IMG/VR virus record: IMGVR_UViG_3300037761_000289
Span: 925-64,924 of that record
Strand: one strand, 5' to 3'
From: a virus
Taxonomy: Duplodnaviria > Caudoviricetes
DNA length: 64,000 nucleotides
Part shown: positions 1-64,000 of the stretch, in pieces
Layout of the letters: each line of letters opens with the position of its first letter
Position numbering within the stretch: position 1 is the first letter of the stretch
The notes under the pieces: model-generated
What the model was told of the DNA's origin: nothing
Databases searched by the model: none
Seen by the model: only the letters and a program-made list of their open reading frames with translations
Program-made: the position numbers and the translations under genes

Positions 1-1
1 G

Positions 2-358
2 GCCGAGTGGCGGGCCGGTGGTGGCGACTCCGCCGCCCCACGCGTTGGTGGTGGCGTTGCCGAGGATGACGGCGTTGGTGTTGGCGGCGTCGGCGACGAC
101 GAGCAACGCCCGGATCTTCACGAAGGTGATGGTCGCGCCGTAGGCGTCGGTGAGTCCGCCGGCGAGGTCGAGGTCGTCGGTGCCGCTGGCGGCGATGGTG
201 CGCCGGTCGTGCCAGGCCATGTCGGCCTGGTCGGCGGCGACTCCGTTGGGCCATTCGTAGACGAGCGGGTAGGCCAGTGGTGTGGTGGAGGTGGCGAGGT
301 CGAGTGCGGCGGTGAGGGTGGCGACGATTCCGATGGTGATTTTGGTGGTCAGCGCCAT
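2..358 (-). CDS. Conserved phage hypothetical protein, probably structural (3' end runs off the window)
   Basis: Not in the ORF track. Read by hand from ATG at 358: MALTTKITIGIVATLTAALDLATSTTPLAY...HDRRTIAASGTDDLDLAGGLTDAYGATITFVKIRALLVVADAANTNAVILG, with strong GC3 codon bias. Confidence 0.8.
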   Translation of the reverse strand, partial: MALTTKITIGIVATLTAALDLATSTTPLAYPLVYEWPNGVAADQADMAWHDRRTIAASGTDDLDLAGGLTDAYGATITFVKIRALLVVADAANTNAVILGNATTNAWGGGVATTGPPLG

Positions 359-371
359 CAACTCACCGCCT

Positions 372-611
372 TCAGGTTGACCGCAGCCGGCGGACCTCGG
401 CGAGCAGGGCCACGATGACGTCGTGCTCGTGGTAGCACCGCGGGAGCCCGTCGTCGTCGTGTCCGGTGCCGACCATGGCGCTGACCAGCTCCAGGAACTC
501 GCCTACGCACGACCGGGTGGCGAGGGTGTCGCCGGCGGATCTGGGGTTGAGTGCGGCGGTGAGGAGGTCGAGGGTGGTCGGGTCGGTGGGGAATGGCGGT
601 AGGTGGTTCAT
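372..611 (-). CDS. Hypothetical protein
   Basis: MNHLPPFPTDPTTLDLL...; start trimmed to the ATG preceded by GGTGAG. Confidence 0.6.
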   Translation of the reverse strand: MNHLPPFPTDPTTLDLLTAALNPRSAGDTLATRSCVGEFLELVSAMVGTGHDDDGLPRCYHEHDVIVALLAEVRRLRST

Positions 612-668
612 GGACTCACCTCGGCCTGCTTCCCGGCCTGTGGGCATACGTCTGCCCACTGCGTTGTG

Positions 669-721
669 ATCGTGACAGACCGGAAGTGCCGGGTCAAGTT
701 GCGTCGCTCGGTGCGTCGTTC
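669..721 (-). promoter_or_regulatory. Candidate late promoter TTGACC-N17-CACGAT with two upstream direct repeats
   Basis: On the minus strand, -35 is at 692-697 and -10 at 669-674. Repeats TGCGTCGCTC (700-709) and TGCGTCGTTC (712-721) abut the -35. Confidence 0.5.
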
Positions 722-726
722 GCGGG

Positions 727-1212
727 TCACGGCGCCCATTGCTCCCGGTAGCCGGGGCGGTCGGCGTACACCTGGCTGAGCCAACGCAGAACGGCTTGAT
801 AGGTAATCCACGCCCCCTGATACAGGGCGGCGGCGCGCGGGTCGCCGCCCTCCATCTCGGCGTTCTGTTTCGCCCAGCCAGCCTCGTCCAGGATCCGTCG
901 CTTGGCCTCGACCTCGCGGAGTACCCGGGTCGGGTCGTGTCGGGCGATGTGCCTTGCCTCGGCTACCCACCCACGGGCGAAATCCGGGCAGCCGTCATCC
1001 TCGTCGTCGCAGCCCCACATCGCATAGTTGACATTCCGCAGCCACTCCGGGCCATCATCGTCGAGGTCCCCATCACCTACCCGCACCATTGGGCTGGTCG
1101 CACCATCGGTGATGGCTTCCCACCTTCGCCCGCTCGCGGCCACGTGCGCTAGCCGCTCGTCTTCGTCGAGCCGTTCCCGCAGCCAGGTGATCAGGTCGGT
1201 CGTGTCGGTCAT
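727..1212 (-). CDS. DUF6221-like protein
   Basis: Typical motifs LITWLRERLDEDERLA, ARHIARHDPTRVLREVEAKRRIL and VYADRPGYREQW. Confidence 0.8.
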   Translation of the reverse strand: MTDTTDLITWLRERLDEDERLAHVAASGRRWEAITDGATSPMVRVGDGDLDDDGPEWLRNVNYAMWGCDDEDDGCPDFARGWVAEARHIARHDPTRVLREVEAKRRILDEAGWAKQNAEMEGGDPRAAALYQGAWITYQAVLRWLSQVYADRPGYREQWAP

Positions 1213-1231
1213 GGCGTGTAACCTCCTTCGG

Positions 1232-1411
1232 TCAGCCGTACTGGACCAGGATGGCGCCACCCACGAGCAGTGCCAGCGTCGCGAACGCGACCCCGAAGAC
1301 CGTGACGGCGGAACGGACGCCGAGTTCCCGGGCGATCGCCGCGAACGCCCAACCGAACAGCGCCAGCGGCGACGCGACGAGCACCCAGCCGAGAACCTGC
1401 CAGCCGTTCAC
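1232..1411 (-). CDS. Small membrane protein (2 TM)
   Basis: GTG start overlaps the upstream stop; hydrophobic MNGWQVLGWVLVASPLALFGWAFAAIARELGVRSAVTVFGVAFATLALLVGGAILVQYG. Confidence 0.7.
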   Translation of the reverse strand: MNGWQVLGWVLVASPLALFGWAFAAIARELGVRSAVTVFGVAFATLALLVGGAILVQYG

Positions 1412-2265
1412 GCCACTCTCCTGTCCCGTCGCGACTCGGACTCGCGGACCAGGTCCAGCACGTCCCCGACCCGGTACAGGGGCCGGCCCCGCTGGTCGGG
1501 TGGGTGCGCGGCCAGCCGGCCCCGGTGCGCCCACTGCCGGACCGTCGCGTCCTTGCACGGATGCCCCAGCGCGGTGATCGCCCCGGCGGCCAGGGCCGCG
1601 TGGGCCAACGTGTCCTCGGCCTGCCGCAGAAGCCAACCGCGCCGGTAGTCGGCGTCGTGGCGGGCGCCGCACTCCCAGCACGTCACCGTGCTCGACCCCG
1701 ACGCCGCGTACAGGTCGGCGGTGCACCCGTCGGTGCCGCACGGCCCGGCGTACCAGCGGACCGGGGGCAGGTCCACGGTCCGCACGGTCAGGGCGGCCGC
1801 GTCGGCGAGCTCGTCGAAGGCTTCGGCGGCCTCCTGCCGGTAACGCAGCCACCCGAGTTGGTCGGCGAGCCAGTTGACGAGGTGTTCCAGCGGGTGTTCG
1901 CGGATGCCCAGCCACGCGCACGAGTCATGCGCGCAGGAGTGGCCGGCCCGGCAGTGGGGGCCCTGGACCGGGCTGCCGGGCGGGCCGGGGTCACGGCCGG
2001 ACGCTTCGGTGATGTGCCGCTGCCAGGTGATCAGCGTGTTGACGGCGGCCCAGGTGGCGTCGGCGGCTTCCCAGCTGAACGGCAGTGGCCGCTCCGACGT
2101 CCGGCCGGCGGGCCCGGTGCGGGACAGCCGGGCGATGGTGGTCCACGCCTCCCCGGCCGGCACCCGGCGGAGCCGTTCGGCGAGGACGTCGGCGCAGCGG
2201 ACACAGACGTAGGCGGTGTCGGGTACCGGCCAGCCGCAGCGGTCGCACAGCACGTCGTCGCTCAT
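1408..2265 (-). CDS. Conserved actinophage Zn-finger/C-terminal HTH protein (possible late-gene regulator)
   Basis: CxxC pairs (CDRC, CVRC, CGTDGC, CWEC) and C-terminal DATVRQWAHRGRL...GRPLYRVGDVLDL; last large gene of the early arm. Confidence 0.7.
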   Translation of the reverse strand: MSDDVLCDRCGWPVPDTAYVCVRCADVLAERLRRVPAGEAWTTIARLSRTGPAGRTSERPLPFSWEAADATWAAVNTLITWQRHITEASGRDPGPPGSPVQGPHCRAGHSCAHDSCAWLGIREHPLEHLVNWLADQLGWLRYRQEAAEAFDELADAAALTVRTVDLPPVRWYAGPCGTDGCTADLYAASGSSTVTCWECGARHDADYRRGWLLRQAEDTLAHAALAAGAITALGHPCKDATVRQWAHRGRLAAHPPDQRGRPLYRVGDVLDLVRESESRRDRRVA

Positions 2266-2282
2266 GCCGGCTCCCGGTGGCG

Positions 2283-2480
2283 TCACTTGGCCGCCCTGCC
2301 CGTGCGGACGTCCGGTTCGATGCCGGTGACCCACAAGGTGGCGCCTTCGCGTTGGCTGTCGGCGTACTCCAGGCTGACCCGGCAGCCGGCCACCCGCACC
2401 TCCGGCACGTTCGCGCCGACCTTCTCCAACTCGGTGACCTTCGCGGCGATCATCGCCAGAACGCTTGCGGTCAGTCGCAT
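2283..2480 (-). CDS. Hypothetical protein
   Basis: 65-aa ORF with a strong RBS (GGAGGGAAGAGG) upstream. Confidence 0.65.
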   Translation of the reverse strand: MRLTASVLAMIAAKVTELEKVGANVPEVRVAGCRVSLEYADSQREGATLWVTGIEPDVRTGRAAK

Positions 2481-2583
2481 CCTCTTCCCTCCTGTTCGTG
2501 ACGAGATGCCGCGTCCCTTTATCCGCAGTCAAGGTGCTGCGCGCAGGAGCGGAAGTGGGCTCGGTACAGGGTGTAGCGGTCCA

Positions 2584-2988
2584 CTACGTCCTCTCGTATG
2601 ACGCTGGTTGGGCGGCCGTCGAGGATGACGCAGTCCAGGTGCACCAGGCGTCCCGGCGCACGATCCACGCAGGCTCGCCCGCCGCCACTGCGCCCGTACC
2701 GGGGTCATCATGGGGTCCGCTCATGTGGTGCCTGCCGTTCCCCGCGGCCTTGACGGCGGCGACGATCGCGGCCGTGAGTATCGGCAACAGAACCAGGGTG
2801 ACGAGCACCCATCCGGTGATCTTCCGGCCGGTCACGGCGACAACCACTTGATCAGGGGCAACGATGGCCCCGGCTGCCGCGCAGATCAGCACGTACCAGA
2901 CGACCAGGGCCGTCATGGTCAGCCCGTACCGGCACCGGGACCTATCCATCATGCCGCTCCTTGGCTGGGATCGGTGGGGTCGGCTCAT
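2584..2988 (-). CDS. Membrane protein containing a 264-bp segment bounded by direct repeats
   Basis: Two hydrophobic helices; ATGA overlap with the upstream gene. Confidence 0.55.
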   Translation of the reverse strand: MSRPHRSQPRSGMMDRSRCRYGLTMTALVVWYVLICAAAGAIVAPDQVVVAVTGRKITGWVLVTLVLLPILTAAIVAAVKAAGNGRHHMSGPHDDPGTGAVAAGEPAWIVRRDAWCTWTASSSTAAQPASYERT

Positions 2989-3002
2989 GTGGTGCCTGCC
3001 GT
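2711..3002. repeat. 28-bp direct repeat (2711-2738 and 2975-3002)
   Basis: TGGGGTC(C/G)GCTCATGTGGTGCCTGCCGT, one mismatch, 264 bp apart. Confidence 0.9.
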
Positions 3003-3950
3003 GTTCTGCGTTCGCCAGGCGGCGACGTGCTGGGGGCTGGAATGCAGCCGGCGGGCGATCTTGTCCGTGTCGGAGTCGAACGCGCCGTCGAACCAGGCGA
3101 CGAACTCGGCACCCTGCGCCTCCGCCCAGGCGAGCCCGGTCAGTGTCCAGGCGACCTTGCGGGCCGGGTCGTACAGCGGGTCACCGTCGGCGTCGGTGCC
3201 GGTGCGGTACTCGTGACAGCCGGTCTCGGTGATCGCGAAGCGACGACCGCTGGCCTTCGCCCATTCGACCTGCAACCGCATCCGGTAGGACAGGTCCCGC
3301 CACGGGTAGGTGTCGGCGCCGCCGTCATGCAGGTTGTAGGCGTCGAACCCGGCCATCATGCCGGCGGGGGCGAGGTCGTCGGCGGCGAAACCGAACTCCC
3401 GCTCGGTCAGCCCGTCGAAACACTGGGTACCGCCGAAGATGACCATCGCGGTCAGGTCGTCGCGGCCGGTGTCCCGCACGAGTTGACCGAAACGGGCGCT
3501 GGCGTCGTGGAACGCGGCCACGGTGAACAGCCTTTTCTTGATCTCACCTTCCGGTTCGTGCCACAGGCACAGGTAGTGGCGGTGGCCGTCGGTGGGGATG
3601 CTGTCGAGCAGGCCCCGCAGCTGTGCGACGGCTGCGGGTACACCGGTGGCGATGGCGGCGATGGCCGGTACGTCGCCGATGTACGGCTTGAAGCTCCAGG
3701 CGACGGACCGGTGCCCGACGTCGACTGCGGCCTTGGTGGTGTTCCACGCGGTCGGGAACTTGCCGGGGCTCTCGAACCGGCGGGCGATCCGCAACGGCCC
3801 GTAGCGGGTCTGGTAGGCGGCGAGCGCGGTGCCGCTGTCGACGTGGCTGCTGCCGAGCAGCATCGGCCGTCTGGTGACGGTGATGGTGTAGGTGAGTGTG
3901 CCGTCGAGGGTCAGGCCGTTGTCGGCGGCCCGCACGGTGATCGTAGGCAT
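2985..3950 (-). CDS. Glycoside hydrolase, clan GH-A (GH26-like TIM barrel)
   Basis: LCLWHEPE (acid/base Glu), GFDAYN, FAITETG (nucleophile Glu) and VAWFD motifs. Confidence 0.7.
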   Translation of the reverse strand: MPTITVRAADNGLTLDGTLTYTITVTRRPMLLGSSHVDSGTALAAYQTRYGPLRIARRFESPGKFPTAWNTTKAAVDVGHRSVAWSFKPYIGDVPAIAAIATGVPAAVAQLRGLLDSIPTDGHRHYLCLWHEPEGEIKKRLFTVAAFHDASARFGQLVRDTGRDDLTAMVIFGGTQCFDGLTEREFGFAADDLAPAGMMAGFDAYNLHDGGADTYPWRDLSYRMRLQVEWAKASGRRFAITETGCHEYRTGTDADGDPLYDPARKVAWTLTGLAWAEAQGAEFVAWFDGAFDSDTDKIARRLHSSPQHVAAWRTQNTAGTT

Positions 3951-3952
3951 GG

Positions 3953-4150
3953 TCAGTCTTCCCTGTTCGTGGATGGGTCGAGGATGAGGTGTCCGTACTT
4001 GCGGTTGATGAGCAGGTCTTCGACGCTGGTTCGGGTGGCGCGACGCAGCAGGAACCGCCGCCACCAGGAGTGCTCCGTGTAGATGTGCGCCCGTTGACCG
4101 TTCAGGCTCCACGTCCCGTAGTCGTAGCCGCAGATCGGGCAGCCTCTCAT
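3953..4150 (-). CDS. Small C2H2-type zinc-binding protein
   Basis: CPIC...HIYTEH. Confidence 0.6.
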   Translation of the reverse strand: MRGCPICGYDYGTWSLNGQRAHIYTEHSWWRRFLLRRATRTSVEDLLINRKYGHLILDPSTNRED

Positions 4151-4153
4151 CAG

Positions 4154-4405
4154 TCAGTCTCCCTTGTGGATGGTCGGGTGCAGCGGCGCGGCACCGGTCG
4201 ATAGACCGGTGGTGCGGCCACGACGGGCGGCCTTGGCCTTCTTTGCCGCGAGTCGGCGGGAGGCGCGGTTGCCGTTGGGGTCGTCGATGACATAGCCGAC
4301 CGGGATTTCAGTGCGTCGTACGCTCGGCATCTTCTTCACGTCGCGTCTCCCTTGTGGACTTAGACGGGTCGGGTCATCGGGGGTTCCGGTCCTTGACTTC
4401 CGCAC
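4154..4405 (-). CDS. Hypothetical basic protein
   Basis: ORF track; fills the gap between adjacent genes; start uncertain. Confidence 0.45.
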   Translation of the reverse strand: MRKSRTGTPDDPTRLSPQGRRDVKKMPSVRRTEIPVGYVIDDPNGNRASRRLAAKKAKAARRGRTTGLSTGAAPLHPTIHKGD

Positions 4406-4652
4406 CGACGATCCGGCCCGTGTAGGCGTGGATCTCGAAGTCCTCGCTGAGGTTCTTCTCGCCGGGGATGGTGACGATGGTCAACCCGACCTCCGGACGC
4501 ATCCATTCCTCGGTGACGACGTACAGGAAGTCCTCCGGGCTGGGCCCGTCGGCGTCGGCCCACTCGGCGGCGGACTGTGGGAGGTCGTCGGCGTAGACGC
4601 CGGGCACCTCGACGTGCAGTACGAGCGTCTTCGTGGGTTTGGGCTTGGTCAT
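4374..4652 (-). CDS. Hypothetical protein
   Basis: MTKPKPTKTLVLHVEVPGVYADDL...; GGAGG-type RBS upstream. Confidence 0.7.
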   Translation of the reverse strand: MTKPKPTKTLVLHVEVPGVYADDLPQSAAEWADADGPSPEDFLYVVTEEWMRPEVGLTIVTIPGEKNLSEDFEIHAYTGRIVGAEVKDRNPR

Positions 4653-4672
4653 CGGGAGGTCTCCTCCGTTGG

Positions 4673-4777
4673 TCAGGTGAGGTGGGCGGCGACGGTGGTG
4701 AGCAGGGCGACGGCGAGCAGGGCACCGGTGGCACACGCGGCCCCGGCGGCCAGCTCGACCAGCAGGCGACGGATCAT
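4673..4777 (-). CDS. Small single-TM peptide
   Basis: MIRRLLVELAAGAACATGALLAVALLTTVAAHLT; ATGA overlap. Confidence 0.5.
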   Translation of the reverse strand: MIRRLLVELAAGAACATGALLAVALLTTVAAHLT

Positions 4778-5388
4778 GGCGTCGCCGTGGGGTCGGCCGG
4801 GGCTCCCGGCCGGGCCAGCATGACGTGATCCCAGCACGCCCTGAGATGCCGGGCGTCGTCCAGCGCGTTGTGGGTTTTGCCAACCTGCTCCGGCAGCGAC
4901 GCGGCGGCACCGGGGTGGTGGAGGGTGATCTCCTGCTGGAGGTCGTTGGTCCACATTGGGATGCCCGGCGGCAGGTCGACCATGGGTCCCCACAGTTGGG
5001 CAAGGCACACGTGGTCGTAGGCGCCGTACCACGCCCACAACTCGGGCCAACCGGCCGCGTCGTCGAGGTCAACTCCGTGGCGCAGGAAGTCGCGCACCTC
5101 GGCCGCGATCGTCGCCTTGGCCTTGACCGCCGGGTTGTTGAAGTCGAACAGCCACCGCTTCGGCATGTGGTTGTTCCAGTCACCGGACGGCTTGGGCAGG
5201 TGCGGTACCACGTTGGCCATCAGCCACGGATGCCGGCGGACCCGCCTCCACGGGGCGTCCCGGTTGACGGCGTAGTACTCGCGGCCGTCATCGGCGACGA
5301 TCCCGATCGAGATCAGGTCGACGGTGCGGCCGTCCTCGATGAACTCGCAGTCGTACCAGCGGCGGCGTTTCATGATTGTCGCCTTCAT
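4774..5388 (-). CDS. 3'-5' exoribonuclease, Rv2179c/RNase AS-like (DEDD)
   Basis: WYDCEFIEDG, LISIGIV, WLMANVVPHL, ELWAWYGAYDHV and HNALDDARH motifs. Confidence 0.9.
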   Translation of the reverse strand: MKATIMKRRRWYDCEFIEDGRTVDLISIGIVADDGREYYAVNRDAPWRRVRRHPWLMANVVPHLPKPSGDWNNHMPKRWLFDFNNPAVKAKATIAAEVRDFLRHGVDLDDAAGWPELWAWYGAYDHVCLAQLWGPMVDLPPGIPMWTNDLQQEITLHHPGAAASLPEQVGKTHNALDDARHLRACWDHVMLARPGAPADPTATP

Positions 5389-5607
5389 CTACGTCGCGTC
5401 TCCCTTGTCGGCTGGTACCGGTGTCGTCGGTGGATCGGCCGGGGTGTCGTCCGCCGGGTCGGGCCATCCGCACCAGCAGCACCGGCCGGTAGCCACCGCG
5501 AGCGCCCAGTTCTCCCGGCCGTACTCCGGGGTGCAGGCGAAGCAGCGGACGAGGAACAGCCGGCCGTCGTGGTCGCGGAAGTTCGGCCGCCGATCGTTGA
5601 CCGTCAT
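5389..5607 (-). CDS. Small Cys-rich protein
   Basis: CFAC...CCWC. Confidence 0.6.
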   Translation of the reverse strand: MTVNDRRPNFRDHDGRLFLVRCFACTPEYGRENWALAVATGRCCWCGWPDPADDTPADPPTTPVPADKGDAT

Positions 5608-5933
5608 GTGTCCTCCCGGCGCGCCTTGCGAACGGCGCGGCGCTCGGCCCTGGCCATGGCCGGGTACAGGTCCTGCGTAGACAAGCAGCAGAGCACCACA
5701 TGGGCGAGCACTTCGGCGTCTGGTGGGATCGTTTCCCGATGTCCGCCGGGGACCGCGAGGACCCCCCGGACGTAGCCCATCACGGCGGCCTCGCGGACCA
5801 GCGCGCGTTCCCGGCCGGTCATGCCGTTGACGAGTACCGCCGCGACCCGTTTGGCGCGCCCCTGTTCCCGGACCGCGAAGTACCGCAGGGCCCAGTTGAA
5901 GGGGAGCGGCTGTTCGTCGTTGAGCGCGGTCAT
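5604..5933 (-). CDS. Hypothetical protein
   Basis: Overlapping stop/start junctions on both sides. Confidence 0.7.
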   Translation of the reverse strand: MTALNDEQPLPFNWALRYFAVREQGRAKRVAAVLVNGMTGRERALVREAAVMGYVRGVLAVPGGHRETIPPDAEVLAHVVLCCLSTQDLYPAMARAERRAVRKARREDT

Positions 5934-6160
5934 CGTGCTCCCTTGCGGACGGTGCCGGCCCAGTCGCGGGGGTCGGGGTGCTCCGGCGGCAGCGGACAGC
6001 CGTCGCGGACCAGCCGGTGCACGGCGGTCACCGCCACCAGCTCGGCGTCCGCGCCGGGCCGCCGGGGCCGGAACGTCGCGTAGGTGATGGGTCGGCCGCC
6101 GGGCAGGAGCTGGTCGCCGACGAGGCGCCGGCAGCGGCAGACGTCGGTCGTGGCGTTCAC
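5930..6160 (-). CDS. Hypothetical protein
   Basis: GTG start overlaps the upstream stop; MNATTDVCRCRRL... Confidence 0.5.
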   Translation of the reverse strand: MNATTDVCRCRRLVGDQLLPGGRPITYATFRPRRPGADAELVAVTAVHRLVRDGCPLPPEHPDPRDWAGTVRKGAR

Positions 6161-6594
6161 GCCGGGTCCTGCGCGGGTGGGGTCGGGGTCAGCGTCAGGC
6201 GCGGCATCGTCGACCCGGGCCGCTCCGGCGGACGAGCCTTGCGGTACAGCGGCTCCCACCCGTAGCTGCCGCCGCAGGTGGGACAGCGTTCGGGGTCTGA
6301 CATCCACCAGTGGGTCTTGCCGCACGGGTGGAGGTGCAGGGCCAACTCCCCGAACGGGGCCGCGCAGGTGACCGGTTCGACCTCCGGGACGTCACCCTCG
6401 GCCGGGACCAGCCGGAAGACCTCGTACCGGCCGGTATAGGCGGCGATCCCGGTCCCCTCCCGCCGCTCCCGGGCTTGGGCCCGGGCAACGCGGGCGTCGG
6501 CGAGAGCTGTGTAGACGACACCACCGGCGAGGTTCCAGACGGTGCGGTCGAGGATGTACAGCACGACGTAGCGGGGCGTCCTGTCGCCGTCCAT
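6157..6594 (-). CDS. Hypothetical protein with C-terminal Zn ribbon
   Basis: MDGDRTPRYVVLYILD...HPCGKTHW...CPTCGG. Confidence 0.6.
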   Translation of the reverse strand: MDGDRTPRYVVLYILDRTVWNLAGGVVYTALADARVARAQARERREGTGIAAYTGRYEVFRLVPAEGDVPEVEPVTCAAPFGELALHLHPCGKTHWWMSDPERCPTCGGSYGWEPLYRKARPPERPGSTMPRLTLTPTPPAQDPA

Positions 6595-6599
6595 TGTGG

Positions 6600-7142
6600 T
6601 CACCAATCCTCTTCGGGGTCGACGTCGAGCCCGGCGATCCAGCAGCCGAGCCGGTACCGCGCGCGCAGCACGACGGCCCGCACGCGCCAGCGCAGCCGCC
6701 GGTGCCACGGCTGCCGACGCGGTGGTGGTGGTGGTGGGTGTTCGCAGTGGTTGACGCCGGTCGCGTCGGTCAGCTGGCAGCACGACACCGGGATGTACGC
6801 GCCGAGTTTCCGCACGGTGATCGCGGGCGTGGTCTCGTCGGTAGCCTCGCCGGTGGTCGCCTCGTACAGCACGGTCCCGTCGCGACCGATGAGCCGCCAC
6901 ATGTCGGGCGCCAGGTCGGTATCCACGCGGACCGGCAGGCCGAACAACTGGACGTGCGGCCAACCTCCGGCCGCGTCGGGCCGACCGTAGGCCCGCTGGA
7001 TATCGTCCCACGCCTTCGAACCGGCAAGAATGCGATCGGCGCAGCGGGTGGTGTCCCCGAGTGGCGTCAGGTACTCGGCCATGTCGAGGACGATGTTGTT
7101 GGCACGCAGCCACGTTCGGAAGTCGGTGTCATCACCGGTCAT
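6600..7142 (-). CDS. Hypothetical protein
   Basis: MTGDDTDFRTWLRANNIVLDMAEYL...; ATGA overlap. Confidence 0.65.
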   Translation of the reverse strand: MTGDDTDFRTWLRANNIVLDMAEYLTPLGDTTRCADRILAGSKAWDDIQRAYGRPDAAGGWPHVQLFGLPVRVDTDLAPDMWRLIGRDGTVLYEATTGEATDETTPAITVRKLGAYIPVSCCQLTDATGVNHCEHPPPPPPRRQPWHRRLRWRVRAVVLRARYRLGCWIAGLDVDPEEDW

Positions 7143-7375
7143 CGCTGCGCACCCCCAGTTGTGGCCGTCACGGCCTTCGGTCGGCGGGCCCGCCAGACCC
7201 GCAGGCACCAGCCGCACACGTCGCCGTCCTCCGGATCCACAGACCCCAACCCGGGCCTGTGCCAGCCGGACTCCCGCAGTGCCGGCAGCGTCCGCAGCCG
7301 GGCCGGACACGTCTCGTACAGGTGGTCGGTGGCCAGTCCCGGCCACCACGGCGACCAGCCATCGTCACCGTCCAC
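7139..7375 (-). CDS. Hypothetical Cys-containing protein
   Basis: HLYETCP...DVCGWCLRVWRAR. Confidence 0.55.
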   Translation of the reverse strand: MDGDDGWSPWWPGLATDHLYETCPARLRTLPALRESGWHRPGLGSVDPEDGDVCGWCLRVWRARRPKAVTATTGGAQR

Positions 7376-7703
7376 TGTGGTCCTCCTCGTCGGGCGGGGG
7401 GAACGCGTCCCGGGCCCGCAGCTCGGCCAGCAGTGCCGGCACAGCGTCCCGGTCGTCGGCGCCGTACGCCACCTCCACGTCCACCGCGGACGGGCCACAC
7501 ATCGCGCCCATCTCCACCGCGCCGTCGTCGCACACGATCACGGTGAACAGGCCCGTCGACCGCGTCCACGTAGCCACCCACACCACCTCCACCATCGCCG
7601 AGGTCGGCCGCCACGCGCCCGTCGAAAGCAGCGGATCAAGCGCCGCCGCCACCTCCCGCGCCCGCGCCCAACCCGGACCCGACCGGTCATCCGCCTGCGT
7701 CAT
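7365..7703 (-). CDS. Hypothetical protein
   Basis: ORF track, 112 aa; coupled to its neighbours. Confidence 0.6.
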   Translation of the reverse strand: MTQADDRSGPGWARAREVAAALDPLLSTGAWRPTSAMVEVVWVATWTRSTGLFTVIVCDDGAVEMGAMCGPSAVDVEVAYGADDRDAVPALLAELRARDAFPPPDEEDHSGR

Positions 7704-7990
7704 GAGCCATCACCGGCCAGCTGCTCGGCGCTCGTGGCCACGGGAACGATGACCACGTTGAACTCGGCGGCGACCGCGTCCAGGAACGCCTGCCGGTCGC
7801 AGGACCCGATCTCACCGTCGCGGCCGGTCGAGAACACGGCCCTGCCGTCGCGGTCATCGATGTAGATGCTGGTGGTGAGTCGGATGGTTTCGGATCCTGC
7901 GGCGGTCACGATGCCTCCTGGTCGGTCGTCGGCGTCGGGCCGTATCGCGGCGAGCTCTTCGCGGACGGTGGTGGGGTCGGGGTCGGTCAT
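7700..7990 (-). CDS. Hypothetical protein
   Basis: MTDPDPTTVREELAAIRP...; GGAG RBS. Confidence 0.65.
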   Translation of the reverse strand: MTDPDPTTVREELAAIRPDADDRPGGIVTAAGSETIRLTTSIYIDDRDGRAVFSTGRDGEIGSCDRQAFLDAVAAEFNVVIVPVATSAEQLAGDGS

Positions 7991-8037
7991 GGCGTCTCCA
8001 GGGTGGGTGGGGTGGGTGGGATCGAGCGGTTGGCGGG

Positions 8038-8742
8038 TCAAGGGTCGGCGCCGAGGTGCTCGGAGCGGCACGGCGCGCAGTTGTGGGCGAGTTGTCCGCG
8101 GTGCCGGCGGCACTTGGGGGCGTTGTCGATGCGGGTGTTGCGGTCGGCGTCCCACGTGGCGTGGTTGCGCCGGGCGTCGGCGCAGGGTCCGCACGGTGGC
8201 GGGTTGGGGTTGTCGAGGTGTTCTGCGCATCTTGGGGGGGGTTCTGGGGTCGGCGGGTCGGTGTCGGGTGTCGCCGGCGGCGGGGTCTCGCGCGCGCGCA
8301 CGCGTCCCCTCCCTTCCCCTCCCTTCCTTTCCCCTCCCTTCCCCGCGGGAGGGCTACCCGACGTGTCCGGGAGTGTTCCGGGACCGTTCGTGGAATTGAT
8401 GGTTGTTGTTTCCGGTGCCGGTGGTAGCCGACTCGGCGAGGGCTTGTCGATCCGCTGGTGGTCACGCCAATTCGTGATCTCCAGGTAGCGCTGGCCGCCC
8501 ACCTCGTAGCGCACAATGCGCCCATGGGCGGCCAGCGTGGAAAGATCATCCTCAACGTCCCGTAGCGAGACGTCGTCGAGCGGCCATACATCCGCTTTGA
8601 TCAGCTTCACGTTGTCCTTGGTGCGGCCTGCGTCGTCACAATGCGTCCACAGACCGATCCATGTCAGGCGGGCACGTAATGGCAGCGCCGACACGTCCTC
8701 GGACTTGAAGAAGCCTGGCTTGATCGAGCGGATACGGGACAT
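8038..8742 (-). CDS. Phage replication initiator-like protein
   Basis: N-terminal RIRSIKPGFF...ARLTWIGLWTHCDDAGR wHTH-like domain, low-complexity linker, then Cys/His C-terminus (CAEH, CGPC, CRRH, CAPC). Confidence 0.75.
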   Translation of the reverse strand: MSRIRSIKPGFFKSEDVSALPLRARLTWIGLWTHCDDAGRTKDNVKLIKADVWPLDDVSLRDVEDDLSTLAAHGRIVRYEVGGQRYLEITNWRDHQRIDKPSPSRLPPAPETTTINSTNGPGTLPDTSGSPPAGKGGERKGGEGRGRVRARETPPPATPDTDPPTPEPPPRCAEHLDNPNPPPCGPCADARRNHATWDADRNTRIDNAPKCRRHRGQLAHNCAPCRSEHLGADP

Positions 8743-8931
8743 TCAGGCGCCCCCCACGTCGGTGGGCGGGCAGCAGGTGGACGGACACGGCGTGCCGGGG
8801 TCGTACGGGGCTTGCCGGGCGGCTGGACTCAGGTCGCAGTAGGGGCACAGCCCGACGGCGGGTGTCCAGGCGAACATCTCTCCGCACGTGGGGCAGACCT
8901 GTACCCGCCGGTGCGTGATGCCGCCCATCAC
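8743..8931 (-). CDS. Small Zn-ribbon protein
   Basis: CPTC...CPYC. Confidence 0.55.
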   Translation of the reverse strand: MMGGITHRRVQVCPTCGEMFAWTPAVGLCPYCDLSPAARQAPYDPGTPCPSTCCPPTDVGGA

Positions 8932-9040
8932 GGCGCAACCCCGGCGGGACCATGTTGGTCATCGAAACGCACCAACGGCATCAGGCGGCTCCGTCCTGGT
9001 CGTCCCAGATCCCGACGAAGATACGCGCGCAGAAACGGGG

Positions 9041-9547
9041 TCATGCGGCAACCTTTGGCGTACGCATGCGTGAGACCACGAACTCATCGGGCAGGTCGTC
9101 GATGCGGTACGCGACGAAGTTGCTCGACCCGTCACCGTTGCGCCGTACCTCGCCGGGGTCGCGGCGTTTGTAGAGTTGGCGGTGGTGCCAGAGCCGGAAC
9201 GTGCTCAGGTCGCCGAGCATCCATGCGGCGAACTCGGCGGCGTCTGCGGACGCAAACCCGTAGAACAGGTAGTCGCCCCAGCCGGACAGCACCTTGGCCA
9301 GTTCGGTGTCTGCACCGCTCGGTCGGCTCGCGCGGATGGTGAACTGGTCGCCGTACGTGGCGAGGTATTCGTATCGACGGATCCGGCACGCGACGCGTAC
9401 CGTGTCCAGCCGCAACACGATCAGGTCGGTGTTGTGCTGCATGTCCTCGGCCGCCGGTGCCTCCGCGATCAGGTAGTTCGCGAGGATCCGTTTGATCTCG
9501 GGGATGAGGCCGCGTTGCCAGTCGAAGTCGCGCTCATACGCCGACAT
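9041..9547 (-). CDS. Putative PD-(D/E)XK-like endonuclease coupled to the MT-A70 methyltransferase
   Basis: EDMQHNTDLIVLRL...VACRIR...QFTIR...TELAKVLSGWGDYLFYGF; overlaps the MTase stop. The fold call is an inference. Confidence 0.5.
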   Translation of the reverse strand: MSAYERDFDWQRGLIPEIKRILANYLIAEAPAAEDMQHNTDLIVLRLDTVRVACRIRRYEYLATYGDQFTIRASRPSGADTELAKVLSGWGDYLFYGFASADAAEFAAWMLGDLSTFRLWHHRQLYKRRDPGEVRRNGDGSSNFVAYRIDDLPDEFVVSRMRTPKVAA

Positions 9548-10826
9548 CGATCACCTCGTTTCCCCAGGGCGTGAAGCCGTCGCGTGACGTGCGTGCGAAC
9601 ATCTCGATCCGTGGTTCTGGGCTGGCGGCGACCACCCGCTCGTAGAACACGTCGGGCTTACGGCTGTGGCCCTGTACCGGCGCGTCGAACGACAGCCGTA
9701 GTCCCAGTTGGCGTAGCGCCTGATTGCCGCGACGGCCGAACAGGACGTGCTCGGTGTCGTACATCCACGAGTAGGGGGTGATGCCGACGTTCTTCCGCCA
9801 CGTCATGACGCACTGGTAACTGAATCCCCACCCGGCCAACAGGTCCAGGCCGGCCGGTAGGAACTTGTGGGTGACCCAGAGGTAGATGTGGGCGTCGTCG
9901 AGGGTGCTCGTCTTGACGACATGACCGACGACGCATTGGATCGACCGGCAAGGCTTGTATCCGTCGGTGTAGCCGTCTTCCTCGCTCCACCACGCCCGGA
10001 AGCACGGTTCGTGGACTGGCTCGTACTCCTCGTGGAACTCGGTTCCAATGTCGCGGTTACCGACGATCGCGGGGTCCTGGCACTCGATCGGCATTGTCGG
10101 ATAGTCGAGCGCGACACCCTGGTTCGGACGCTCATCGCGTTCGATCTTTGCCATGGGCCACGGCGGGTCGATGACGAAGCAGTGGTACCAGCCGGTCGGC
10201 GGTGCGACTGGTTCGGCGACCGGTTCCGGTGTCCGGATGCGCGCCGCGAGCTTGACGGCTTCGCGGGTGGTCAGCGTCCCTTCGGCGGTGCCGTCCAGTG
10301 TGGCGAGTGCCTGCTGCGCCTGCTCGGCCTCGCGCTCATCCTTCGCCGCGACGAGCGTCGGGCGTCGGGCTGGACGCACTTTCCCGTCCGTACCCCACCG
10401 TGAGTCCGGCAACTTGCAAGTACTAGCAAGTTGTGGGTCGTTCAGAACCTGACCGACATACTGCCGACTGACTCCAGCCACCTGCGCGATCTCGTTCTGC
10501 GACAGCTCACCGACGCCGCTGGGCGTCACCCGCCGGGCAAGCATCACGATGTGCTCGCGCAGTTGCTCGCCCGAGAGGTGGCGGCGCGCGGTGTTGAGCG
10601 TCCGCGCGATCTCCCGCGCCTCGTCGTCGTCGGCCACGCTCACGACATCGACCCGGTACGTCACGCCCATCTTGTCGGCGATCCGGGCCCGGTGGTGGCC
10701 GTCGATGATCCGACCGCGCTGGTCGCGTACCACCGGGACGAGCACGCCGAACCGTTCGATGCTCGCGCGCAGCGCGTCTTCGATATGTGCCGGTAGCGCG
10801 TCGAACAGTTGCAGCGGTGTCGTCAT
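9534..10826 (-). CDS. ParB-N/HTH/MT-A70 adenine methyltransferase fusion
   Basis: LRASIERFGVLVPV...IIDGHHR (ParB); LSQNEIAQVAGVSRQYVGQVL (HTH); FVIDPPW, HIYLWVT, FSYQCVMTWRK, TEHVLFG, HSRKPDVFY and RIEMFAR (MT-A70). Confidence 0.92.
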   Translation of the reverse strand: MTTPLQLFDALPAHIEDALRASIERFGVLVPVVRDQRGRIIDGHHRARIADKMGVTYRVDVVSVADDDEAREIARTLNTARRHLSGEQLREHIVMLARRVTPSGVGELSQNEIAQVAGVSRQYVGQVLNDPQLASTCKLPDSRWGTDGKVRPARRPTLVAAKDEREAEQAQQALATLDGTAEGTLTTREAVKLAARIRTPEPVAEPVAPPTGWYHCFVIDPPWPMAKIERDERPNQGVALDYPTMPIECQDPAIVGNRDIGTEFHEEYEPVHEPCFRAWWSEEDGYTDGYKPCRSIQCVVGHVVKTSTLDDAHIYLWVTHKFLPAGLDLLAGWGFSYQCVMTWRKNVGITPYSWMYDTEHVLFGRRGNQALRQLGLRLSFDAPVQGHSRKPDVFYERVVAASPEPRIEMFARTSRDGFTPWGNEVIDVGV

Positions 10827-11626
10827 CAGGCTCCGTCCTTTCGTCGCTGGGTGTCGGCTGCGCGCCAGGACGGCAGCGCCTTGGTCTTGCGGCGGACGTT
10901 GTACATCTCGACGACGATCTCCGCCACGGCGCGGGTGACGGTGCCGCCGATGGTGTCGCGGAACGTGCGGGCCTTGCCGAGCAGCGCGGCCGGTGTGCCC
11001 GAGCGGGCGAGACGGTCGGTCAGTTCGCTGGCCTCAACGGCGATCCCGTACCGGGCGTAGACCAGGCCGACGCCCTCGACAAGCCGCCCGTCAACGGTCG
11101 CCGTGTCGTCGTGGCCCCACGCGCGGGTGAGTGTGGCGACGGCCTTGTCGAGGGCGGCGGGGTCGAGGCGATGGATCCGTTCAGCGGCGGCGACCGCGCC
11201 GAACGCCCCGCCGTGCGCGCTGAACATCACCTTCCAACCATGGGCGCTGATGATCCGGTCGATGTCGACGGCCACCGGGTCACCCTCGATGACACGTACC
11301 CGGAACAGGTCCAGTGCTTGCGGCTTCGCGGTGTTGTTCAGCAGCCTGAACAGGCGGGCCTCGTCCTCGATGGACAGGCCGGAAAAGATCCGGCACAGGA
11401 TCTTCTCCGTCTCGCCCCCGGCGAGCTTGACGGCGGAGACGCGGTGTTGGCCGTCGACGATGTGGTAGTTGCCGTTGGCCCGGTGGGACACGGTGACGAC
11501 GCCGAGCGCGTCGAGGTCCAGCGCCTCGGCGATCTTGTTGACGCGCCGGATGTCGAGGCCGCGCTGTACGTCCGGGTCGACGACGAGGGTGGACACGGCC
11601 AGTGGTCGCAGGTCAGGTTTGGCCAT
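10826..11626 (-). CDS. ParB-like protein (DUF6551-like)
   Basis: LVVDPDVQRGLD...GVVTVSHR...YHIVDGQHR...EARLFRLLN. Confidence 0.8.
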   Translation of the reverse strand: MAKPDLRPLAVSTLVVDPDVQRGLDIRRVNKIAEALDLDALGVVTVSHRANGNYHIVDGQHRVSAVKLAGGETEKILCRIFSGLSIEDEARLFRLLNNTAKPQALDLFRVRVIEGDPVAVDIDRIISAHGWKVMFSAHGGAFGAVAAAERIHRLDPAALDKAVATLTRAWGHDDTATVDGRLVEGVGLVYARYGIAVEASELTDRLARSGTPAALLGKARTFRDTIGGTVTRAVAEIVVEMYNVRRKTKALPSWRAADTQRRKDGA

Positions 11627-12464
11627 TGCTACGCTCCTTGAGTCGCTGGATGAGACCGGTGATGGTTCGCCGTGCGTCGCTGAGGCCGTCCACCCACTGG
11701 GCGGCCTCGTCGCTTGTGATGTCGGGGTGGATGTCCTGGATGCGGGCGAGGCCGTGGGCGATGCCGGACAGGCCGACGATGGCGCTGGGGATGGCTTTGC
11801 GCTGACCGCCAGCGTCGGTGATGGTCGTCTTGCGGTTGGGTCCTAGGCGCACGTCTCGCGTCCTGCGGACCTTGTCGTAGCTGGGCACGATCCTGCCGGT
11901 GGCGTTCATCTCGGCTAGCGCGGCCTGGGCGACGGCGCGGTCTTCGGGCGTGGCGGCTGGGTTGTCGGCGGCCCCGACGACGGCCCTGGCGCGGTGGTAG
12001 CTCATCGGCGACATGCCCAGCGCCCCGGCGACCACCTCACGGGTCTTCTCCAACTTTGTGTTCTGCGGATCACAAAGTTGGATTCCTAGGTCGCGCCGGG
12101 TTCCTTGACGTGCACGCGCCGTCGGTCGCTCCAACTTCTCCAGTTCACGGCCGAGGCGTACCAGCTCCTCCGGGGTCATCGCCTTGCGTTCGGTGTTCTC
12201 GTCCCGCTCCGTACGCAGCCGCTCGGCCGCGTCCCGCAGGTCGAGCGCGACCCGGACCTCGATCTCTGTCCAGCCGAGCAGCCGGGCGGCCTCCAGCCGA
12301 CGTTGACCGGCGATGAGTCGACCCGCCTCGGTGACGGTGATCGGGTTGATCAGGCCGACGTCGGCGAGGGACTTGGCGAGCGCGTCGAGGTTCCCGAGGT
12401 CCCGCCGGTGGCGGTCTGCTACCTGGATCGCCTCAATGTGCATCTTCGTCATGCGGTACCTCAT
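11613..12464 (-). CDS. ParB N-terminal domain protein with HTH
   Basis: IQVADRHRRDLGNLDALAKSLADVGLINPITV...LIAGQRRLEA...ERDENTERK...RQGTRRDL. Confidence 0.88.
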   Translation of the reverse strand: MRYRMTKMHIEAIQVADRHRRDLGNLDALAKSLADVGLINPITVTEAGRLIAGQRRLEAARLLGWTEIEVRVALDLRDAAERLRTERDENTERKAMTPEELVRLGRELEKLERPTARARQGTRRDLGIQLCDPQNTKLEKTREVVAGALGMSPMSYHRARAVVGAADNPAATPEDRAVAQAALAEMNATGRIVPSYDKVRRTRDVRLGPNRKTTITDAGGQRKAIPSAIVGLSGIAHGLARIQDIHPDITSDEAAQWVDGLSDARRTITGLIQRLKERSNGQT

Positions 12465-12483
12465 CCAACCTTCCCCGGTGCCA

Positions 12484-12708
12484 TCAGGCGGCGTCCTTTC
12501 GTCGTTGGGTGTCTTCCGCGCGGACGGCGCAGCAGATGCTCGGCATGCCGGCGGTGTCGCGGCCACGGCACCGGCAGCGCTGGCCACACGGCGGGTGGCA
12601 GTGGCACGGGTAGTGCCGGGTGGTGGGTGTGCCGGCGACCAGCCACACGCCGCGGGCCGCCCGGTGGTACGGGTGGCGGGGGTCGGCGGGCCCGGTCACG
12701 GCACCCAC
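12484..12708 (-). CDS. Small Cys/His-rich protein
   Basis: HYPCHCHPPCGQRCRC. Confidence 0.45.
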   Translation of the reverse strand: MGAVTGPADPRHPYHRAARGVWLVAGTPTTRHYPCHCHPPCGQRCRCRGRDTAGMPSICCAVRAEDTQRRKDAA

Positions 12709-13109
12709 CAGCAGCAGTCGAGCCGGTAGCCGCCCTCACCGTCGGCGCGGATCCGGTCGCCGGGCTCGATAGGGTCGTCGCAGCCGGCGCACCACCCGCC
12801 GTAGGCGGCCTCGAACGCGGGGCCGAGTTGGCCGGGCCGGTCGGGTTGCTGGTCGTCGAGGCAGTGGGCGCACATCACCGCAGGCAGGTTGGTGACGTCG
12901 CAACGCTCAACGGTGCTCATGGAGTCCTCGTTTCGGTGTGCGGGTACTCCCTCGGGAAGGGCTCGGGCCACTCGGCCGGGTTGTGGCCCTTGCGGTCGGA
13001 ACAGCCCCACTCGGCAGCCAGCGCGGCACCACCAGCAGCGCAGCGCCGCCACCTGCTCCGCCGCGGTGACGGTCCGCGGCCTGACGTCCGCTGTCCGGGG
13101 TCGGGTCAT
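12696..13109 (-). CDS. Cys-rich hypothetical protein (possible internal start at 12920)
   Basis: CWWC; MSTVERCDVTNLPAVMCAHC...WCAGCDDPIEPGD. Confidence 0.55.
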   Translation of the reverse strand: MTRPRTADVRPRTVTAAEQVAALRCWWCRAGCRVGLFRPQGPQPGRVARALPEGVPAHRNEDSMSTVERCDVTNLPAVMCAHCLDDQQPDRPGQLGPAFEAAYGGWCAGCDDPIEPGDRIRADGEGGYRLDCCWWVP

Positions 13110-13309
13110 GACGGCTCCGGGTCGTGGTCGTAGGGCCCGTCGAGCGGGTGGTGGAAGTGCAGGCGGCAGCGGGCGCCGGTGTCGGGGTTGACCCAGGTGC
13201 ACAGGTCGTCGGCGGGTTGGACGGGGTGCGGCGGCCGTGGTGGTGGGAGCCGGCCGGCGCCGAACCGTTCGGCGAGCATCGCTTCGACGGCTGTTCTGAG
13301 GTCAGGCAA
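13106..13309 (-). CDS. Hypothetical protein
   Basis: CTWVNPDTGARCRLHFHH. Confidence 0.55.
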   Translation of the reverse strand: MPDLRTAVEAMLAERFGAGRLPPPRPPHPVQPADDLCTWVNPDTGARCRLHFHHPLDGPYDHDPEPS

Positions 13310-13499
13310 CGGGCACCTCCTGTCCGCATGCTGGGCACCGGTCGGGCCGGGTGCCGGCGGGGGTGTAGCAGGTGCAGCTGCAGCGGTTGGGGGTGGCGGC
13401 GTTGCAGTAGGTGCGTACGGTCTGCCCGAAGCGTTGGCCGTAGGCGTGTAGTGGTGCGGGGTGGCCGCATGCGCAGTCGGCGGGCCGGGCGTAGGTCAC
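13302..13499 (-). CDS. Small Cys-rich protein
   Basis: CACGH...YC...CSCTCY...CPAC; GGAGG RBS. Confidence 0.65.
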   Translation of the reverse strand: MTYARPADCACGHPAPLHAYGQRFGQTVRTYCNAATPNRCSCTCYTPAGTRPDRCPACGQEVPVA

Positions 13500-13517
13500 G
13501 GCACCTCCCGCCGGGAC

Positions 13518-13562
13518 TTGACACTGTACATACAGTCGGCTATGCTTCTGTACATACAGTCG
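13518..13562 (+). promoter_or_regulatory. Sigma70-type promoter TTGACA-N17-TATGCT with two copies of CTGTACATACAGTCG
   Basis: -35 at 13518-13523 and -10 at 13541-13546. Repeats at 13524-13538 and 13548-13562 each contain the dyad CTGTA-CA-TACAG. Confidence 0.85.
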
Positions 13563-13579
13563 AGCAGAGGGGCGAGGAA

Positions 13580-13789
13580 ATGACCTTCACCGAGACGACC
13601 ACCCCGACCGGCCAGCCGGGCCTGCAAGTCACGTGCGGCTGCAAGGTCCACGGCGACTCCAAGCCGATCATCATGCGGCGCGGCGACAGGCGCCCGACGC
13701 AGACCGTCGTGCACAACATGACCGGCATCGCCTACAGCCCGCTGGCCATGGCCCAGTCCGTGCGCGAGTTCGGCCCGTGGCGCGCCTGA
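13580..13789 (+). CDS. Small protein, first gene of an antisense two-gene cassette
   Basis: MTFTETTTPTGQPGLQVTCGCKVH...; RBS GAGG upstream of ATG 13580. Confidence 0.8.
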   Translation: MTFTETTTPTGQPGLQVTCGCKVHGDSKPIIMRRGDRRPTQTVVHNMTGIAYSPLAMAQSVREFGPWRA

Positions 13790-13790
13790 C

Positions 13791-13952
13791 ATGGCCAACA
13801 CCCCACACCGCACGGTGCGGCTCGACGACCCGCTGTGGGAGGCCGCCAAGACGTGCGCGGCGGCCGAGGGCCGCACCGTCACCGACGTGATAGAGGCGGC
13901 GCTGCGGCGGTACGTGCGGGCGAGGGGAATCAAGCTGCCACCCCCGGGGTGA
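13791..13952 (+). CDS. Ribbon-helix-helix (CopG/Arc-like) regulator, 53 aa
   Basis: Not in the ORF track; MANTPHRTVRLDDPLWEAAKTCAAAEGRTVTDVIEAALRRYVRARGIKLPPPG. Confidence 0.85.
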   Translation: MANTPHRTVRLDDPLWEAAKTCAAAEGRTVTDVIEAALRRYVRARGIKLPPPG

Positions 13953-14538
13953 GGTACGCCATCAACTGCCCACCGATGTGTCTCGTGTACGCCGGTGGGA
14001 TCGCCTGCCGCGCCTCGATCTTCGTCATCCACGTGCAGTCCATCGCGTCGGCGAACGCCCGCTCACCCTTGTGTACGAACGGCAGCAGCCGGCGGTTGCG
14101 GTAGCACCGGCACGGCGGCATCAGTTCGTACACGGACCAGTTGCCCGCCTGGAAGATCCGGTGCCGGCGGACCTGTAGACCGAACTGGGTGCCGCACAGC
14201 AGGTAGTCGGGGCGCAGCCGGTCGGCGGCCTCGGGAACGTTCTCGACCACCCACGGGACGTCGACCGTGGCGAGGCGGGCCAGTGTCGGGGTCAGCGTGT
14301 CCGGGTGGTCGTCCCTGTTGCCGCGCCACGCGGTCACCCGGGCCCACCGGAAACAGGTCGGGCTGGCGTGGATGGCGTCGTAGCCGTCGAGCGGGAACGT
14401 CAACGCGTCGGCCCGGTGGAACTCGTCGCCCGCGTACCGGGGTTGCGGTGCGGTGTCGACGCCGGTGACGTGCCAGCCGGCGAGCTGGTAGCCGCGGGCC
14501 GCGCCGCCCGCCCCCGAGAAGAGATCCAGCAGTTTCAC
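13930..14538 (-). CDS. DNA cytosine-5 methyltransferase (short actinophage type)
   Basis: LLDLFSGAGG (motif I), IHASPTC (motif IV variant) and WVVENV (motif VI). Confidence 0.85.
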   Translation of the reverse strand: MKLLDLFSGAGGAARGYQLAGWHVTGVDTAPQPRYAGDEFHRADALTFPLDGYDAIHASPTCFRWARVTAWRGNRDDHPDTLTPTLARLATVDVPWVVENVPEAADRLRPDYLLCGTQFGLQVRRHRIFQAGNWSVYELMPPCRCYRNRRLLPFVHKGERAFADAMDCTWMTKIEARQAIPPAYTRHIGGQLMAYLTPGVAA

Positions 14539-14720
14539 GACACCTCCCGACGGCGGGCCTCGTACTGGTCGTTGGTCTGCGACGTGAGGTGCCAGCCGCC
14601 GCGCGGGCACCGGTAGACGCGCAGCGGGATGTTCTGCCGGGACAGGCGGATCGCGGCGGCGACGGCCGAAATCCAGGTCCGGTGCCGCCGCTTACCCGCG
14701 CAGCACCTCGTCGCGGTCAC
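14535..14720 (-). CDS. Small conserved actinophage protein
   Basis: CAGKRRH...RVYRCPRGGWHLTSQ. Confidence 0.65.
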   Translation of the reverse strand: MTATRCCAGKRRHRTWISAVAAAIRLSRQNIPLRVYRCPRGGWHLTSQTNDQYEARRREVS

Positions 14721-14742
14721 GGCACCTCCCAGCGGCGGTGAC

Positions 14743-15507
14743 TCATGGCGTACCTTTCGTGGTCGCCGCGCGCCACCCGGCGGAGTCTGGGGTCTCGCCG
14801 GGTGGCGGCGGGTCTAGGTGCGGCGCCACGTGTGCACCGCCGGGGTGCAGGTTCAGGACGTCCTGCGCGAGCCGCCGGGCGGCCAGCTCGCAGTACCGTT
14901 CGTCGAGTTCGACGCCGATGGCGCGGCGGCCAAGGTTGCGGGCGGCGACCAACGTGGAGCCGGAGCCGGCGAACGGGTCGGCGATGACACCGGGCGGGCA
15001 GGCCGAGATCAGCGTTTCCATGACGTCGACCGGCTTGGCGTGCGGGTGCGCGTAGCGGCCTTGTGGTTGCAGGCCCTGCGACCGGGCTCCAGTGGCCACG
15101 ATCGAACTTCGTCCGCCGAGCCCAGTGGCCCACGGGCCGATCAGGTACCACGCCTCGGCGTCTCGTCGGTAGCCGCCCATCGCGCCACGTGTACCGGCGT
15201 TGGGTGGCTTGCGGTAGATGCCGACGAGTACGGTCCCGCCCGGTGGGGCGAGCATCAGGTCGCCGAATATCACGGCGGGTCGACCACCCCATGCGGCCAA
15301 TACGCCGTCGCGGGTCTCGGTACCCGCGTCACCGACGATGCCGACGTGTGCGTCATTCGCTTGGTGCGGCGGCTTTAGGCGCCCCTGTCGCCAGCCGCGA
15401 CCGTACGGCGGGTCGGTCACGAGCACGTCGGCGGCCAGCCACTCGGTGATCTCCCGGCAGTCGCCGTGGTGCAACGTCACCGAGTCGTCGGCGTAGTACG
15501 GCGTCAC
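14743..15507 (-). CDS. DNA N6-adenine/N4-cytosine methyltransferase (beta class)
   Basis: LHHGDCRE, VTDPPYG, HPHAKPV, IADPFAGSGST and IGVELDERYC. Confidence 0.92.
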   Translation of the reverse strand: MTPYYADDSVTLHHGDCREITEWLAADVLVTDPPYGRGWRQGRLKPPHQANDAHVGIVGDAGTETRDGVLAAWGGRPAVIFGDLMLAPPGGTVLVGIYRKPPNAGTRGAMGGYRRDAEAWYLIGPWATGLGGRSSIVATGARSQGLQPQGRYAHPHAKPVDVMETLISACPPGVIADPFAGSGSTLVAARNLGRRAIGVELDERYCELAARRLAQDVLNLHPGGAHVAPHLDPPPPGETPDSAGWRAATTKGTP

Positions 15508-16382
15508 GCCGGGCCGCCGTCGGGGATCGGCGTGGTGTCGGGCCACGTGTCCGGCTCGTCGACGACCTGGCCGTCGACGTAGTCCGCAAGCGGCGCGTCG
15601 GTGCCCGCCGGGGTACCCGGCGCGGTGGCCACCCGATGCGCCTCGGCGACCGCGCGCAGCTGCTCCCGACGGAACTCGCTCGAGGTCGGCACCCACTTCT
15701 GCAGCTGCCGTACGGCGCTCTTGAGCCACATCGCGGCCTCGTGCGTCGTCCACGGCGAGAATTCGCTGCCGGCCGCCGCTGAGGACTTTTTGATGCGTTC
15801 GATGTCGGCGCGGTTCAGGACGACGACCTTCGACGTGGCGCCGTCCTTCATCCGCGCGTAGGCGTAGGCCAGACGCATCTGGCCCCGGTCGGCGGCGTCC
15901 CAGTCGATCTCGTGGAGGGGCACGTCGTCGCGGCCGGGCTGGTAGACGAACGTGTCGCCGGTGTGCACGACCTCGGCGATGACGGAGGACACGGCACCGG
16001 CCCGGTACATGAGCTCGATGTGGCCCTGGTAGCCGGTGATGCCCAGGATTTCCAGCCGGCCGCCGACCTTACGCGGTGTCAGGTAGTACTGTTCGGTGCC
16101 CGGTTCGAGGCCCTGCCGGGCGGCGTCGAGCAGGGCTGCGAGGAACGCGCCGGGGTTGTTCGCGGCGGCGACTTCCAGTTCGAACATGCCCCGGTGCGGT
16201 GACTTCGCGTCGGTGATCCGCTTGCCTTTCTTCAGCGCGCCCTCGGCGAGCCGGACCCACGTGGCGGGCTTGACGTGTGAGGGCAGGACGGACGCGAAGT
16301 CGGCGGAGTACTGCTTGATGAGCGCTCTCGGGCTGTTGCTGCTTTCGCGCTGGGCGACGGCGTTGGTGACGGTCTGGCTCAT
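15504..16382 (-). CDS. recT: RecT-family ssDNA annealing protein
   Basis: AARQGLEPG..QYYLTP, GITGYQGHIELMYR, FSPWTTHEAAMWLKSAVRQLQKWVP. Confidence 0.95.
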   Translation of the reverse strand: MSQTVTNAVAQRESSNSPRALIKQYSADFASVLPSHVKPATWVRLAEGALKKGKRITDAKSPHRGMFELEVAAANNPGAFLAALLDAARQGLEPGTEQYYLTPRKVGGRLEILGITGYQGHIELMYRAGAVSSVIAEVVHTGDTFVYQPGRDDVPLHEIDWDAADRGQMRLAYAYARMKDGATSKVVVLNRADIERIKKSSAAAGSEFSPWTTHEAAMWLKSAVRQLQKWVPTSSEFRREQLRAVAEAHRVATAPGTPAGTDAPLADYVDGQVVDEPDTWPDTTPIPDGGPA

Positions 16383-16397
16383 TTGCTGATCTCCTGC

Positions 16398-16889
16398 TCA
16401 GTGGAATTTGATGAGGCCGCTGTCGGCGGCGAGGTCGCAGGCGCGGAGCCAGTCGGCGTACTTCTGCTGAGCCCAGTCCTCGCCCCGGTACGAGGCGGCG
16501 TGCTGCTCGAAATCGGCCTGGAGATCCTTGGCGGCGTCGGGCCCGATCGTCCCTTCGTTGTCCGCGAAGAAGATCAGTTCGTAGAACGGCCCGTCGGGAT
16601 GGGTGCCCGGGTTGAACTGGGCTTGCAGGTCGGCGCGCCAGCGGTTGTAGCCGCCGTACGAGCCCGCATCGAACTGGTGGGTCTGCGTCTCCGCGGTGGG
16701 CGCGTAGCAGCCGCCCTCGATGAACGACGAGCCGTAGATGGGCCGCGTGGCGAGCACGGGTATCCCCCGGAACGAGGCCGGGAAGCTGTCGTAGGCGAAC
16801 GCCTGGATGTGGTTCTCGTAGTCCTCGCACCAGTCGGTGTGCTTGCCGACGTGCGTCAGTCGGCTGTAGGCGGTGATGGCGAGTCCCAT
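16398..16889 (-). CDS. Hypothetical protein between the exonuclease and recT
   Basis: 163-aa ORF with a good RBS (AAGGAG); GSYGGYNRWR...FYELIFFADNEGTIG. Confidence 0.8.
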   Translation of the reverse strand: MGLAITAYSRLTHVGKHTDWCEDYENHIQAFAYDSFPASFRGIPVLATRPIYGSSFIEGGCYAPTAETQTHQFDAGSYGGYNRWRADLQAQFNPGTHPDGPFYELIFFADNEGTIGPDAAKDLQADFEQHAASYRGEDWAQQKYADWLRACDLAADSGLIKFH

Positions 16890-16902
16890 GGCGGATGGCT
16901 CC

Positions 16903-17928
16903 TTAGACGTAGCTGGTCGAGCGGCCGGGGTTGAGTCGGTCGATGGTGGTCGGGCCCACCTGATACGGCTTGCGGTCGTAGACGCTGCGGGACGCGACGA
17001 GCCGGCCGCCGCACACGGCGCGGCGGCCGTCGCCGATCAGTGCCCGTAGCCGCGCCTCGAACCGGTCGACGAGGGCGTCGGTGCGGGAGCGCAGAGCGCG
17101 GGCCCGCCGGTAGCCTTCGGCGAACTCGGCGGCGACCTCGACAGGCTCGGCGTCGCCGTCGATGTCCGGGTGCAGGCGTTTGAGTGCGGTGATGGTGGTG
17201 TGGTGGCCGTCGTCGACCGGAGGTGGTTCCCCGGCGGTGAGACGGTGCACGAACCGGCGTCCGTGTTCGCGCATGAGCAGCAGGTCGGCGCGGGCGGACG
17301 AGTCGACGGTGCCGGCGTAGCAGCGGAACCCGCCGGGTCCAACGGCGGGCATGTACCACTGGTCGACGCCGAGCACGTCGCACTGCCAGAGCACCTGGGC
17401 CCGGTAGTGCACGGGGATGTCGTCGGTGTCGGGCTCGCCCCAGCCGTCCCAGCCGTGCAGCGACGACTTGCACTCCAGCACGGCCAGCGATGGCCCGTCG
17501 GTGCGCCAGCCTTTGCAGTCGGGGCATGGCCTGACGAGCGGGTCGATGTGGTGTTCCTCGGTGCCGGATCCACCGCAGTACGGGCACGCCATGTACACCA
17601 GCCGGTCGGGGGTGGCCAGCTGCCACGGCCGGTCGGGGTGCGCGTACAGGCCGGCCGGGGCGACGACCACGTTCTCCGGCGGGTCGCATTCGGCCGTCCA
17701 CCAGTCGGCGACCGCCGGCTCCAGGTAGTGGCCGGCCACCATCTCCGGGGTGATCTCAAGCTTCCAGCCGTGGATCTTCCGCCAGTACAGCGAGAAGGCG
17801 GACTCGAACGGGGAGATGCCCATCACCACGGCGATCTCCGACGCGGACACGCCGGTGCGTCGCGCGTCGAGCCACTCCGGCGAGCGTGCGGCGACCGACC
17901 CGGCCGGGACAACCTCCACGGCGTTCAC
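16903..17928 (-). CDS. YqaJ-family (lambda exonuclease-like) recombinase with Zn-finger insertion
   Basis: EWLDARRTGVSASE, LATPDRL, VLECK and YRAQVLWQ; CPYCGGSG...CPDCKG is inserted between the catalytic D and ExK motifs. Confidence 0.92.
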   Translation of the reverse strand: MNAVEVVPAGSVAARSPEWLDARRTGVSASEIAVVMGISPFESAFSLYWRKIHGWKLEITPEMVAGHYLEPAVADWWTAECDPPENVVVAPAGLYAHPDRPWQLATPDRLVYMACPYCGGSGTEEHHIDPLVRPCPDCKGWRTDGPSLAVLECKSSLHGWDGWGEPDTDDIPVHYRAQVLWQCDVLGVDQWYMPAVGPGGFRCYAGTVDSSARADLLLMREHGRRFVHRLTAGEPPPVDDGHHTTITALKRLHPDIDGDAEPVEVAAEFAEGYRRARALRSRTDALVDRFEARLRALIGDGRRAVCGGRLVASRSVYDRKPYQVGPTTIDRLNPGRSTSYV

Positions 17929-18266
17929 GCCGCCACCAGCTCCCGGACCCCGGCGAACCCGTCGTGGTCCTGGAGGTCCAACTCGGTGACGCCGAGCCGT
18001 TTCAGCACGCTGACCCACCACGCGTCGATGAGTTGCAGCATGTCCCGTTCGTACGCGGCGCAGTCGGCGACCAGGGCCACGTACCGTTCCACGTCGGTGG
18101 TGAACTCGTCGTCGATGCGGACCTCGGTGGCGTGGTGGAGCTCGGCGGCGTACTCCTCCGTAGCGCCTACGTGGACGGGTTCGTGGTGGCCGTCGTCGAT
18201 CGCGGCGGTGAGGGTGATGACGAAGACGAGCAGCAGGGCGGCGGTGACGATCAGCGCGGCGGTCAT
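17925..18266 (-). CDS. Protein with N-terminal TM anchor
   Basis: MTAALIVTAALLLVFVITLTAAI. Confidence 0.65.
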   Translation of the reverse strand: MTAALIVTAALLLVFVITLTAAIDDGHHEPVHVGATEEYAAELHHATEVRIDDEFTTDVERYVALVADCAAYERDMLQLIDAWWVSVLKRLGVTELDLQDHDGFAGVRELVAA

Positions 18267-18598
18267 GACACGGCCTCCAGTTGGGGCCAGCAGCCCATGT
18301 CGATCGCCTCGATCAGCTCGACCACCGCGTCGGGAAGGTCCACGGTGACGGTGACGGTGACGCCCGGATAGCGAACGGTGAGCTCGTCCTGCCTGACCAG
18401 GACCGACGCGGGCTTGGCCGGGTTGAGTTCTTGAAGGCGGCGGAGGACATACACCGCCACCGGGCACGTGTTGCACGAAAACCGCTCGCCCCGGATGCCG
18501 AGGTGTTGGAGGTACACCGCGCCCTTACGCGATGAGTCGCCGAGGTCGAGCAGGATCTCGCCGAGGAATGCGGCGAGCTCGTCAGCGGTGGGGGTCAT
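18263..18598 (-). CDS. Hypothetical protein
   Basis: LGIRGERFSCNTCPVAVYV. Confidence 0.65.
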   Translation of the reverse strand: MTPTADELAAFLGEILLDLGDSSRKGAVYLQHLGIRGERFSCNTCPVAVYVLRRLQELNPAKPASVLVRQDELTVRYPGVTVTVTVDLPDAVVELIEAIDMGCWPQLEAVS

Positions 18599-18600
18599 GG

Positions 18601-18888
18601 TCAGCTCCATTCCGTCACGCCGTAGATCCACAGCAGCTGGGCGGCCTGGTCGGGGCTGGCCACCTTGGCGACGACGAGCCTGGCCGAGGCGGCGGCTTCG
18701 ATCCACATCTGGTCCCGCCAGACCACCACCCGCCGGCCGCCGGGAAGCCGGTACAGGTGCTCACAGTCCCCGTGCACCCATCCGGCGATGATGTGCTCCC
18801 AGCCGTTGGCGCGGCGCTGCCGGACGAGGCGCCGCATGACCGCCACGTCCCACGGGCGCAGCGACGCCGAGACGGCGGGGCTGGTCAT
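18601..18888 (-). CDS. Hypothetical protein
   Basis: ATGA-coupled ORF. Confidence 0.55.
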   Translation of the reverse strand: MTSPAVSASLRPWDVAVMRRLVRQRRANGWEHIIAGWVHGDCEHLYRLPGGRRVVVWRDQMWIEAAASARLVVAKVASPDQAAQLLWIYGVTEWS

Positions 18889-19103
18889 TGGACGCCCGAC
18901 CTGACCCACTCGGCGATCTGCTCGCCGGTGGGCTCGAACCAGAACCTCACGCCGTGCGGGCACACGAAGGGATCCACGACGAACGGACCGACCACCAGTG
19001 GCGGCGCGGTCGACACGGTGACCTGGATGCCCTTCTCGGCCATGCCGTCGGTGAGCACCCGCGCGCACGTGTCGTGGTCGCTGGCGGCGCTCACCAGACC
19101 CAC
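18885..19103 (-). CDS. Hypothetical protein
   Basis: FVCPHGVRFWFEPTGEQIAEW. Confidence 0.6.
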   Translation of the reverse strand: MGLVSAASDHDTCARVLTDGMAEKGIQVTVSTAPPLVVGPFVVDPFVCPHGVRFWFEPTGEQIAEWVRSGVQ

Positions 19104-19318
19104 CGCCCCACCGGCACCTCAACCCGCCGGATCCATTCGTCCTGGCCTCCGGCGCCGCTGTCGACCAGCCAGCCCCGGGCCGCGCGGTGCTGGTCCCGCC
19201 ACCGGGTCAGGTCCCGCATCTGGGACCGGTGGCTCAGCCGGCACGCCGCCGCGACGGCGAGGCCGGGTACCACGGTGGCGACGGCCAGCGTGGCCAGCAG
19301 CTCAACGGCCGGGCTCAT
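19091..19318 (-). CDS. Small membrane-anchored protein
   Basis: MSPAVELLATLAVATVVPGLAVAAAC. Confidence 0.55.
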   Translation of the reverse strand: MSPAVELLATLAVATVVPGLAVAAACRLSHRSQMRDLTRWRDQHRAARGWLVDSGAGGQDEWIRRVEVPVGRWVW

Positions 19319-19647
19319 GACGCGGCCACGGGGATCAGGGCCGCGTACGCCGGGTCGTAGTCGCGGCGCCAGTCGTACCTGTCCACAAACGCGGCGCACG
19401 CTGGTGGCAGCGGCAGCCACGGCCACTCGCCGTACGGGCCGAACATGTCCGAGCCCACCCCGAACTGCCGTCCCAGCCGGGACGTTAGGAACACCGCCAG
19501 CGGGCACCGGCACCCACGGAGCTGCGGTGTGCCGGGCGGGACGACCAGCGGCGCGAACACGGTCAGCGACTCCCGCACCTGTGGCTCGGTGCCGCCGAGC
19601 CCTTCCAGCAGAACCAGGGCCCGACCCATCACGTCGTCGTCACTCAT
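19315..19647 (-). CDS. Hypothetical protein
   Basis: LRGCRCPLAVFL...LPPACAAFVDRYD. Confidence 0.6.
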   Translation of the reverse strand: MSDDDVMGRALVLLEGLGGTEPQVRESLTVFAPLVVPPGTPQLRGCRCPLAVFLTSRLGRQFGVGSDMFGPYGEWPWLPLPPACAAFVDRYDWRRDYDPAYAALIPVAAS

Positions 19648-19867
19648 CCGGAGCCTCCGTCCGTACGCGGGTCGAGAGGACGAGCTCCCGACCGAGGGCG
19701 GCGAGCAGGGCGTCGACCAGATCCAGGCCCATCCCGTTGTGGCCGCGCACCATCCCGGACAGGTGCTTCGGGGTGATGCCGACCGCCTCGGCGACACCCT
19801 GTTGTGTCCGGCCGGACGCGGCGATCTCCGACCACACCAGGTCAGCGAGCGCTACACGGCTACTCAC
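19640..19867 (-). CDS. XRE-family HTH protein
   Basis: SGRTQQGVAEAVGITPKHLSGMVRGHNGMGLDLVDALLAALG. Confidence 0.85.
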   Translation of the reverse strand: MSSRVALADLVWSEIAASGRTQQGVAEAVGITPKHLSGMVRGHNGMGLDLVDALLAALGRELVLSTRVRTEAPDE

Positions 19868-20181
19868 CCGTAGATCACTTCCTCGTACTTGCACGTCGGG
19901 CATCGCCCGCCCTCACCGGTGGTCGACTGGTTGTGCCAGGGGTCCTCGCAGTCCCACATGGCGGCGCTGTCCGGCATCGGTCCGCGCCACACGCTGGGGC
20001 AGTCCGCTTCCCGCTCACGGTGGGCCACGTGGGCATCCCTGAACGCCGTGACCAGAAAGTCGACACTGCCCGCCGGTTCGATGGTGAAGCGGACGCGCGT
20101 GTCGCAGTCCGGGCAGAGCAGGACGACGGTCGCCCGCGTCGCCGTCCGTGTGTCCAGGCTGACTTCCAGAACGTGGCTCAT
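19864..20181 (-). CDS. Zn-binding hypothetical protein
   Basis: CPDC...CPTC. Confidence 0.6.
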   Translation of the reverse strand: MSHVLEVSLDTRTATRATVVLLCPDCDTRVRFTIEPAGSVDFLVTAFRDAHVAHREREADCPSVWRGPMPDSAAMWDCEDPWHNQSTTGEGGRCPTCKYEEVIYG

Positions 20182-20582
20182 CCGGCACCTCCGACGGTGA
20201 ACCGTGGCGCGGCCGGGTCGGGCACCGCGTACCGCTCCACCGCCTCCTTCAGCTGCCCGACCGGCACCCGACCGGGCTTGTAGTCCTTGGCGTACCCGCG
20301 CGGCACAACAGCGACCGAGCCGTCCGCGTCGAAAACGAGGAAGTCGTACCAGCCATGCTCAAAACGATCACCGCCCGCCTGATCGTCGCCGGGGTAGTCG
20401 TAGGTCCGTTTGTCGCCGGACGCCGTGACGGCCAGCCGGGGCAGCACCCGGACCACGTAGTCGGCGCCCCTGCGGTGCACGGCAGGGCACCAGCGAGCGC
20501 CGAGCCAGCAGGACTCAACTTGGAACGCGGCCTCGATGTCGGCGAACTGGATCTCGCGGGGGGTCGTCTTCCTCGGACTCAT
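20178..20582 (-). CDS. Hypothetical protein
   Basis: ATGA-coupled 134-aa ORF. Confidence 0.65.
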   Translation of the reverse strand: MSPRKTTPREIQFADIEAAFQVESCWLGARWCPAVHRRGADYVVRVLPRLAVTASGDKRTYDYPGDDQAGGDRFEHGWYDFLVFDADGSVAVVPRGYAKDYKPGRVPVGQLKEAVERYAVPDPAAPRFTVGGAG

Positions 20583-20935
20583 GCGGCACCTCCGGCCGGC
20601 TGCTCGGTGGCGGCCAACGTCCCGTCGGGCCGCACGGTCAGCAGCTCACGCTGGATGGCCAGCTCGACCACCGCCGGGTCGATCCGCTCGTCGGAGTCAT
20701 GGACCATCCACACCTCGGCGGCCGGGTCGTCGTCGAGGGTGATGACCTCACCGGACCGGACCCGCAGGACCAGCCAGTCCACGTAGTCGGCGGGCCGGAA
20801 CTCGACGCCGGTCGGTGCCCAGCCGACGACCGTGGTGGGCAGCGGGGCGCCCGTCTCCGGGTCGTCGCGGTCGGGCGGCTCGGGTGCGCGGTGGCGCCCC
20901 ACGTAGGTTCCGGTGACCGGGTCGGATATCGTCAT
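20579..20935 (-). CDS. Hypothetical protein
   Basis: ATGA-coupled ORF with an RBS. Confidence 0.65.
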   Translation of the reverse strand: MTISDPVTGTYVGRHRAPEPPDRDDPETGAPLPTTVVGWAPTGVEFRPADYVDWLVLRVRSGEVITLDDDPAAEVWMVHDSDERIDPAVVELAIQRELLTVRPDGTLAATEQPAGGAA

Positions 20936-20965
20936 GTCGGGTCGTTCCTCTCTCCGTGGGGCGGG

Positions 20966-21280
20966 TCAGGGCAGGGACGGTCCACCGTGGACGGCGGTGG
21001 ACCGTTCGCCTTTGATGCGGCGGCGGTGCTGGTACTCAGCCTGGTAGGTCGCGTTCGCGCGGCGGCACGGTGTGCAGCGGCACTGGTAGTTGACGTAGGT
21101 GGAGTACGTGCCGTGGATTCCCTGCGACGACACGTACCGGCCGCCGCCAGCCTCGACCCGCTCGCGGACCTTACGTAGCTCCGCCTGCTGGTCGCGCCGG
21201 TACTTCGCCATCGCCGCCCTGCACACGCCGCACCGGCAGCCACCGATGTACCGGCTGATTCCGTGCCCGCCCGTGCTCAC
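20966..21280 (-). CDS. Protein with two HG...Y...CRCxxC zinc motifs
   Basis: HGISRYIGGCRCGVC and HGTYSTYVNYQCRCTPC. Confidence 0.7.
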   Translation of the reverse strand: MSTGGHGISRYIGGCRCGVCRAAMAKYRRDQQAELRKVRERVEAGGGRYVSSQGIHGTYSTYVNYQCRCTPCRRANATYQAEYQHRRRIKGERSTAVHGGPSLP

Positions 21281-21576
21281 GGCGACCACGACTCGGGGAT
21301 GTTGGCCTGCCGTGCGGCGGTGACGAGCCGCCACGCGTCGCGCCGCGCCCGAAGCTGCAGCAGCAGCACGATCGCGCGGAGCCGTTCCTCCGGCTCCAAC
21401 TCGGCCCGCAGCTCGTCGTAGATCAGCTTGATCAGGTGCTCGTGGTCCGTGCCGGGGTCGAGCATCTCGGCGGCGACGTACGTGGTGATGTTGTCGCGGC
21501 ACCGCCACAGCACGTCGCGGACCTGCTGGTCCAGGACCAGTTCGGCGGCCATTTCGGCGTCGGTGCGTTCGATCAC
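21277..21576 (-). CDS. Hypothetical protein
   Basis: 99-aa helical ORF, coupled to its neighbours. Confidence 0.65.
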   Translation of the reverse strand: MIERTDAEMAAELVLDQQVRDVLWRCRDNITTYVAAEMLDPGTDHEHLIKLIYDELRAELEPEERLRAIVLLLQLRARRDAWRLVTAARQANIPESWSP

Positions 21577-21965
21577 GTCCGTGCCCCTCTCGTGGGCTGG
21601 TCATGCCCCGACGTCCCCGGACGGGACGTCGGGGCCGCCACCCGGCCGGGCTGAAACACATGTGGGCTGCAAGCACGCCCGGCCGGAAGACTTCGCACGT
21701 CGTCGAGCACCTCACCGAGGCCGCTGAGCCGCCGCCCACCCCGGATCACCCCGTGCGCCCGCTCCCGCACGGCGGCGGTCAGGCACTCGACGGGCACCGG
21801 GCACACGGTGCGGCACACCGTCGCGGCCCGGCCGTTACCGGGCGTCGGCCGGTTCGGGTCGACGTCCCAGTCCTGCGGGGTGGCTGATCCGGCGCACGCC
21901 GCGCGGGCCCGCCAGCCGTCGCGGGAGATGTCGACGTCGCGGTGCGGGATGATCGCCCGGGTCAT
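21573..21965 (-). CDS. whiB: WhiB-like transcription factor (divergent)
   Basis: WRARAAC...AATVCRTVCPVPVECL...GVIRGG: four Cys and a degenerate GVWGG turn. Confidence 0.75.
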   Translation of the reverse strand: MTRAIIPHRDVDISRDGWRARAACAGSATPQDWDVDPNRPTPGNGRAATVCRTVCPVPVECLTAAVRERAHGVIRGGRRLSGLGEVLDDVRSLPAGRACSPHVFQPGRVAAPTSRPGTSGHDQPTRGART

Positions 21966-22330
21966 TTCCAGCACCAGTTCTTGCTCGGTGGGACGTACCG
22001 GGCCGGCCAGCACGCGGCCACCGCCACCTCACGCGTCGGCGCCTCGGGCAGCCCGAGCGGGCGCACGACCAGCAAGGCCCCGCGGCGCTCGATCACGCAC
22101 ATGGGTGTGTCCGGGGTCGGCCAGCCGCCGTCGATCAGCCGTACCGTGTGCTGGCCTTCCCGCTCGCCGATCACCGGCGGCCGGTAGGGCTGCGGGTCAA
22201 AGCCGCGGAAAAGATCATCACGCAGGTACCCCGGGCAGAAGAACCGGCCGCCGAAGCTGCTGGACTCGTACCTGGCCCAGAAGTTGTAGCCGTGCACCGC
22301 GCAGCTACGCAGGACCGCCGACGCCGTCAC
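21962..22330 (-). CDS. Hypothetical protein
   Basis: Coupled ORF; CAVH...FFCPG. Confidence 0.55.
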   Translation of the reverse strand: MTASAVLRSCAVHGYNFWARYESSSFGGRFFCPGYLRDDLFRGFDPQPYRPPVIGEREGQHTVRLIDGGWPTPDTPMCVIERRGALLVVRPLGLPEAPTREVAVAACWPARYVPPSKNWCWK

Positions 22331-22698
22331 AACAGCCCCCGGCGGGCGCGGTCCAGCAGCGGCGAGGTGACCGGCAGCGGCAGGCCGACCGGTTCAGTCC
22401 GGCCGACCAGCAGCCGCCGCCCGAGCCAGTACCCGGCCGCCAGCGTGTGGCGCCACACCGCGCCGTCGTCGGTCTCGTAGACCTCGACCTGTACACGCAG
22501 ATCGAGATGCGCGGCCCACGACATGATCTCGGCAGTGGTGCGCATACCCAGGTGTGTGTACGGGTGCTCGGGTGAGCTTTCAGTCAGGCGAACCCGGACC
22601 GGCTCGGGCAGGCCGTGCGCGGCGACCGCCTCGGCGACGGCGGCACGCACGGTGGCCTCGTCGGCCGGCTGGTCGGATACGATGCTCATCGACCTCAT
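22327..22698 (-). CDS. Hypothetical protein
   Basis: RBS GGAAGGA upstream. Confidence 0.6.
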   Translation of the reverse strand: MRSMSIVSDQPADEATVRAAVAEAVAAHGLPEPVRVRLTESSPEHPYTHLGMRTTAEIMSWAAHLDLRVQVEVYETDDGAVWRHTLAAGYWLGRRLLVGRTEPVGLPLPVTSPLLDRARRGLL

Positions 22699-22718
22699 TC
22701 CTTCCCGGGGGTTGTGGG

Positions 22719-22859
22719 TCAGACCGCCTGGCGACCGCATGCGCCGGGCGGTCTGCGCTTCAGGTGCTTCGGGGCGGGTTGTCCGGAGGTGCCGGTGGGC
22801 GCGGCCCGGCTGGTCATCCCGGTCCCGGTGGGCCCGGTGGCCTGGGCGAGTGTCGTCAT
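22719..22859 (-). CDS. Possible small peptide
   Basis: ATGA overlap with the upstream stop; low complexity. Confidence 0.3.
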   Translation of the reverse strand: MTTLAQATGPTGTGMTSRAAPTGTSGQPAPKHLKRRPPGACGRQAV

Positions 22860-23197
22860 GCCGCCTTCTCCCGCCGGGCGCGGGCCGCGCGGTCGGACAG
22901 GCGGATCATGTGGGCGCGCATCAGTTTCTCGGCGCGCCGGGTCCGCTCGTCCGGGTCGGTGATCTCCGCCGGGACCTGGGCGTCGAACCGGCGCAGGAAC
23001 GCGGCGCGGGCCGGCGCGGTCGCCGCCGTCGGGTCTAGTTCCTTGGCCCAGCGGGTGAGTCCACCGATGCGGCCGGCGGTGGCCCGGACCTGGCTGAGGT
23101 CTCCGGCGGGCTTCGGCCCGGCGGGGGGGCGTGGGGTGGCCGGGCCCGGCGGCCGTGGTGGCTGCGGCGGTGGGGGGCTGGGCGGGTTCGGCATCAC
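22856..23197 (-). CDS. Conserved actinobacterial mobile-element protein
   Basis: AGRIGGLTRWAKE...TAPARAAFLRRF...RAEKLMRAHMIRLS; first gene after cro. Confidence 0.75.
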   Translation of the reverse strand: MMPNPPSPPPPQPPRPPGPATPRPPAGPKPAGDLSQVRATAGRIGGLTRWAKELDPTAATAPARAAFLRRFDAQVPAEITDPDERTRRAEKLMRAHMIRLSDRAARARREKAA

Positions 23198-23454
23198 AGC
23201 GCCTGCGCGATCTGTTCAACGGGCAGGCCGAGCCGGGCCGCGAAGTGCATCGCCGTGCCGAGGCCGGGGTTCATGCGGCCGTTGCGGAACCGCCAGACGG
23301 TGGACTTGTTTACGCCGAGGAACACGGCGAGCGCGGCGGGTGTGTCGACGCCAAGCTCCGCCGCCCGCCTGTCGATGACGTCGAAGTCGAGACGCACTTC
23401 TCGGCGGGGTGTTGCGTCGGGCGTGTCGTCGGTGGCTATGTTTGTTGCGGCCAT
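23194..23454 (-). CDS. Cro-like HTH protein
   Basis: PAALAVFLGVNKSTVWRFRNGRMNPG; divergent from the repressor. Confidence 0.85.
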   Translation of the reverse strand: MAATNIATDDTPDATPRREVRLDFDVIDRRAAELGVDTPAALAVFLGVNKSTVWRFRNGRMNPGLGTAMHFAARLGLPVEQIAQAL

Positions 23455-23692
23455 GCAATAGACACTAAGCCTCCGGAACCCTATTGCGCCATAGCAACAC
23501 ATCATCCGTTCGGCTGTTTCGTGGAGTACCCGAACGGACTACCGTTGCGCATATGCAACGTCAGGAGACGGGGAGGCGCGCGGCGGGCGTGCTGGGCAGG
23601 CGTGTGTTGCGGTGGCGCAACACTACGCGCCCCCTGCCGGAGCGGCCGGACCGGCCAGCAGGCGCGGGCCCCTATGGTGTGCGAATGCGCAA
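23445..23692. promoter_or_regulatory. Repressor/Cro operator array TTGC-N6-GCAA
   Basis: Perfect copies at 23445-23458, 23484-23497, 23545-23558 and 23607-23620; one-mismatch copy at 23679-23692. Confidence 0.85.
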
Positions 23693-24095
23693 CACCAAAG
23701 CCAGCCAAGGGGGCAACTGGGCGGCCTACGCCAAGGCCGCACGAGAGGCCGCGCATCTCTCCCAGTCCGAGTTCGCGCGCCGCATCGGCGTCGATCGCGT
23801 GACCGTGTACCGCTGGGAGACTGGCCGACAGAAGCCCGAGGACGGCGACATGGTCCGCCGCTTCGCCGAGGTGGCCGGCACGCCGCTGGACGAGTCTCTG
23901 TCCGCCGCCGGGCTCCGGCCCGACGACACGCGCATCCCGAGGACACCGACCCGCGACCCGGCGCTCGACCCCGACATCCTGGTCATCCTGCGGCGGCTGG
24001 CCGACCCGGACACACCCGAGGCCGAGAAGGTCGCCATCCGGGGCACCCTGCGGTACCTCGCCGAACTGGCCAACCAGTCACGGCGGCGCAACTAG
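23685..24095 (+). CDS. Immunity repressor (cI-like XRE HTH)
   Basis: WAAYAKAAREAAHLSQSEFARRIGVDRVTVYRWETGRQKP. Confidence 0.9.
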   Translation: MRNTKASQGGNWAAYAKAAREAAHLSQSEFARRIGVDRVTVYRWETGRQKPEDGDMVRRFAEVAGTPLDESLSAAGLRPDDTRIPRTPTRDPALDPDILVILRRLADPDTPEAEKVAIRGTLRYLAELANQSRRRN

Positions 24096-24189
24096 ATCGT
24101 TCAGCGGGCACCCGCCTAGACGGTTTCCGGTGCCGGCGATCAACAGCACACCCAGCCAGCAGCGGATTTGCTACAGCGGAAAACACCGG

Positions 24190-24239
24190 CCCGCCTTACA
24201 AGCGGGGGGTCGCTGGTTCGATCCCAGCCGTGCCCACCA
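24190..24239 (+). other. attP core = 3' half of tRNA-Val(TAC)
   Basis: Anticodon arm CCCGC-CTTACAA-GCGGG, T arm GCTGG-TTCGATC-CCAGC, acceptor strand ending ACCA. No D arm or adjacent 5' acceptor strand; lies directly upstream of the integrase. Confidence 0.88.
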
Positions 24240-24309
24240 CCAGCACAAACACAGATCCTTCCGGTGCGGGACTTGTGCTACACCGGTCACCGGTCCCACG
24301 CTTACGCAC

Positions 24310-25263
24310 ATGGCGCCCCGACTGCCCCGCCCCGACCCCGGCACATACCAGCCGATGATCGACTCGTTCGTGCTGAGCCTGCGCATCGACAACAAGTCCG
24401 CGCGCACCATCGCCGCCTACACCGACGCCGCCGCCTGGTTCGGCGGCTGGCTGCTGCACCACCGGCCCGGCGTGACCGGCTGGGCGGCCGTGTCCCGCGA
24501 CGAGCTCCAGGCGTTCTTCCTGTGGCTGCTCGACCAGCGCGACCCGGCCGGCCGCGGCTACGCGCCGGGCTACGTCAACCACGTCGCCCGCGGCCTCCAG
24601 CAGTTCTTCCGCTGGCACGCCGCCGAAGAGGACGTCGCCGACCCGTTCGACAAGTTCAAGGTGCCGCCGCCACCGAAACTCGGCAGCGGCCTGGTCCCGG
24701 TGGTCGAGGTGGAGGACCTGGCGCGGCTGGTCCACGACGCGGAGGCCGGCCGGGATTACGAGTCGCGCCGCGACGCCGCGATCCTGCGGCTGTACGCCTG
24801 CACCGGATGCCGACTGTCGGAACTGGCCCTGCTGCGGGTGGCCGACGTCAACGTGCCCAACCGGACGGTGACCGTCACCGGCAAGGGCGCCAAGGTCCGC
24901 CAGGTGCGCATCGACCAGAAGGCGGCACGGGCCCTGGACCGGTTCCTGAGGGTGCGGGCCCAGCACCGGGCCGCCGGGCTGCCCGCGCTGTGGATCGGTG
25001 TCCGCCGGCGGGAGGGCATGACCGCCAAGGGCGTCTACCGGATGATCGTCCGCCGCAGTACCCGGCTGGGTATCAGGATCCACCCGCACCAGCTCCGGCA
25101 CACGTTCGCGCACCGCTGGTTGGACGCGGGCGGCGCCGAGGGTGACCTGATGGAGTTGGCCGGCTGGGAGTCGCCGCAGATGCTGAGGCACTACGGCGCG
25201 TCGGCCCGGGCCGCGCGGGCGCGCCGCGCCTACGACCGGGTCAACGTGATGGGGGACGTCTAG
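24310..25263 (+). CDS. int: Tyrosine integrase
   Basis: LYACTGCRLSEL (R), TGKG (K), HPHQLRHTF (HxxR), AGW (W) and LRHYG (Y). Confidence 0.95.
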   Translation: MAPRLPRPDPGTYQPMIDSFVLSLRIDNKSARTIAAYTDAAAWFGGWLLHHRPGVTGWAAVSRDELQAFFLWLLDQRDPAGRGYAPGYVNHVARGLQQFFRWHAAEEDVADPFDKFKVPPPPKLGSGLVPVVEVEDLARLVHDAEAGRDYESRRDAAILRLYACTGCRLSELALLRVADVNVPNRTVTVTGKGAKVRQVRIDQKAARALDRFLRVRAQHRAAGLPALWIGVRRREGMTAKGVYRMIVRRSTRLGIRIHPHQLRHTFAHRWLDAGGAEGDLMELAGWESPQMLRHYGASARAARARRAYDRVNVMGDV

Positions 25264-25511
25264 CCGCCGAGTAGCCGCCGCTCGATCCGGCGTGCCGCGG
25301 CCAGTGTCGGCGCGTCAAGGCCGTCCGGTATGCCGTCCGGTGCGCGGCCGTGGCGCCGCCCGGCCCACCAGCCGAGTACGGCGGCGCCGACGGCGAGCGC
25401 GGCGGCCCTGACGAGTTGTCTGGTCTGTGGCACACGGCCTCCCCGAGCCAGCGGCGGCCTCTTCACCCGCCCGGTCGGCGGGCCGGGCGCGGGAGTGCGA
25501 GGCACCGACAT
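25260..25511 (-). CDS. Small membrane protein
   Basis: QLVRAAALAVGAAVLGWWAGRR. Confidence 0.55.
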   Translation of the reverse strand: MSVPRTPAPGPPTGRVKRPPLARGGRVPQTRQLVRAAALAVGAAVLGWWAGRRHGRAPDGIPDGLDAPTLAAARRIERRLLGG

Positions 25512-25546
25512 GTCCGATGGTCATTCACATTGAGCCACGACCACAA

Positions 25547-25568
25547 CCCGCCGTGTAGTCACGGCGGG
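25547..25568. terminator. GC-rich hairpin
   Basis: CCCGCCGTG-TAGT-CACGGCGGG. Confidence 0.55.
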
Positions 25569-25672
25569 ACACGATGGTGGCACTCCGGTCCGGCGGTTCG
25601 GCGGGTTACGGCGGCTTACGTCGGTCACCCGATCGGGTGACGTCCGGCCGTCCCGACCGCGAGCGTTACGGC

Positions 25673-26104
25673 TTATGTGGCTGTGGTTCTGAGCCAGTGG
25701 GTGCACGGGTGGCACAGGTCGAGCCAGCGCGGCCCGAGGCTGGTTGTGGCGACGAAGGCGCAGTTCGCCACGCCACCGCAGCGTAGGCAGGGGTGGGCCT
25801 CGTGGAGCCGTCGGTGGTCGATCGCCTGGGCTGTGGTGTCGTCTGGTGCGGGTGGTAGCAGGGTGGGCTCAGCTTTGAGGAGGTGCAGCAGTCCGTCGGC
25901 ACCGATCTTCTCAGGCGGTGCCTTGTGCCAGTGGCCGTCACCCATCCAATGTATCGACCCGTCCGGCCCCATCCAGATTGGTGCGTTCAGCACCGGCCGG
26001 ACAACGCCGGGCCGGCCGGGTACGGGCTGCTCAGTGAACGTCGGTGGATCGCAGAGCGGGTCCGACGGGTCGAACACGTCGGAGTACGGGTCGTCGGTCG
26101 TCAC
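25673..26104 (-). CDS. Hypothetical protein with C-terminal Zn motif
   Basis: HPCLRCG...RWLDLCHPC; GTG start overlaps the upstream stop. Confidence 0.65.
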   Translation of the reverse strand: MTTDDPYSDVFDPSDPLCDPPTFTEQPVPGRPGVVRPVLNAPIWMGPDGSIHWMGDGHWHKAPPEKIGADGLLHLLKAEPTLLPPAPDDTTAQAIDHRRLHEAHPCLRCGGVANCAFVATTSLGPRWLDLCHPCTHWLRTTAT

Positions 26105-26463
26105 GGTGCTTCCTCGTACATGGCCTGCCACAGCCAATAGTCGATCTCGTAGACGATGCGGGCCTCACCGGCGATGCACCGGCCGAGTTGGTCGATTCCG
26201 ACCGGCCAGACGTAGCGGAACGGGCGGCCGACGTACGGCGCCGGCCGCCAGCACTTCTCCCGCGTCAGGATGGTGATCCTGAGCGTGTCCATGTCCGGGT
26301 GCAACTCGTCGGCTCCTACCGTGTAGGTGGGCGGCTGGGCCAGACGAGGCAGCCGGAGGTGGCGATAGCCGCCGTACGGGCCGCGTCGCTCCAGCCAGTC
26401 GATCAGCCACGTCTCGTCGCGGTACGCCGGATGCCACTCCAGCGGGTCGGGAATGTGCGTCAC
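26101..26463 (-). CDS. Hypothetical protein
   Basis: 120-aa ORF coupled to the GntR gene. Confidence 0.7.
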   Translation of the reverse strand: MTHIPDPLEWHPAYRDETWLIDWLERRGPYGGYRHLRLPRLAQPPTYTVGADELHPDMDTLRITILTREKCWRPAPYVGRPFRYVWPVGIDQLGRCIAGEARIVYEIDYWLWQAMYEEAP

Positions 26464-26714
26464 GGTGCGCCCCCCTCGGGTGGTGCCTGGCCGGTGACGT
26501 ACACGGCGTCGCCCCGGTGCCCACGCAACTCGCCCGTCTCGACCAGCCGCCGGATCGCGCGCCGCACCGTGGACTGTGGCCGCCCGAACAGGGCCACCAG
26601 TTCCCGGGTCGTCGGTATCGGTTCGCCCACCGGCCAGCGGCCGTCGGCGATCCGGGTGCGGATGTCAGCAACGATCTGGTCCGGGTAGGGGATGAAGGGC
26701 TCAGCAGCGGGCAT
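26460..26714 (-). CDS. GntR-family winged-helix regulator (HTH only)
   Basis: YPDQIVADIRTRIADGRWPVGEPIPTTRELVALFGRPQSTVRRAIRRLVETGEL. Confidence 0.9.
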   Translation of the reverse strand: MPAAEPFIPYPDQIVADIRTRIADGRWPVGEPIPTTRELVALFGRPQSTVRRAIRRLVETGELRGHRGDAVYVTGQAPPEGGAP

Positions 26715-26763
26715 GACGGGACTCCCAGGTCGGCCCGTCAATTGGATCACCCCGCCTCCCGTT

Positions 26764-26820
26764 TGAGCAAGGTGAGCATACTGACGCTTGCCAGTTTGAA
26801 CAATGTGAGTATTGTGAGCA
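26764..26820. promoter_or_regulatory. Five TGAGCA-like repeats at 9-bp spacing over divergent promoters
   Basis: TGAGCA 26764, TGAGCA 26773, TGAACA 26797, TGAGTA 26806 and TGAGCA 26815. Candidate TTGCCA-N16-TATTGT (+) and TTGTTC-N17-TATGCT (-). Confidence 0.65.
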
Positions 26821-26946
26821 ACGTGTTTCCCGGTGTGACCACCCAGGTCGGCAAGCTTGGCGGGCCCCGGGAGACCGGGACCGGCGCGGGGAGCCGGACA
26901 CACCTCCCCGCGCCGGTGCTCCCAGGGACAAAGATGGGGTGATCCG

Positions 26947-27105
26947 ATGCTGAGCTGGACACGGCTGCCGTGGGTCCGCCGCGACGAGCAGCGGCGCGCC
27001 GACGCCGACGCACGGGCCCGCGAGTGGCAGATGCGGGAGCACGCCGCCGCCGTGCTGCGCATCATCGCGACCAACCGGCGCACCGACGAGGGCAGGGAGA
27101 CCTGA
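26947..27105 (+). CDS. Small hypothetical protein
   Basis: MLSWTRLPWVRRDEQRRADADARAREW... Confidence 0.55.
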   Translation: MLSWTRLPWVRRDEQRRADADARAREWQMREHAAAVLRIIATNRRTDEGRET

Positions 27106-27106
27106 G

Positions 27107-27361
27107 ATGCGGGACCCGGACCCGGATCCTGAGCTGAGCGACAGCAGACTCCGCGAGTTGCTGCACGACCTGCTCGACGCGGTGCCGCCGGCGACCCGCG
27201 ACCTGTCGCCGACGGACCCCGCGTTCGTGCGGGCGCTCGCCGACGCCGAGCGGCCGGAGGGACCCCGGTTCAGCGCGTTGTGGTGGGTCGGCCTGATCTC
27301 GCTCGCGGTGGCGGTTGTCGCGGCCGGCCTCGCCCTGTTCATGCTCGGCCCGATCGGATGA
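27107..27361 (+). CDS. Protein with C-terminal TM helix
   Basis: LWWVGLISLAVAVVAAGLALFMLG. Confidence 0.7.
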   Translation: MRDPDPDPELSDSRLRELLHDLLDAVPPATRDLSPTDPAFVRALADAERPEGPRFSALWWVGLISLAVAVVAAGLALFMLGPIG

Positions 27362-27648
27362 GCCGGCCGCGCAGCCACCCGGACCCGGTGCAGACCGCCC
27401 GCGACGTGATCACGGTGCACACCGTCAAGCGCCCGATGTGCAAGCGGCGTCACCCGGCGGCGGTGTGCGAGACGTGCCGGCCGTGCGAGAAGTGCCGGCC
27501 GGACGGGTCCTGCGACCGGCTCAGCTGGGCCCGCACCGTCGAGGCCTGCGCCACCAGCGGCGGGACGTTCTCCGCCGACGACGAGCCGGTCATCATCTGG
27601 CGCGACGGCCGCTGGCGGGCCGCCGGCGGCGATCGCCCGCCCCGGTAG
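27358..27648 (+). CDS. Cys-rich protein
   Basis: CKRRH...CETCRPCEKC...SC; ATGA overlap. Confidence 0.6.
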   Translation: MSRPRSHPDPVQTARDVITVHTVKRPMCKRRHPAAVCETCRPCEKCRPDGSCDRLSWARTVEACATSGGTFSADDEPVIIWRDGRWRAAGGDRPPR

Positions 27649-27675
27649 CTGGGCACAGCTGGGCCAGCAGGCGGG

Positions 27676-27930
27676 TCACTCGCCGGACGGTAGGCGGCGC
27701 AGGTTGGCGCCCCGGCCCGGTCGGCCCCGCATCAGCGCGTCGAGGCCGCGTTGCGGGTATACGGGGGTGCGGTCGTCGAGGCGGGCCTCTCCGGTGAGCT
27801 TGCCGGCCTGCCGGAGCCGGGTCAGCGCGGCGCGCATGGTGGACAGTCCGAGGCCGTACCGCTGGGCGGCCTGGCGGATGGTGAGTGCGGTGCGGCCGTC
27901 GATGGTGACGCGGACGCGCGGGGTGGCCAT
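27676..27930 (-). CDS. HTH DNA-binding protein (excisionase/MerR-like)
   Basis: LTIRQAAQRYGLGLSTMRAALTR...PVYPQRGLDALMRGRPGRG. Confidence 0.75.
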   Translation of the reverse strand: MATPRVRVTIDGRTALTIRQAAQRYGLGLSTMRAALTRLRQAGKLTGEARLDDRTPVYPQRGLDALMRGRPGRGANLRRLPSGE

Positions 27931-27951
27931 GTTGCCAGGGTAGCAGGGTTG

Positions 27952-28282
27952 GTAGCGCTAACGCTGCGTACTGCCCGATTCGTTCCCCGGCCGGGTCGGT
28001 TTGTCCGATCCGGCCGCGAGTTTCGGGCGCCTGTCCGGTTCGGCCCGGTCTGTGTGTCAGCCGTTCGGGCGGTTCTCCGTGACGATCGTGGCCGGCGGCC
28101 CGTCCGGAGCCTGTCCACTGTGGATGTCCACTGTGGAATCTGTGTACGCAGCGTCAGGGCTGCGTACAGTGTCCGGATTCGTACCCCGACCCCAAAGCCA
28201 TCACGGCGGCGGCCCGGACGCCTGATGCCGCAACACCCCTGGTCAGGCACTATCGACGCTAGCAGCGGTAGCGCTGCATACT
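27952..28282. promoter_or_regulatory. Two G(C/T)AGCG-N4-CGCTGC operator-like dyads and a -10 CATACT
   Basis: 27952-27967 (one mismatch) and 28262-28277 (perfect); CATACT at 28277-28282. Confidence 0.55.
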
Positions 28283-28595
28283 GATGGGGCAAGCACAACT
28301 GCATAGCGGGCGAGCCACTCCGAACCGGAGAAATGGCTGGGGAAGCAACGGGATACGGGCACAAAACAAAGACCCCGGAACACACGAAGACCTCGCACAC
28401 CACCTTGAGGCGAGCAGAGTTGAGCACCCGGGCAAAGGAAAACGACACCCGACGCGAAACCCCCAGTGCACACCGGAACCGAGAAACCTAGATCGCCGCA
28501 ACCAAGCACCACCAGACCGAGCAGCTTCCGTCCAGCCCCACCGGGGCTGCGGCGGTGGCCGCTCGGCCCAACCGAACACCCAGAGAGGAAAGACC

Positions 28596-28823
28596 ATGAA
28601 CATCAACGAATGGGACGTGATCGAGGTCGCTGCCGAGCAGAGCGACTATCCCGCCGAGGACCAGGGCAAGCTCGCCGTGCAGTGGCGCGGCGAGTTCATC
28701 GCGTTCGTCGGCGACCTGGCCGAGGCGAGGGCGCTGATCCGCAAAGAGACCGGCACCGACGTGAGGCTGGTCGAGACGATCAACTACTGGCCGGCCCGGC
28801 GTTGGATACCGGCTACCGACTGA
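28596..28823 (+). CDS. Hypothetical protein
   Basis: MNINEWDVIEVAAEQSDY...; RBS GAGAGGA. Confidence 0.75.
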   Translation: MNINEWDVIEVAAEQSDYPAEDQGKLAVQWRGEFIAFVGDLAEARALIRKETGTDVRLVETINYWPARRWIPATD

Positions 28824-28932
28824 CGCACCACGACCGGCGCCCCGAACTGAGGCGCCGCACGTGGCGAATCAGCCAACCAACCTCGCGCGTCGAGCTGCCC
28901 CCGCTCCGCGCCCACCGTCCACGGAGGACACC

Positions 28933-29634
28933 ATGACGCTCACCCAGCAGTTCGCCGCCCAGTACGCCCGTGGCGTCGTACCCGCCATGCTCAAGGCGAT
29001 CAACGCCGCCAAGCGCGACACCCGCCTGATCGTCGCCGGGGTACTCGCCATCACCTACCCGCACCAGGCGGCCTGGCTGATCACAATCGACGGCGTCGGC
29101 ATCCTCGGCTGGATCATCCCGGCCGTGGTCGACCTGGCCATGCTGCGGATGCTCGGCATCGTGCAGACCACCGGCATGCGCCGGGCCGCGAAGCGCGCCG
29201 CGCTCACGATGACCGTCCTTCTCGGCGTGATGAGCGCCGCCGTCAACGTCGCCGCGCCGGCCGCGACCGCCGCCCGCGTCATCTTCGGCGCGCTGGTCGC
29301 GGTGGCCGTCGGCGTGAAGATCGTCACGAGTCTGGTCGGCCCCGACTTCGCCGCGATCGAGGCCACCGAGGTCGCCGCCACCGAGGTCGCGCCGGCCGAT
29401 GACGCCGCCCACGCCCGCCGGTCCGCCGCAGCCCGCCGCTCCGCCGCCACCCGCAAGGCCAACGCCGAGCGTGCCGCCGCAGCCAAGGCCGCCGCCGCCG
29501 AGGCCCGCCGCGCCGCCCGCGAGGCCCGCCGGCTCGACGCCCAGGCCGACAAGGCCGAGCTGTTCGCCGCGATCGCCGCCGACCTGGACCCCACGTACGT
29601 CGGCTCGGTCGCCCCGATCAGCCCGGCGGTCTGA
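28933..29634 (+). CDS. DUF2637/SpdA-like multi-TM protein with Ala/Arg coiled-coil tail
   Basis: Four hydrophobic segments (GWIIPAVVDLAML, LGVMSAAVNV) then an AARRSAA-rich tail; RBS GGAGGA. Confidence 0.65.
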   Translation: MTLTQQFAAQYARGVVPAMLKAINAAKRDTRLIVAGVLAITYPHQAAWLITIDGVGILGWIIPAVVDLAMLRMLGIVQTTGMRRAAKRAALTMTVLLGVMSAAVNVAAPAATAARVIFGALVAVAVGVKIVTSLVGPDFAAIEATEVAATEVAPADDAAHARRSAAARRSAATRKANAERAAAAKAAAAEARRAAREARRLDAQADKAELFAAIAADLDPTYVGSVAPISPAV

Positions 29635-29641
29635 GCCCACC

Positions 29642-29671
29642 GGCCGCCCCGGTCACCACGACGGGGCGGCC
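29642..29671 (+). terminator. Intrinsic terminator-like hairpin
   Basis: GGCCGCCCCG / CGGGGCGGCC, 10-bp stem just after the stop. Confidence 0.65.
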
Positions 29672-29691
29672 CACCCATGCAATAAACGGTA

Positions 29692-29720
29692 TTGACAATC
29701 CCGCGAGGGACGCATAGGAT
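29692..29720 (+). promoter_or_regulatory. Sigma70-type promoter TTGACA-N17-TAGGAT with a dyad in the spacer
   Basis: -35 at 29692-29697 and -10 at 29715-29720; TCCC-GCGA-GGGA in the spacer. Confidence 0.8.
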
Positions 29721-29764
29721 TATCGGTATCGGAAACATCCACTGACTGGCCCGGGAGGAACCCC

Positions 29765-30241
29765 ATGCGCATCAACGTTCACCGCTACGACGACGAGGGC
29801 ACCAAGACTCTCGACGGCTGGTTCGACCGCGACAAGGCCGAAGAGATCTCGGAGGCCACCGACTGGAACGGCAGCAACCACTTCAGCGTCCACACGCGCA
29901 CCCAGTTCCACCACGAAATGCTGTTGCGTACCCACGGCGGCCGGTGGGTGCTCCACGAGTGGTCACAGTGGCAGAACGACACCCCGACGTACTCGTTCGT
30001 GGATGACGCGGCGGCCAAGAAATGGCTGATCGTCAACGGGTCCGACGACGTGGTGGAGCGGTACTTCGGCCAGTTGGAGGACGAGCGCGGCCCCGGCCGG
30101 CCGGCGATCGGCGACCCGATCAACGTGCGGCTCGGCGACCTCCAGGACGAGGTCGACGCCCTGGCGAGCGCCCGCGGCCAGAGCCGCGCCGACACCGTCC
30201 GCCAGCTCGTGGCACGCGGGCTGGAGCACGAGACACCCTGA
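29765..30241 (+). CDS. Unknown N-terminal domain fused to a C-terminal ribbon-helix-helix
   Basis: C-terminus GPGRPAIGDPINVRLGDLQDEVDALASARGQSRADTVRQLVARGL. Confidence 0.8.
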   Translation: MRINVHRYDDEGTKTLDGWFDRDKAEEISEATDWNGSNHFSVHTRTQFHHEMLLRTHGGRWVLHEWSQWQNDTPTYSFVDDAAAKKWLIVNGSDDVVERYFGQLEDERGPGRPAIGDPINVRLGDLQDEVDALASARGQSRADTVRQLVARGLEHETP

Positions 30242-30313
30242 ACCCAACCCGAGCCAACCCCCACGCACCAGCCGTCCCGTCGCCCCGCGTCACCCGCCAC
30301 AAGGAGGAACCCC

Positions 30314-30634
30314 GTGATCACCGTCGTCGAGCTCGCCGCCCGCCTCCAGATGTCCGACGCCCCCGAGAAGGTCGCATCTTTCGCCGGCTGCCTCACCGCG
30401 CACGACCCCCGCACGGGCCGGCTGCCGAAGCGGTGGGCGGGCCAGGGCATGGCCGCGACGTTCACCCCGGCCGAGGCCGACGAGCTGGCCGCGGAGTGGT
30501 ACCGCGCCAAGGACGCTGTCGACGCCGGCCGGGTCTTGCCCGTGATGGAGCGCAGCGCCGCGACCGGCGGGTACGAGACGGACGCGGAGTACGCGGCGAG
30601 GCAGGAGGAGACCCGCGACCGGTACCGCGCCTGA
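30314..30634 (+). CDS. Hypothetical protein
   Basis: RBS AAGGAGG; 106 aa. Confidence 0.75.
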   Translation: MITVVELAARLQMSDAPEKVASFAGCLTAHDPRTGRLPKRWAGQGMAATFTPAEADELAAEWYRAKDAVDAGRVLPVMERSAATGGYETDAEYAARQEETRDRYRA

Positions 30635-30647
30635 GCACAACGCAGAA

Positions 30648-30678
30648 CGCGCCCCCTGCCATACAGGCAGGGGGCGCG
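30648..30678. terminator. Bidirectional terminator between convergent units
   Basis: CGCGCCCCCTGCC-ATACA-GGCAGGGGGCGCG, 13-bp stem. Confidence 0.75.
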
Positions 30679-30713
30679 CGTTGCTGTGTTCGGCCGGCGG
30701 GCCGCTCAGTCGG

Positions 30714-30866
30714 TCAGTTGCGGCCGAGCCGGCCGGCCCACGGCGTCCACGCCCACAGCAGATGCGCGGCGACGAAACACAGGCCGAGGACCGTCAGGTC
30801 GACGGAGCCGAGGCTCACGCCGAACAGGGCCAGGACGAAACACAGTAGGGCCAGCAACGCGAACAT
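30714..30866 (-). CDS. Small 2-TM protein at the end of the lysis cassette
   Basis: Not in the ORF track; MFALLALLCFVLALFGVSLGSVDLTVLGLCFVAAHLLWAWTPWAGRLGRN. Confidence 0.75.
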   Translation of the reverse strand: MFALLALLCFVLALFGVSLGSVDLTVLGLCFVAAHLLWAWTPWAGRLGRN

Positions 30867-30869
30867 GGG

Positions 30870-31187
30870 CTACCTCACTTCGGGCCAGCGGGTGCGGGTG
30901 GGGGTGGGCACGTCCGGCGGGTTCGTGCGCAGGTACCGCGCGGACTCGGGCACCGGCTGGTCGTCGACCAGCGACGGCGACCCGGCCGGGCCTATCCCCG
31001 ACGCCGAGGACAGCACCGACGTGGCCAGCGACAGCAGCACCGCCCCGCCGACCGCCCCGCCGACCGTCCACCAGTCGACGGCCAGGACGTTGGTTCCGTC
31101 GCCGGCGAGCAAGAGCACCAGCACCTGCGCCACCGTCTTGAGCGCGCGTTCGGTCGCGCCGCGCCAGAAAGCGGCGGTCCACATCAT
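30870..31187 (-). CDS. Holin (r1t-like)
   Basis: MMWTAAFWRGATERALKTVAQ...VDWWTVGG...AVLLSLATSV...GPAGSPSLV. Confidence 0.9.
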   Translation of the reverse strand: MMWTAAFWRGATERALKTVAQVLVLLLAGDGTNVLAVDWWTVGGAVGGAVLLSLATSVLSSASGIGPAGSPSLVDDQPVPESARYLRTNPPDVPTPTRTRWPEVR

Positions 31188-31915
31188 GTTCCCACCTTCG
31201 GTTGCCGGGTCCGATCCTGCGTCTCCGGGCTGCCGGGGTCGCACCAGTAGAACTCGCCGCCGGGACCGACCGGCCGGTGAAGCCCGCACTGCACGCAGTA
31301 GGTGCCGCCATAGAACTGCGGGTCGCGGGCGTAGGTTTCCGCGATCGCCGCGTCCATCGTGGTGACCTGCCCGCACGAGGTGTGCCAGTACGACCGGCGT
31401 ACCGGGCGGACGAAGCCTTTCGCACGCTCGGCCTCGGACAGCACCAGGTACGTGTCGGCCTGCTCCCGGGGCGGCCCGTCGGCCGGGTCGGGTCCGTGCG
31501 TCAGACGCGGATCGGTCGGGTCGGTCGTGATCCGCATCCCGTCGACCGCCGTCCTCACAGCCCGGATCTGGTCCCGGGACGCGTGGATCTGCTGCGCCAG
31601 CTGCGTAACCTGCTCCACCACGCCGGCCGGCTGGTCTTCGACCCGCTCGGGCCAGTGCCACGTGCCGCCGCGCGGCTCGCCGTCGGGCCGCTCGTATGGG
31701 CAGCGGTTGAAGAACAGGCCGGTCGGGTTGAAGACCACCAGGTCGCAGACGATGGCCGAACTGTCCCACTGCTCGGCGTGCTCGGCGTCGGCGTACGGCA
31801 GTGCACCCTCAGGCACCCCGGCGATGACGGCGGCGCGGCACTGCGACGTGTACTCGCCGCCGGGCGTCCCGTAAGAGCGATAGTGGACGATCCGGCCGAC
31901 ACTCGGCTTGGTCAC
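31184..31915 (-). CDS. Two-domain conserved phage protein
   Basis: N domain KPSVGRIVHY...RAAVI...LVVFNPTGLFF...GTWHWPERV; C domain YLVLSEAERAKGFVRPVRRSYWH..CG...ETYARDPQFYGGTYCVQC. Confidence 0.75.
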   Translation of the reverse strand: MTKPSVGRIVHYRSYGTPGGEYTSQCRAAVIAGVPEGALPYADAEHAEQWDSSAIVCDLVVFNPTGLFFNRCPYERPDGEPRGGTWHWPERVEDQPAGVVEQVTQLAQQIHASRDQIRAVRTAVDGMRITTDPTDPRLTHGPDPADGPPREQADTYLVLSEAERAKGFVRPVRRSYWHTSCGQVTTMDAAIAETYARDPQFYGGTYCVQCGLHRPVGPGGEFYWCDPGSPETQDRTRQPKVGT

Positions 31916-31928
31916 GGGTCTTCCTCCC

Positions 31929-32165
31929 TCAGGGTCGGCCGGCCAGCTGGCCGGCCTTGAGCGCGCCGGTGAAGGCCCGCCACTCGTCGCCGCCGAACGT
32001 CAGCACCGGGCCGTCGGGGTCCTTGCTGTCCCGCACCTGCACCGCGCGGCCGGACAGCCGCGCCTCCACACAGTTGCCGTCCATGCCGGAGCGGCTGGAC
32101 CTGCGCCAATCGTCGGTGAGCAAAATGTCAGCCTCCTGCGTCAAGCTGGGTCGGATGCCCGGCAC
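31929..32165 (-). CDS. DUF397 domain protein
   Basis: WRRSSRSG..GNCVEA...VQVRDSKDPDGPVLTF...EWRAF...LKAG. Confidence 0.9.
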   Translation of the reverse strand: MPGIRPSLTQEADILLTDDWRRSSRSGMDGNCVEARLSGRAVQVRDSKDPDGPVLTFGGDEWRAFTGALKAGQLAGRP

Positions 32166-32182
32166 CCTACGCCGGTCCCGGG

Positions 32183-32491
32183 CTACGGCAGCTCGGCACC
32201 GGCCGTGTGCCGCCGACGGCCCCGGCGCTGTATCGACAGCAGCGAGATCGGCAGGCCGACCGCGACCACCGCGATAAGCAGGGCGGCGACGAACCGCACC
32301 ACCTGCACCCCCGGATACTCGCCGAACAGGATGACGCTGATAGCCAGACCGCAGTTGAGGATGAGGACCAGGATCGTGGCCAGCAGGTGCCAGCCCTCGG
32401 GCCGGGCGTACCAGTCCGTGCGCCGGCAGTAGATCGCCAGGAAGACGACCAGCCCGGCCGCGGCGACGCCGTACAGGATGGCGGCGATCAT
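32183..32491 (-). CDS. Putative holin-like 3-TM protein
   Basis: Three hydrophobic helices with a basic C-terminus. Confidence 0.7.
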   Translation of the reverse strand: MIAAILYGVAAAGLVVFLAIYCRRTDWYARPEGWHLLATILVLILNCGLAISVILFGEYPGVQVVRFVAALLIAVVAVGLPISLLSIQRRGRRRHTAGAELP

Positions 32492-32700
32492 GGTTTCACG
32501 CTCCGAAAGATGTCGACGATCAGTTCGGTGAAGTGGTTCCGGTCGCGGCTCCACACCGACCGGCGGGCGACGCTGCCGGCCTTGGCCTCCATGTCCTTCG
32601 CGGTCGCCAGCCGCTCCAACGCGTCGTCCTGTTCCTTCTTCTGGCCGGCGGGTGGCAGCGGGATCGGCGGCGGGCGCCTACGCCGCCACGGCCACATCAC
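32488..32700 (-). CDS. Actinophage lysis-cassette protein
   Basis: MMWPWRRRR...RDRNHFTELIVDIFR. Confidence 0.75.
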   Translation of the reverse strand: MMWPWRRRRPPPIPLPPAGQKKEQDDALERLATAKDMEAKAGSVARRSVWSRDRNHFTELIVDIFRSVKP

Positions 32701-33002
32701 GGGCCGTCCCGGCCGGACGTGCGGGACAGGTCACGCAGACTACGCAGCAGCTCATTGCTGGTCACCCCAACCTCGGTCAACTTGCCCACGGCGGTGGCGA
32801 GCTTGTCGTTCGCCACCACCAACGACGCGATCGTGCGGTCCTTGTCCTCGATGCGTTGCAGCAGGTCTTCACGCATCTGGTCCACCAGGTAGCCGGCCAC
32901 CCACCGGCCGGACTGGATGGCCCGCAGCCACCGGACCAGCACCCCGGCCAGGGCCAGGAACATCAGCGCCAGTAACGCGTACGGGGTCAGCTCGGCGGGC
33001 AC
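32697..33002 (-). CDS. Membrane-anchored coiled-coil lysis-cassette protein
   Basis: N-terminal TM, then SGRWV and a coiled coil. Confidence 0.75.
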   Translation of the reverse strand: MPAELTPYALLALMFLALAGVLVRWLRAIQSGRWVAGYLVDQMREDLLQRIEDKDRTIASLVVANDKLATAVGKLTEVGVTSNELLRSLRDLSRTSGRDGP

Positions 33003-33038
33003 ACGGCACCGGCCGGGGTCCGGGGCCGGCAGGGCACG

Positions 33039-33872
33039 TCACGACTCCAGGCGGCCGCGGGTCACGTCCACCACCGCCGCGCCGATCGCGGCCAGCACAT
33101 CCGGGTCGAGCAGCGCCGCCCTGATCCCGGCCGGGTCGACCGGCGCGGCCTGCACCGCCGGCCGGGCCTTCAGGTCGGCGACGTCGGCGGCCAGCTTGGC
33201 CACCGCGTTGTCCAGCTCGTAGAACTGGCGCGGCAGCCACGCGATCGGGATACCACCACCCGCCGTCTGGTTGGGGCCCGGGCGGGTGCCGTCGTGCAGC
33301 AGCCGCCACGTGTCGTCCTCTACCGCCATGATCGCGCCTCCTGTGATACGCGCGGCCACCACCGCACGGAACTGGGTCATGTCGAACGTCGGGTCGCTCT
33401 TGCGGCCCGGCGTGTGTTCCTTGTGCCCCACCAGCCGGGACGCCGCCCACCCCAGCCGGCGGCAGATCGCCGCCCACCCGGCGGCGTACGCGTGGTACTG
33501 CACCGGCGGCCACGGCTCGCCGAGGTTGTCGTTGCACGCCTCGATGCCGAGCGCGTAGCTGTTGCCCAGCCCCTCGTACGGGCCGGCCGTGCCCACCAGC
33601 GTCGTGTTGCAGCGCCCGGCGGCCAGCACATGCCAACGGCCGAGCCGGTCCACGCACGCATTGGCGATCGGGCCCGGCAGGCCCTCCCGGCCGTCGCGGA
33701 CGATCCGCACCTGCGTGTCGTCGGCCTGGCTCGCCGGCGCCGCCGTCGCGTGCACCACCCCGAACGTCGGCGTCCACGAACCGTCGGCCGCCCGGGTCTG
33801 CCAGCCGGCGTGCTCGACCACCGTCAGCCCGCCGGCCCGTAACACGTCGGCCAGCCACAGAATCGCCATCAT
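33039..33872 (-). CDS. Endolysin, N-acetylmuramoyl-L-alanine amidase (Amidase_2)
   Basis: LADVLRAGGLTVVEHAGWQTR, VVHAT, GPIAN, LGIEA and VGHKE. Confidence 0.9.
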   Translation of the reverse strand: MMAILWLADVLRAGGLTVVEHAGWQTRAADGSWTPTFGVVHATAAPASQADDTQVRIVRDGREGLPGPIANACVDRLGRWHVLAAGRCNTTLVGTAGPYEGLGNSYALGIEACNDNLGEPWPPVQYHAYAAGWAAICRRLGWAASRLVGHKEHTPGRKSDPTFDMTQFRAVVAARITGGAIMAVEDDTWRLLHDGTRPGPNQTAGGGIPIAWLPRQFYELDNAVAKLAADVADLKARPAVQAAPVDPAGIRAALLDPDVLAAIGAAVVDVTRGRLES

Positions 33873-33906
33873 GCCTCCCTGGTGGACAAGTCGCGTCGGC
33901 GCCGGG

Positions 33907-34446
33907 TCAGAGCCGCCTGATCCACAACGCGGTCAGCGTCGACTGCTGCTCGGCCGGTAACACCACCGTCGAGCGTGTGCCGCCGGAGTTCTGCCACAGT
34001 TGCAACTCGACGTAATCGCCGGCGGACAGTGAGATGAAGATGGTGCGGGCCGGGATGACGGACTCCCCGGCCGACAACGCCAACGTGTCGATGCGGCTAC
34101 CCGAAACAACGGTGCCGTTCTTCGCCCACTGGGTCATCCGCCGCCCGGTGGCGTTAGCCTCCACGGACACACCCCCGGTGAGCATCCACCAGCCGTCCTC
34201 GTGGGCCGTGTACCGCGACGTGTTCGTCGTCGGGCTGTGCCCGTCCTGCGAGTCCAGGTCCTCGCCCACGGTGAAGGTGATCGACGTGAAGGTGTTGTTG
34301 GCGAGGTTGGTCTGCACGGCCGTCTGCCGCAGGTGCGCGGCCGGCGGTTCCATCAGCCACGTCAGCGCATCCCGGACCTGGGCGTTGAGGTTGGTGGTGT
34401 CGAGCGGGTCGCCGTCGACCCACGCGCCTTCGCTGGGTACAGCCAC
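33907..34446 (-). CDS. Minor tail protein (C1q-like beta sandwich)
   Basis: SRYTAHEDGWWMLTG...LSAGDYVELQLWQNSG. Confidence 0.75.
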   Translation of the reverse strand: MAVPSEGAWVDGDPLDTTNLNAQVRDALTWLMEPPAAHLRQTAVQTNLANNTFTSITFTVGEDLDSQDGHSPTTNTSRYTAHEDGWWMLTGGVSVEANATGRRMTQWAKNGTVVSGSRIDTLALSAGESVIPARTIFISLSAGDYVELQLWQNSGGTRSTVVLPAEQQSTLTALWIRRL

Positions 34447-34590
34447 CGGTCACATCCTCGGGTGCTCGCCGGTAACCGGCGACGTGGTCAGATACCAGGG
34501 CAACGCGGCCAAGGCGCACGCCGAGCTGGTGCGGAATGTCATCCTTAACATCGCGCACCTACCCGCCATCCGAACGGGAGAGACCCCCCA

Positions 34591-34786
34591 GTGAAGGTCA
34601 CCATCACTATCGAGACCGAGGACCAGCGCACGCAGATCACCCGCCAGGGCGACCAGGCCATGGATCAGTTGTTTCGCTCAATGTCTGTGGCGGGTGTCCG
34701 ACACATTCCACCAGTCGGAGTTGGAGCACGTCGCCGTTGCCGTGAAGCAGATGCTGGAGGAGCGCGCACGGCCAGTACGGCGATGA
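34591..34786 (+). pseudogene. Small antisense ORF with an apparent +1 frameshift at TTT 34672-34674
   Basis: MKVTITIETEDQRTQITRQGDQAMDQLF continues as AQCLWRVSDTFHQSELEHVAVAVKQMLEERARPVRR* if one T is removed. Confidence 0.4.
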
Positions 34787-34844
34787 CCACACAACCGGAC
34801 ACTTGCTGCCGGAAAGTTCGAAGCCTCCCAGCCCCCTACGCCGA

Positions 34845-36764
34845 CTAGTAGGGGACGATGGTCGTTCCGCTGACCTGCGCCGCGCCGACCAGCGGCATCG
34901 GGTCGGGGACGCCGGCGACGGTCGCGTAGATCGGGCCGTTGTGCCAGGTGACCCGGTGCCCGAACGCGCTGATCCGGTGCACCATGCCCTCGATGTGGAA
35001 CAGTTCGGCGCCCTCGGGGGCATTGGCGGGCAGCCCATCCAGCCGCACCATGTCGCCGAACTCGCGGCGCAGGATCGTGCGCCGCTGGGTGTCGGACATC
35101 CAGCCGAGCTCGAAGACCATCCGGGCGGGACGTTGCCGCGGGTCGCGGGCCATCCGCACGGTGAACGCGGCCAGGTTGCTCGCGTCGTCGGGGACCGCCG
35201 TGTCGAGGGTCGGCAGGTCCGGCGCGTACTCGCCGTACTCGGCCACCGAGTCCGCGTCGATGGCGTAGCCGGTGGCGCCGTCGGTGGTGGACACCTCGGC
35301 GACGTTGGCCGGCGGTTCCGGCCGCCACGCCAACTCGGACAGCCACGTCAGCTCGACGGTCGCGGCGAGCGCGGGGCGGTAGCGGACGTGCCGCGGCGCG
35401 AACGCGATATGTCCGTCGCCGTGGGCGAGGATGTGCCCGTTGTCCGCCTCGGCGGCCTCCCGTAGCAACTCCCCCGGACGGCGCCCGGCCAGCCGTGCCC
35501 GCGACATGATCGCACTGGCCCGACCCAGATGCAGGTCATCGGCCGGGATGCCGGCGTAGTTGGCGATCGTGGTCATGCGCTCGTCCACCCGCTGCCGGTC
35601 CAGGCCGTCGTAGCCGGCCCGGTACTGCGCCAGGTGGTCGGCGGCGTCGAAGACCTCACCGGCCGCGCCGACGTAGACCTGCAGGTGCATCGCCGAGCCG
35701 AACATGGATTCGAAGGTGAACTCGCTGCCACCGACACGGATCATGTCGAACAGCCCGGCGGCCGGGCTGGCCCCGATGGCGTCCGACACCGGCGTGTCGG
35801 CGCCCACGCAGAGGGTCATCGTGTCGGCGGACAGGTCCATGATCGCGGTGACGAGTCGCCACACGTCGGCTGGGAAGTGTCCACCCACCAGCAGTTGGCC
35901 GAACACGGGTGAGTTGCCGACGGTCAGCACGATGCCCAACGACTCGTCATCCTCGACCCGCACCGTCATCCCGTCCACGCCGGACAGCCACAGCGGCACC
36001 CTGCTGGCGCTCCCCGGCGTCGGGTCGGTCGGGGGCGCGTCGATCCGCACCCACGCGGACAGCGCCACCACCTGCGACGCGCCGACCGGGATCGACACCG
36101 GGGCCGTCAGGAACGACGGTTCGGGGATCCCGTCGTCGTGGACGGTGGGCGCGAACCGGACCGCCGACGCGTCGTCGCCGCGCGGGCCCGCCTCGTCGGC
36201 GCGGCTGATGCCGCCGGCGCCCCGGCCGGTTACCAGCGGACGGCCGCCCATGACGTCGCCGAGCGGGCCCGACGCGCTGATCATCGGCCAGTACGCGACC
36301 AGCCCCCGGGTGCCGCCCACGTACCGGATGTGCTCGGCCAGGGTGCTGATGAACGGCCTCGCCCGGTCGAGGCGGCCCATCCGGTCCACGGCGGACAGGT
36401 GGAACAGCTGCTCGCGGGGCGCGGCGACCGACGACTTCTGCCACGTGGTGATCTCCGGCAGTTCGATGTACCCGTCGAAGACGGTGATCTCCTCACCGGC
36501 CACGGTGTCCAGCGCCCGGCACCGGCGGGCCGGCCGGACGTCCGGGTACAGCGGACTCTGCGTGTTGCCCGGGGTGTAGCGCTGGTCGTGGTTGCGCAGG
36601 GCCACCGACATGGTGGACACCTGGATGTCGGCTCGGTGGTCGGCGCGGCCCTCGGCGACCGTCACCGCGCCGTCGACCCGGGCCGTCTCGTCCACCCACA
36701 CCGGCGGATCATCGGGGTGCGTCGACCAGGCGACCTCCAGCCGCCACGACTCGTACGCGGCCAC
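34845..36764 (-). CDS. Minor tail protein with concanavalin/LamG-like domain
   Basis: Downstream of the tape measure; WRLEVAW...WVDET, LVAYWPM, SLSAWVR-like and VWRLVT motifs. Confidence 0.8.
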   Translation of the reverse strand: MAAYESWRLEVAWSTHPDDPPVWVDETARVDGAVTVAEGRADHRADIQVSTMSVALRNHDQRYTPGNTQSPLYPDVRPARRCRALDTVAGEEITVFDGYIELPEITTWQKSSVAAPREQLFHLSAVDRMGRLDRARPFISTLAEHIRYVGGTRGLVAYWPMISASGPLGDVMGGRPLVTGRGAGGISRADEAGPRGDDASAVRFAPTVHDDGIPEPSFLTAPVSIPVGASQVVALSAWVRIDAPPTDPTPGSASRVPLWLSGVDGMTVRVEDDESLGIVLTVGNSPVFGQLLVGGHFPADVWRLVTAIMDLSADTMTLCVGADTPVSDAIGASPAAGLFDMIRVGGSEFTFESMFGSAMHLQVYVGAAGEVFDAADHLAQYRAGYDGLDRQRVDERMTTIANYAGIPADDLHLGRASAIMSRARLAGRRPGELLREAAEADNGHILAHGDGHIAFAPRHVRYRPALAATVELTWLSELAWRPEPPANVAEVSTTDGATGYAIDADSVAEYGEYAPDLPTLDTAVPDDASNLAAFTVRMARDPRQRPARMVFELGWMSDTQRRTILRREFGDMVRLDGLPANAPEGAELFHIEGMVHRISAFGHRVTWHNGPIYATVAGVPDPMPLVGAAQVSGTTIVPY

Positions 36765-36842
36765 CTGGCCACCTCCCCCCGGTCACACTGCTCGACACGA
36801 TCGGCCTAGTGACCGGTTGACGCCGGGGAGTAAGGTGCGGGC

Positions 36843-37292
36843 GTGACGCCATCCGAACAGTCACCGACCACGCCTCCGCGCAAGCGGCGGAACCTACTCA
36901 TCACGGCCGCCGTAGTCGCGGCCCTGCTGGCCGGCGGATTCGTCGTCTGGCGCGCCACGGCGGGCGGCACGGTCTCCCTACACGGATCCGTCACCGTCAG
37001 CGACGAAGATTCGCTGACCTTCACCCGGCAGGTGTGCGAGGGGCAGGGCGGCTACGCCGACATGCGGGCCGGCGCCACCGTCACCGTCACCGACGGGGAC
37101 GGGAACGTGGTGGCCCTCGGCGAACTCGCGGCCGGGACCGCGCGTGGATACGGCGTCTGCGTGTGGGAGTTCCGGATCGACGGGATCCCGACCGGGCGCC
37201 GGTTCTACGGCGTCGAGGTGTCCCGGCGCGGAATGCTGCGGGTCAGCGAGAGCGAGCTGGGTGACCCACTGACCCTCACGCTCGGGTCCTGA
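36843..37292 (+). CDS. Membrane-anchored extracytoplasmic protein (moron, probably leaderless)
   Basis: RKRR + TM + CEGQGGYADMRAGATVTV...CVWEF; TAAGGT -10 at 36831-36836, 6 nt before the GTG. Confidence 0.8.
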   Translation: MTPSEQSPTTPPRKRRNLLITAAVVAALLAGGFVVWRATAGGTVSLHGSVTVSDEDSLTFTRQVCEGQGGYADMRAGATVTVTDGDGNVVALGELAAGTARGYGVCVWEFRIDGIPTGRRFYGVEVSRRGMLRVSESELGDPLTLTLGS

Positions 37293-39155
37293 TCAGGCGG
37301 CCTGTAGCCCGAGCACCTGCGACACGCTGCGCTGACCGGTCCGCAACGCGTACCGCTGGATCTGCTCCGCGGCCACCTGACCGTCCGGGTACTCGACCTG
37401 CACCCGGACGAGCAGTTCCGCCGGGAGCGCCGGCCCGGACCCGCCGCGGTTGGGATGCACGTACCCGGCGTCCCGGCCCATCTGCAACACCTCGGGGCCA
37501 CTCTCGCCCACGATGTACGCCTCCCCCGGCCGCACCGGACCACCCTCGGCCCGCCGGCCCAGTTGCACCGCCATCGCCTCCGACCGGTTGGTGAACGACC
37601 GGAACTGGGTGGAGTGGATGTGCTCGTAGAACGTCCGGATCGTGGTGCCGTCGGCCTTCTTCGCCTCGCCCACCATGGCGGCGATCTGGCTGGCGCTGTA
37701 CCCGGCGGCCCGCGCCGAACGCTCCAACTCGACGATCCAATGAAGCCGGACCTTCGCACCGGCCGCCGCGGCCGCGTCGGCGCTCTTGCCCTCGGCCAAC
37801 GCCCGATCGGTGGCGGCGTCACCGGCCCGGTCCGCCGCCATGATCGCCGCCTCGATCACCTTCAGGTTGTCGCGGCCCTTCTGCGTGTTGATGTCCAACG
37901 ACGTGCCGTGCTCATCGGCCGCCTCCGACAACTCGAACAGCGCGTCCTTGATACCGATCGTGGACAGGCGCAGGTTCTGGCCGGTGTCGACCAGGAACTC
38001 CAACTCCTTGTCAAGGTCGGCCAGCGGCTTGGTCGCCGCCTCGGCCGCCCCGCCGAGCTCGTCGACCGCACTGGCGACGGCCTTGATCGACGGGCCGCCG
38101 GAGTCGACCTCCCGCAGCAGACCGACCAGCGGACCGAACGCGATCATGATCTCCGGGGTGGCCATCGACGCCAGGTCGGTCAGGATGTCGAAGACCCGGG
38201 TCAGGAACTCGACCGTCTCCCCGGTCGCGACCGCCAGGTCCCCGGTCACGTTGACCAGGAAGCGCATGCCCTCCACGGCGCCGCCGCTGGCCCCGAACGA
38301 CTCCAGCATGTGCGAGATGTCGGTACCCAGCCCGGGCAGTTCCTCGGCGAGCGCGGCGATGACCGGCCGCGCAGACTCCATCGCCCGCACGAACCCGGGT
38401 GTCACCGTGGACATGAAACCGGTCAGGCCTCGCGACAGCGGCTCGACGAGGTCGGCCATGCCGGCGACCGCGTCGGTCCACTCGGTGCGGATGTCCTTCA
38501 GCTCCCTGCGGAACAACGCCCCGGCCTGGCGGACCGGCGCGGCGAACCGGCCGCCCATGTTGTCGAACACTTCGACGAAGTCGGCGCCCAACTGCTCGAA
38601 CTCGGCCTGCGCCGACTTGTCCTTGCGAATCGCCGAAGCGATACCCAACCCCAGCCCGGCGGAGCCGATGCCGGCCAGCACAGCCGCGCTGACGGCCGCG
38701 CCGATCGCCGGCGAGGCGGCGACGCCGACGGCGATCCCACCGGCCAGCAGCGGCGAACCGAGCGCCTGACTGAACAGCCCGCCCCCGCCGCCGGGGCCGG
38801 GTGGCCGCACAGGGGGTGCCGCGGGCGTCAGCAGCTTCAACGCCCGCGCCAACTGCGACTCGCGCGCCCGCGCGACCTTCAGCTCCTTGACCTGCGCCTT
38901 GTCGAGGTTGTCGCCGAGCAGCGCGTACGCCACGGACAGTTCCAGCACCTTGCGCTTCTGCTGGGCCAACTCGTGGGAGACCTTGACGCTGGCCTTCTCG
39001 GCCAGCGTCATTTTCGCGGCCGCCTCGCGGGCCTCGTCGCCGAGCTCGTCGAAAGCCTTCTCCGCCACCTCGGCGACACCGGCCATCTTCCCCAGCGCCG
39101 CCGAGATGTCGTCCTGGGCCGCGAACGTGTAGACCTGCCTATCCGGTGAGGTCAC
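37293..39155 (-). CDS. Tape measure protein
   Basis: 620-aa Ala/Gly-rich helical protein after the tail chaperones; C-terminal RAEGGPV...YIVGESGPE motif. Confidence 0.9.
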   Translation of the reverse strand: MTSPDRQVYTFAAQDDISAALGKMAGVAEVAEKAFDELGDEAREAAAKMTLAEKASVKVSHELAQQKRKVLELSVAYALLGDNLDKAQVKELKVARARESQLARALKLLTPAAPPVRPPGPGGGGGLFSQALGSPLLAGGIAVGVAASPAIGAAVSAAVLAGIGSAGLGLGIASAIRKDKSAQAEFEQLGADFVEVFDNMGGRFAAPVRQAGALFRRELKDIRTEWTDAVAGMADLVEPLSRGLTGFMSTVTPGFVRAMESARPVIAALAEELPGLGTDISHMLESFGASGGAVEGMRFLVNVTGDLAVATGETVEFLTRVFDILTDLASMATPEIMIAFGPLVGLLREVDSGGPSIKAVASAVDELGGAAEAATKPLADLDKELEFLVDTGQNLRLSTIGIKDALFELSEAADEHGTSLDINTQKGRDNLKVIEAAIMAADRAGDAATDRALAEGKSADAAAAAGAKVRLHWIVELERSARAAGYSASQIAAMVGEAKKADGTTIRTFYEHIHSTQFRSFTNRSEAMAVQLGRRAEGGPVRPGEAYIVGESGPEVLQMGRDAGYVHPNRGGSGPALPAELLVRVQVEYPDGQVAAEQIQRYALRTGQRSVSQVLGLQAA

Positions 39156-39599
39156 CGGTCACCCCCCACCGCGTGTTTTCCGCCGCCCGCTGCCGGTTGA
39201 TCTCGTCGCAGATGGTCAGGAAGTCGCGCAGGGTCAGCCGGTCGTACTGCTCGGGTGTGTATCCACAGTGGACGGCGAATCGGCCGAGCCACTTGCCGCG
39301 TTCGCCGCCTTGACCAGTTTTCCCAGGTCGTCCACCAGCGCCGCCCACTCGACCACGTGCGGCGTCCACACCTTCATCGGTGGGCCCTCGTAGCTGGAGA
39401 ACTTCAGGTCCGGCTGGTCGCGCTGGTCGACGAGCCAGAACAGCGCCCGGATCGCGTTGGGCTGGAACCGCAACGCAGTCAGCAGCAGGTTGCTCCAGTT
39501 CAGCCCGGTCTTCTGCTCGATCAGGTCCAACTCGCGGACGGTGAACTCGTTCGGGTCCACGTCGTACGTCTTGCCGTTCCAGTCGATGGCGAGTGTCAA
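39139..39599 (-). CDS. Tail assembly chaperone, frameshift (GT) product
   Basis: -1 slippery site GGGAAAA at 39318-39324 joins ...DDLGK to TGQGGERGKWLGRFAVHCGYTPEQYDRLTL... Confidence 0.85.
39234..39599 (-). CDS. Tail assembly chaperone (G product)
   Basis: TTG start overlaps the upstream stop; LAIDWNGKTYDVDPNEFTVRELDLIEQKTG. Confidence 0.85.
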   Translation of the reverse strand: MTLAIDWNGKTYDVDPNEFTVRELDLIEQKTGLNWSNLLLTALRFQPNAIRALFWLVDQRDQPDLKFSSYEGPPMKVWTPHVVEWAALVDDLGKLVKAANAASGSADSPSTVDTHPSSTTG

Positions 39600-40162
39600 A
39601 GGATGCCTTTCAGTGCGTCGTCGACCGCGTCCTTCGCGGCGGCCCGCAGACGCCCCCGGTGCCTGCGGATGGTCACGTGGAAGTAGGGCTCGCCGAACTG
39701 GCGGACCCAGCCCCTGGCGCTGCGATTCCCGAACGTCGGGTGACGCCAACCGTTCGGGTTGCCGAGGTGTTGCGGAAGCTTGCGCTGCGACTGCGGCATC
39801 TGCCGGTTGGACACGAAGATCGTCCAGCCGACGGTGTTGCCGGTCGTGCGGACCGACTGCTTCACCCCACGCGCGACGGTGGCACGCAAGCCGGTCGACC
39901 CGCGCCGTCCGTGCACGGCCATGAACGCAGCACGGCGACGTGATCCCAACCCCGTAACAGGACGATGGCGCGATCCTGTGTTCTTGACACCGTGGATGTC
40001 CATCGTGCGGATCGCGTTCTGCATGTCGGCCACGACGGGCCGGCCGGCGTCGCGGAGCGCGCTGGCCAGTTTGCGGCGAAGCTCCCGGCCGTCCGAGGCG
40101 CGCTCCAGCCGGCGGATGGTGGCCTTGAACTGGGCGCCGCCGAGAACGGTGAAGGTGGTCAC
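39596..40162 (-). CDS. Neck/tail completion protein (HK97 gp10-like)
   Basis: GWRHPTFGNR..WVRQ.GEPYFHVTI; position in the tail module. Confidence 0.75.
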   Translation of the reverse strand: MTTFTVLGGAQFKATIRRLERASDGRELRRKLASALRDAGRPVVADMQNAIRTMDIHGVKNTGSRHRPVTGLGSRRRAAFMAVHGRRGSTGLRATVARGVKQSVRTTGNTVGWTIFVSNRQMPQSQRKLPQHLGNPNGWRHPTFGNRSARGWVRQFGEPYFHVTIRRHRGRLRAAAKDAVDDALKGIL

Positions 40163-40804
40163 CTAAGACTCGCCGCCGGCGCGCTTCCACGCCTCAACCG
40201 CGTTGGCGTCCAGGTCACCCTCCGCACCGGTGACCATCCGGTCGACGGACGTCTCGACCTGCGCCACGGTCCGGCCGAAGTTGGCGTGCATGTCCCGGCA
40301 CATGTCGCGGTAGTCGACCGCCTGACGGACGGTGAGGTCGGTGAGGTCGACCTTCCGGCCGTTGATCTTCAGGACCGGCTTGAAGCCGGGGATCTCGAAC
40401 AGCGGATCTTGTTCGTCTCCGGTCGCCGCGTCGGTCGCGAGCCCGACTTCCTCGATCGCGTCGACCTGATCGTCCGATTCATCGATTTCGACGGATGGGA
40501 AGCCAACGTTGATGATCGCCGACCAGGAGCCAAAGTCCGTCAGCGCCTGACGGACTTTGGTCTCCGTGTCATAGACCGTGGCCAATCTGATTCGACGCTG
40601 AATCTCTTGCTCCGAGATCTTGAAGCCAGACCGGAGCGCGTCCGCGATCAGGTCGGTGATCATGCCGTGCGGAAGTTGCTTCCGGCCGGCCTTGGCCTTC
40701 AGCAACTCCCGGCCGTAGTTCCACCGGTGCATGATGCCGCCGCGCTCGTCGGCGGCGATCCGCGTCTCAAGCTTCAGATACACGGACTGCTTGTCCTTGG
40801 CCAC
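40163..40804 (-). CDS. Putative DNA-binding protein (DUF1016-N/YhcG-N-like) inserted in the tail module
   Basis: RWNYGRELL...GFKISEQEIQRRIRLATVY...GSWSAII; own RBS; follows a terminator. Confidence 0.6.
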   Translation of the reverse strand: MAKDKQSVYLKLETRIAADERGGIMHRWNYGRELLKAKAGRKQLPHGMITDLIADALRSGFKISEQEIQRRIRLATVYDTETKVRQALTDFGSWSAIINVGFPSVEIDESDDQVDAIEEVGLATDAATGDEQDPLFEIPGFKPVLKINGRKVDLTDLTVRQAVDYRDMCRDMHANFGRTVAQVETSVDRMVTGAEGDLDANAVEAWKRAGGES

Positions 40805-40883
40805 GCTGGGCCTCCCTTCACGCGGGGTAGCGAGGGGTAGCTGTGCCCGGCCCGCCGGCTACCCCAAGCAGCGGGCCGGGCAC

Positions 40884-40911
40884 GAAAAAGGAGCCCACAC
40901 AAGGGGGCTCC
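40884..40911 (-). terminator. Intrinsic terminator after the major tail gene
   Basis: Minus strand GGAGCCC-N8-GGGCTCC-TTTTT. Confidence 0.75.
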
Positions 40912-40924
40912 GGGATCTACAGAG

Positions 40925-41968
40925 CTACAGGGCCGTGTCCCGGGAGTCGTACACCACCTGGATCGCGGGCATCGTCCCGCCGGCGTCACCGTGGGCCATG
41001 AACCCCACCGGGCCGGACAGCACCCCCGGCCCCGACACCTGCGGGTTACCGCCCGGCGCGGACAGCTTCGTGAACGGGCAGATCACCGAGAGCCGGACGT
41101 TGTTGCCGCCGTCGGCGTCGACCCCGGTCCACGTCATCTCCACCGCCGTCGTCGTGTACGCGGCGTAGACGTCGAACACCTGCGCGCGGGACGCGAACTC
41201 GAGGTCCAGGTCGCCGCCGAAGGTCTTGAACCCGTTCTGCAGCTGCTCGGCCTTCACCCCGCCGCCGCCGGTGAAGAACCCGTCGGTGCGCAACGCGTTG
41301 CTGCCGCGGACGGTGACACCGCGGCAGCCGGCCACCTCCACCCCGGAAGTCACCGACACCAGGCCGGAGCCGAGGGACGGGGTTCCGCCCAGCTTCGTCG
41401 ACAGGTGCTTGAACGAGAACGTCTCAGCGGCCGGGTACGACGCGGCGGCCAGCGCCGTGCCGGTCGTCTCGGCCCACGCGTCGAACGTCAACCGCAACTT
41501 CAGCAGGTCGTTGACCGACTGCGACAACTCCCACTGGGTGATCTTGCTGCCGCGCATGGTGACCGGCTGGTTCGTGCCCGCCACCGACGCCTCAGGGAAA
41601 CCGAACTGGACCGTCAGCGACTTGCCGGCGGTCTCCCCGTTCCAGTGGATCTGCCGCCAGATCGCGGTCGCGGCCAACTGGGTGGCCGTCGCCGCCGACC
41701 CCAGCGCCACCTTGAACAACTGTCCCAGGTTGCGGGCGGTGACGTTGAGTTCCACCTCGCGGTTGCTGCCGGTGGCGACCTCGAACGTCCGGTCGTAGTT
41801 CGGCACGTCGACACACCCGCCGAGCCCTTCGTCGACCACCCGGACCGGGTTCAGGCCCGTCCCGCCGATCGACACGTGCCGGTGGAACTTGGTGACCGTC
41901 ACGGCGGTGCCGACGGTCGTTTCGGTCAGGTAGCCCCACTGTGAACACACCCCGGCGCCTAAAGCCAC
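40925..41968 (-). CDS. Major tail (tube) protein
   Basis: 347 aa, after the tail terminator; QWGYLTETTVGT...GKSLTVQFG...GSKITQWELS. Confidence 0.85.
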   Translation of the reverse strand: MALGAGVCSQWGYLTETTVGTAVTVTKFHRHVSIGGTGLNPVRVVDEGLGGCVDVPNYDRTFEVATGSNREVELNVTARNLGQLFKVALGSAATATQLAATAIWRQIHWNGETAGKSLTVQFGFPEASVAGTNQPVTMRGSKITQWELSQSVNDLLKLRLTFDAWAETTGTALAAASYPAAETFSFKHLSTKLGGTPSLGSGLVSVTSGVEVAGCRGVTVRGSNALRTDGFFTGGGGVKAEQLQNGFKTFGGDLDLEFASRAQVFDVYAAYTTTAVEMTWTGVDADGGNNVRLSVICPFTKLSAPGGNPQVSGPGVLSGPVGFMAHGDAGGTMPAIQVVYDSRDTAL

Positions 41969-41971
41969 GGC

Positions 41972-42214
41972 CTACTCCGTTCCCTCGTTACTCGACTCGG
42001 CCCTGGGCCGGCGCTTGGGTGGTGTCTCGACCGCGAACAGGGCCGTCGCCAGGGCCACCGTCTGGGTACCGACCTCGACCAGGACATGGTCGGCGCCCTC
42101 ACCCACGACCTTCCCGGGCACGGTGAACACGTTGTCCGGCTCCACTTCCCGCCCGGCCAGCGGGATCAGCGCGGGCGCGTCACCCAGGTACCGGACACGC
42201 AGCACATCGGGCAT
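41972..42214 (-). CDS. Small tail-module protein
   Basis: MPDVLRVRYLG...VEPDNVFTVP. Confidence 0.7.
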   Translation of the reverse strand: MPDVLRVRYLGDAPALIPLAGREVEPDNVFTVPGKVVGEGADHVLVEVGTQTVALATALFAVETPPKRRPRAESSNEGTE

Positions 42215-42224
42215 GGGGGTCTCC

Positions 42225-42713
42225 CTACACTCGCGCGGTGGCTCGTACGGTGAACGTCCAGTGACAGGCGGCGCCGTCGGCGGTCTGCAACTGCCGGCAC
42301 ACGCCGAGGCTGATCTCCACCCCGCCGCACAGCACCTCGGCCAGGCCGAGCGGATCGACGGTGTGCAGCAGCCCGGCCACGACGTCGAGGACCTGCGCGG
42401 CGGTGCGGCGGCGGGTACGCATGTCGACCTCACCGCCGATGACCCACACCGCGCACGGCACGTCCACTGTGACGTGCCGTTGGCTCGCCGCGCCGGCGCC
42501 CATCGTTGCCCAGCGCTCCGAGATCCGGGCCCCGTCGCCCTCGGAGTCCGAGCCGGTCGCGCCGATCCACACCTCTATCTCCGTGGTGCGGTCGACGACC
42601 GGGGGGCCGTCGAACACCTTCAGCCGGTCGCCGTAGGAGGCGAGGGAGGCGTGCCCGTCCAGCAGGTCGAACAGGGCGTCGATGGTGTCGGCGACGGTCG
42701 CGGGGCCGGCCAT
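42225..42713 (-). CDS. Tail terminator-like protein
   Basis: LKVFDGPPV...VPCAVWV...RRTAAQVLDVVAGLL; position. Confidence 0.75.
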   Translation of the reverse strand: MAGPATVADTIDALFDLLDGHASLASYGDRLKVFDGPPVVDRTTEIEVWIGATGSDSEGDGARISERWATMGAGAASQRHVTVDVPCAVWVIGGEVDMRTRRRTAAQVLDVVAGLLHTVDPLGLAEVLCGGVEISLGVCRQLQTADGAACHWTFTVRATARV

Positions 42714-43517
42714 TCAGGCCGCCATCGGTCGCAGCGAGTTGCGCATCAGCTCCAGCGCGCGGTGCGGCACCAGGTACCCGGAGCCGGGGATCATCGCCAG
42801 GGAGTCGGCGTCGGGGCTGGGCCGCCCGCCGGTGCCGTTGCGCACCGACCACTCATGCTGGGCGATGATCAGGCCGGCGAGTTTCAGCCTGGTCGGCCAC
42901 GGGTCGTGGCCCGCCTCGTACACGACGGTGTGCAGGAGTCCACTGTGGTAGGTGGCCAGCTGGATGAGGTTGACGTCCGGCATCAGCACGTAGTCGGTGT
43001 CGGCGACCAGCGCCGCGCGCTGCCACGGGGTGATGGAGGTGACGGACACCAGCGGATGCCGGCGGGGTGTGATGGCGCAGCCGCGCACGTTGTGCCGCTC
43101 GGTGAACTCCGTCGGCGTGACCGGCCCGACGACCCCTTCCATGATGTCGGTGACGGCGGTCAGGCAGTCCAGCAGCCGCCCGTCGTCGATGGTTGAGCTG
43201 AACCGCAGGTGGCCCTTGAGCTCTTCGATCGACGCGACGAGCTGCCGGGGGCCGCGGACCTCGAACTGGCCGAACTCCTTGCCGGTGACGGTGCCGGTGG
43301 CGGTCCACGTGTAGGTCCAGATGCCGGCGGCGTCGGGGGTGACCTGCGCGGTGTAGACGCCGTCGATGCCGGTGTTCGTCACCGTCGGGGCTGGTGAGAC
43401 GGCGGTGCCGTCCGGTTTCGTCACGGCGAGCGTCAGCGTCGGGGTGTTGACCGGGGTGCCCGCCGAGTCCTGGGCGACCGTGGTCAGCGTGACGAGGTCG
43501 CCGACGTCATAGCTCAC
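42714..43517 (-). CDS. Head-tail connector with N-terminal Ig-like domain
   Basis: YDVGDLVTL...KPDGT...GIWTYTW then LVASIEELKGHL...LKLAGLIIAQHEW. Confidence 0.8.
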   Translation of the reverse strand: MSYDVGDLVTLTTVAQDSAGTPVNTPTLTLAVTKPDGTAVSPAPTVTNTGIDGVYTAQVTPDAAGIWTYTWTATGTVTGKEFGQFEVRGPRQLVASIEELKGHLRFSSTIDDGRLLDCLTAVTDIMEGVVGPVTPTEFTERHNVRGCAITPRRHPLVSVTSITPWQRAALVADTDYVLMPDVNLIQLATYHSGLLHTVVYEAGHDPWPTRLKLAGLIIAQHEWSVRNGTGGRPSPDADSLAMIPGSGYLVPHRALELMRNSLRPMAA

Positions 43518-45265
43518 GCGTCACTCCTCGTGGTCGGGACCAGGGTCGCGGTCGAGGTGAAGGCGCGCAGTGCGCGGTTGCCGCCGACGTAGACGGTGAG
43601 CAGGGCGCTGCCGCTGGCCGGCCCGGTCGCGCCGGAGACGGTCACCTCACCGGTCGCGGACAGAACCGCGGCGGCGGTGGTGGTCAGGGTCGCGGCGGCG
43701 GACAGGGTGCCCGACGCGGAAAGGACCGCGGCCGCGGCGACGGTCAGGGTCGCGGCCGCGGTCACGGTGCCCGCGCCGGTCATCGACACGGCGGCGAACC
43801 TGGTCAGGGTCCCCGAACCGGTGAGGGTGCCCGACGCGGACAGTTCCGCCGACGGTGCCGGCGTGATACCCGAGGCGGTCAACCCGGACCCGGCGGACAA
43901 CGCGACCGCGGCGAGCACACCGACCGTGCCGGAGGCGGTCAGGCTCGACTGGGCGGCCAGCGGCCCGCCGCCGAACAGGGTCAGGGTGCCGGAGCCGGCC
44001 GCATCCGACAACGCGGACAAGACGGCGGCGGCGAGGGCGGTGACCGCGCCGTCGGCGGTGACCGTCGCGGACGCGGACAGGGCGGCAGCCCCGGACGGCG
44101 CGGTCAGGCCGACGGCGACCAGCACGCCGGACGATGACAGCGCGGCCTCGCCGAACACCTCCGGCGAGCCGGCTACGTCGCCGGCGGCGGCCAGGATGCC
44201 CGACGCGGACAGTGCGGCCGCGCCGGAAAGTGCGGTGGTGCCCGCGGCGGCGAGGCCGCCGCCGGAGGCGAGTTCGGCGGCGGCCTGGACGTCGAGCGTG
44301 CCCGCGGCGGCCAGGGTGCCGGCTGCGGACAAGGCGGCGGCCGCGGTGGTGGTCACCGAGCCGGCCGCCGTCACGGTGGTCTGCGCCGACGCGGCGGCGG
44401 CGGCGAGGACGGTGAGCAGCGCCGCGCCGGTCAGCGACGTCTGCGCGGCCAGCGCCGCCGCGGCGACCTGGGTGACACCCGCCGCGCCGGCCAGGTCCGC
44501 TTCGGCGGACAGGGCTGCGTCGCCGGTGACCTCGCTGGCTCCGGCCGTCACCCGCAGCCGGGCGAAGACGGAGACACCGGCCATGTCGGCGTTGCCGCTG
44601 CTGTAGCTGACGGACGCGTCGGGCCCACCGGCGGCGGTGCCGCTGCTGTAGGCGGCGTCGCCGCCGACGACCCGGCCGTCCTGGCCCTGCGTGGTGGAGA
44701 AGTTGAACCGGTTGTTGATGCTGACGAACGTGACGCCGGCGACGGCGACGGTGCCGGGGGTGCTCGGCGTACCGGCGTCGCCGTTGATCGCGTGGCACCA
44801 GGTCAGCCGGTCACCGGTCGCCAGGTCCAGTGTGGTCGCCGCCGCCGCCGGGTCGTACAGCGACGCCGAGCCGGTGGTGTCCGCCGCCGTCGCGCAGACC
44901 ACCGGCTCCCAGATCTCCGACGGGTCCTTGCTGTAGCACAGGCACACGCCGATGTACGGGCTTGTGGTTCCGCTCAGCGACACCGCCGGGATCGACTCGC
45001 CGGCGCTGGCCGCTTCCCGGGTGAACATGGTGATCCGGCACTGGCCTCTGTCGATTCCTTGGCTGCCGGCGCCGCCGGTGCCGGTGTTGCCGGCCGGTGC
45101 CGTCCAACCATCCGGGGTGCTCGCCGACGGCGGGCTCGCCGCCTTCGTGAACACCAGCAGGATGAGCAGGTCCCCGGCCAACTGCCCGGCCGGGGCGCCG
45201 GGCGCGGAAACGGTCGTGCCGGTGCCCTGGCTGCGGTTGCCCACCGCCCGGAAGTCGACCGTCAT
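43514..45265 (-). CDS. Structural protein with ~20-aa Ala/Ser/Thr repeats
   Basis: N-terminal beta-rich domain (APGAPAGQLAGDLLILLV), then repeats such as AAAALSAAGTLAAAGT. Confidence 0.75.
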   Translation of the reverse strand: MTVDFRAVGNRSQGTGTTVSAPGAPAGQLAGDLLILLVFTKAASPPSASTPDGWTAPAGNTGTGGAGSQGIDRGQCRITMFTREAASAGESIPAVSLSGTTSPYIGVCLCYSKDPSEIWEPVVCATAADTTGSASLYDPAAAATTLDLATGDRLTWCHAINGDAGTPSTPGTVAVAGVTFVSINNRFNFSTTQGQDGRVVGGDAAYSSGTAAGGPDASVSYSSGNADMAGVSVFARLRVTAGASEVTGDAALSAEADLAGAAGVTQVAAAALAAQTSLTGAALLTVLAAAAASAQTTVTAAGSVTTTAAAALSAAGTLAAAGTLDVQAAAELASGGGLAAAGTTALSGAAALSASGILAAAGDVAGSPEVFGEAALSSSGVLVAVGLTAPSGAAALSASATVTADGAVTALAAAVLSALSDAAGSGTLTLFGGGPLAAQSSLTASGTVGVLAAVALSAGSGLTASGITPAPSAELSASGTLTGSGTLTRFAAVSMTGAGTVTAAATLTVAAAAVLSASGTLSAAATLTTTAAAVLSATGEVTVSGATGPASGSALLTVYVGGNRALRAFTSTATLVPTTRSDA

Positions 45266-46362
45266 CAGTAGCCGTCACGGTCGATGATCTGGTACTCGCC
45301 CTGACCGCCCTCCACCGTCAACGGGTCGTCGCAGGCCATCTGACCCAACTGCAACGCCTCGCTGATCAGCGGATCGGCGAGCCGGTACGACCAGCGGATC
45401 GCCGGCCACGTCACCGCGTCCTGGTCGGTGACGTCGCAGAGGGTCATGCCGGTGCCGAAGTAGTTCGACGGGTCCGGGTGCTGCTCGGTCTCCCGGGTCG
45501 ACTCGATGAAGTCGACGATCCGTTGCGACCAGCGGAACCGGATTTCCGGCGTCTGGAACAGCACCTCACCCGTCCACCCCCGGTCCCACGGCCGGACGAT
45601 GTGCGTACCGGCCGTGGCCATCGCCGAGTCGGCGGCCAACGCGACCGCGCCGGTCTGCACCAGCGCGCCCACCACGGCCACCACGGCCGCGGCGGCCAAC
45701 GCGGCCGCGCCGGTGATGAGCGCCGGCACACCCTTGACCTCGACGGCGATCGCCGCCCACGACTGCCCGACCGGCGCGGTAAGGCCCGGCGTCTTGCTGC
45801 CGGCCGCTCCCGCGTCGGAGTAGTAGCCGCCGTAGCCGCTGTAGTCGCCGGACTGCCGGAACGCGAACAGCTCGGTGATCGACGCGGAGACGGTGCGCCA
45901 CGCCCGGCTGGTGACCGCGATCGCGTTCTCGTCGCCCTGGACGTAGAGGATCGCCGAGTTCGACCACTCGGTGGCCACGGTGACCTGGCCGGAGCCGCTG
46001 CCCTGCCGGTCCTTGCCGAACACCCCGACACCGGAGTGCGCCGACCAGGCGACCGCGCCGAACCCCCACTTGAACCCGGCGCCGGTGCCGACGAACTCGA
46101 CCGCGTAGCTGGTCGAAGAGAGCACCGGCGCCTGCCACACCTGCACGTTGGGATACCCCGCCGCCGGGGCGAACTCGTCGACCAGCGAGAACGTCAACAG
46201 CGGGTTGAAGCCGGCCGCCACGACCGTCGCCGGATCCGACGAGATCGTGACGACCGTGATCAGGCTGCCGGCGGCAAGGCCCATCGAGGACAGGGTCTTC
46301 ACACCGTCGGTGGTGGTGAAACTGCTCAACTGGCTCGTCGTGAACGTCGGCGCGGTGGGCAT
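45265..46362 (-). CDS. Structural protein, beta-rich
   Basis: Ser/Thr/Gly-rich; one Ala repeat shared with the neighbour; distinct C-terminal domain. Confidence 0.7.
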   Translation of the reverse strand: MPTAPTFTTSQLSSFTTTDGVKTLSSMGLAAGSLITVVTISSDPATVVAAGFNPLLTFSLVDEFAPAAGYPNVQVWQAPVLSSTSYAVEFVGTGAGFKWGFGAVAWSAHSGVGVFGKDRQGSGSGQVTVATEWSNSAILYVQGDENAIAVTSRAWRTVSASITELFAFRQSGDYSGYGGYYSDAGAAGSKTPGLTAPVGQSWAAIAVEVKGVPALITGAAALAAAAVVAVVGALVQTGAVALAADSAMATAGTHIVRPWDRGWTGEVLFQTPEIRFRWSQRIVDFIESTRETEQHPDPSNYFGTGMTLCDVTDQDAVTWPAIRWSYRLADPLISEALQLGQMACDDPLTVEGGQGEYQIIDRDGY

Positions 46363-46376
46363 GGCCTACACCTCCG

Positions 46377-46676
46377 TCAGAACACCCCGACGCCGATGAG
46401 GTTCTTGGCGAACTGCTTGTAGTTGTAGGGCAGCGTCTGCCCGGCCGCCGCACCGCCGAAGATGCCGGCCAGGTCGGCCAGGTCGGCCACCGCCGACTTG
46501 AGCATGTTGGCGTCGTCGGCGGAGTAGGCGTAGTCGTCGATGAGGTCCTGCGCGGACAGGCCGTCCAGCCACGCCTTGAACTGCAAGACCGCGGAGGCGG
46601 TGTGGAACTGGGAGCGGGCCAACGTGCCCGCCGCCTGGTCGATGTCGGCCTTCGTGATCTGGATACCGGCGGTCAT
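46377..46676 (-). CDS. Hypothetical structural protein
   Basis: MTAGIQITKADIDQAAG...YAYSADDANMLKSA. Confidence 0.75.
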   Translation of the reverse strand: MTAGIQITKADIDQAAGTLARSQFHTASAVLQFKAWLDGLSAQDLIDDYAYSADDANMLKSAVADLADLAGIFGGAAAGQTLPYNYKQFAKNLIGVGVF

Positions 46677-46684
46677 GGGTCCTC

Positions 46685-47068
46685 CTAGCCGAGGGTTTCG
46701 TCGAGGTCGCCGGCGGCGACGGTGAACGTGTCGCCGGAGTTGACTGCCTTGCTGGCGGTCAGCGCGCCGTACCAGATCCGCACCGTGCCGCCGTTGTTCC
46801 AGACTTCGACGCCGACGACCGTGCACGCCGGCATGTTCGTGTAGGTCACCGCGCCGGAGTTGGAGGTGGCGCCACCGGACGCGGCGGCCATGGTCACGTC
46901 CTGCCGGGCGTAGCTGCCGCCGGTGACCTCGGTGCCGTTGGCGGAATCGGACCCGTTGGCGGTCATCAGCGCCAACTTCAACGGTGTCGTCGGCCGGGTC
47001 GGCGTACCCACGCCGTTGACCCAGTCCAACATCAGATTCTCGGCGGCGTCGGTGAGGTTGTCGGCCAT
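46685..47068 (-). CDS. Tail-fibre/decoration-type structural protein
   Basis: AENLMLDW...LKLALMT...TEVTGGSYARQ...SNSGAVTY...KAVNSGDTFTVAAGDLDETL. Confidence 0.8.
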   Translation of the reverse strand: MADNLTDAAENLMLDWVNGVGTPTRPTTPLKLALMTANGSDSANGTEVTGGSYARQDVTMAAASGGATSNSGAVTYTNMPACTVVGVEVWNNGGTVRIWYGALTASKAVNSGDTFTVAAGDLDETLG

Positions 47069-47159
47069 CGGCCCTCCACTTCGGACACGTTGCTCCGTCA
47101 GGGGGATGGATGGCCGGGACGTCCACGTCCCGCTCGCACGTCAGGTTGGGGGGGTGCTG

Positions 47160-48035
47160 TCAGGACAGGGCCCGTTTCACGCCCTCGGCGAGCGACACCC
47201 GCGGCGTGTAGTAGCGGTGCAGCAGCGTCGGATCCCCGACCCGGTACGCCACACCGGCCGGCCGGTCCGCCAACAACTCGATCTCCGGCGCGTAGCCGAC
47301 GTGGCCGCACATCGCGGTGACCAGGTCCAGCATCGACGTGCCGACGCCGGTGCAGATGTTCACCGGATCCTCGGTGCCGGAGTCCACGACGGCCAGCGCC
47401 GCCGCCACCACGTCCGAGACGTGCACCCAGTCGCGGACCTGCTCGCCGCTGCCCCAGATGACGAACGGGTCCTCGCGGCGCCGGACCCGTTCGGCGAACG
47501 CGCCGAACGGCCAGCGTGTGTCCTGGACCTCGCCGTAGCCGGAGAACGGCCGCACGACGGTGACCGGGACACCGGCGGCCCGCGCGCCGGCCGCCATCCG
47601 CTCGCCGGTGACCTTCGCCCAGCCGTAGCCGGCATCGGGCGTGCCAATCCCGGCGTTGCCGAGGCTGACGTCGAACTCCCTCAGTCGCGGCTTCCATACA
47701 CCGCCTTGCTGATGTCCGATCGGGTACGCCGAACTCGACGAGACGTACAACACCCGCCGCTGACGGGTGCGCACCGCCCAGCCGAACATCGCCGCGTCGA
47801 GCAGCAGGTTGCGCGCCAGGTGCGTCGGCTGCGAGTCGATCGCCGCCCGGTGCGGTTCGACCGCCGCGCAGTGCACCACGATGTCGTGCGTCACGTCCGA
47901 CGTGCGGAACACGTCCAGCGCGTCGGTGCCGTCCACGACGTCGACCCCGGACACGTGGTAGCCGCGGCCGGTCAACTCGGCGGCGAAGTGCCGGCCCAGG
48001 AACCCCGCCGAACCGGTGACAAGCGCCGACCTCAC
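47160..48035 (-). CDS. NAD-dependent epimerase/dehydratase (extended SDR)
   Basis: LVTGSAGFLG, VVHCAA, YVSSSSAY, YGWAK, VVRPFSGYG and GSGEQVRDWVHVSDV. Confidence 0.95.
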   Translation of the reverse strand: MRSALVTGSAGFLGRHFAAELTGRGYHVSGVDVVDGTDALDVFRTSDVTHDIVVHCAAVEPHRAAIDSQPTHLARNLLLDAAMFGWAVRTRQRRVLYVSSSSAYPIGHQQGGVWKPRLREFDVSLGNAGIGTPDAGYGWAKVTGERMAAGARAAGVPVTVVRPFSGYGEVQDTRWPFGAFAERVRRREDPFVIWGSGEQVRDWVHVSDVVAAALAVVDSGTEDPVNICTGVGTSMLDLVTAMCGHVGYAPEIELLADRPAGVAYRVGDPTLLHRYYTPRVSLAEGVKRALS

Positions 48036-48622
48036 AGCTTCGCCGCCAGGATGAGCTGGAACCGGTCCACCTTGTCGTGGCGCAGGATCCGCCAACCGGC
48101 CATCGTCACCAGATCCCGGTAGCCCTGCCAGTCCATCGCCCACGCGTGGCACTCGTCATGCCAGTTCGGCGTCTCGTCCCACGGCGACGAGCAGACGAGG
48201 TGGGATGCGGCCGAACCGTGCACCCAACGCAGCACACCCACCGGGTCGGCGATGTGCTCCAGCACCTCCGTCAGGACCACCACGTCACCCAACCTGACCC
48301 GGGCCCGGTCGGCGCCGAACACGTCCAGCGCCTCCGCCTCGACGCCCCGCTCCGCCCAGCCGGCCGCGTTCGCCGGACAGAAGTCGTAACCCCACGCCCG
48401 TATCTCGCCGCCGAGCAGCTGCAACAGGCCACCGTCGCCGCAACCCAGGTCGGTGACGGTGCCGCCGCCCGACATCCGGACCGCGGCCCGCACCAGCCCG
48501 GCGGCGGCGAGCAGCCGCGGCCGGTGCAGATCCTGCTCCAGGTGCGGCGCCCGCGGCCGGTGCTCGTGGAACGCGAACGTCGACACGTGCGGAACGTCGC
48601 CGTCGAACAGCTTCCAGATCAT
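48032..48622 (-). CDS. Class I SAM-dependent methyltransferase
   Basis: VTDLGCGDGGLL, WGYD and LTEVLEHI. Confidence 0.9.
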   Translation of the reverse strand: MIWKLFDGDVPHVSTFAFHEHRPRAPHLEQDLHRPRLLAAAGLVRAAVRMSGGGTVTDLGCGDGGLLQLLGGEIRAWGYDFCPANAAGWAERGVEAEALDVFGADRARVRLGDVVVLTEVLEHIADPVGVLRWVHGSAASHLVCSSPWDETPNWHDECHAWAMDWQGYRDLVTMAGWRILRHDKVDRFQLILAAKL

Positions 48623-49209
48623 GGCCGCACCGCCCACACAGCCTGGAACCCGGCGTCACACCGGCGCTGCTCCTTGACCGTCCAGCCGCACGCCTCGACC
48701 ATCTCCGCGTAGCCGGCCTCGTCCCACGCCCACGCGTGGTGCTCGTAGTGGGTCCGGTCGTCCTCGTCGAACGGCGACGACAACACCAGCAGCGCACCCG
48801 GCAACGACCGGATGAATCCGCGCGGGTCGACCAGATGCTCCACCACCTCGGTGGCGACGACCAGCTGCCCGTACTCCAACTCGTCGCGGGTGAAGTCGGC
48901 CAGCCGTGCGTCGACACAACGCAACGTCGAAGCGACGTGGATGTTCTGCGCGCCGACGTCGTAGCCCCACGCCCGCACCGGCACCCGGGCGTGGATCTTC
49001 TGCAGCAGCGCGCCGTCGCCGCAACCCACGTCGGTGACCGTCTCGACGCCGTACGCCTCGACCACCTCGGCCACCAGGTCGGCGACCATGTCGGTGCGTT
49101 CGGCGTGGCCCCGCTGGCACACCGGGTCGACCCACGGGTGCCGGGCGAAGAACGCCGGCCGGGTGAACGCCGGGATCGTGTACTGGGGGAACAGGCGCCA
49201 CTCGCTCAC
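48619..49209 (-). CDS. Class I SAM-dependent methyltransferase (paralogue)
   Basis: VTDVGCGDGALL, WGYD and ATEVVEHL. Confidence 0.9.
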   Translation of the reverse strand: MSEWRLFPQYTIPAFTRPAFFARHPWVDPVCQRGHAERTDMVADLVAEVVEAYGVETVTDVGCGDGALLQKIHARVPVRAWGYDVGAQNIHVASTLRCVDARLADFTRDELEYGQLVVATEVVEHLVDPRGFIRSLPGALLVLSSPFDEDDRTHYEHHAWAWDEAGYAEMVEACGWTVKEQRRCDAGFQAVWAVRP

Positions 49210-49919
49210 GTCCGCACCTCCCGCAACGCCCGGACCTGCGCCACCTCGGCCGGCATGTTCATGTACTGCCACCGGGTGTACGAGGCCCGGTCGACGGCGT
49301 ACATCTCCCGCGCGTTGACCCGCTTGTGGCCCTCGTCCCAGTCGGCCTTGCCTGCGATCGGGTGCATGTGCTCGACGACCACCTCGGGCAGGTACCGGAG
49401 GCAGCCGGCCCGCCCGCCGAGATCGAGCCAGTAGTTGTCGACGTACATGTGCCGCAACGTCGGCGGGCACATGTGGCCCAGCACCCGCACGATGTCGCAG
49501 GTCATCGCCACCTGCGTCGGCAGCCGCTCACCCTGCAACAGGTCGTCGCCGTAGACGATGCCCGTACCCAGCTCGCGCAGCGCGTCCACGTACGCCCGGT
49601 CCCAGCCCTTCGTGCGCGGCCGGTGGTCGTCGCCCATGAACCCGACCGCGAACGGCGGGTCGTCAGCCGTGGCGAGTTTGACCGCGACCGCGTTGAGCGC
49701 CCGGACCATGGTGGCCGGCGCGCCGCCGGTATCGATGACGCCGTTCGGGTAGACGCCGAGCGCGGCGTGGTACTCCCCGCGCGTCGGATCGTCTTCGTCC
49801 ACCGCGAACACGAGGTGCGCGGTGGTGCGGGTCGCGCCGAACGCCTCGGCCAACCCCACGGCCGCCTCCGGGCGCCCGCGCGACGGCACGACCACCACGA
49901 GGTCACCCATCGCCATCAC
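49206..49919 (-). CDS. Glycosyltransferase, GT2/GT-A
   Basis: LVVVVPSRGRPE, FAVDEDD, GFMGDDH and HMYVDN. Confidence 0.9.
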   Translation of the reverse strand: MMAMGDLVVVVPSRGRPEAAVGLAEAFGATRTTAHLVFAVDEDDPTRGEYHAALGVYPNGVIDTGGAPATMVRALNAVAVKLATADDPPFAVGFMGDDHRPRTKGWDRAYVDALRELGTGIVYGDDLLQGERLPTQVAMTCDIVRVLGHMCPPTLRHMYVDNYWLDLGGRAGCLRYLPEVVVEHMHPIAGKADWDEGHKRVNAREMYAVDRASYTRWQYMNMPAEVAQVRALREVRT

Positions 49920-50115
49920 CCCGCGCGACCGCGAACTGCTCGGCGGCGATGACGACCACCCTCAAGGCCAACTGTCGGGCCTGCAGCATCCCGGCGATCT
50001 CGTCGGCGAGCGCACGCACGTGCCCGGCGGCGGTATCGGACGACACCCGGACCAGCAGCATGTCCCCGGGGTGTGCCACGACAGCGTCCAGCACAAGGTC
50101 GAGGTCAGGCATCAA
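49903..50115 (-). CDS. Small hypothetical protein
   Basis: VAHPGDMLLVRV; coupled. Confidence 0.6.
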   Translation of the reverse strand: MMPDLDLVLDAVVAHPGDMLLVRVSSDTAAGHVRALADEIAGMLQARQLALRVVVIAAEQFAVARGDGDG

Positions 50116-50941
50116 CGGCCACCTCGTCCCGCTTCACCGGCACGACCGAGACGGGTGTCGGGTCGATCGCCCGTTGCCGCCAGTAGTCCTCCTCCTGCAC
50201 CCACACCCGTTTCGCGTGGGTCGTCACCACACCCGTGTGCACGTAAACCGGGATGGCCAACGCCAACGCGCGCATGCAGAACGACAGGTCCTCAGCGACG
50301 ATCTGCGCCGTAGACGGGTTGGGAATCCTGTCGTACCAGTGGGGCCCGAACCTCTCTTCGATCCGCTCAAAGACGCTGCGGTGAATCAGGATGCACGCCG
50401 ACCCGGTACCGGAGCACCGCAGCACCGTGTTGCCGGGGTAGTCCCAACGGACGGCGAACCCGGAGCGGTCCTGGCCCTGCTCCTCGACGGTGACCCAGTC
50501 GAAAATCGTCGGGATCGCGGATGTCCGCCACCCGCCCATGTCGTCCGACGTGGTTTCCCGCTGCGCGAAGCACAACGCGCCGACGATGGGGCGTTGTCCG
50601 GCGTCGGCGGCATCCAACAGCCGCTCGACGGTGTCCACCGGGAAGCCCATGTCGGTGTCGATCCAGAACAGCCAAGCCGCTCTGGTGTCGTCGAGGAAGT
50701 GGCGGACCGCCTTGTTCCTGGCCTCGACGAGGCCGTCGGTTCCGCACCTCATGGCTATGTACCCGCCACTCAGGACCCGGCCGGCGTTGGCCATGTCGTA
50801 CCCGATGAGCCCGACCATCGAGTGGTGCCAGGAGTACGTCACGTCGTTCTGGTGGAGGTACGCCACGGTGACGGCGTCCGCCGGTTCGTGGTCCGGCGGT
50901 ACGCCGAGCTGGATCGGCGTGTAGGGACTTTCCTCGGTCAT
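50105..50941 (-). CDS. Glycosyltransferase, GT-A fold
   Basis: LVEARNKAVRHFL, WLFWIDTDMGF, IVGALCF, GTGSACILIHRSVFE and AEDLSFC. Confidence 0.9.
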   Translation of the reverse strand: MTEESPYTPIQLGVPPDHEPADAVTVAYLHQNDVTYSWHHSMVGLIGYDMANAGRVLSGGYIAMRCGTDGLVEARNKAVRHFLDDTRAAWLFWIDTDMGFPVDTVERLLDAADAGQRPIVGALCFAQRETTSDDMGGWRTSAIPTIFDWVTVEEQGQDRSGFAVRWDYPGNTVLRCSGTGSACILIHRSVFERIEERFGPHWYDRIPNPSTAQIVAEDLSFCMRALALAIPVYVHTGVVTTHAKRVWVQEEDYWRQRAIDPTPVSVVPVKRDEVAVDA

Positions 50942-51027
50942 CGTCCTGTCCTTCGTGGATGGCCTCGGATGGCGGACCTCGGGCCGGCCGGCCATCCGAG
51001 CGGCCGGCCCGAGGGGTTCGTGTGCGG

Positions 51028-51303
51028 TCAGCCGCGCCGGGCGGCGTTCGGCGTCGACTCCGGCGCCCGCCGGGTACTGCGGCGCTCACCCGGCGCGGCC
51101 GTCGCCGTCTCCACGACCGGGTCCCGGTAGCCGTCAGGCTCGTTGGAGTACGCCAGCCCGTAGCGTGGATCGGCGGAGAACAGGTCCGGGTTGGCCTTCA
51201 CGACCGGGTCGTCGGCCGGCCAATGGCTGCCGTGCCGCACGACGCCGAACCCGCCGGCGGGCGTACCCACCCGTCGCGTTGCTACCGCGTACACGATGTC
51301 CAT
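51028..51303 (-). CDS. Small conserved head-module protein
   Basis: GSHWPADDPVVKANPDLFS...VETATAAPGERR. Confidence 0.8.
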   Translation of the reverse strand: MDIVYAVATRRVGTPAGGFGVVRHGSHWPADDPVVKANPDLFSADPRYGLAYSNEPDGYRDPVVETATAAPGERRSTRRAPESTPNAARRG

Positions 51304-51316
51304 GCGGATGGCCGTT

Positions 51317-51490
51317 CTACTCAGCGCCGCCGAGGCGGCGGCGGATCAGGACGTGGAAGTAGGGCGAACTGGCGATCGAGTTGAACCCGATGACCTCCCA
51401 GCCCTCGGCATCCTTCGCCGCGAGCTTCCCGGTCAGACCGGACCCGTCACTGTTCGCTGACACAAGGTCGTACTCGTATGCCTGCGCCAT
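51317..51490 (-). CDS. Small protein (DUF4177-like), 57 aa
   Basis: Not in the ORF track; MAQAYEYDLV...KLAAKDAEGWEVIG...HVLIRR; RBS AAGGGGG. Confidence 0.7.
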   Translation of the reverse strand: MAQAYEYDLVSANSDGSGLTGKLAAKDAEGWEVIGFNSIASSPYFHVLIRRRLGGAE

Positions 51491-51516
51491 GCGGATGGCC
51501 CCCTTCTTGGGATGTG

Positions 51517-51556
51517 GGGAAGCCCCGGACCAGTGGGGGTAGGTCCGGGGCTTCCC
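51517..51556. terminator. 15-bp stem-loop
   Basis: GGGAAGCCCCGGACC-N10-GGTCCGGGGCTTCCC. Confidence 0.7.
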
Positions 51557-51574
51557 GCTTTACGGAAGGTTGCT

Positions 51575-51805
51575 TCAGGCGTAGCCGAGGTCGTGGAGCT
51601 TCTCGGTCAACGCGCCGAGCGACTCGTCGTCGCCGTTGGACCGTGCGGTCTGCATCTCGGCGAGGATCTGATGCACGGCCGGGTCGGACGTCTCCGACGC
51701 CCGCGCGAGCGACGCGGGCGCCGCTGGAACGGGTCGTGTGTGCTCGGTCTTCTTCTCGGTGGCCACGGGCGGCTCCTTCAGGTGGGGAACGTCAGAGGTC
51801 TTCAT
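51575..51805 (-). CDS. Small protein downstream of the capsid gene
   Basis: RASETSDPAVHQILAEMQTARSNGD...LHDLGY. Confidence 0.75.
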   Translation of the reverse strand: MKTSDVPHLKEPPVATEKKTEHTRPVPAAPASLARASETSDPAVHQILAEMQTARSNGDDESLGALTEKLHDLGYA

Positions 51806-51827
51806 AAGCTTCGGTTACCCGCTTTGG

Positions 51828-52487
51828 CTAGATGGCCAATCGCAGTTGCCTCGTCCGCTCGACGTACGCTGCGGCAGCGCGGATGACCCGCGGACTGTCC
51901 TGGAGCAGACCAATCGCCGAGTTGCAGTTGCGGCACAGCAGGCCGCGCACTTGGTTGGTCGCGTGACAATGGTCGACGGCGAACACGTCGTGGCCGTGTC
52001 CGGGGTCTGTCGATCGACAGATGGCGCAGCGGCCGAACTGCTCGGCGAGGATCCGCTCGTAGTCAGCGACCACGATGCCGTAGGGACGCAGGCTGCGAGC
52101 GCGCGACCGCTCACGCTTTCGCCGCACGCGGCACGGCTCGCAGTACGGAATTCCGAATCCGTTGGTTGGCGGCGCCCCGCAGCCGCAGCGGCGACCGAGC
52201 GCGGTCCGGTTCCTCATCTGCTCGTCTTTGAACTTGGTACGGCACTTGGACGTACAGAACTTCTTCGGCGAGAGCACCTCGTGCGACTTAGGGTGGTTGT
52301 CCGCACCGCACCAGATGCAGGTCGGTTCATCGAACCCACGCTGGTACGACCCTCGGGTCTTGTCGCGGTACCGCAACTGGGCCAACCTGACGCGCTCAAC
52401 GCGGCAGGTTGGACATCTAGGGTCGCCCTTGAGGTTCGTGGCGGGCGCGGGGCAATCGGTGCATATACGATCTGGCACGTCGGGCAC
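51828..52487 (-). CDS. Free-standing endonuclease VII-like (HNH) endonuclease with N-terminal Zn fingers
   Basis: YGIVVADYERILAEQFGRCAIC...VDHCHATNQVRGLLCRNCNSAIG; lower-GC codon usage. Confidence 0.9.
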   Translation of the reverse strand: MPDVPDRICTDCPAPATNLKGDPRCPTCRVERVRLAQLRYRDKTRGSYQRGFDEPTCIWCGADNHPKSHEVLSPKKFCTSKCRTKFKDEQMRNRTALGRRCGCGAPPTNGFGIPYCEPCRVRRKRERSRARSLRPYGIVVADYERILAEQFGRCAICRSTDPGHGHDVFAVDHCHATNQVRGLLCRNCNSAIGLLQDSPRVIRAAAAYVERTRQLRLAI

Positions 52488-52509
52488 CTCTGCGTAGGTG
52501 TTTCCGGCA

Positions 52510-52539
52510 GACGCCGGGGAGTTCGCGCTCCCCGGCGTC
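52510..52539. terminator. 12-bp hairpin between the capsid stop and the endonuclease start
   Basis: GACGCCGGGGAG-TTCGCG-CTCCCCGGCGTC. Confidence 0.6.
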
Positions 52540-52579
52540 CCTGTTTGTGAATGAGTCTATGGATTCGGATACGCAGGGA

Positions 52580-54040
52580 TCAACCCGTGTTGACCAACAA
52601 GCGGAACCCAAGATCATTCACGCTTCCTCCACCTATCCTCGCGTACCCGAACCAGCCCCTATTTCCGGTGGGGCGGTTACTTGTCACATCAAAAATATGG
52701 GGGATCAGCTCAATGGACATACCGCCCCTTCGGGCCAAAAGGTAGTTGTCCCAGTCGCCGACGATGGCGTACCCGGTCGTCGCGCTCGTGCTGGTGGTGG
52801 TGTCCGGCATGTACGGCGACTCGCGGACGCCCTTGCCGAGGATGGTGTCGGCCCATTCGGCGGGCAGGTTCTCGGTGAACGCGTGGAACCCGGTGACCTT
52901 GGCCAGCTGCCGGATCGCGTTGTTCACGGAGATCGACATCAACCAGTTCGCGCGGCGGCGGTACTTCTGGGGAAGCGCCGCCATGACGCGGTATGGCTCG
53001 GTCTCGCCGAACGCACCCGAGGTCTGAACACCGACCCGGACGTTGGTGTTCGCGGAGAGCGCGGTCAGGATGCCCTGCGGCTCGCCGGTGCCCGAGCCGC
53101 GGGTGAACTTGTCGACGAGCAGCTCGTCGTAGCCGACGGCGAGCAGCCGACTCATTTCCGACGCGAACGAGGGGTAGTCCTGGTCGACCTCGATGCTGAA
53201 CGGGATGAAGCCGCGGGCCATGTGCACCGTGACCGTCGGCTGAGCCAGCGTCGGGCTGTTGTCCGTCGCCGCCGCGCTTTCCGTCTGGAACGCCCACGTC
53301 ACACCGGCGGACGAGACGCCCTTCCACTGGTTGGTGTTGACGTTGACCTGCCGGGCCAACTCCAGGAACGGGTTCCCGCTCTCCTGCGCCGTCAAGATGA
53401 TCGACGGGTCGATGAAGACCGGGATTCCGAACCCACCCGCGGTGGTGGTGTTCTCCGACATCGCCCGGTATTCCTCCCACGCCTGCACGGCGCGGGACTC
53501 TTCCGGGGTGAGGAACGGCCGGGGGTGGGTGACCAGCTTCAGCCACGCCTCCCGGTACTCCTCGGTCTCGGTGACCAGCACCCGGCGGGCGATGTCGGTG
53601 CTGTGCCGGATCTGCTTGTCGGCCTCCGACTGCTCCTCGGCGGACATGTGGCCCGAGTTCTCCCGCGCCTCCAGGGTCCGCAGCGCCCGGTCGCGGGCGT
53701 CGCGGACCGACAGCCGGCGCACGTCGCCGAACGGGTCGTCCTTCTGCCCGCCGAGCCGCGAGTACTCGATCGCGGCCGGCCGGCGGCGCAGCACCTCGTT
53801 GACCTTGCGGTGTTCCTCGTACATCTTCTCGGCGGCCTCGTGGACCTCCAGCAGCATCTGAAGCGCCCGCTCCTCCGCCGCGTCCAGCGAGCGGAGCTCG
53901 CCGTTCGGCGTCTGGTGGATCGCCCGGATCTGCGCCTTCGTGACGTCGATGATGTCGCTGACTTCCTCGGGGGTCCGGCCCCTGAGGTCTTCGAGCGTGT
54001 AGTTCCGCTCGGGGGTTTCGGTTGTGCGGCTTTCAGGCAT
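52580..54040 (-). CDS. Major capsid protein (HK97 fold, with delta-like N-terminus)
   Basis: Coiled-coil N-terminus; AMSENTTTAGGFGIPVFID, WAFQTES and YAIVGDWDNY. Confidence 0.93.
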   Translation of the reverse strand: MPESRTTETPERNYTLEDLRGRTPEEVSDIIDVTKAQIRAIHQTPNGELRSLDAAEERALQMLLEVHEAAEKMYEEHRKVNEVLRRRPAAIEYSRLGGQKDDPFGDVRRLSVRDARDRALRTLEARENSGHMSAEEQSEADKQIRHSTDIARRVLVTETEEYREAWLKLVTHPRPFLTPEESRAVQAWEEYRAMSENTTTAGGFGIPVFIDPSIILTAQESGNPFLELARQVNVNTNQWKGVSSAGVTWAFQTESAAATDNSPTLAQPTVTVHMARGFIPFSIEVDQDYPSFASEMSRLLAVGYDELLVDKFTRGSGTGEPQGILTALSANTNVRVGVQTSGAFGETEPYRVMAALPQKYRRRANWLMSISVNNAIRQLAKVTGFHAFTENLPAEWADTILGKGVRESPYMPDTTTSTSATTGYAIVGDWDNYLLARRGGMSIELIPHIFDVTSNRPTGNRGWFGYARIGGGSVNDLGFRLLVNTG

Positions 54041-57000
54041 GCGTGAGCACTCCAAATGCTCGGAGCACCCGGTCTCGGGTGCGGGGATCGATGGGGGTTG
54101 ACCGCACGCCGTCTTCGGCCGCTTGGTCGTGATCACCGCGCCCCGCACCCTGTGCGGGTCCCCCGGTGAGGTCTGTGCCGCGCCCGTCGAGCGCGGTGAG
54201 GTCCACGGCGCGGTCGAGGTGACCGGCGAGCTCGTGGACGAGTTCCCGGATCTCCGCCGGGTCCATCGCGGCCAGCAGCGAGCGGACTCCGACGGATGTC
54301 GTGTCGTAGGCGGGGAAGACGACCGGTCCGAACTCGTGGACGTCGGCGTCGGTCACCTCGCGCCGTTCGACGCGCCCGTCGCGGCGCCAGTCGTCACCGC
54401 CGGCCGGCACCTCGAACCGGAAGGACATGCCCTTGACCGAGCCACCGACGATGGCCTGGCGGATCGGCTCGATGACCGGGTTGTCATACAGTTCCGCCGC
54501 GACGTATAGGCCGTCGCGGCGGTCGTCGAGGTCGAGGACCTGGGCTATGGGTACGGCCCCGACCCTCGGGTCACGGCCGTGTTCCCACTGCATCACCGGG
54601 GTCCGCTCGGCGAGGCTGCGGGTGAACGCGCCGGCGCGGATCGTCTCCTCGAAGTCGCCTTTCAGGTCGCGGATCCGGGCAGGCTTGCCGTACACCGCGG
54701 CGTAGCCTTCCAGCCGGCGGCCGTTGCCGGAACGCGTCGCGCGGGTGTCGAAGTCGAAGGCGCGCACGCACAGGCCCGCGACGCCCGCCGACCGACGCGG
54801 TCGGCGACGGCGCGGCGGCGGGCCACCGTCGACCGCGTCGGCGGCCGCGCCGAGGAACCGGACGATCGACGCCTCCCGCGAATGTTCCGTCTCGATGTCG
54901 TCGAACCCGGACGTGCCCTCGGCCGCGTCGAGCTCCGACGCCAGGTCGGCCAGCCGTTCCTGATGGTTGGCCTGGACCTCCCGAAGGCGCGCGGCTACGT
55001 CCCGGGGCGGCTTGCCGGCCCGAAGGTCACGCTTCGCCTCATCGGCGAACCGTCCCGCACCCTCCGGGGGGGCACCCAGCCCGTTGAGCGCGTCGAGGAG
55101 ATCTTTGCCGGCGGCCTTGACCGCCGCCTTCGGGCCACGGCGGCCGTGCTTGGACTGGTCGTGCAGATCCTTAAGGTGCCGGACGTCTGTGGCTGGCATG
55201 CCGACTCCTTGCGACCTCGTGGGGCCCGACTCGGCGGCGAAGCTGATGCCGTACTTCTCCCCGGCCGCCTTGATGCGGCCCTTGATGCGCTTGACCTGCT
55301 CCGGGGTGTACTTCGCCGCGTTGCCCGGCATGTTGATGTATGACCAGGCCGCCCGGCAGTGCCGTTCGGAGTCCAGCGGGTACCGCTTCTTGCCGTCGGA
55401 CTGGTAGCCGGGGTCGGCGTACGTTACGTCGCCGTACGGCATGTCCGCGCGGGCGCGCCTGGCCGGGCTGGTCTTCGTAGTGACCGGTGCTTCGGGCATG
55501 CCGGCTCCCCATCTGTCGTCCGGGTTTGCGGCGGCGCGGTCAGCACCCGAACGCGCCGGGATGCCACTACCACCCGGCAGCGTCCGGTCCCGGCGGACCA
55601 GGGTGCGCAGGGTCTCAGCGAACTGCCCGGCATCGTCGCGGTCGAGCTCGATGCTGTCACCGGTCGGCATCAGCACCGAGAAGGTGCCGTCGGTGAGCAG
55701 GCTCACGCCGAGGTCGTCGTTGATGTCCTCACCGTCGAGAGTGTCGGCGTCCTCCGGGGCGACGGGCTCCTTCGGCAGGTCGACCGTCAGGAGGCGGTCG
55801 ATCGCGGCGGCGAGCTGGTCCGCCTCGTCGATGCGCAACTCCGGCGGGTTCGCGGCGTCGCCACCGGCCAGCAGTTGGATCGTGTGGTCGCTCAGCAGCG
55901 AGACGTCGTAGTCGCCCACGCCTTCGGTTTCGACCTCGGCCGGCGGATGGTTGTCCCGCAGCGCTTCGAGGTGCTTGATGAGGTTGTCGAAACCGTCCTC
56001 GTCGAGATCCAACTCGTGGAAGTCGGGGTCGTCCTCAGTGTCCTCCGCCGTCGGTATGCCGACGGTGAGGACCGGGCCGAACTCGTCCAGGTCGTCGGGG
56101 TCGTCGGGGTCGCCCTCGTAGATCTGTTTCTCGCTGATGGCGAGGTAGATCCGCCCGCCGCTGGTCTCGACGATCGTGTCGTCGATGAGCCCGTCCTCGT
56201 TCCCGTCGCCGCCGCGCTGGCGCCACATCCCGAAAGCGCCGTCGCTGATCTTGTCGACGTCGCGGTAGGAGAAGTGGACCGTGGCCCCGTCCACGTTGCC
56301 GACACCGAGATCCATGGTGCCGTCGCCACGGATCCCGACATACATCGTTTCTTCGTCGCCGCCCAGGGTGTCGAACGAGATGTCGTCGAGAATGTCGGCG
56401 AGGTGCCCGACGAGCCCGCCGATCCCGGGCACGTCGACCCACTGGCCGTCAGTGTCCCGTGGCTGACGCGGATCAAACCGCTTCGCGGTCCGCACGCTCC
56501 CCTTGCCGGTACCGCCGCCCGCGTCGAGCAGACGAAGAATCTTGCGCAGCTCGGCGAGGTCGAACACGGCGCGGTCGATCCCGTTGTCCCAACCCTCGGG
56601 CGCTCCATCCGGGCGGACCACAAGGACCACTTGGGCGGCAGCTTCATCGACGAAAACCTGGTACTCAACGGTTGCCCACTCGCCAACGACATCGCCCTCG
56701 GCGACAGCGATGTAGCCGAGCGGATCGCCGCCGCGTGCGGCGTTGTGGGCCGCCGTCAACTCCTCAATGCGCCGGAAATTACGGTCGCGTTCAGCCTGGA
56801 GAGCTACCGCCTCGTCCCCACTCGCCGCGACCAACTCGTGGTAGTTGGCACCCTGACGTTCGAGGAGACGTTCAATCTCGTCCCAACGAGCGTTGTCATC
56901 CCGCGCCAGCCCCTCGGCCTCATCGGTGGCGCCACGCAGCGTGGCAGACAGCCGCAGGGCGGCGGGTTCATCGAGCCGCGCGGTGGTCCAGTCGTCACCT

Positions 57001-57422
57001 TCACCAAGCGCGTTCAGCCGTTCGGTCAGCCGTTCATACTCCGCGGACTCCTCGTCGAGCCGATCCCTTTCAACATCGATCCGTTGCCGCTCGGCGTGGT
57101 TTTCGGCTGTCCTCGACCGGTTCCCTGACCATGCCGGCATACCAACACCGGAGGGTTCCGTCGCAAGACGGATGGAACGCTGCCCGTCACGTCGTGTCAC
57201 CGCCACCCTGACGGCGCCCATGTCCCCATCGAGCTTGCCCGAGGACACCAACTCCTCGCCCGGGTCCAGGTCGATCCGGCCGGCCAGCCGCAGCTTGTCC
57301 AGCGGGTTGCGGACCGACGGGCCGGGAACGTCGACCCCGACCGTGTTGCCGTGCGACTGCTGGTTGTGCCCGCCGAGTTGGTGGCGGGCGTCGGCCTGGG
57401 CGGAGGGCACGGCGAAGCTCAT
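54033..57422 (-). CDS. 1129-aa polyprotein ending in an HK97-type prohead protease (with DUF6582-like domain)
   Basis: C-terminus LEGYAAVY...FEETIRAGAFTRSL...QWEH...GMSFRF...HEFGPVVFPAY; internal PYGDVTYADPGY...RYPLD...RAAWSYIN. Confidence 0.9.
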   Translation of the reverse strand: MSFAVPSAQADARHQLGGHNQQSHGNTVGVDVPGPSVRNPLDKLRLAGRIDLDPGEELVSSGKLDGDMGAVRVAVTRRDGQRSIRLATEPSGVGMPAWSGNRSRTAENHAERQRIDVERDRLDEESAEYERLTERLNALGEGDDWTTARLDEPAALRLSATLRGATDEAEGLARDDNARWDEIERLLERQGANYHELVAASGDEAVALQAERDRNFRRIEELTAAHNAARGGDPLGYIAVAEGDVVGEWATVEYQVFVDEAAAQVVLVVRPDGAPEGWDNGIDRAVFDLAELRKILRLLDAGGGTGKGSVRTAKRFDPRQPRDTDGQWVDVPGIGGLVGHLADILDDISFDTLGGDEETMYVGIRGDGTMDLGVGNVDGATVHFSYRDVDKISDGAFGMWRQRGGDGNEDGLIDDTIVETSGGRIYLAISEKQIYEGDPDDPDDLDEFGPVLTVGIPTAEDTEDDPDFHELDLDEDGFDNLIKHLEALRDNHPPAEVETEGVGDYDVSLLSDHTIQLLAGGDAANPPELRIDEADQLAAAIDRLLTVDLPKEPVAPEDADTLDGEDINDDLGVSLLTDGTFSVLMPTGDSIELDRDDAGQFAETLRTLVRRDRTLPGGSGIPARSGADRAAANPDDRWGAGMPEAPVTTKTSPARRARADMPYGDVTYADPGYQSDGKKRYPLDSERHCRAAWSYINMPGNAAKYTPEQVKRIKGRIKAAGEKYGISFAAESGPTRSQGVGMPATDVRHLKDLHDQSKHGRRGPKAAVKAAGKDLLDALNGLGAPPEGAGRFADEAKRDLRAGKPPRDVAARLREVQANHQERLADLASELDAAEGTSGFDDIETEHSREASIVRFLGAAADAVDGGPPPRRRRPRRSAGVAGLCVRAFDFDTRATRSGNGRRLEGYAAVYGKPARIRDLKGDFEETIRAGAFTRSLAERTPVMQWEHGRDPRVGAVPIAQVLDLDDRRDGLYVAAELYDNPVIEPIRQAIVGGSVKGMSFRFEVPAGGDDWRRDGRVERREVTDADVHEFGPVVFPAYDTTSVGVRSLLAAMDPAEIRELVHELAGHLDRAVDLTALDGRGTDLTGGPAQGAGRGDHDQAAEDGVRSTPIDPRTRDRVLRAFGVLTHA

Positions 57423-57516
57423 GTCGGGTCCCGCCTTCCCGTGGGTTCGCGAACTGGCGGGCGCACCGGACTACCGGGAAGACTCGCAAGCGGGGATGTG
57501 GCGGAGGAAACGCGTC

Positions 57517-57639
57517 CTACTCGTCGTCGTCCTCGTCGGCCAGCGGCGGAATCCCCTGCGGTGCCTCGTCGAACTGGACGTTGTCGAACCAGTCCGCCAG
57601 CAGGGCGCTTTCCTCGGCGCGGTCGAACGGGTCGATCAC
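57517..57639 (-). CDS. 40-aa highly acidic peptide coupled to the portal-TopIB stop
   Basis: GTG at 57639 overlaps the TGA; MIDPFDRAEESALLADWFDNVQFDEAPQGIPPLADEDDDE. Confidence 0.55.
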   Translation of the reverse strand: MIDPFDRAEESALLADWFDNVQFDEAPQGIPPLADEDDDE

Positions 57640-59990
57640 AACCAGTCCTCCGATTGGACCCACGGATCGAAGACGGTCGGGTTGATGTAGCTCGCCAGCG
57701 CCAGGACCGGGGTGTTGCCCAACTCGGAGCTGACCGCCTCGGCGACCTCCCGCCGCCAACGCCTGAACTCCATTCTACTGCGCGGTTTCTCCTCACCGCG
57801 AACGGCGATCTCGCGGAGTGCGACCACATTGGCGTGCACCGTCCGGAGGTCTTTCAGCAGAAACTCACGTGGCACCCCGGTGGACTGCATGTAGGCGCGG
57901 GTGCGGTCCTCGTCGGTGTCGAACAGCGGCATGTCGCCGCTGCGGGTGGCCAGCCGCATCGACAGTGCGCGGGCGATGAGCGGGTCCCGCACCGTCAGCT
58001 GGATGTGCACGCCCTTCTTGCCGACGAAGTCCAGGCCGACCACGTCCCCGTCCACGGTGACGTGCCGGGCGCGTAGGTTCGTCGCGCCGTGCGCCTTCTC
58101 CTTCGCGCCCGTGTCCCGGTCCGACCCCGGCCGCATTCCCAGCCGGCGGATCAGCGCCAGCGCGGCCGCGTGGTCGTTGGTGTCGACGTCCCGCTCGATC
58201 GCGTGGTCCAACTTGTCCAGGTGCCTGTTCAGTTCCCGCACCCGGGCGAACTTCACCGCCGCCTGCGACTCGGTGTGCTCCGCAGAGTAGATCGTCTGCC
58301 CGCGGCCCTTGGAGTCCCGCCCCCTGGCGAGGATCTTCGCCGAGTCCAGGTCGTCGGCGATGTGCACGTCGGTCCACGCCGGCGGGATCGCCTTGCCGAC
58401 CTTGGCCCGGAAGTCGGCCCGGTCCTGCTCGGTGGCGGCGTGCATGCCGCCGAAGACGGCCCGCGCGACGTCGCCGACCACGTCGCCGACCCATTCGCCG
58501 GTGTGCGGGTCGCGCGGCTGGCCGGGGTCGAACCTGCGCTGTCCGGCCCGGCCGCGGGCCGGGTCGTCGCCCACGGCGGCCGGTGGGCCACCGGCAGCCT
58601 TCCCGCCGGACGGGGCTTCCGCCCCGGGCTCCTGAAGCTGCACGGACGTCAACCCGGTGTGCTGCAACAGGGAGATGTCCTGCCCGCGGACCGCGGCGAT
58701 CGCCGAGTCGGCGGTGAAACCCTCACGTACATACATGGTGATGGTGGCGGCCTTGACCTGCTCGATCTCGGCGGCGTCCTTGGCGTCCTCCCGCAGCAGC
58801 AGAACATCGGCGGTGTCGAACCACAGTTCCGCGTCGCGGGGCACGTCGATGACCGCGGCGAGCGCGCCGCACAACCCGGCCGCCTTCGGATACACCCACG
58901 TGTCGGCGAAGATACGGCGCGCCTGGCCGAAGTTGCCGGCGTTCAGGCTCGACCCGGCCAGCCCCTCGGCGATCTGCAGGATCGCCGCCGGCACCCGCGA
59001 CAGCATCGCGATCCGCGTCTCACCCTGACCCTGGACGGACTTCAGGTCCAGGTCGTTGAGGTTGGCCCCGACCGGCATCACGTCCGCGCCGCCGGTCAGA
59101 TACAACGTGCGGAACGCGTTGGCGACACCCGCGTGGCGGGCCTCCAACATCTCGACGATCTCGTCGAACTGCTCCTTGGTCGCCAACGGCCGGCCGTCGG
59201 GGGCGGTCAGCCCCTTGATGACGAGGTTCGGCGTGGCCGAGTTCTGCCAGTACTGCAACTTGAACTCGCTGATCGCCCGATCGCCCTGCAGGTCCCGGAT
59301 CGCCGGGGTCAGCCACGACATGCCCAGACCAGGCATCAGCGCATCCGGTTCCGGCGCCCAGTGCGCGACCTCGTTGGGCAGCAACGTCGAAGGCCGGTTC
59401 GTGCCCCCGAACAGCCCGCCGTTCTGGTAGACGTAGCCCAGCAGTTCGCGGTCCAACGCCCAGCCCGGGTCGTCGGGTTCCCGCTGCGACCCGTAGACGA
59501 TGCCCACCCAGTCCGGGCGCATCACGAACAGCCGCTTCGGCTGGCGGTGCACGTAGGCGTTGCCGGCCAGGCCCGCGTGCCACTCCATCCGGGCCAGCAT
59601 CTCCCCGGTGGTGACGTTGGTGTCCGGATTCTCCAGCGGCGCCAACGCGGTGGTGCCGAACTGCCGCCGGGGTGTCCTCGTGCTCGGCAGGTTCCGGAAT
59701 GTGAACCGCAGCTGCGACAGCACCGCGGTGCGGACCAGCTCGGCGGCGAACGCCGGCGGGCAGCCGTTGACCGCCGCCGCGTACCCCGGCAGCGAGTTCG
59801 CGATCTCCGAGATTCGGATCCCGCCGAGCGTCTGCAGCAACCGGGCACCCGGATGCCCGTAGCCGTACGTCTGACCGCCGTAGCCGAACGTCCCCGCCTG
59901 TTGCAGGATGCCCAGGTAGGTGTCGGCGCTGTAGCGGACCTCCGACGTGTCCCGACGCGCCAGGGCGCTGATGCGGTCAGCCAGTGCCAC
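57636..59990 (-). CDS. Portal protein fused to C-terminal DNA topoisomerase IB
   Basis: Portal motifs GNAYV, MRPDWV, VAHWAP, GMSWL, NSATPNLVI and RIAMLSRVP. Then IPPAWTDVHI, GRDSKGRGQTIY, GMRPG, FVGKKG, KDLRT and LGNTP...SYINP. Confidence 0.9.
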   Translation of the reverse strand: MALADRISALARRDTSEVRYSADTYLGILQQAGTFGYGGQTYGYGHPGARLLQTLGGIRISEIANSLPGYAAAVNGCPPAFAAELVRTAVLSQLRFTFRNLPSTRTPRRQFGTTALAPLENPDTNVTTGEMLARMEWHAGLAGNAYVHRQPKRLFVMRPDWVGIVYGSQREPDDPGWALDRELLGYVYQNGGLFGGTNRPSTLLPNEVAHWAPEPDALMPGLGMSWLTPAIRDLQGDRAISEFKLQYWQNSATPNLVIKGLTAPDGRPLATKEQFDEIVEMLEARHAGVANAFRTLYLTGGADVMPVGANLNDLDLKSVQGQGETRIAMLSRVPAAILQIAEGLAGSSLNAGNFGQARRIFADTWVYPKAAGLCGALAAVIDVPRDAELWFDTADVLLLREDAKDAAEIEQVKAATITMYVREGFTADSAIAAVRGQDISLLQHTGLTSVQLQEPGAEAPSGGKAAGGPPAAVGDDPARGRAGQRRFDPGQPRDPHTGEWVGDVVGDVARAVFGGMHAATEQDRADFRAKVGKAIPPAWTDVHIADDLDSAKILARGRDSKGRGQTIYSAEHTESQAAVKFARVRELNRHLDKLDHAIERDVDTNDHAAALALIRRLGMRPGSDRDTGAKEKAHGATNLRARHVTVDGDVVGLDFVGKKGVHIQLTVRDPLIARALSMRLATRSGDMPLFDTDEDRTRAYMQSTGVPREFLLKDLRTVHANVVALREIAVRGEEKPRSRMEFRRWRREVAEAVSSELGNTPVLALASYINPTVFDPWVQSEDWL

Positions 59991-60282
59991 CGGCGGCCCT
60001 CGGCTTACGGGCACGCGTCGGCCACCTCTCAGGCGCGAAGTTCCGGCGGGCCGCCTGCTCCCGGGCGTCCAACCAGCCGAGCCGGACACCCGCCGCGCAC
60101 CAACCCGCCGCCGCACGCACCGCCCGCATCACACCACCGACCACCGCGAGAACCCAGAACGCGACCCAGCCCACAGCCCAGAAACACGCGCCGATGCCCG
60201 ACGCGACCACCCGGCCCGGCTCCACCGTCCGCGGCGGCGCCATCTCGATCTCTTCGGTGATGCGATCAGCCAGGGAGACCAC
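59977..60282 (-). CDS. Small membrane protein between terL and portal
   Basis: FWAVGWVAFWVLAVVGG...GVRLGWLDAR. Confidence 0.75.
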   Translation of the reverse strand: MVSLADRITEEIEMAPPRTVEPGRVVASGIGACFWAVGWVAFWVLAVVGGVMRAVRAAAGWCAAGVRLGWLDAREQAARRNFAPERWPTRARKPRAAGGTG

Positions 60283-60296
60283 AGGTTCGACCTCCT

Positions 60297-62873
60297 CTAG
60301 CGCCAGGTAGCGAAGAACGGGGTCAGCGGTGGGGCGGTGGCGTGCCCGTGCAACGCCAGCGTGAACGACACCAACGGCGAGATGTCGACCTCCGACGTCA
60401 TGCGGTGCCACGCCCACGCGCCGTCGCCGAGGTCCCGCCTCGCCGCGCCCCGGACCGCCGCCGACAGGGCACGGACGTATTCGGCGTTACCCGCCCACTT
60501 CAGGTTGCGCAGCTCGGCGTGTTCGCCGGCGATCGCGTCGAACACCCGCCCGCATGCCCGGCCCAGCTCCGGCCGGTTGACACGCCGAACCGTGATCCCG
60601 GCCGCCTCGACGTCATCGGCGAGCGCACCGGCCGGACCCGACGCGTCGGCCAACCACTGCGACGGCCGCCACTTCGTGTTCAGCTCCACAACCCGGTCCA
60701 CCATCCACGTCACACCCGGCCGCCGGTCCACGACCTCGCCGTGCTGCCACCCGCCCGCGCCGGCGGCGCCGACACTGATCGACGACCAGGTCCGCTCCGG
60801 GTTCGTGTCGAACGCGAAACACACCGGGTCGACCGGCCGCGACAGCGGATCGTGCGCGGCCTCCCACTCCGGCTTGCCGATGACCAACCAACCGTCGTCC
60901 GGCTCCAGCGGCCACGCACCCAGAGCCTCGGCGTCGAACCGGTCGCCGAGAGTGCTCAGGTCGTGTTCCACGTCATCCTCGCCCAGCAGAACACCCCACG
61001 ACGGGTTCGTCGACCGCCACACCTCACGGTCGGTGCGGACATAGCCCGGCGGCGGCGACCACTCATGCCAGCCGATCCGGCCCGCACCGTCAGACGCCAG
61101 CGCGCGGCGGCGGACCTTCGCCCAGTAGGTGCCCCGATCGATCGGCGGCGTGCCCATGTACACCAACTGCGGGTTGGGCCGGGCCCGCTGGGTCGGGCCG
61201 AGAGCCGCCATCTCGTCCTCGGACAGGCCCATCTGCGCCTCGTCAAGGATCAGCACGTCGGCGGAGAACCCCCGGATCGACTCCTTCGACCGCGCCTTGA
61301 CCAACAGCCGCTGCGGCGGATCCCGCAACTTGATCGCCTCGTCGCCGCGGGCGTGACTCACGCCCTTCAGTCGGCGGCGCAACGCCGGGGTGTCCTCGAC
61401 GCACTGCACCAGCCGCAGGAAGATCTCCTTGGCGGTCCCGACCTGGTGCGCCGTGTACACGATCAGCTGCTCGCCGAAGACGTACAGGCCGGCCAGGATC
61501 CGGATCACCGCGATGACCGAGTTGTGGGTCGGGACCAGATCCCGGCCGGCCAGGTAGAGCCCGTCCGGAGAGTCGACGGTGATGCACCGCACCGGCACCG
61601 ACGGCACCGGCTCGATACGCGCGACGCTCAGCGTCGCCCGCCCCTTGCCGCCGTCGACCGCCTTCACCCGGGCGGCCTTGCGGGGCATCCGGAACGGCAC
61701 GAACGGATCCAGCCTGGTCGGCGTCCAACACACCCGGAACTTCGGCCCGCAGTCCCGCCCGTTCAGCGTGGCCCGGTGCTCGACGAGCGTCGCCCGCCAG
61801 CCCAGCGACCGGGCTAGGAACAGTACGCCGTCGGCCAGCGCGCGGGTGGTCGAGCAGAACTCCACCTGCCCACGCCGGGCCTCGATCGTGCCGTCGGTGT
61901 CAAGCAGACCCTGAAGCAGAGCCTCACGCTGCGCGGCGCCGGCGGTCAGGTAGACATCCGGAATGTGCTTGTCGCCGAGCACGCCCAACGCCCGCAGCAA
62001 CGGTTGCATCCCGGTCCGGCCGCCGGGCCGTCCGTCCGTGGTGTTGAACCGCAGGTGCCACGCGGTGTTACAGGTGTTCCGCACCCGGCTGACCACCCGG
62101 TAGCCGGCAGCCTCAACCTGGGCGACCATGTGCCCGAGGTCCTCGCCGCCGACCGTCAGTGCCGCGCCCCTGGAATCGCCGTCACCGAGCCACGCACCGA
62201 ACATGTACGGGTCGATCGGCAGGTCAACGACCGGCGACTTCAGCGGCTCCTGAGTGGGCAGTTGGAACCGGTACTCGTTCGTCGCGTACGTCTTGCCGTC
62301 GGTCACCGACGTACGTCCCCCGCCGGGGTGGCGCGACAACCCCCCGGCCAGCATGTCTGCCGTCGTCACCGTGCGGGCCTCGAACCACCTGCGGCGTTCC
62401 CCACGCGGCCCCGCCGAACGTTCCCGCCGCTTGTCGGTCACGGTCCACAGGTGGTCCGCGTCAGCGACCACCGACCGGCCGTCGGTCGTCGTGACGCGGT
62501 AGCACTCGTGGCCCAGCAGCACGTCGGAGACCGCCACCACGGCCACCGGATAGCCGGCGGGGTGGAAAACCTCGTCACCAACCCTGATCCCGGCCAGGGA
62601 CACCCAGCCGCGGTTCGCCGTCAAGATGGGCGTACCGGCATCCAGCGCTTTGCCGTTCTGTCGAGGTACTACCAGGCCCGACTCGCGGCACGCCCACCGG
62701 CCCGGCGCCCGCTCGGACAGCATGTCGTCCACGACCAGCGACTGCCACGGCAAGCAGACAATGCCCGCCACCTCGGCGATCTCACGGGCCGCCGGACCCT
62801 CGGTGCCGATCCGGTCAGGTGCCCGGTGCTGCCTTGGCGACGTGAGCGGCGCGGCGAGCAGCGAGCTCGTCAA
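60297..62873 (-). CDS. terL: Terminase large subunit containing an intein
   Basis: TTG start at 62873; Walker A VPRQNGK|S split by the intein, YTAHQ, Walker B LILDEAQ, and nuclease FAFDT...DISPLVS. Confidence 0.93.
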   Translation of the reverse strand: MTSSLLAAPLTSPRQHRAPDRIGTEGPAAREIAEVAGIVCLPWQSLVVDDMLSERAPGRWACRESGLVVPRQNGKALDAGTPILTANRGWVSLAGIRVGDEVFHPAGYPVAVVAVSDVLLGHECYRVTTTDGRSVVADADHLWTVTDKRRERSAGPRGERRRWFEARTVTTADMLAGGLSRHPGGGRTSVTDGKTYATNEYRFQLPTQEPLKSPVVDLPIDPYMFGAWLGDGDSRGAALTVGGEDLGHMVAQVEAAGYRVVSRVRNTCNTAWHLRFNTTDGRPGGRTGMQPLLRALGVLGDKHIPDVYLTAGAAQREALLQGLLDTDGTIEARRGQVEFCSTTRALADGVLFLARSLGWRATLVEHRATLNGRDCGPKFRVCWTPTRLDPFVPFRMPRKAARVKAVDGGKGRATLSVARIEPVPSVPVRCITVDSPDGLYLAGRDLVPTHNSVIAVIRILAGLYVFGEQLIVYTAHQVGTAKEIFLRLVQCVEDTPALRRRLKGVSHARGDEAIKLRDPPQRLLVKARSKESIRGFSADVLILDEAQMGLSEDEMAALGPTQRARPNPQLVYMGTPPIDRGTYWAKVRRRALASDGAGRIGWHEWSPPPGYVRTDREVWRSTNPSWGVLLGEDDVEHDLSTLGDRFDAEALGAWPLEPDDGWLVIGKPEWEAAHDPLSRPVDPVCFAFDTNPERTWSSISVGAAGAGGWQHGEVVDRRPGVTWMVDRVVELNTKWRPSQWLADASGPAGALADDVEAAGITVRRVNRPELGRACGRVFDAIAGEHAELRNLKWAGNAEYVRALSAAVRGAARRDLGDGAWAWHRMTSEVDISPLVSFTLALHGHATAPPLTPFFATWR
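61521..62648 (-). mobile_element. Class 3 intein (376 aa) with LAGLIDADG homing endonuclease
   Basis: Starts with Ala (ALDAGTP); W in ADHLW, C in VRCITV, T in PTHN|S; endonuclease motifs FGAWLGDG and LQGLLDTDG. Confidence 0.92.
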
Positions 62874-63099
62874 CGCGGGACACCTCCACCTCCAGCCCCG
62901 CCGCGGCGATCGCGTCGAGGGTGCCACGCCATTCGCGGGCGGTCGCGGGTGCCGGCGCGGTGTCCAGATCCAGGTGACGGGCCAGGATGTAGGCCGCCTC
63001 GGCCAGCGCCAGCGTGTGCGCGGGCGGATCCTTGAGCCCCCGGACGTAGGCCCGGGTGGCGCGTTCGATGGGGCCGCCCGTGTCAGAATCCGTGGACAT
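62815..63099 (-). CDS. terS: Terminase small subunit
   Basis: Directly precedes terL; AYILARHLD...EWRGTL...SRVDELAARRA. Confidence 0.8.
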   Translation of the reverse strand: MSTDSDTGGPIERATRAYVRGLKDPPAHTLALAEAAYILARHLDLDTAPAPATAREWRGTLDAIAAAGLEVEVSRVDELAARRAAHVAKAAPGT

Positions 63100-63589
63100 C
63101 CCCGATCCCCTCGCCGCGAATCACCTCCGCAGCCGGTGGCACCGCAAGGTACTCGGCTGCCTGGCGGCACACCTCGGGGTCATCGCGAAAGAATCCGATG
63201 CCGGTGTTGCATCTAGAGCAGAGGAGTCCGCGGACGCGGCCGGTTACGTGATCATGATCCACGGGCCAGGCCGTGCGGCCAAGAGGCTGAGAGCCGCCTG
63301 GCTCGCTCGCTCCGCAGATCGCGCAGCCGCCGCCCTGATATGCCAGCAACGCCTCGTACTGCTCGAGCGAGAGGCCGTACTGCAACTTGATCCTGCTGGC
63401 CCAGAAGACCTCGCGCGGGACTCGCCGGCCGCGCTCTCTGTCCAAGGTCTTCGACCGTTCGGTTTGGCATTGGCGACACCGTGCGGGTGCCCTGCGAAGC
63501 CCCAGCGCGGTGAGCGTCGCGCCGCAGTCGAGGCACGGATAGTCATCGAAGTTTCTCAATGCGGGTCTCCCGGATTGCGAGAGCCCCAC
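63083..63589 (-). CDS. Endonuclease VII-like (HNH) endonuclease
   Basis: YGLSLEQYEALLAYQGGGCAIC...VDHDHVTGRVRGLLCSRCNTGIG. Confidence 0.9.
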   Translation of the reverse strand: MGLSQSGRPALRNFDDYPCLDCGATLTALGLRRAPARCRQCQTERSKTLDRERGRRVPREVFWASRIKLQYGLSLEQYEALLAYQGGGCAICGASEPGGSQPLGRTAWPVDHDHVTGRVRGLLCSRCNTGIGFFRDDPEVCRQAAEYLAVPPAAEVIRGEGIGDVHGF

Positions 63590-63838
63590 GCCGGGAGACG
63601 TGGGGCTCTCTACCCGCGGTAGCTACTCCGCAGGATGACTACAGAACGTAACACTCACTCTCAGTTATGAAGATTGATCTTCACAACCGGATCAGATGTC
63701 TTTCATCCAGTACTGGACAGTAACTTAAGCATTGACGTACGTGGATGCGGGAGCACAAAGCGGACATCTCGGCCACACCAAGATCAGGGGGGGAAGGGAT
63801 CAGTAGACATGGGTCACCCGGCTCGCGGTTTGCGTCAC

Positions 63839-63917
<79 letters not shown>

Positions 63918-64000
63918 CGCCTGTGGAAAACCCGGTCGATCCTGCCACCGCCGGCAACGTCGCCGGAAGGGTCACCTTCGCGGGCACCGCGCCCACGATG

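Follow-up and report, generated by a model that had tools for sequence, protein, structure and literature searches.

Two families of ParB-like phage genes carry a palindrome at a fixed position within their coding sequence, and comparison of homologues has shown that its dyad symmetry is selected at the DNA level. The case described here is a temperate actinophage in which one such palindrome lies in an orphan ParB-like gene and another in a paralogous gene that ends in a DNA methyltransferase domain. On the evidence of sequence comparison and of analogy with known ParB-like systems, each palindrome is a candidate binding or loading site, comparable to parS or bisS, of the very protein encoded around it; we put the probability of this reading at roughly 60%. 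The encoded protein as reader of the site is something that we infer from the same comparisons.

The phage and its ParB-fold genes

The window, a stretch of 64,000 nucleotides, is almost the entire 64.9-kb IMG/VR virus record IMGVR_UViG_3300037761_000289 (positions 925 to 64,924), which is rated complete. The phage is a temperate actinophage of ~65 kb with an integrase (24130-25263, plus strand), a repressor (23484-24095, plus strand), and an early operon; a nucleotide search of cultured phages gave no match. The early operon runs leftward and includes a RecE-like gene (16903-18021), a RecT-like gene (15504-16382), and a DNA methyltransferase (phrog_363; 13930-14610). Then come three overlapping ParB-fold genes, all on the minus strand: an orphan ParB-like gene with ParB-N and HTH parts (11613-12452, 279 aa; hereafter ParB-HTH), a DUF6551 (DGQHR/DndB-like, ParB-fold) partner gene that overlaps its stop (10826-11626), and a paralogue of 430 aa that joins a ParB-like N-domain and an HTH to an MT-A70 DNA methyltransferase (9534-10826). 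Together with the methyltransferase at 13930-14610, the phage thus encodes at least two methylases.

The start of the ParB-HTH gene was placed at the ATG at 12452, within the open reading frame 11613-12587, with the help of homologues and the ribosome-binding site. The gene encodes a ParB-N domain of the CTPase fold (12093-12437, minus strand, with GQRR at aa 49-52 and ENTER at aa 85-89), a disordered linker, an HTH (TREVVAGALGMSPMSYHRARAVV, 11973-12044, minus strand), and a helical C-terminal domain. With Pfam ParB_N (PF02195), the protein scores 26.1 bits, just under the cut-off of 26.3, and a six-frame search reaches 28.4 bits, above it. The protein also matches phrog_12047 (E = 5e-31), and a profile of its family matches Noc/ParB chains (E = 3e-11). 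Residues G49, R51, R52, E85, N86, and R89, which make up GxRR and ENxxR, do not vary among 49 relatives; in the alignment with Noc/ParB they fall on the CTP-binding boxes, GERR and ENLQR in Noc. The AF2 model (pLDDT 86.6) has as its top Foldseek matches M. xanthus ParB-CTPgammaS, Noc, KorB (8qa9/8qa8), and pNOB8 ParB, over ~215-255 columns. By sequence, by motifs, and by its predicted fold, the protein belongs to the ParB/Srx CTPase-fold proteins. Only one segment of the model falls below a pLDDT of 50, namely the loop of aa 125-132 that the first palindrome encodes, and the linker peptide is hypervariable among relatives with 46-61% identity.

A DUF6551 gene lies downstream of the ParB-HTH gene in 18 of the 64 homologous loci searched. 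In Staphylococcus phage 85 and in M. abscessus prophages, a ParB-HTH gene and a second ParB-like gene of the DUF6551 type stand right behind a cro-like gene, which makes the pair a conserved early-lytic module. One viral contig (L004/L015, IMGVR_UViG_3300011432_000022) has, at 3946-4969, a ParB-HTH protein without the C-terminal domain, joined in frame to a DUF6551 (DGQHR) protein; this fusion supports a functional partnership of the two.

The palindrome in the ParB-HTH gene

Palindrome 1 (12049-12082, unstranded), the candidate cognate site of the ParB-HTH protein, has the form TCCAACTTTGTG-N10-CACAAAGTTGGA, with perfect arms of 12 bp at 12049-12060 and 12071-12082. These are slightly longer than the arms of the repeat CAACTTTGTG-N10-CACAAAGTTG at 12051-12080 that the first-pass annotation had reported, and which is indeed present. 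If the arms are taken as 15 nt with 4 nt between them, 14 of the 15 positions are paired. As that annotation had also said, the 30 nt at 12051-12080 are low in GC (13/30, or 43%, in a window of ~70%) and encode QLCDPQNTKL on the minus strand, flanked by GTRRDLG and by the HTH (TREVVAGALGMS), whose coding part begins about two codons past the palindrome. The full region encodes IQLCDPQNTKLE on the same strand, inside ORF 11613-12587. Rare synonymous codons make up 6 of its 12 codons: CAA has 14% of its synonymous set, CTT 4%, TGT 13%, GAT 11%, ACA 6%, and TTG 11%.

The site is single. No further copy of the half-site occurs anywhere in the window, and neither the window nor three related phage genomes hold an extra copy of the site. 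The outer pattern CAACTT-N(0-30)-AAGTTG is found in two places only, in the window as in the whole 64.9-kb virus record, with 0.00 expected from 100 shuffles: palindrome 1 and a second repeat at 10410-10433. Both had been noticed as sharing this outer pattern, and the second proves to lie at the homologous position of the paralogous ParB-like gene; its hexamers are 3 bp closer to the axis than those of palindrome 1. When the synonymous codons of the whole ParB-HTH gene are shuffled, 5 of 1000 trials give a repeat that scores as well (p ~0.006). Taken singly, palindrome 1 is modestly significant, and its real significance comes from the homologues.

A fixed position and a varying sequence

About 200 homologous loci were taken from viral, genome, and metagenome contigs and anchored on the ERDENT (ENxxR) motif. 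A first set of 61 non-redundant homologues and a replicate set of 15 were examined for linker repeats, with codon shuffles as controls. In the first set, 25 of the 61 have a perfect linker repeat of at least 9 bp, where the shuffles predict 1.09, and 18 have one of at least 12 bp, where they predict 0.11; the replicate set gives 10/15 at 9 bp or more against 0.5 expected. In the shuffled-codon control that the first-pass annotation had proposed, such repeats are therefore about 20-fold fewer than in the real homologues. The repeats are centred 120-180 nt downstream of ERDENT, and the remaining 30-nt bins of the gene have between 0 and 2 each. Throughout 373 kb of homologous loci, 22 of 58 strong repeats fall within the ~110-nt linker slot. 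With one or two mismatches allowed, a dyad is seen at the linker position in nearly all homologues; Staphylococcus phage 85 and a few actinobacterial homologues have no clear dyad there.

The sequences of the linker palindromes differ between lineages. Examples are CGGTTCCGGTC-ccga-GACCGGAACCG in locus L003, AACGGTGGAAAA|TTTTCCACCATT in Pseudomonas phage phiAH14a, and CAAGACGGAGAA|TTCTCCGTCTTG in Vibrio phage eugene; the longest reach 16+16 bp (L011) and 18+18 bp (L019 and L116). Changes in one arm are compensated in the other, as in the double change that distinguishes ACCTTCGGGAAA..TTTCCCGAAGGT (L092) from ACCATCGGGAAA..TTTCCCGATGGT (L104). The core GGNAA-N-TTNCC is read in three frames (0, 2, and 4), with GKFP, GETFP, and GKVST as the resulting peptides; GTTCCGGAAA is found in two reading frames, and so is CTTGGTG. 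The latter lies 4.5-5 nt from the axis in five distant homologues (L032, L172, L176, L138, and L024), and CTTTGTG of palindrome 1 lies 5 nt from its axis. Comparison of these alignments indicates that what is conserved at the linker position is the DNA, not the peptide. The centre measures 0-2 nt in 39 of 48 dyads, within an overall range of 0-10 nt. The palindrome accompanies the ParB-N+HTH module whatever the fusion or neighbour (DUF6551, MT-A70, or N6_N4 methylase) and whatever the host phylum.

The first-pass annotation had offered two explanations of palindrome 1: a parS-like site inside the protein's own gene, or a small palindromic cassette that is swapped. The former gains support, the linker DNA being hypervariable among homologues yet nearly always dyad-symmetric, with compensatory changes, and the swapped cassette is not needed.

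Two further comparisons were set aside. Mismatch types (A.C 16 versus G.T 3 on the sense strand) resembled the signature of an antisense hairpin; this candidate was dropped, as A.G (9) and A.A (5) are also common and the bias is that of an A-rich, T-poor coding strand. Covariation between residues of the HTH recognition helix and bases of the palindrome amounts to a lineage-level correlation that is confounded by phylogeny, and L003 and L007 provide a counter-example, having the same palindrome despite several changes in the helix.

Prophages of the M. abscessus type have a second, intergenic copy 2.4 kb upstream of the in-gene palindrome, and the centres of the two copies co-vary, with TCTATAGA in both or TCTACAGA in both. 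In L005 (MW584164.1), two convergent genes close to the immunity region have a perfect 30-bp palindrome between them, at ~3000-3029. The central 12 bp match the in-gene ParB palindrome (record coordinates 3599-3610 and 5984-5995), and they co-vary with it in a related provirus.

The palindrome in the methylase gene

Palindrome 2 (10410-10433, unstranded) reads CAACTTGCTAGT|ACTTGCAAGTTG, with 11 of 12 pairs matched and without a spacer. It encodes QLASTCKL, with the use of rare codons, immediately behind the HTH part of the methylase gene (LSQNEIAQVAGVSRQYVGQVLN, 10434-10505, minus strand). The MT-A70 assignment (PF05063) rests on 43.2 bits against a cut-off of 23.9, and the DPPW motif is seen as VIDPPWP. 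When the ParB-HTH protein and the methylase are aligned as paralogues, both palindromes fall at the equivalent place, 1.6 kb apart in the genome. By codon shuffle alone, palindrome 2 is not significant (p 0.29), and we accept it because of the comparative evidence only.

A search of viral contigs with peptide patterns yielded no close relatives of the methylase gene; eight homologues with DNA were obtained via protein database and contig look-ups. In all eight, a palindrome stands at the same residues (aa 129-132 onward), with compensatory changes, so that the repeat at 10410 is kept as a palindrome in the family of its own gene. In seven of the eight it is perfect, with arms of 11-13 bp and no spacer, and in seven of the eight it outranks every other repeat of the gene. 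The outer hexamers form dialects (CAACTT, CAGGTT, and CAACAT), and the inner triplets are variable. The axis falls between codons, so that the constraint becomes visible in the protein: the octapeptides QLASTCKL, ELISTYKL, QVITSDNL, QVGTSANL, QHISTYML, and QVMSTHNL have codons that pair as reverse complements. Reverse-complement-compatible codon pairs number 59 of 64, as compared with 35.5 +/- 3.3 and a maximum of 47 in column shuffles.

In three of the homologues (P0184, P0186, and P0201), an N6_N4 methylase (PF01555) replaces MT-A70, which points to a catalytic domain that is exchanged behind a constant targeting module. Two loci are without the ParB-HTH/DUF6551 pair upstream. From this and from the domain swap it follows that palindrome 2 goes with the ParB-like+HTH module at the N-terminal end of its own gene. 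At the positions of ENxxR and GxRR, the methylase paralogue has LNTAR and DGHHR, respectively, which makes a CTP-clamp mechanism less likely for the methylase.

What the palindromes may be

All of the comparative evidence for a cognate site would fit equally well a self-contained autoregulatory operator, at which the encoded protein acts as a roadblock inside its own reading frame, with neither clamp loading nor spreading. There is one site per genome, within the gene; the glutamate of ENxxR is missing from the methylase paralogue; and autoregulation of methylase levels is common. We nevertheless consider such an operator unlikely, as GxRR and ENxxR are invariant throughout the ParB-HTH clade, which suggests that a nucleotide switch is in use, and as spreading from the site is common to the relatives ParB, Noc, KorB, and BisD. 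Shape rather than sequence might also be what is read, with a cruciform or single-strand hairpin serving as an origin, nicking, or priming signal, possibly for the "ParB-like nuclease" domain itself. The arms are long and perfect (up to 36 bp in all), the centres are often A+T-rich, and symmetry is kept while the sequence varies freely; moreover, lambda ori sits in the linker-coding part of gene O, and a "replication protein" gene follows the ParB-like gene in Pseudomonas phage phiAH14a. Inner cores and half-site motifs nevertheless persist over distant lineages and reading frames, which argues for the reading of sequence, and here two different palindromes stand in two paralogous genes 1.6 kb from each other. 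The cumulative GC skew of the window turns near 27-28 kb, away from 12 kb, which is weak evidence against an origin at this place. Altogether, a structural signal seems to us quite improbable.

An mRNA hairpin governing translation, pausing, or stability of the ParB transcript would have to explain why complementarity runs, in those 39 of 48 dyads, through a centre of 0-2 nt whose bases could not pair in a hairpin. The sense RNA of palindrome 1 does fold as expected (-25.3 kcal/mol, z = -2.9), and Caulobacter parB is regulated by mRNA structure, though at its 5' end (PMC13371061). However, the sense-strand mismatches given above bear no wobble signature and reflect the composition of the coding strand, and no terminator or promoter was found at palindrome 1, nor a T-run or terminator after it. 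We hold this explanation to be very unlikely. The centre, frame, and core data favour, as far as sequence comparison can tell, a duplex site that is read by its sequence over an RNA or cruciform element. Least probable of all would be a functionless by-product in a linker that tolerates it, be it left by template-switch quasi-palindrome correction or by a dispersed palindromic element of which it is a patch. The hypervariability and disorder of the linker are as such an origin would have them, but the position is fixed across phyla and in two gene families, the enrichment over shuffles is ~20-fold or greater, rare codons are maintained, and the palindrome is unique in each genome tested and thus not a dispersed element.

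The reading that we prefer, a cognate site of the encoded protein, has points against it as well. The predicted HTH recognition helix is rather conserved, whereas the outer arms are highly divergent; with 12-18 bp, the arms are longer than one HTH half-site needs; and a centre spacing of 0-10 nt is awkward for a rigid dimer. With a single site in the window and in the three phage genomes, there is no network of sites that would point to a trans-acting reader.

Comparison with known systems

KorB, a structural match of our model, has 12 identical 13-bp operators spread over plasmid RK2, whereas the phage has one site per genome and has it inside a gene. What the phage system would share with KorB-OB (with KorA) is a clamp of the ParB family that acts on palindromic operators and serves regulation instead of segregation (PMC11790492).

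The likeness to ParB-parS lies in a ParB-N CTPase fold followed by an HTH, in a palindromic site, and in the conserved GxRR and ENxxR. Furthermore, parS-359 lies inside the parB (spo0J) gene of B. subtilis and so, too, in the protein's own gene (PMC4442127). The differences are equally plain. No ParA partner was found by AAA_31 match in the 64.9-kb record, where 14/14 control genomes were positive, and the LG[KR]GL ParA-interaction motif is absent from the translated ParB-HTH protein. Palindrome 1 is unrelated to the canonical 16-bp parS consensus TGTTNCACGTGAAACA, and the sites of the phage family are 24-36 bp long, vary between close relatives, and stand at a fixed linker-coding place throughout the family.

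BisD is a ParB-like CTP clamp that activates the transfer genes of ICEclc; its site bisS, an 11-N1-11 palindrome inside ICEclc genes, is bound by it and stimulates its CTP hydrolysis (PMC12409273). The phage likewise has an orphan ParB-like protein on a mobile element, here a temperate phage, and a long palindrome within coding sequence, which is the arrangement of the BisD/KorB type. In contrast, bisS lies in other genes (inrR and ssb) and not in bisD, and BisD carries an activator domain and works with a partner, BisC; for neither was an equivalent identified in the phage.

Lambda offers a parallel, since its DNA-binding O protein, too, has its cis site (ori) within the DNA that encodes the protein's own flexible linker; the fold of lambda O is a different one, and ori-lambda consists of iterons and an A+T-rich region rather than one palindrome.

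The same architectures as ours, a ParB fold with an MT-A70 or N6_N4 methylase as well as DUF6551 fusions, are catalogued in phages in a 2025 fold survey, whose passages on methyltransferase, phage, parS, DUF6551, and DndB describe these proteins as prophage-enriched and as binding CTP or ATP, and name no DNA site (PMC12704722). To the first-pass annotation the system looked uncharacterised. As a principle it is not wholly so, parS-359 and bisS being precedents; a full-text literature search found no paper on a position-fixed, lineage-specific palindrome inside phage ParB-like genes throughout a family.

Other repeats in the window and in homologous loci

Some further repeats are worth recording. 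At 13524-13562 of the window there are two exact 15-bp direct repeats (CTGTACATACAGTCG) with starts 24 bp apart, each with a near-palindrome CTGTA-NN-TACAG. They overlap a promoter-like TTGACA-17-TATGCT (plus strand, 13518-13546) upstream of small Cys-rich ORFs and are probably an operator pair for a regulator. At 40530-40560, a perfect inverted repeat with 14-bp arms, CCAAAGTCCGTCAG-N3-CTGACGGACTTTGG, lies inside ORF 40163-40804 (213 aa, unannotated, no Pfam match) and may be another embedded site.

Among the homologous loci, L107 (Gemmata sp. IIL30 scaffold HG799465.1) has at ~4890-4923 a loxP-like ATAACTTCGTATA-gcatgcat-TATACGAAGTTAT, with a spacer that we take to be one base off canonical loxP. 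Two different 18+18-bp perfect palindromes are found in L104/L107 ~3 kb downstream of the ParB-like gene, between +2961 and +3206 from the anchor.

A proposed mechanism and its implications

By analogy with ParB-parS and BisD-bisS, a dimer of the ParB-HTH protein would recognise palindrome 1 through its two HTH motifs, close there as a nucleotide-bound clamp, and spread over the phage genome; the ParB-HTH-MT-A70 methylase would dock likewise at palindrome 2. The site sits in DNA that encodes a disordered linker, a part whose peptide can vary freely. Reader and site would then be passed on together in mosaic phage genomes and could drift into lineage-specific "dialects." The role downstream might be the regulation of early genes, as with BisD and KorB, or the targeting of DNA-modifying enzymes. 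The latter is suggested by the many methylase fusions and by the existence of ParB-dependent phage dioxygenases (PMC13229309).

A bolder version, which we regard as speculative and rather unlikely, would have ParB-fold proteins, methyltransferase fusions included, act as self-addressed enzymes that load on their own phage DNA only, slide along it, and methylate or regulate in cis. Site and reading head would co-diversify into private dialects that stop co-infecting or resident phages from borrowing one another's proteins.

Orphan proteins of the ParB-CTPase fold are abundant in phages and other mobile elements. Should the embedded palindrome prove to be the cognate site, binding, clamp loading, and cis-targeted methylation would become testable, and cultured phages are at hand in Pseudomonas phiAH14a, Vibrio eugene 12A10, and the M. 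abscessus prophages. For annotators, there is a warning here that a patch of coding DNA with rare codons and low GC can be a functional site, and the case illustrates the general rule that cis sites can hide in DNA coding for disordered linkers. The ParB-methyltransferase and DUF6551 fusions in those passages of the fold survey (PMC12704722) would gain candidate sites and, if the embedded palindromes are indeed cognate sites, the targets of hundreds of such proteins would be readable from the sequences of their own genes.

What the first reader, a model, noticed from the sequence alone, without database searches (positions are those of the whole stretch)
56439..58538. Shared linker motif (R/K)RFDPxQPRDxxG(x)xW precedes cargo domains in both portal and protease polyprotein
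Seen: RRFDPGQPRDPHTGEWV (58491-58538) sits between portal and TopIB. KRFDPRQPRDTDGQWV (56439-56483) sits inside the protease polyprotein at a domain boundary. The DNA differs, so the peptide, not the DNA, is conserved. Inference: this is a portable tag, either a prohead-protease cleavage or recognition site or a capsid-interior docking or ejection signal. It would let unrelated domains be appended to head-assembly proteins, making a modular virion cargo-loading system.
Basis: partly seen in the sequence, partly recalled or inferred. Interest (0 to 1): 0.85.

Follow-up and report, generated by a model that had tools for sequence, protein, structure and literature searches.

The report
Header tag on phage-head cargo modules
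A 13-residue peptide (FDPxQPRDxxGxW plus a glycine-rich linker) found twice in this phage also stands in front of unrelated enzyme modules in many other uncultured phages. These modules are fused to, or encoded beside, head-assembly proteins, so the peptide is probably an undescribed label for proteins carried in the capsid, but what reads it is unknown.

Summary
FDPGQPRDPHTGEW lies between the portal and an intact topoisomerase IB. FDPRQPRDTDGQW lies between two independently mobile modules of the prohead-protease polyprotein.

It is not chance. Shuffles of the window give 0 matches. A DNA pattern that specifies only FDPxQPRD finds 81 sites in viral contigs, and 76 of them continue xxGx(W/F). 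Only 14 of 104 sites in a 596-Gb prokaryote genome set do so.

The tag always has at least 59 residues after it. It usually has a Gly-rich linker and occurs up to 7 times per protein, 109-776 aa apart. Upstream domains include portal, MuF and S78 protease. Downstream modules include TopIB, ADP-ribosyltransferases, Zeta toxin, Acb1 and 2H. These are the "polyvalent proteins" of Iyer et al. 2017, but I found no paper, Pfam or NCBIfam model, or PDB chain for the tag.

It is interchangeable with other tags at the same junctions. Two HxLxGxH(D/N)QxxHG tags also occur in the protease polyprotein.

Free-standing tagged genes exist in a protease-less head module, and 11 of 14 complete tagged genomes lack a recognisable prohead protease. 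I therefore favour an address or handling label over a plain protease site. Neither is tested.

Earlier agents of this scan reported the same kind of tag on other DNA.

The parts
58491..58532 (-). Type-A tag FDPGQPRDPHTGEW, in the linker between the portal and TopIB
   Evidence: In the closest relative (78% identical over the searched TopIB-side region) the tag is an island of conservation in an otherwise variable linker that differs in length.
56439..56477 (-). Type-A tag FDPRQPRDTDGQW, between module 1 and module 2 of the protease polyprotein
   Evidence: Module boundaries come from the library search and from the AlphaFold model, which is disordered just before the tag.
57348..57383 (-). 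Type-B tag HQLGGHNQQSHG at the N-terminus of the protease polyprotein, heading module 1
   Evidence: In relatives the same module is headed by type-A, HPRD-variant or type-B tags. The type-B consensus HLPGKHDQ(S/D)SHG was confirmed in 6 of 6 viral-contig hits.
55140..55175 (-). Second type-B tag HLKDLHDQSKHG, between DUF6582 and the pre-protease segment
   Evidence: Coordinates were computed from the ORF start.
57636..59990 (-). Portal-TopIB fusion gene (784 aa as called in the public collection; the longest ORF reaches 60116)
   Evidence: Pfam PF04860 plus PF01028 and PF21338. PHROG portal. TopIB aligns to Deinococcus TopIB 2f4q at E 2e-20 with R, K, R, N and Y in place. The called 784-aa product is P0004.
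57517..57639 (-). 40-aa very acidic ORF whose start overlaps the TopIB stop codon (GTGA); GGAGGA lies 6 nt upstream
   Evidence: Earlier agents of the scan reported a small acidic partner after TopIB cassettes. Its function is not tested.
54033..57422 (-). 1129-aa polyprotein: tag B, module 1, tag A, acidic module 2, DUF6582, tag B, helical segment, S78 prohead protease, C-terminal tail
56508..57332 (-). Module 1 (residues ~31-305): beta-sheet, long helical hairpin, beta-sheet; resembles a PUR-repeat / Whirly-type fold
   Evidence: More than 70 clusters of relatives, free-standing or inside long proteins. AlphaFold mean pLDDT 87.9, pTM 0.80. Foldseek match to human PURA 8chv: E 2e-4, probability 1.0, TM 0.52 on the target.
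55527..56435 (-). Module 2 (residues ~330-632): strongly acidic (77 D/E against 21 K/R), no family match
   Evidence: No Pfam or PHROG hit.
54285..54752 (-). S78 (HK97-type) prohead serine protease domain
   Evidence: PF04586 E 1.2e-20. phrog_80. TIGR01543.
52580..54040 (-). HK97-type major capsid protein with an N-terminal delta-like region; no tag-like sequence
   Evidence: phrog_10 E 4.6e-37. Sequence. Motif scans of all frames.

Best explanation
FDPxQPRDxxG(R/K/Q)W, followed by a Gly-rich linker, is one type of a family of short portable 'header' peptides. These peptides stand in front of each effector or cargo module of phage-type polyvalent proteins. The modules are fused to portal, MuF or prohead protease, or are encoded as separate genes right beside them.

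In this phage, two type-A and two type-B headers divide the portal-TopIB protein and the protease polyprotein into units. One unit is TopIB. The others are a PUR-like module, an acidic module, DUF6582 and the protease.

I infer that the header belongs functionally to the module that follows it. I read it as an address or handling label, read by some conserved component of the head. That component would hold or position the module inside the procapsid so that it travels with, and leaves with, the DNA. Cutting near the header in fused forms may accompany this.

Shown: the peptide's conservation, its viral enrichment, its syntax (always before a module, often with a Gly-rich linker, and repeated), its interchangeability with other tags, and its association with head modules.

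Inferred and untested: encapsidation of the modules, the existence and identity of a reader, and any cleavage.
For: (1) Reality and enrichment. A DNA pattern specifying only FDPxQPRD finds sites that continue xxGx(W/F) in 59 of 62 and 17 of 19 cases in viral contigs. The figure is 14 of 104 in 596 Gb of prokaryote genomes.

(2) Syntax, over 141 distinct instances.
- Positions not fixed by the search are conserved: F/Y 95%, D 90%, P 85%, W 94%.
- Gly reaches 70% four residues after the W.
- Successive tags are 109-776 aa apart.
- At least 59 residues always follow the tag.

(3) Company. Upstream domains are portal, MuF, S78, 2H and ART. Downstream domains are MuF, TopIB, ARTs, Zeta toxin, Acb1, PI3/4-kinase-like, GNAT and peptidases.

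(4) Repetition. There are up to 7 tags in one protein. One locus has 8 tags in 5 consecutive genes after a Mu-type portal.

(5) The tag stays with the downstream module when genes are separate.
- Locus L080 has four small genes starting MAGFDPxQPRD around the portal and MuF genes. Its head module runs portal, MuF, scaffold, capsid, with no protease gene in between.
- No gene was seen to end with the tag.

(6) Interchangeability. The same module 1 is headed by type A, by the HPRD variant or by type B in different phages. The same TopIB cargo is preceded by at least five tag types.

(7) The tag is not tied to a protease. Of 14 tagged records that are at least 90% complete, S78 occurs in 2, Mu-like protease in 1, and ClpP, S49 and S77 in 0.

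(8) AlphaFold on a 63-sequence alignment of 40-residue tag segments gives the tag pLDDT of about 80-90, with a beta-bridge between the Arg and the Trp. This suggests a small hairpin that could be recognised.
Against: - No reader has been identified.
- About 80% of copies are internal, not at a free terminus. 12 of 63 lie within 60 residues of the ORF start.
- Many copies sit behind portal, MuF or protease domains that would already place the chain in the head, so an address looks redundant there.
- Several tag types coexist in one phage and even in one protein, which is awkward for a single docking site.
- The near-invariance of the tag across phages with unrelated portal and capsid families calls for an equally conserved partner, or for an intrinsic chemical or structural role.
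- Absence of a protease rests on five Pfam models and could miss divergent enzymes.
- L080 is a 5.7-kb fragment.
- No virion proteomics was available.
Confidence: 0.42

Rival explanations
1. The tag is a processing site. A head protease cuts the polyproteins at or beside each tag. The protease could be the S78 domain here and other enzymes elsewhere, including the zincin-like peptidases proposed for polyvalent proteins. Cutting would free the modules from portal, MuF or protease so that they can leave the capsid.
For: - There is one tag per module, like the cleavage sites of viral polyproteins.
- In this phage the tags lie in a protein that itself contains the prohead protease.
- Cargo fused to the portal would need release.
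- Gene fissions occur at or shortly upstream of tags.
- Iyer et al. 2017 propose proteolytic processing of polyvalent proteins (PMC5512222).
- An earlier agent of the scan favoured this reading for three tags in another phage.
Against: - Free-standing genes that start with the tag keep it under selection although there is nothing upstream to cut off.
- 11 of 14 complete tagged genomes have no recognisable S78, ClpP, S49, S77 or Mu-type protease.
- The capsid protein of this phage, the protease's certain substrate, has no tag-like sequence.
- Peptidase domains are rare among tagged proteins.
- One specificity shared by unrelated protease families is unlikely.
Confidence: 0.25
2. The tag has no trafficking role. 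It is a structural joint: a small hairpin cap plus a flexible linker that lets neighbouring modules fold independently. Alternatively it is a conserved seam that lets module cassettes recombine in frame, like the junction motifs of polymorphic toxins. A third possibility is that it acts only after injection, by binding a conserved host factor.
For: - The tag has a predicted local hairpin and is often followed by a Gly-rich linker.
- Modules are exchanged between carriers at the tag.
- The extreme conservation across host phyla would suit an intrinsic role or a universal host partner.
Against: - The DNA is not conserved between copies, so it is a poor substrate for homologous recombination.
- A mere linker cap would not need nine near-invariant residues.
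- A mere linker cap would not be kept at the start of free-standing genes.
- The strict association with head-module genes is not explained.
Confidence: 0.18
3. The tag cleaves itself. The invariant Asp-Pro bond (Asn-Pro in some variants) breaks autocatalytically, as at the NPTH site of FlhB/YscU or the Asp-Pro site of the FrpC self-processing module. This would release the modules without a protease.
For: - D-P follows the aromatic residue in 85-90% of copies, and N-P variants exist.
- This would explain the tags in genomes that lack a protease.
- The comparison with the chemistry of NPTH and FrpC rests on my own knowledge.
Against: - The widespread HPRD variant has D-E, not D-P (W-D-E-x-x-H-P-R-D), and types B, C and D have no such bond.
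- Known self-cleaving sites need a surrounding folded domain, whereas this is about 13 residues next to a flexible linker.
- No data were available.
Confidence: 0.05

Closest known systems
Phage-type polyvalent proteins and portal- or MuF-fused effectors (Iyer, Burroughs, Anand, de Souza, Aravind 2017, PMC5512222)
   Same: The architecture is the same. Several unrelated effector domains (ART, 2H and others) sit in one chain or in neighbouring genes of the head module, fused to portal or MuF. They are proposed to be packaged and injected, and processing is proposed.
   Different: The paper's text does not mention this peptide or any header tag, and TopIB does not appear among the cargoes it describes. 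Here the carrier is an HK97-type portal and, unusually, the prohead protease itself. The genome has no MuF.
MuF polymorphic toxins (Jamet et al. 2017, PMC5576092; Bxa, PMC11699363)
   Same: A conserved head-protein N-terminus is joined to variable C-terminal toxin or effector domains. These are followed by small putative immunity genes. MuF is proposed to act as a capsid-targeting domain.
   Different: No junction motif is described in those papers. This phage has no MuF. The tag also occurs without any carrier domain.
Capsid targeting sequence of phage T4 internal proteins and Alt (own knowledge; review PMC9026906, listed but not read)
   Same: A short portable peptide sends unrelated proteins into the prohead and can carry foreign cargo. 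It is the nearest functional analogy.
   Different: The T4 sequence is strictly N-terminal, unrelated in sequence, specific to one lineage, and removed by the gp21 protease. This tag is mostly internal, repeated, found across many host phyla and often without a recognisable protease.
Pre-toxin junction motifs of polymorphic toxins (VENN of CdiA, PxxxxDPxGL of Rhs; own knowledge)
   Same: A short conserved motif marks the border in front of a swappable C-terminal module.
   Different: Those motifs belong to secretion systems and occur once per protein. They are tied to defined release chemistry or to recombination. This tag is phage-head associated, repeated, and followed by a flexible linker.
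Cargo-loading peptides of encapsulins (own knowledge)
   Same: A short terminal peptide docks cargo to the inner face of an HK97-fold shell.
   Different: There is no sequence similarity. Encapsulin peptides are terminal. Binding here is untested.

Membership tests
Phage-type polyvalent proteins (Iyer et al. 2017) | Two or more unrelated effector-type domains in one polypeptide, encoded in the portal-terminase head module or fused to portal or MuF | tested here: met
   Portal plus TopIB in one ORF. Three modules plus S78 protease in the next ORF. The gene order is terminase, portal, protease, capsid.
Phage-type polyvalent proteins (Iyer et al. 2017) | Packaged in the virion and delivered with the DNA | not testable with these tools
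   This needs virion proteomics or an infection assay.
MuF polymorphic toxins | N-terminal MuF (PF04233) domain | tested here: not met
   PF04233 has no match in the whole 64.9-kb record. The carriers here are the portal and the protease.
T4-type capsid targeting sequence | Located at the free N-terminus of the cargo | tested here: not met
   Both copies in the window are internal (residues 529 and 316). Only 12 of 63 copies elsewhere lie within 60 residues of the ORF start, although some genes do start MAGFDP.
T4-type capsid targeting sequence | Sufficient to load a foreign protein into proheads; removed by the prohead protease | not testable with these tools
Prohead-protease cleavage site | Occurs together with a prohead protease in the same genome | tested here: not met
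   Of 14 complete tagged records, S78 is in 2, Mu-like_Pro in 1, and ClpP, S49 and S77 in 0. L080 has portal, MuF, scaffold and capsid genes with no protease gene between them. Caveat: divergent proteases may escape the Pfam models, and the S77 search matched nothing anywhere, including its control genomes.
Prohead-protease cleavage site | Resembles the maturation site of the capsid protein of the same phage | tested here: not met
   There is no tag-like sequence in the capsid gene or elsewhere in real frames of the window. The true capsid cleavage site is not known.
Type IB topoisomerase (cargo of the first tag) | Catalytic Arg, Lys, Arg, His/Asn and Tyr | tested here: met
   The alignment to Deinococcus TopIB 2f4q (E 2e-20) has R, K, R, N and Y at the corresponding positions. 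Which residues are catalytic rests on my own knowledge of the family.
HK97-type portal and S78 prohead protease (carriers) | Match over the curated Pfam cut-off | tested here: met
   PF04860 scores 85.1 bits (cut-off 39.1). PF04586 scores 74.8 bits (cut-off 21).
Any curated family or solved structure that covers the tag itself | A Pfam, NCBIfam or PHROG model, or a PDB chain, matching the 13-residue core | tested here: not met
   No model overlaps the tags. A profile of the tag and an HPRD-variant peptide find no PDB chain at E up to 10.

The most novel reading that the evidence does not exclude
FDPxQPRDxxGxW and its sister tags (NxxHDxxxGxF, HLPGKHDQxxHG, GDxxGHxFHGNQW) form a widespread, undescribed addressing code of tailed phages. 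Each tag would be a small hairpin that a conserved head component reads, most plausibly the portal, next to whose gene the cargo genes cluster. The tag would be sufficient to load any protein into the capsid and have it delivered with the DNA into the next host.
Probability: 0.25. Interest if true: 0.85.

Novelty: new variant of a known kind. Interest (0 to 1): 0.62.

Why it matters
It is largely unknown how tailed phages, other than T4 and a few other models, select proteins for the capsid and deliver them with the DNA. These proteins include anti-defence enzymes, toxins, and here a topoisomerase.

A short conserved header found across phages of many bacterial phyla gives a concrete and mutable handle on that question:
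- It defines the cargo set of an uncultured phage from sequence alone. Every module behind a tag is a candidate injected effector. Here these are TopIB, a PUR-like nucleic-acid-binding module, a very acidic module and DUF6582.
- If the tag is sufficient for loading, it would be a general way to load foreign proteins into phage particles.
- If it turns out to be a processing site, it still gives the rule by which polyvalent proteins are cut into working enzymes.

Tried and rejected
- Plus-strand reading of the given coordinates gives an unrelated peptide.
- Cultured phages. The portal and protease have relatives in Gordonia, Mycobacterium and Rhodococcus phages, but without the TopIB or the N-terminal extension. 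tblastn with 32-residue tag segments found only marginal matches (E of 1 or more) or nothing. A free-standing tagged protein and a 7-tag protein gave no annotated lead. I therefore could not tie the tag to a phage with virion proteomics.
- Literature. Searches for the motif in several notations, and for capsid targeting, polyvalent proteins and MuF, found no description. The two key papers do not mention it.
- Family libraries and the PDB hold no model or chain with the tag. The ESM Atlas look-up of the tag segment was uninformative, with a score of 0.80.
It was redone with 40-residue segments.
- The hypothesis that the tag is part of the TopIB N-terminal domain is rejected. The Pfam N-domain match starts more than 30 residues downstream, and the tag precedes unrelated domains elsewhere.
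- The hypothesis that MuF is the universal partner is rejected. MuF is absent from this genome and from 7 of the 14 other complete tagged records.
- Docking of the tag on the portal could not be tested. The structure tool folds single chains and returns no coordinates or contacts.
Full report
**Observation.** The two peptides exist, on the minus strand. window:58488-58541:- reads QRRFDPGQPRDPHTGEWV and window:56436-56486:- reads AKRFDPRQPRDTDGQWV. The plus strand at those coordinates gives unrelated peptides. A six-frame scan finds no further copy in the window or in the whole 64.9-kb virus record. That record is an IMG/VR contig rated 100% complete, with 70% G+C. The back-translated pattern matches twice in the window and never in 100 shuffles. 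The two DNA copies differ at the third base in five of the seven codons that encode the same residue, so it is the peptide that is conserved.

**Where the tags sit.** The first ORF (57636-60116, minus strand; called in public data as 784 aa, P0004) holds three Pfam matches: Phage_portal at residues 155-451, the bacterial TopIB N-domain at 576-601, and the TopIB catalytic core at 618-793. The tag is at residues 529-542. The TopIB part aligns to Deinococcus TopIB (2f4q, E 2e-20), with the Arg, Lys, Arg, Asn and Tyr positions occupied.

The second ORF (54033-57422, 1129 aa) holds DUF6582 at 658-728 and an S78 prohead protease at 891-1046. Its tag is at residues 316-328. I searched residues 1-660 against 1.84 billion representative proteins, and the hits fall into two sets. 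One set covers query ~31-305 (more than 70 clusters, free-standing or inside long proteins). The other covers ~314-632. The tag therefore sits on the seam between two independently mobile modules.

An AlphaFold model of module 1 is confident (pLDDT 87.9, pTM 0.80) and becomes disordered just before the tag. Its fold resembles PUR repeats. Module 2 is very acidic, with 77 D/E against 21 K/R. The neighbouring genes are a terminase with a LAGLIDADG intein upstream and an HK97-type capsid gene downstream.

**Is the motif more than a coincidence between two proteins?** I scanned 2.9 million viral contigs with a DNA pattern that encodes only FDPxQPRD. With G+C-rich codons, 59 of 62 in-frame matches continue xxGx(W/F). 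With A+T-rich codons, 17 of 19 do so, in contigs of 42-62% G+C. The same G+C-rich pattern in one genome of each of 185,579 prokaryote species (596 Gb) gives 104 matches. Only 14 of these continue in that way. The rest are unrelated proteins. The full peptide is therefore real, and it is mainly a virus feature. The 14 hits lie in genomes or MAGs assigned to Actinomycetota, Planctomycetota and Alphaproteobacteria, so its hosts probably span several bacterial phyla.

**Syntax.** I collected 141 distinct instances.
- Positions not fixed by the search are strongly conserved: F/Y 95%, D 90%, P 85%, R/K/Q 94%, W 94%, then T/S.
- A Gly-rich stretch follows, with G at 70% four residues after the W.
- Successive tags in one protein are 109-776 residues apart.
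- At least 59 residues always follow a tag, and no gene was seen to end with one.
- 12 of 63 copies lie within 60 residues of the ORF start. The rest are internal.
- AlphaFold on a 63-sequence alignment of 40-residue tag segments gives the tag pLDDT of about 80-90, with a bridge between the Arg and the Trp. This points to a small hairpin.

**Company.** The parts of tagged proteins upstream of the tag match portal (HK97 and Mu types), MuF, S78, 2H phosphoesterase, a lethal-factor-like peptidase and ARTs. The parts downstream match MuF, TopIB, several ART families, Zeta toxin, Acb1, a PI3/PI4-kinase-like domain, GNAT, peptidoglycan-binding domains and peptidases. Most of these parts, on either side, match nothing.

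A profile of the tag searched against 5.8 billion proteins recovers polyvalent proteins with 2 to 7 tags each. Examples are P0096 with 7, P0097 with 6, and P0099 with 4, including the DPHTGEW variant of this window. In locus L081 a Mu-type portal and the four genes after it carry 8 tags, one of them on a free-standing TopIB.

In L080, a 42% G+C fragment, four small genes start MAGFDPxQPRD. One lies before the portal gene and three between the portal and MuF genes. Scaffold and capsid genes follow, with no protease gene in between. In L063 and L073 the tagged gene or domain follows the portal directly.

**Interchangeable tags.**
- In most HK97-portal-TopIB fusions the same junction carries R(I/F)NxxH(D/S)KxxGQF or HLPGKHNQxxHG in place of FDPxQPRD.
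- Upstream of TopIB, in the whole set of relatives, I count at least five tag types.
- The same loci hold many W(D/E)ExxHPR(D/G)xxG(R/K/Q)F variants.
- The protease polyprotein of this window carries two copies of the HxLxGxH(D/N)QxxHG type, at residues 14-25 and about 750-761.
- A scan specifying only HLPGKHDQ finds 6 viral sites, all continuing (S/D)SHG plus a linker, sometimes twice per protein.
- In relatives, module 1 is headed by type A, by the HPRD variant or by type B, 10-20 residues before the module starts.

**Mechanism.** Two facts argue that the tag belongs to the module that follows it and is not merely a cut site.
1. When genes are separate, the tag stays at or near the start of the downstream gene and remains conserved.
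2. Among 14 tagged virus records rated at least 90% complete, S78 is found in 2, a Mu-type protease in 1, and ClpP, S49 and S77 in none. MuF is found in 7.

The capsid protein of this phage has no tag-like sequence. I therefore favour an address or handling label read by a conserved head component (0.42). The rivals are a protease processing site (0.25), a structural or recombination joint or a host-side motif (0.18), and self-cleavage at Asp-Pro (0.05).

The weak points of my reading are these:
- No reader is identified.
- Most copies are internal and sit behind carriers that are already in the head.
- Several tag types coexist in one protein.
- Protease absence rests on five Pfam models.

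Nothing about encapsidation, cutting or delivery is shown.

**Comparison with what is known.** The architecture is that of phage-type polyvalent proteins and of portal- or MuF-fused effectors (PMC5512222) and of MuF toxins (PMC5576092, PMC11699363). Neither these papers nor any paper I could search describes the tag. No Pfam, NCBIfam or PHROG model and no PDB chain covers it. The nearest functional analogies are the T4 capsid targeting sequence, encapsulin cargo-loading peptides and the pre-toxin junction motifs of polymorphic toxins. The tag fails the defining features of the first (a free N-terminus, and a lineage-specific protease) where these could be tested.

**Earlier work in this scan.** Notes by other agents describe the same kind of header tags on other DNA (NPxHDxxGRF; PxQPR...GGQW; three interchangeable tags; GDxxGHxFHGNQ). 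The word search returned 88 findings in at least 85 genomes. They also describe portal-TopIB fusions followed by a small acidic gene. I checked the acidic-partner lead here. A 40-residue, very acidic ORF (57517-57639, minus strand) overlaps the TopIB stop codon by GTGA, and GGAGGA lies 6 nt upstream.

**Verdict.** The interpretation as a portable tag of a head-cargo system is supported in outline. The cleavage-site variant is weakened as a general rule. The docking variant is open. The tag itself appears undescribed in print, within an already described kind of system.

Noticed in passing
window 60297-63170 (-): The large terminase subunit is interrupted by an intein-like insert with a LAGLIDADG homing endonuclease (PF14528, PF05204). 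The insert appears to sit inside the Walker A loop: the sequence reads ...PRQNGK, then the insert, ...THN, then SVIAVI. The insert seems to begin with Ala, not Cys or Ser.
   Followed up: partly
window 57517-57639 (-): A 40-aa strongly acidic ORF (ending ...PPLADEDDDE) whose start overlaps the stop codon of the portal-TopIB gene (GTGA), with GGAGGA 6 nt upstream. It could be an inhibitor or immunity partner of the TopIB cargo, as small ORFs are for MuF toxins. This is untested.
   Followed up: partly
window 56508-57332 (-), residues ~31-305 of the protease polyprotein: A widespread cargo module (more than 70 clusters at 50% identity) with a confident AlphaFold model. The model resembles PUR-repeat / Whirly-type nucleic-acid-binding folds, with a long helical hairpin inserted. 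There is no Pfam or PHROG match.
   Followed up: partly
window 55527-56435 (-), residues ~330-632: A very acidic module (net charge about -56) with an internal repeat of about 60 residues (...VSLLSDHTIQLL... and ...VSLLTDGTFSVL...). It could be a DNA mimic, but there is no evidence.
   Followed up: no
P0147, P0148, P0153, P0144 (relatives of modules 1 and 2): Free-standing relatives carry a conserved leader of about 15-25 residues, RxR(V/I)LxALG(V/A)V(D/E), in front of the tag. This may be a second signal.
   Followed up: no
P0009, P0013, P0016, P0018, P0019, P0021, P0022 (TopIB fusions): Another conserved element, (H)VRTxAGAxx(F/Y)xxPIGxxI, stands upstream of TopIB where the other relatives carry the tags. 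It may be a further tag type.
   Followed up: no
window 51828-52487 (-): A Cys-rich ORF ending in an HNH-endonuclease-like motif (...HCHATNQVRGLLCRNCNSAIG...) lies just downstream of the capsid gene. This is by eye only and was not scanned.
   Followed up: no
window ~47160-51000 (-): A run of ORFs that look like sugar or nucleotide-sugar modification genes and SAM-dependent methyltransferases (an NAD-binding GxxGxxG epimerase-like N-terminus, DxGCGDG motifs). This is by eye only and was not scanned.
   Followed up: no

Follow-up and report, generated by a model that had tools for sequence, protein, structure and literature searches.

A phage portal protein extended by a type IB topoisomerase: an apparently mobile cassette with a predicted partner peptide

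What purpose might a type IB topoisomerase (TopIB) serve at the end of a phage portal protein? The question is raised by a gene of an uncultured phage with a complete, metagenomic genome of 65 kb, of which we analysed a window of 64,000 nucleotides (positions 925 to 64,924 of IMG/VR record IMGVR_UViG_3300037761_000289). An integrase gene is present in the phage genome, and on this ground the phage is judged to be temperate. A previous interpretation of the bare letters, hereafter the sequence-only reading, had reported a portal fused in frame to a catalytically intact TopIB and had put forward two functions for it: relief of torsion during packaging or ejection, or delivery into the host after being cut off. 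Full-text literature searches returned no paper in which TopIB is linked to a phage portal, to MuF or to a virion, and we found no published description of the loading of a TopIB into the phage particle via the portal.

The fusion gene and its neighbourhood

The gene lies on the minus strand at 57636..59990, with a GTG start at 59990, 784 codons and a TGA stop, and is contained in a single open frame (57636..60116, minus strand) of the ORF listing. GTG 59990 is the start used by the nearest homologues, and the resulting product of 784 aa is identical to P0001 of the protein collection. The sequence-only reading had given 57636-59990, which is correct, and had left the strand unstated; the motifs that it had quoted are all found and in the same order (IPPAWTDVHI, GRDSKGRGQTIY, GMRPG, FVGKKG, KDLRT, LGNTP and SYINP).

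Residues 1-468 (58587..59990, minus strand) form a complete HK97-family portal domain, recognised by Pfam, by PHROG 12 and 2662 and by a solved structure. The Phage_portal profile (PF04860) matches with an E-value of 6e-24 (85.1 bits against a cut-off of 39.1). In a comparison of the first 470 residues with the Mycofy1 portal (9lw9_A), residues 11-468 align onto 9-460 of 466 (E 1e-86), and because this match runs from end to end the portal is complete and about 316 residues are appended to it; the domain end that had been placed near 58640 was right to within about 50 nt. The closest portal (P0003, 481 aa, 83% identical) stops without a TopIB, and the deposited phage portals that match this part, at about 40% identity, come only from Gordonia, Mycobacterium and Rhodococcus phages and are all TopIB-less. 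Together with a G+C content of 70%, these relatives make actinobacteria of the soil the probable hosts.

The position of the gene is also that of an HK97-family portal. The head module is ordered as terminase, small ORF, portal-TopIB, peptide, protease polyprotein and capsid protein, with the three flanking head genes all on the minus strand. The upstream neighbour is the large terminase subunit (60297..63170; PHROG 9 and 15), which carries a LAGLIDADG intein (Pfam LAGLIDADG_3 and Hom_end at residues 403-469). The head polyprotein of 1129 residues (54033..57422) has uncharacterised N-terminal parts, followed by DUF6582 (residues 658-728, Pfam E 6e-17) and a C-terminal S78 prohead protease (residues 891-1046, nt 54285-54752; Peptidase_S78 E 1e-20), and matches PHROG 80, the head maturation protease; a search of the ESM Atlas with its two uncharacterised parts gave no usable match. 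The HK97-fold major capsid protein (52580..54148) has a long N-terminal extension and is matched by Phage_capsid at residues 238-518 (E 1.5e-32) and by PHROG 10.

Residues 513-784 (57639..58454, minus strand) hold both domains of a type IB topoisomerase, as indicated by Pfam, by the solved structure 2f4q and by a predicted model searched with Foldseek. A profile search and a structure prediction of this part had been suggested by the sequence-only reading, and both point to a TopIB. In the former, Topoisom_I is found above its cut-off (E 3e-14, 53.4 bits against 23.7), while Top1B_N_bact scores 22.9 bits, under its cut-off of 27; the strands of the N-terminal domain are nonetheless modelled. 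In the latter, AlphaFold gives a TopIB fold with a pLDDT of about 90, whose best Foldseek matches are the bacterial structure 3m4a (E 1.3e-14) and variola TopIB (2h7f, E 7.6e-14). The full-length model, built on a 44-row alignment, was used for the TopIB half only, the portal half having a pLDDT below 50, and the geometry of the tether between them is therefore taken from homology alone.

The Deinococcus radiodurans TopIB (2f4q/3m4a) is the best match both in sequence (E 2e-20 with the last 274 residues) and in structure (E 1e-14) and has the same two-domain layout. The R, K, R, N and Y of its catalytic pentad are aligned with R620, K658, R716, N759 and Y768 of the phage protein (the codon of Tyr768 is at 57687-57689), Asn standing where poxvirus enzymes have His. 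The D. radiodurans protein, however, is free-standing and of about 346 aa, whereas the phage TopIB forms the C-terminal part of a virion protein, is 26-27% identical to it and has a partner peptide. The pentad is invariant in 44/44 portal fusions and in 229/229 related domains, with N in 227 of the latter, and the domain is predicted to be catalytically competent. As a whole, the in-frame fusion of a complete portal with a complete TopIB whose catalytic residues are intact is borne out by the profiles, the solved structures, the model and the pentad.

Between the two domains lies a Pro/Gly/Ala low-complexity linker (residues 469-512; 58455..58586, minus strand), which is predicted to be disordered; the AlphaFold pLDDT is below 50 across residues 445-505. 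The junction was the place where an error of sequencing or assembly could have merged a portal gene with a separate TopIB gene, and the natural occurrence of a split form in another phage (L005) would fit such an origin. Against it, GC3 computed over 300-nt windows of the portal frame never leaves the range 0.86-0.97 over the junction, continuously and in one frame, and the fused layout is shared by a 68%-identical homologue from another sample (L002) and by about 45 further protein clusters, 46 in all. Moreover, comparison with this homologue gives dN/dS values of 0.41 (portal), 0.22 (linker) and 0.23 (TopIB), by which measure the linker is under purifying selection. From the continuous GC3 and the homologues with the same architecture we conclude that the fusion is no assembly artefact, the chance of one being practically negligible.

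The sequence-only reading had named as its own refutation a hidden stop, with TopIB beginning at ATG 58445. This finds no support: by codon statistics and in the roughly 45 homologous clusters the frame is continuous, and in 18 loci the Met lacks a preceding Shine-Dalgarno sequence. The same codon, the invariant Met516, was considered as an internal start that would yield a free TopIB, and was rejected on finding no usably spaced Shine-Dalgarno-like sequence in the window and in 17 other loci; a structural role of Met516 is more likely.

A cassette on several head proteins

The portal C-terminus is polymorphic. Portals that are 57-83% identical end with nothing, with TopIB, with an ADP-ribosyltransferase, or with kinase-like or unknown domains, and in the sister portals these alternative domains follow the same 'SVQLQxPG' end. 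The sequence-only reading had proposed a search for homologous portals with the same or swapped C-terminal domains, and both types were found; it had missed that TopIB is a swappable cassette on this terminus.

The cassette is not confined to portals of this family. The nearest TopIB copies, 66-72% identical, belong to MuF proteins (P0122, P0123), to a Mu-type portal (P0121) and to a separate gene directly behind a portal gene (P0239, L005). The split form of L005 was examined as a programmed frameshift and rejected, being an ordinary gene overlap in which the ATG of TopIB, in the +1 frame, lies 17 nt ahead of the stop codon of the portal. Counted by cluster, the carriers are PF04860 portals (46), PF06074 portals (6), PF06381 portals (4) and MuF/minor capsid protein 2 (10), so that the comparison with enzyme cargo of MuF proteins made by the sequence-only reading was apt and is strengthened, the same TopIB cassette sitting on MuF proteins themselves. 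In 126 of 150 representative proteins the TopIB occupies the extreme C-terminus of a larger protein, and the carriers that can be classified are all head-internal. In some cases TopIB shares its polypeptide with Acb1 and 2H phosphoesterase domains, and it is carried by multi-enzyme proteins of up to 2320 aa. Acb1 is an anti-CBASS enzyme. A counter-defence role similar to that of Acb1 has been proposed for 2H domains (Iyer et al. 2017, PMC5512222).

In a tree of 229 TopIB domains the carriers are intermixed, and each type requires several independent joins: 5 changes for the HK97 portal (at least 3 forced by well-supported branches), 14 for MuF (at least 7), 5 for the Mu portal (at least 4) and 6 for Phage_portal_3 (at least 4). 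By its distribution over carriers and over the tree, TopIB is a mobile cassette. The pool of TopIB-like sequences amounts to 4430 clusters (50% identity) matching at E <1e-3, the top matches being mostly joined to further domains, which belong to head proteins wherever the carrier can be classified. A tblastn search of 50,697 deposited phage records with the domain gave no match, nor did a cultured model phage emerge, and 185,579 prokaryote species genomes contained only distant Pedobacter TopIBs (27-28% identity), taken as cellular, and no prophage copy of the cassette.

A short motif is associated with many of these joins. In the fusion, the junction tag RFDPGQPRDPHTGEWV is found within the linker at residues 486-501 (58488..58535, minus strand), and the motif recurs before other cargo: in sister portals and in a Mu-type portal it stands ahead of TopIB, of ADP-ribosyltransferase and of unknown cargo. 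Of 226 proteins, 84 have a tag of one of three related types upstream of TopIB, against 0.85 expected from shuffles. The tag was also considered as a universal feature of the cassette, which is rejected, since this frequency is far above chance and the tag is not obligatory. A six-frame motif scan of the window found exactly two copies in long open frames, one in the portal linker and the other, RFDPRQPRDTDGQWV, in the polyprotein at residues 315-329 (56436..56480, minus strand). A free-standing TopIB likewise has the tag in its leader, a finding as compatible with docking as with cleavage. Our guess is that it may be a loading or cleavage signal; as candidate signals, junction tags might be exploited for packaging foreign proteins into phage heads.

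An acidic peptide predicted over the active site

Directly downstream of the fusion is a gene that the sequence-only reading had missed. Read from the sequence at 57517..57639 (minus strand), it encodes an acidic peptide of 40 residues, its GTG start overlaps the portal stop (GTGA), and its Shine-Dalgarno sequence, GGAGGA, sits within the last TopIB codons. The peptide has 14 acidic residues and 1 basic, and ends in EDDDE. A PHROGs scan assigned it to no family. A homologous peptide follows TopIB in 16/22 other loci and divergent acidic peptides in 6 more; whatever the carrier, it is conserved downstream of TopIB, in some loci as an ORF of its own and in others as an N-terminal extension of the following head protein.

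The predicted complex of TopIB and peptide scored an ipSAE of 0.89, 0.87 and 0.89 in three runs, the best of 3 controls scoring 0.00; this score is the model's own confidence, obtained on our own alignments, so that its calibration, in which the mark is reached by 58/80 solved complexes and 2/110 mismatched pairs, holds only roughly. At least 88% of the contacts are common to the runs, with a peptide pLDDT of at least 77, and the predicted interface takes in R620, K658, N759 and Y768. The peptide is predicted, in these models, to lie across the active site, from which we infer that it inhibits the enzyme. If it does, phages would encode a natural inhibitor of TopIB some 40 residues long, which could be useful as a tool and as an example of how DNA is mimicked.

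A proposed course from packaging to infection

These observations can be joined in one mechanism, in which TopIB would be an enzyme cargo inside the head, supplied with its own safety catch and set free or set to work upon infection; we regard this reading as fairly probable. The cassette would have three parts: junction tag, TopIB and the acidic peptide of about 40 residues, which is translated on its own. Recombination would have grafted the cassette repeatedly onto HK97-type, Mu-type and Phage_portal_3 (PF06381) portals, onto MuF and onto larger multi-enzyme proteins. In the phage studied here, the crown-side C-terminus of the portal would carry TopIB on a flexible tether of about 45 residues, with up to twelve copies per head ringing the opening through which DNA enters and exits. 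Crown domains sit inside the capsid and contact DNA (PMC12886913), and because the portal crown is inside the capsid, portal topology would place the TopIB there too. The peptide, laid as a DNA-mimicking safety catch across the predicted DNA-binding cleft and active site, would keep the enzyme off DNA in the cell that makes the phage and inside the filled head alike.

Infection would then unleash the enzyme, possibly while it is still bound to the portal; more likely, the prohead protease encoded next to it would have cut at the tag, in which case TopIB might leave the head together with the genome. A portal-fused domain can exit the head only if it is cut, and cleavage at the tag is putative. 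Once unleashed, TopIB might relax supercoils without ATP, on the incoming phage DNA or on the host chromosome, as the poxvirus enzyme does. Of the two functions conjectured by the sequence-only reading, we would favour the cut-off and injected cargo over the torsion swivel, because the cassette is found on several carriers and is accompanied by the plug peptide.

A swivel would work differently: TopIB would stay on the portal, relieving twist during packaging or exit, and would never be delivered to the host. It would be covalently tethered, in up to 12 copies, to a ring passed by all of the DNA, the crown termini of other portals touch DNA (PMC12886913), and the site at which it might be cut away is only putative; yet 83%-identical portals work without TopIB, so that packaging is independent of it, and the same cassette is carried by MuF, by the multi-enzyme proteins of up to 2320 aa and by a free-standing gene. 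That TopIB shares polypeptides with the anti-defence enzyme Acb1 and with 2H domains, whose place of action would be the host cytoplasm, also speaks against a swivel, and an enzyme needed during packaging would hardly be encoded together with a peptide that is predicted to block its active site. We consider a TopIB that remains on the portal for this purpose unlikely.

It is quite improbable that the enzyme works late in the producing cell, ahead of assembly, on substrates such as replicating DNA or concatemers, with the fusion ensuring only co-expression. Its location in a late head operon would suit such a role and the L005 split form shows that the covalent link is dispensable, but the domain is at the extreme C-terminus of most of its representative carriers, all head-internal where classifiable, and many independent fusions argue for selection on the physical link; in addition, a translationally coupled plug predicted to block the active site would silence TopIB once made. 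Vaccinia TopIB is established to perform suicide cleavage near DNA ends. This chemistry would permit the catalytic Tyr to make a lasting 3'-phosphotyrosyl link near the genome end, holding or protecting that end at the portal crown, and it has been proposed that the leading genome end is anchored by portal crowns (PMC12886913). Specific support for such an anchor is absent, however, the full pentad, general-acid lysine included, is invariant as in enzymes that turn over, and the cassette also sits on carriers away from the crown, all of which leaves this use of the domain very improbable.

To return to packaged and delivered cargo, poxviruses provide the one well-known case, to our knowledge, of a virus with TopIB inside its particle. 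The virion-packaged poxvirus enzyme aids early transcription, and we know of no dedicated inhibitor peptide of it. The phage domain shares with the variola and vaccinia enzymes (2h7f, 3igc, 1a41) a small two-domain fold, with a TM-score of 0.64 on the target, but the poxvirus enzyme has His in its pentad and CCCTT specificity and is a free core protein, unfused to any structural protein. If the phage TopIB is packaged and delivered, supercoiling could be changed independently of ATP in the first moments of infection, before phage gene expression, which would bear on early transcription, genome circularisation and host shut-off, and possibly on escape from defences that read topology.

We advance only tentatively the broader possibility that many uncultured tailed phages carry a head TopIB that is held off DNA by a DNA-mimicking peptide and released at infection, where it would collapse or reset supercoiling without ATP for host takeover or counter-defence, and that this pool could be a source of bacterial TopIB. 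An 'undiscovered viral group' has been proposed as such a source (Forterre and Gadelle 2009, PMC2647321); the phage pool of 4430 clusters could be that group, and so bears on the origin of bacterial TopIB.

Two known systems are closely comparable. In polyvalent proteins, effector domains are fused to portal or MuF proteins of phages (Iyer, Burroughs, Anand, de Souza, Aravind 2017, PMC5512222). As here, an enzyme is joined to these proteins in phages of the portal-terminase type, the cargo, predicted to travel in the virion and to enter the cell at infection, varies among relatives, and 2H phosphoesterase domains, which stand beside TopIB in some cassette proteins, are among it; the cargo listed there comprises RNase (PBECR), 2H, InPase and others, whereas TopIB and an acidic partner peptide are absent, the word 'topoisomerase' occurring in the reference list only. 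In the MuF polymorphic toxins of temperate phages, a very small downstream ORF has been read as immunity for 89% of toxin genes (Jamet et al. 2017, PMC5576092, in which the word 'topoisomerase' is absent). The resemblance extends to the conserved head-protein carrier, the swappable C-terminal enzyme, the very small ORF after it and the temperate phage. In contrast with these toxins, the cargo here is a DNA-relaxing enzyme and not obviously a toxin, and the carrier is the portal itself, which would be present in 12 copies and be part of the shell; its polymorphic C-terminus suggests that the portal, besides MuF, may be a loading dock for interchangeable enzymes.

Portal-TopIB gene and its head module

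The portal-TopIB gene lies in one minus-strand open frame (57636..60116), where the GTG at 59990, the start used in the nearest homologues, gives a product of 784 residues (P0001). Its front part is a portal according to PHROGs. In Pfam, the curated cut-offs are clearly exceeded by Phage_portal (E 6e-24) and by Topoisom_I (E 3e-14), and narrowly missed by the bacterial TopIB N-terminal domain. A solved portal structure exists for mycobacteriophage Mycofy1 (9lw9_A, 466 aa), and residues 11-468 match it over its full length (E 1e-86); this makes the portal complete, with about 316 residues appended. The last 274 residues align with the Deinococcus radiodurans TopIB (2f4q, E 2e-20), including the Arg, Lys, Arg, Asn and Tyr. 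In the AlphaFold model the TopIB part has a pLDDT of about 90 and is recognized by Foldseek as a TopIB fold (best matches bacterial TopIB 3m4a, 1.3e-14, and variola TopIB 2h7f, 7.6e-14); the linker (445-505) comes out disordered, and the model of the portal part is poor. The sequence-only reading, which had claimed an in-frame fusion of a portal and an intact TopIB, thus holds: its seven TopIB motifs are all present in the order claimed, and the profile search and structure prediction it had proposed both return a TopIB. The gene encodes a complete portal with an intact TopIB as its C-terminal module.

GC3 in the portal frame stays at 0.86-0.97 in all 300-nt windows over the junction. Moreover, P0002, from a locus of an unrelated sequencing run (L002), is 68% identical with the same uninterrupted architecture, and PF04860 and PF01028 are combined in 46 clusters (90% identity). 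Compared with L002, the portal has a dN/dS of 0.41, the linker of 0.22 and TopIB of 0.23. Continuous GC3, fused homologues and dN/dS together make an assembly artefact very unlikely on sequence grounds. A separate TopIB gene starting at ATG 58445, which the earlier reading had named as the refuting case, lacks a ribosome-binding site in the window and in 17 other loci.

The gene is located in a textbook head module, which runs, all on the minus strand, from the large terminase through a small ORF, the portal-TopIB gene and a 40-codon ORF to a protease polyprotein and the capsid protein. The large terminase subunit (60297-63170, -) is interrupted by a LAGLIDADG homing-endonuclease intein, which brings it to 957 residues; LAGLIDADG_3 and Hom_end (Pfam) match at residues 403-469, with terminase PHROG matches on either side. 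Inteins also occur in a sister portal (P0067) and in a MuF-TopIB protein (P0122). The HK97-fold capsid protein (52580-54148, -) is preceded by a 1129-residue protein with a C-terminal S78 prohead protease (54033-57422, -), which carries a HQLGGHNQQSHGN motif at its N-terminus and a DUF6582, and whose first ~650 residues have no match in Pfam, PHROGs or the ESM Atlas; the protein resembles a head-internal polyprotein made of several parts.

The virus record is 64,924 bp long and 100% complete (CheckV); the window, with a G+C content of ~70%, covers nearly all of it. A tyrosine integrase (24130-25263, +), homologues of the RecT/RecE recombination pair (15504-18021, -) and, on the same strand as that pair, a ParB-like domain fused to a DNA methyltransferase (9534-10826, -) indicate a temperate phage with its own recombination system, and the relatives of the portal point to actinobacterial hosts. 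An unexpected find among the structural genes is a tail-region protein (47160-48152, -) that matches the PHROG 'nucleotide-sugar epimerase' (E 4e-40).

A mobile cassette on varied carriers

The search for portals with the same or swapped C-termini, also proposed in the sequence-only reading, found TopIB, nothing or other cargo among related portals. P0003, the nearest portal, has 83% identity over residues 1-468 and ends at 481 residues without TopIB. Other portals of this family have the end 'SVQLQxPG' in common and then continue into an ADP-ribosyltransferase (P0013 and P0052, in one of which a Rho_N domain accompanies it), a PI3/PI4-kinase-like domain (P0019) or unassigned domains (P0009, P0049, P0075, P0100). 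The closest TopIB copy is that of P0002 (80% identity); the next-closest (66-72%) are found on MuF proteins (P0122, P0123, P0125), on a Mu-type portal (P0121) and as a free-standing gene (P0239), none on an HK97-type portal. This last copy represents a natural split form: in L005:2497-5022, a MAG contig, a 479-aa portal is directly followed by a TopIB gene of its own (324 aa), which starts with an ATG 17 nt upstream of the portal stop and whose product is 72% identical to the window domain; next come an acidic peptide of 43 aa, an S78 protease and a capsid protein.

When 1.84 billion representative proteins were searched exhaustively with HMMER, TopIB was matched in 4430 clusters at an E of 1e-3 or below, 1053 of them at 1e-30 or below. 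Among the best 150 matches, 100 exceed 450 residues, and in 126 the TopIB ends no more than 25 residues from the C-terminus. Carrier types are mixed across a FastTree phylogeny built from 229 TopIB domains: 14 changes are needed for MuF (at least 7 forced by well-supported branches), 6 for Phage_portal_3 (at least 4), and 5 each for the Mu portal (at least 4) and the HK97 portal (at least 3). The window TopIB and P0002 fall outside the main clade of HK97-portal fusions, which indicates an independent fusion event. The catalytic residues are strictly conserved, the pentad being kept in 229/229 domains, with Asn in 227. Some TopIB proteins share a polypeptide with 2H phosphoesterases, and P0230 is a portal-Acb1-TopIB protein, Acb1 being an anti-CBASS enzyme. 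TopIB is also joined to an ATP-dependent DNA ligase domain in P0231 and to a ParB-like domain in P0191.

Junction tag and partner peptide

Between portal and TopIB, at residues 486-501, lies the tag RFDPGQPRDPHTGEWV; a second copy, RFDPRQPRDTDGQWV, with the pattern RFDPxQPRDxxGxWV, is found inside the neighbouring protease polyprotein (residues 315-329), and a motif scan of the long open frames of the window returned these two alone. The same short motif, or one of the related forms HPRDxxGKF, HLPGxHxQxxHG and NxxHxxxxGxF, occurs at junctions to TopIB and other cargo in sister proteins. Of 226 proteins, 84 have one of these tags in the 90 residues that precede TopIB, where shuffles predict 0.85; among the 47 HK97-portal carriers the figure is 44. 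The tag could be either a prohead-protease cleavage site or a docking signal, and tags may delimit segments of the polyprotein. The free TopIB of L005 retains a 50-residue leader with a HLPGGHNQESHGN tag, which speaks against release from a carrier as the tag's sole role.

The portal-TopIB stop overlaps the GTG (GTGA) of the 40-codon ORF (57517-57639, -), and a GGAGGA lies 6 nt upstream of this GTG, within the conserved final TopIB codons (S-E-D-W-L; 57640-57660, -). This arrangement probably couples the translation of the two genes, and the overlap with the Shine-Dalgarno sequence may explain part of the conservation of the TopIB tail. The peptide has 14 acidic residues, 1 basic residue and a C-terminal EDDDE. 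In 16 of 22 further loci surveyed a homologue (consensus EE..LL..WF.T..FD.E..G[IV]P.L.PE.DDE) starts in the interval from 25 nt upstream to 2 nt downstream of the TopIB stop codon, irrespective of the type of carrier (HK97 portal, Mu portal, MuF or none); in 5 loci it forms the N-terminus of the next, larger head protein, and other acidic peptides lie downstream of 6 more divergent TopIBs. TopIB module and partner peptide move jointly among head-internal carriers. In L004:5680-9006, downstream of a MuF-TopIB gene, a 1108-residue protein with two HxT motifs typical of 2H phosphoesterases carries the acidic peptide as an in-frame N-terminal fusion; the plug there would belong physically to another head-cargo protein.

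The complex of TopIB (residues 510-784) and peptide, both given as alignments, was predicted with ipSAE 0.89, 0.87 and 0.89 in three runs, against 0.00 for the best of three controls; 58 of 80 solved complexes attain this ipSAE mark, as do 2 of 110 mismatched pairs, a calibration that is approximate with custom alignments. Contacts agree by at least 88% between runs, partner pLDDT is at least 77, and the confident interface comprises R620, K658, N759, Y768 and nearly the whole peptide. No solved TopIB-peptide complex is known to us from which the model could have drawn this result. The modelling supports binding of the peptide to TopIB, and the peptide is predicted to fill the DNA cleft and active site as a safety catch.

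Possible working in the head

Poxvirus virions contain TopIB. In phages, enzymatic domains fused to portal and MuF domains have been described and predicted to be injected (Iyer et al. 2017, PMC5512222), and MuF polymorphic toxins are followed by small candidate immunity genes (Jamet et al. 2017, PMC5576092). Enzyme cargo on portal and MuF is thus already known as a type; topoisomerase cargo, as encoded here, is absent from both descriptions, full-text literature searches found no paper tying TopIB to a phage portal, MuF or virion, and a search of 50,697 deposited phage genomes returned no similar TopIB.

The crown and wing domains of portals lie inside the capsid, with the crown funnel facing the head centre (PMC12886913), so that from this topology the TopIB copies would be held within the head, around the DNA channel. 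By analogy with portal/MuF effectors, MuF toxin-immunity pairs and the poxvirus enzyme, the peptide-blocked TopIB would be unleashed at infection, probably after a cut by the adjacent S78 protease, and would relax supercoils in phage or host DNA independently of ATP. We lean towards this composite reading, with some reserve. Its main rival, a resident swivel in which TopIB never leaves the portal, appears rather unlikely: near-identical portals lack the domain, the cassette is also found on non-portal carriers, and a plug peptide is ill-suited to an enzyme needed during packaging. The phage TopIB pool (4430 clusters) is a candidate for the 'undiscovered viral group' proposed as the source of bacterial TopIB (Forterre and Gadelle 2009, PMC2647321).
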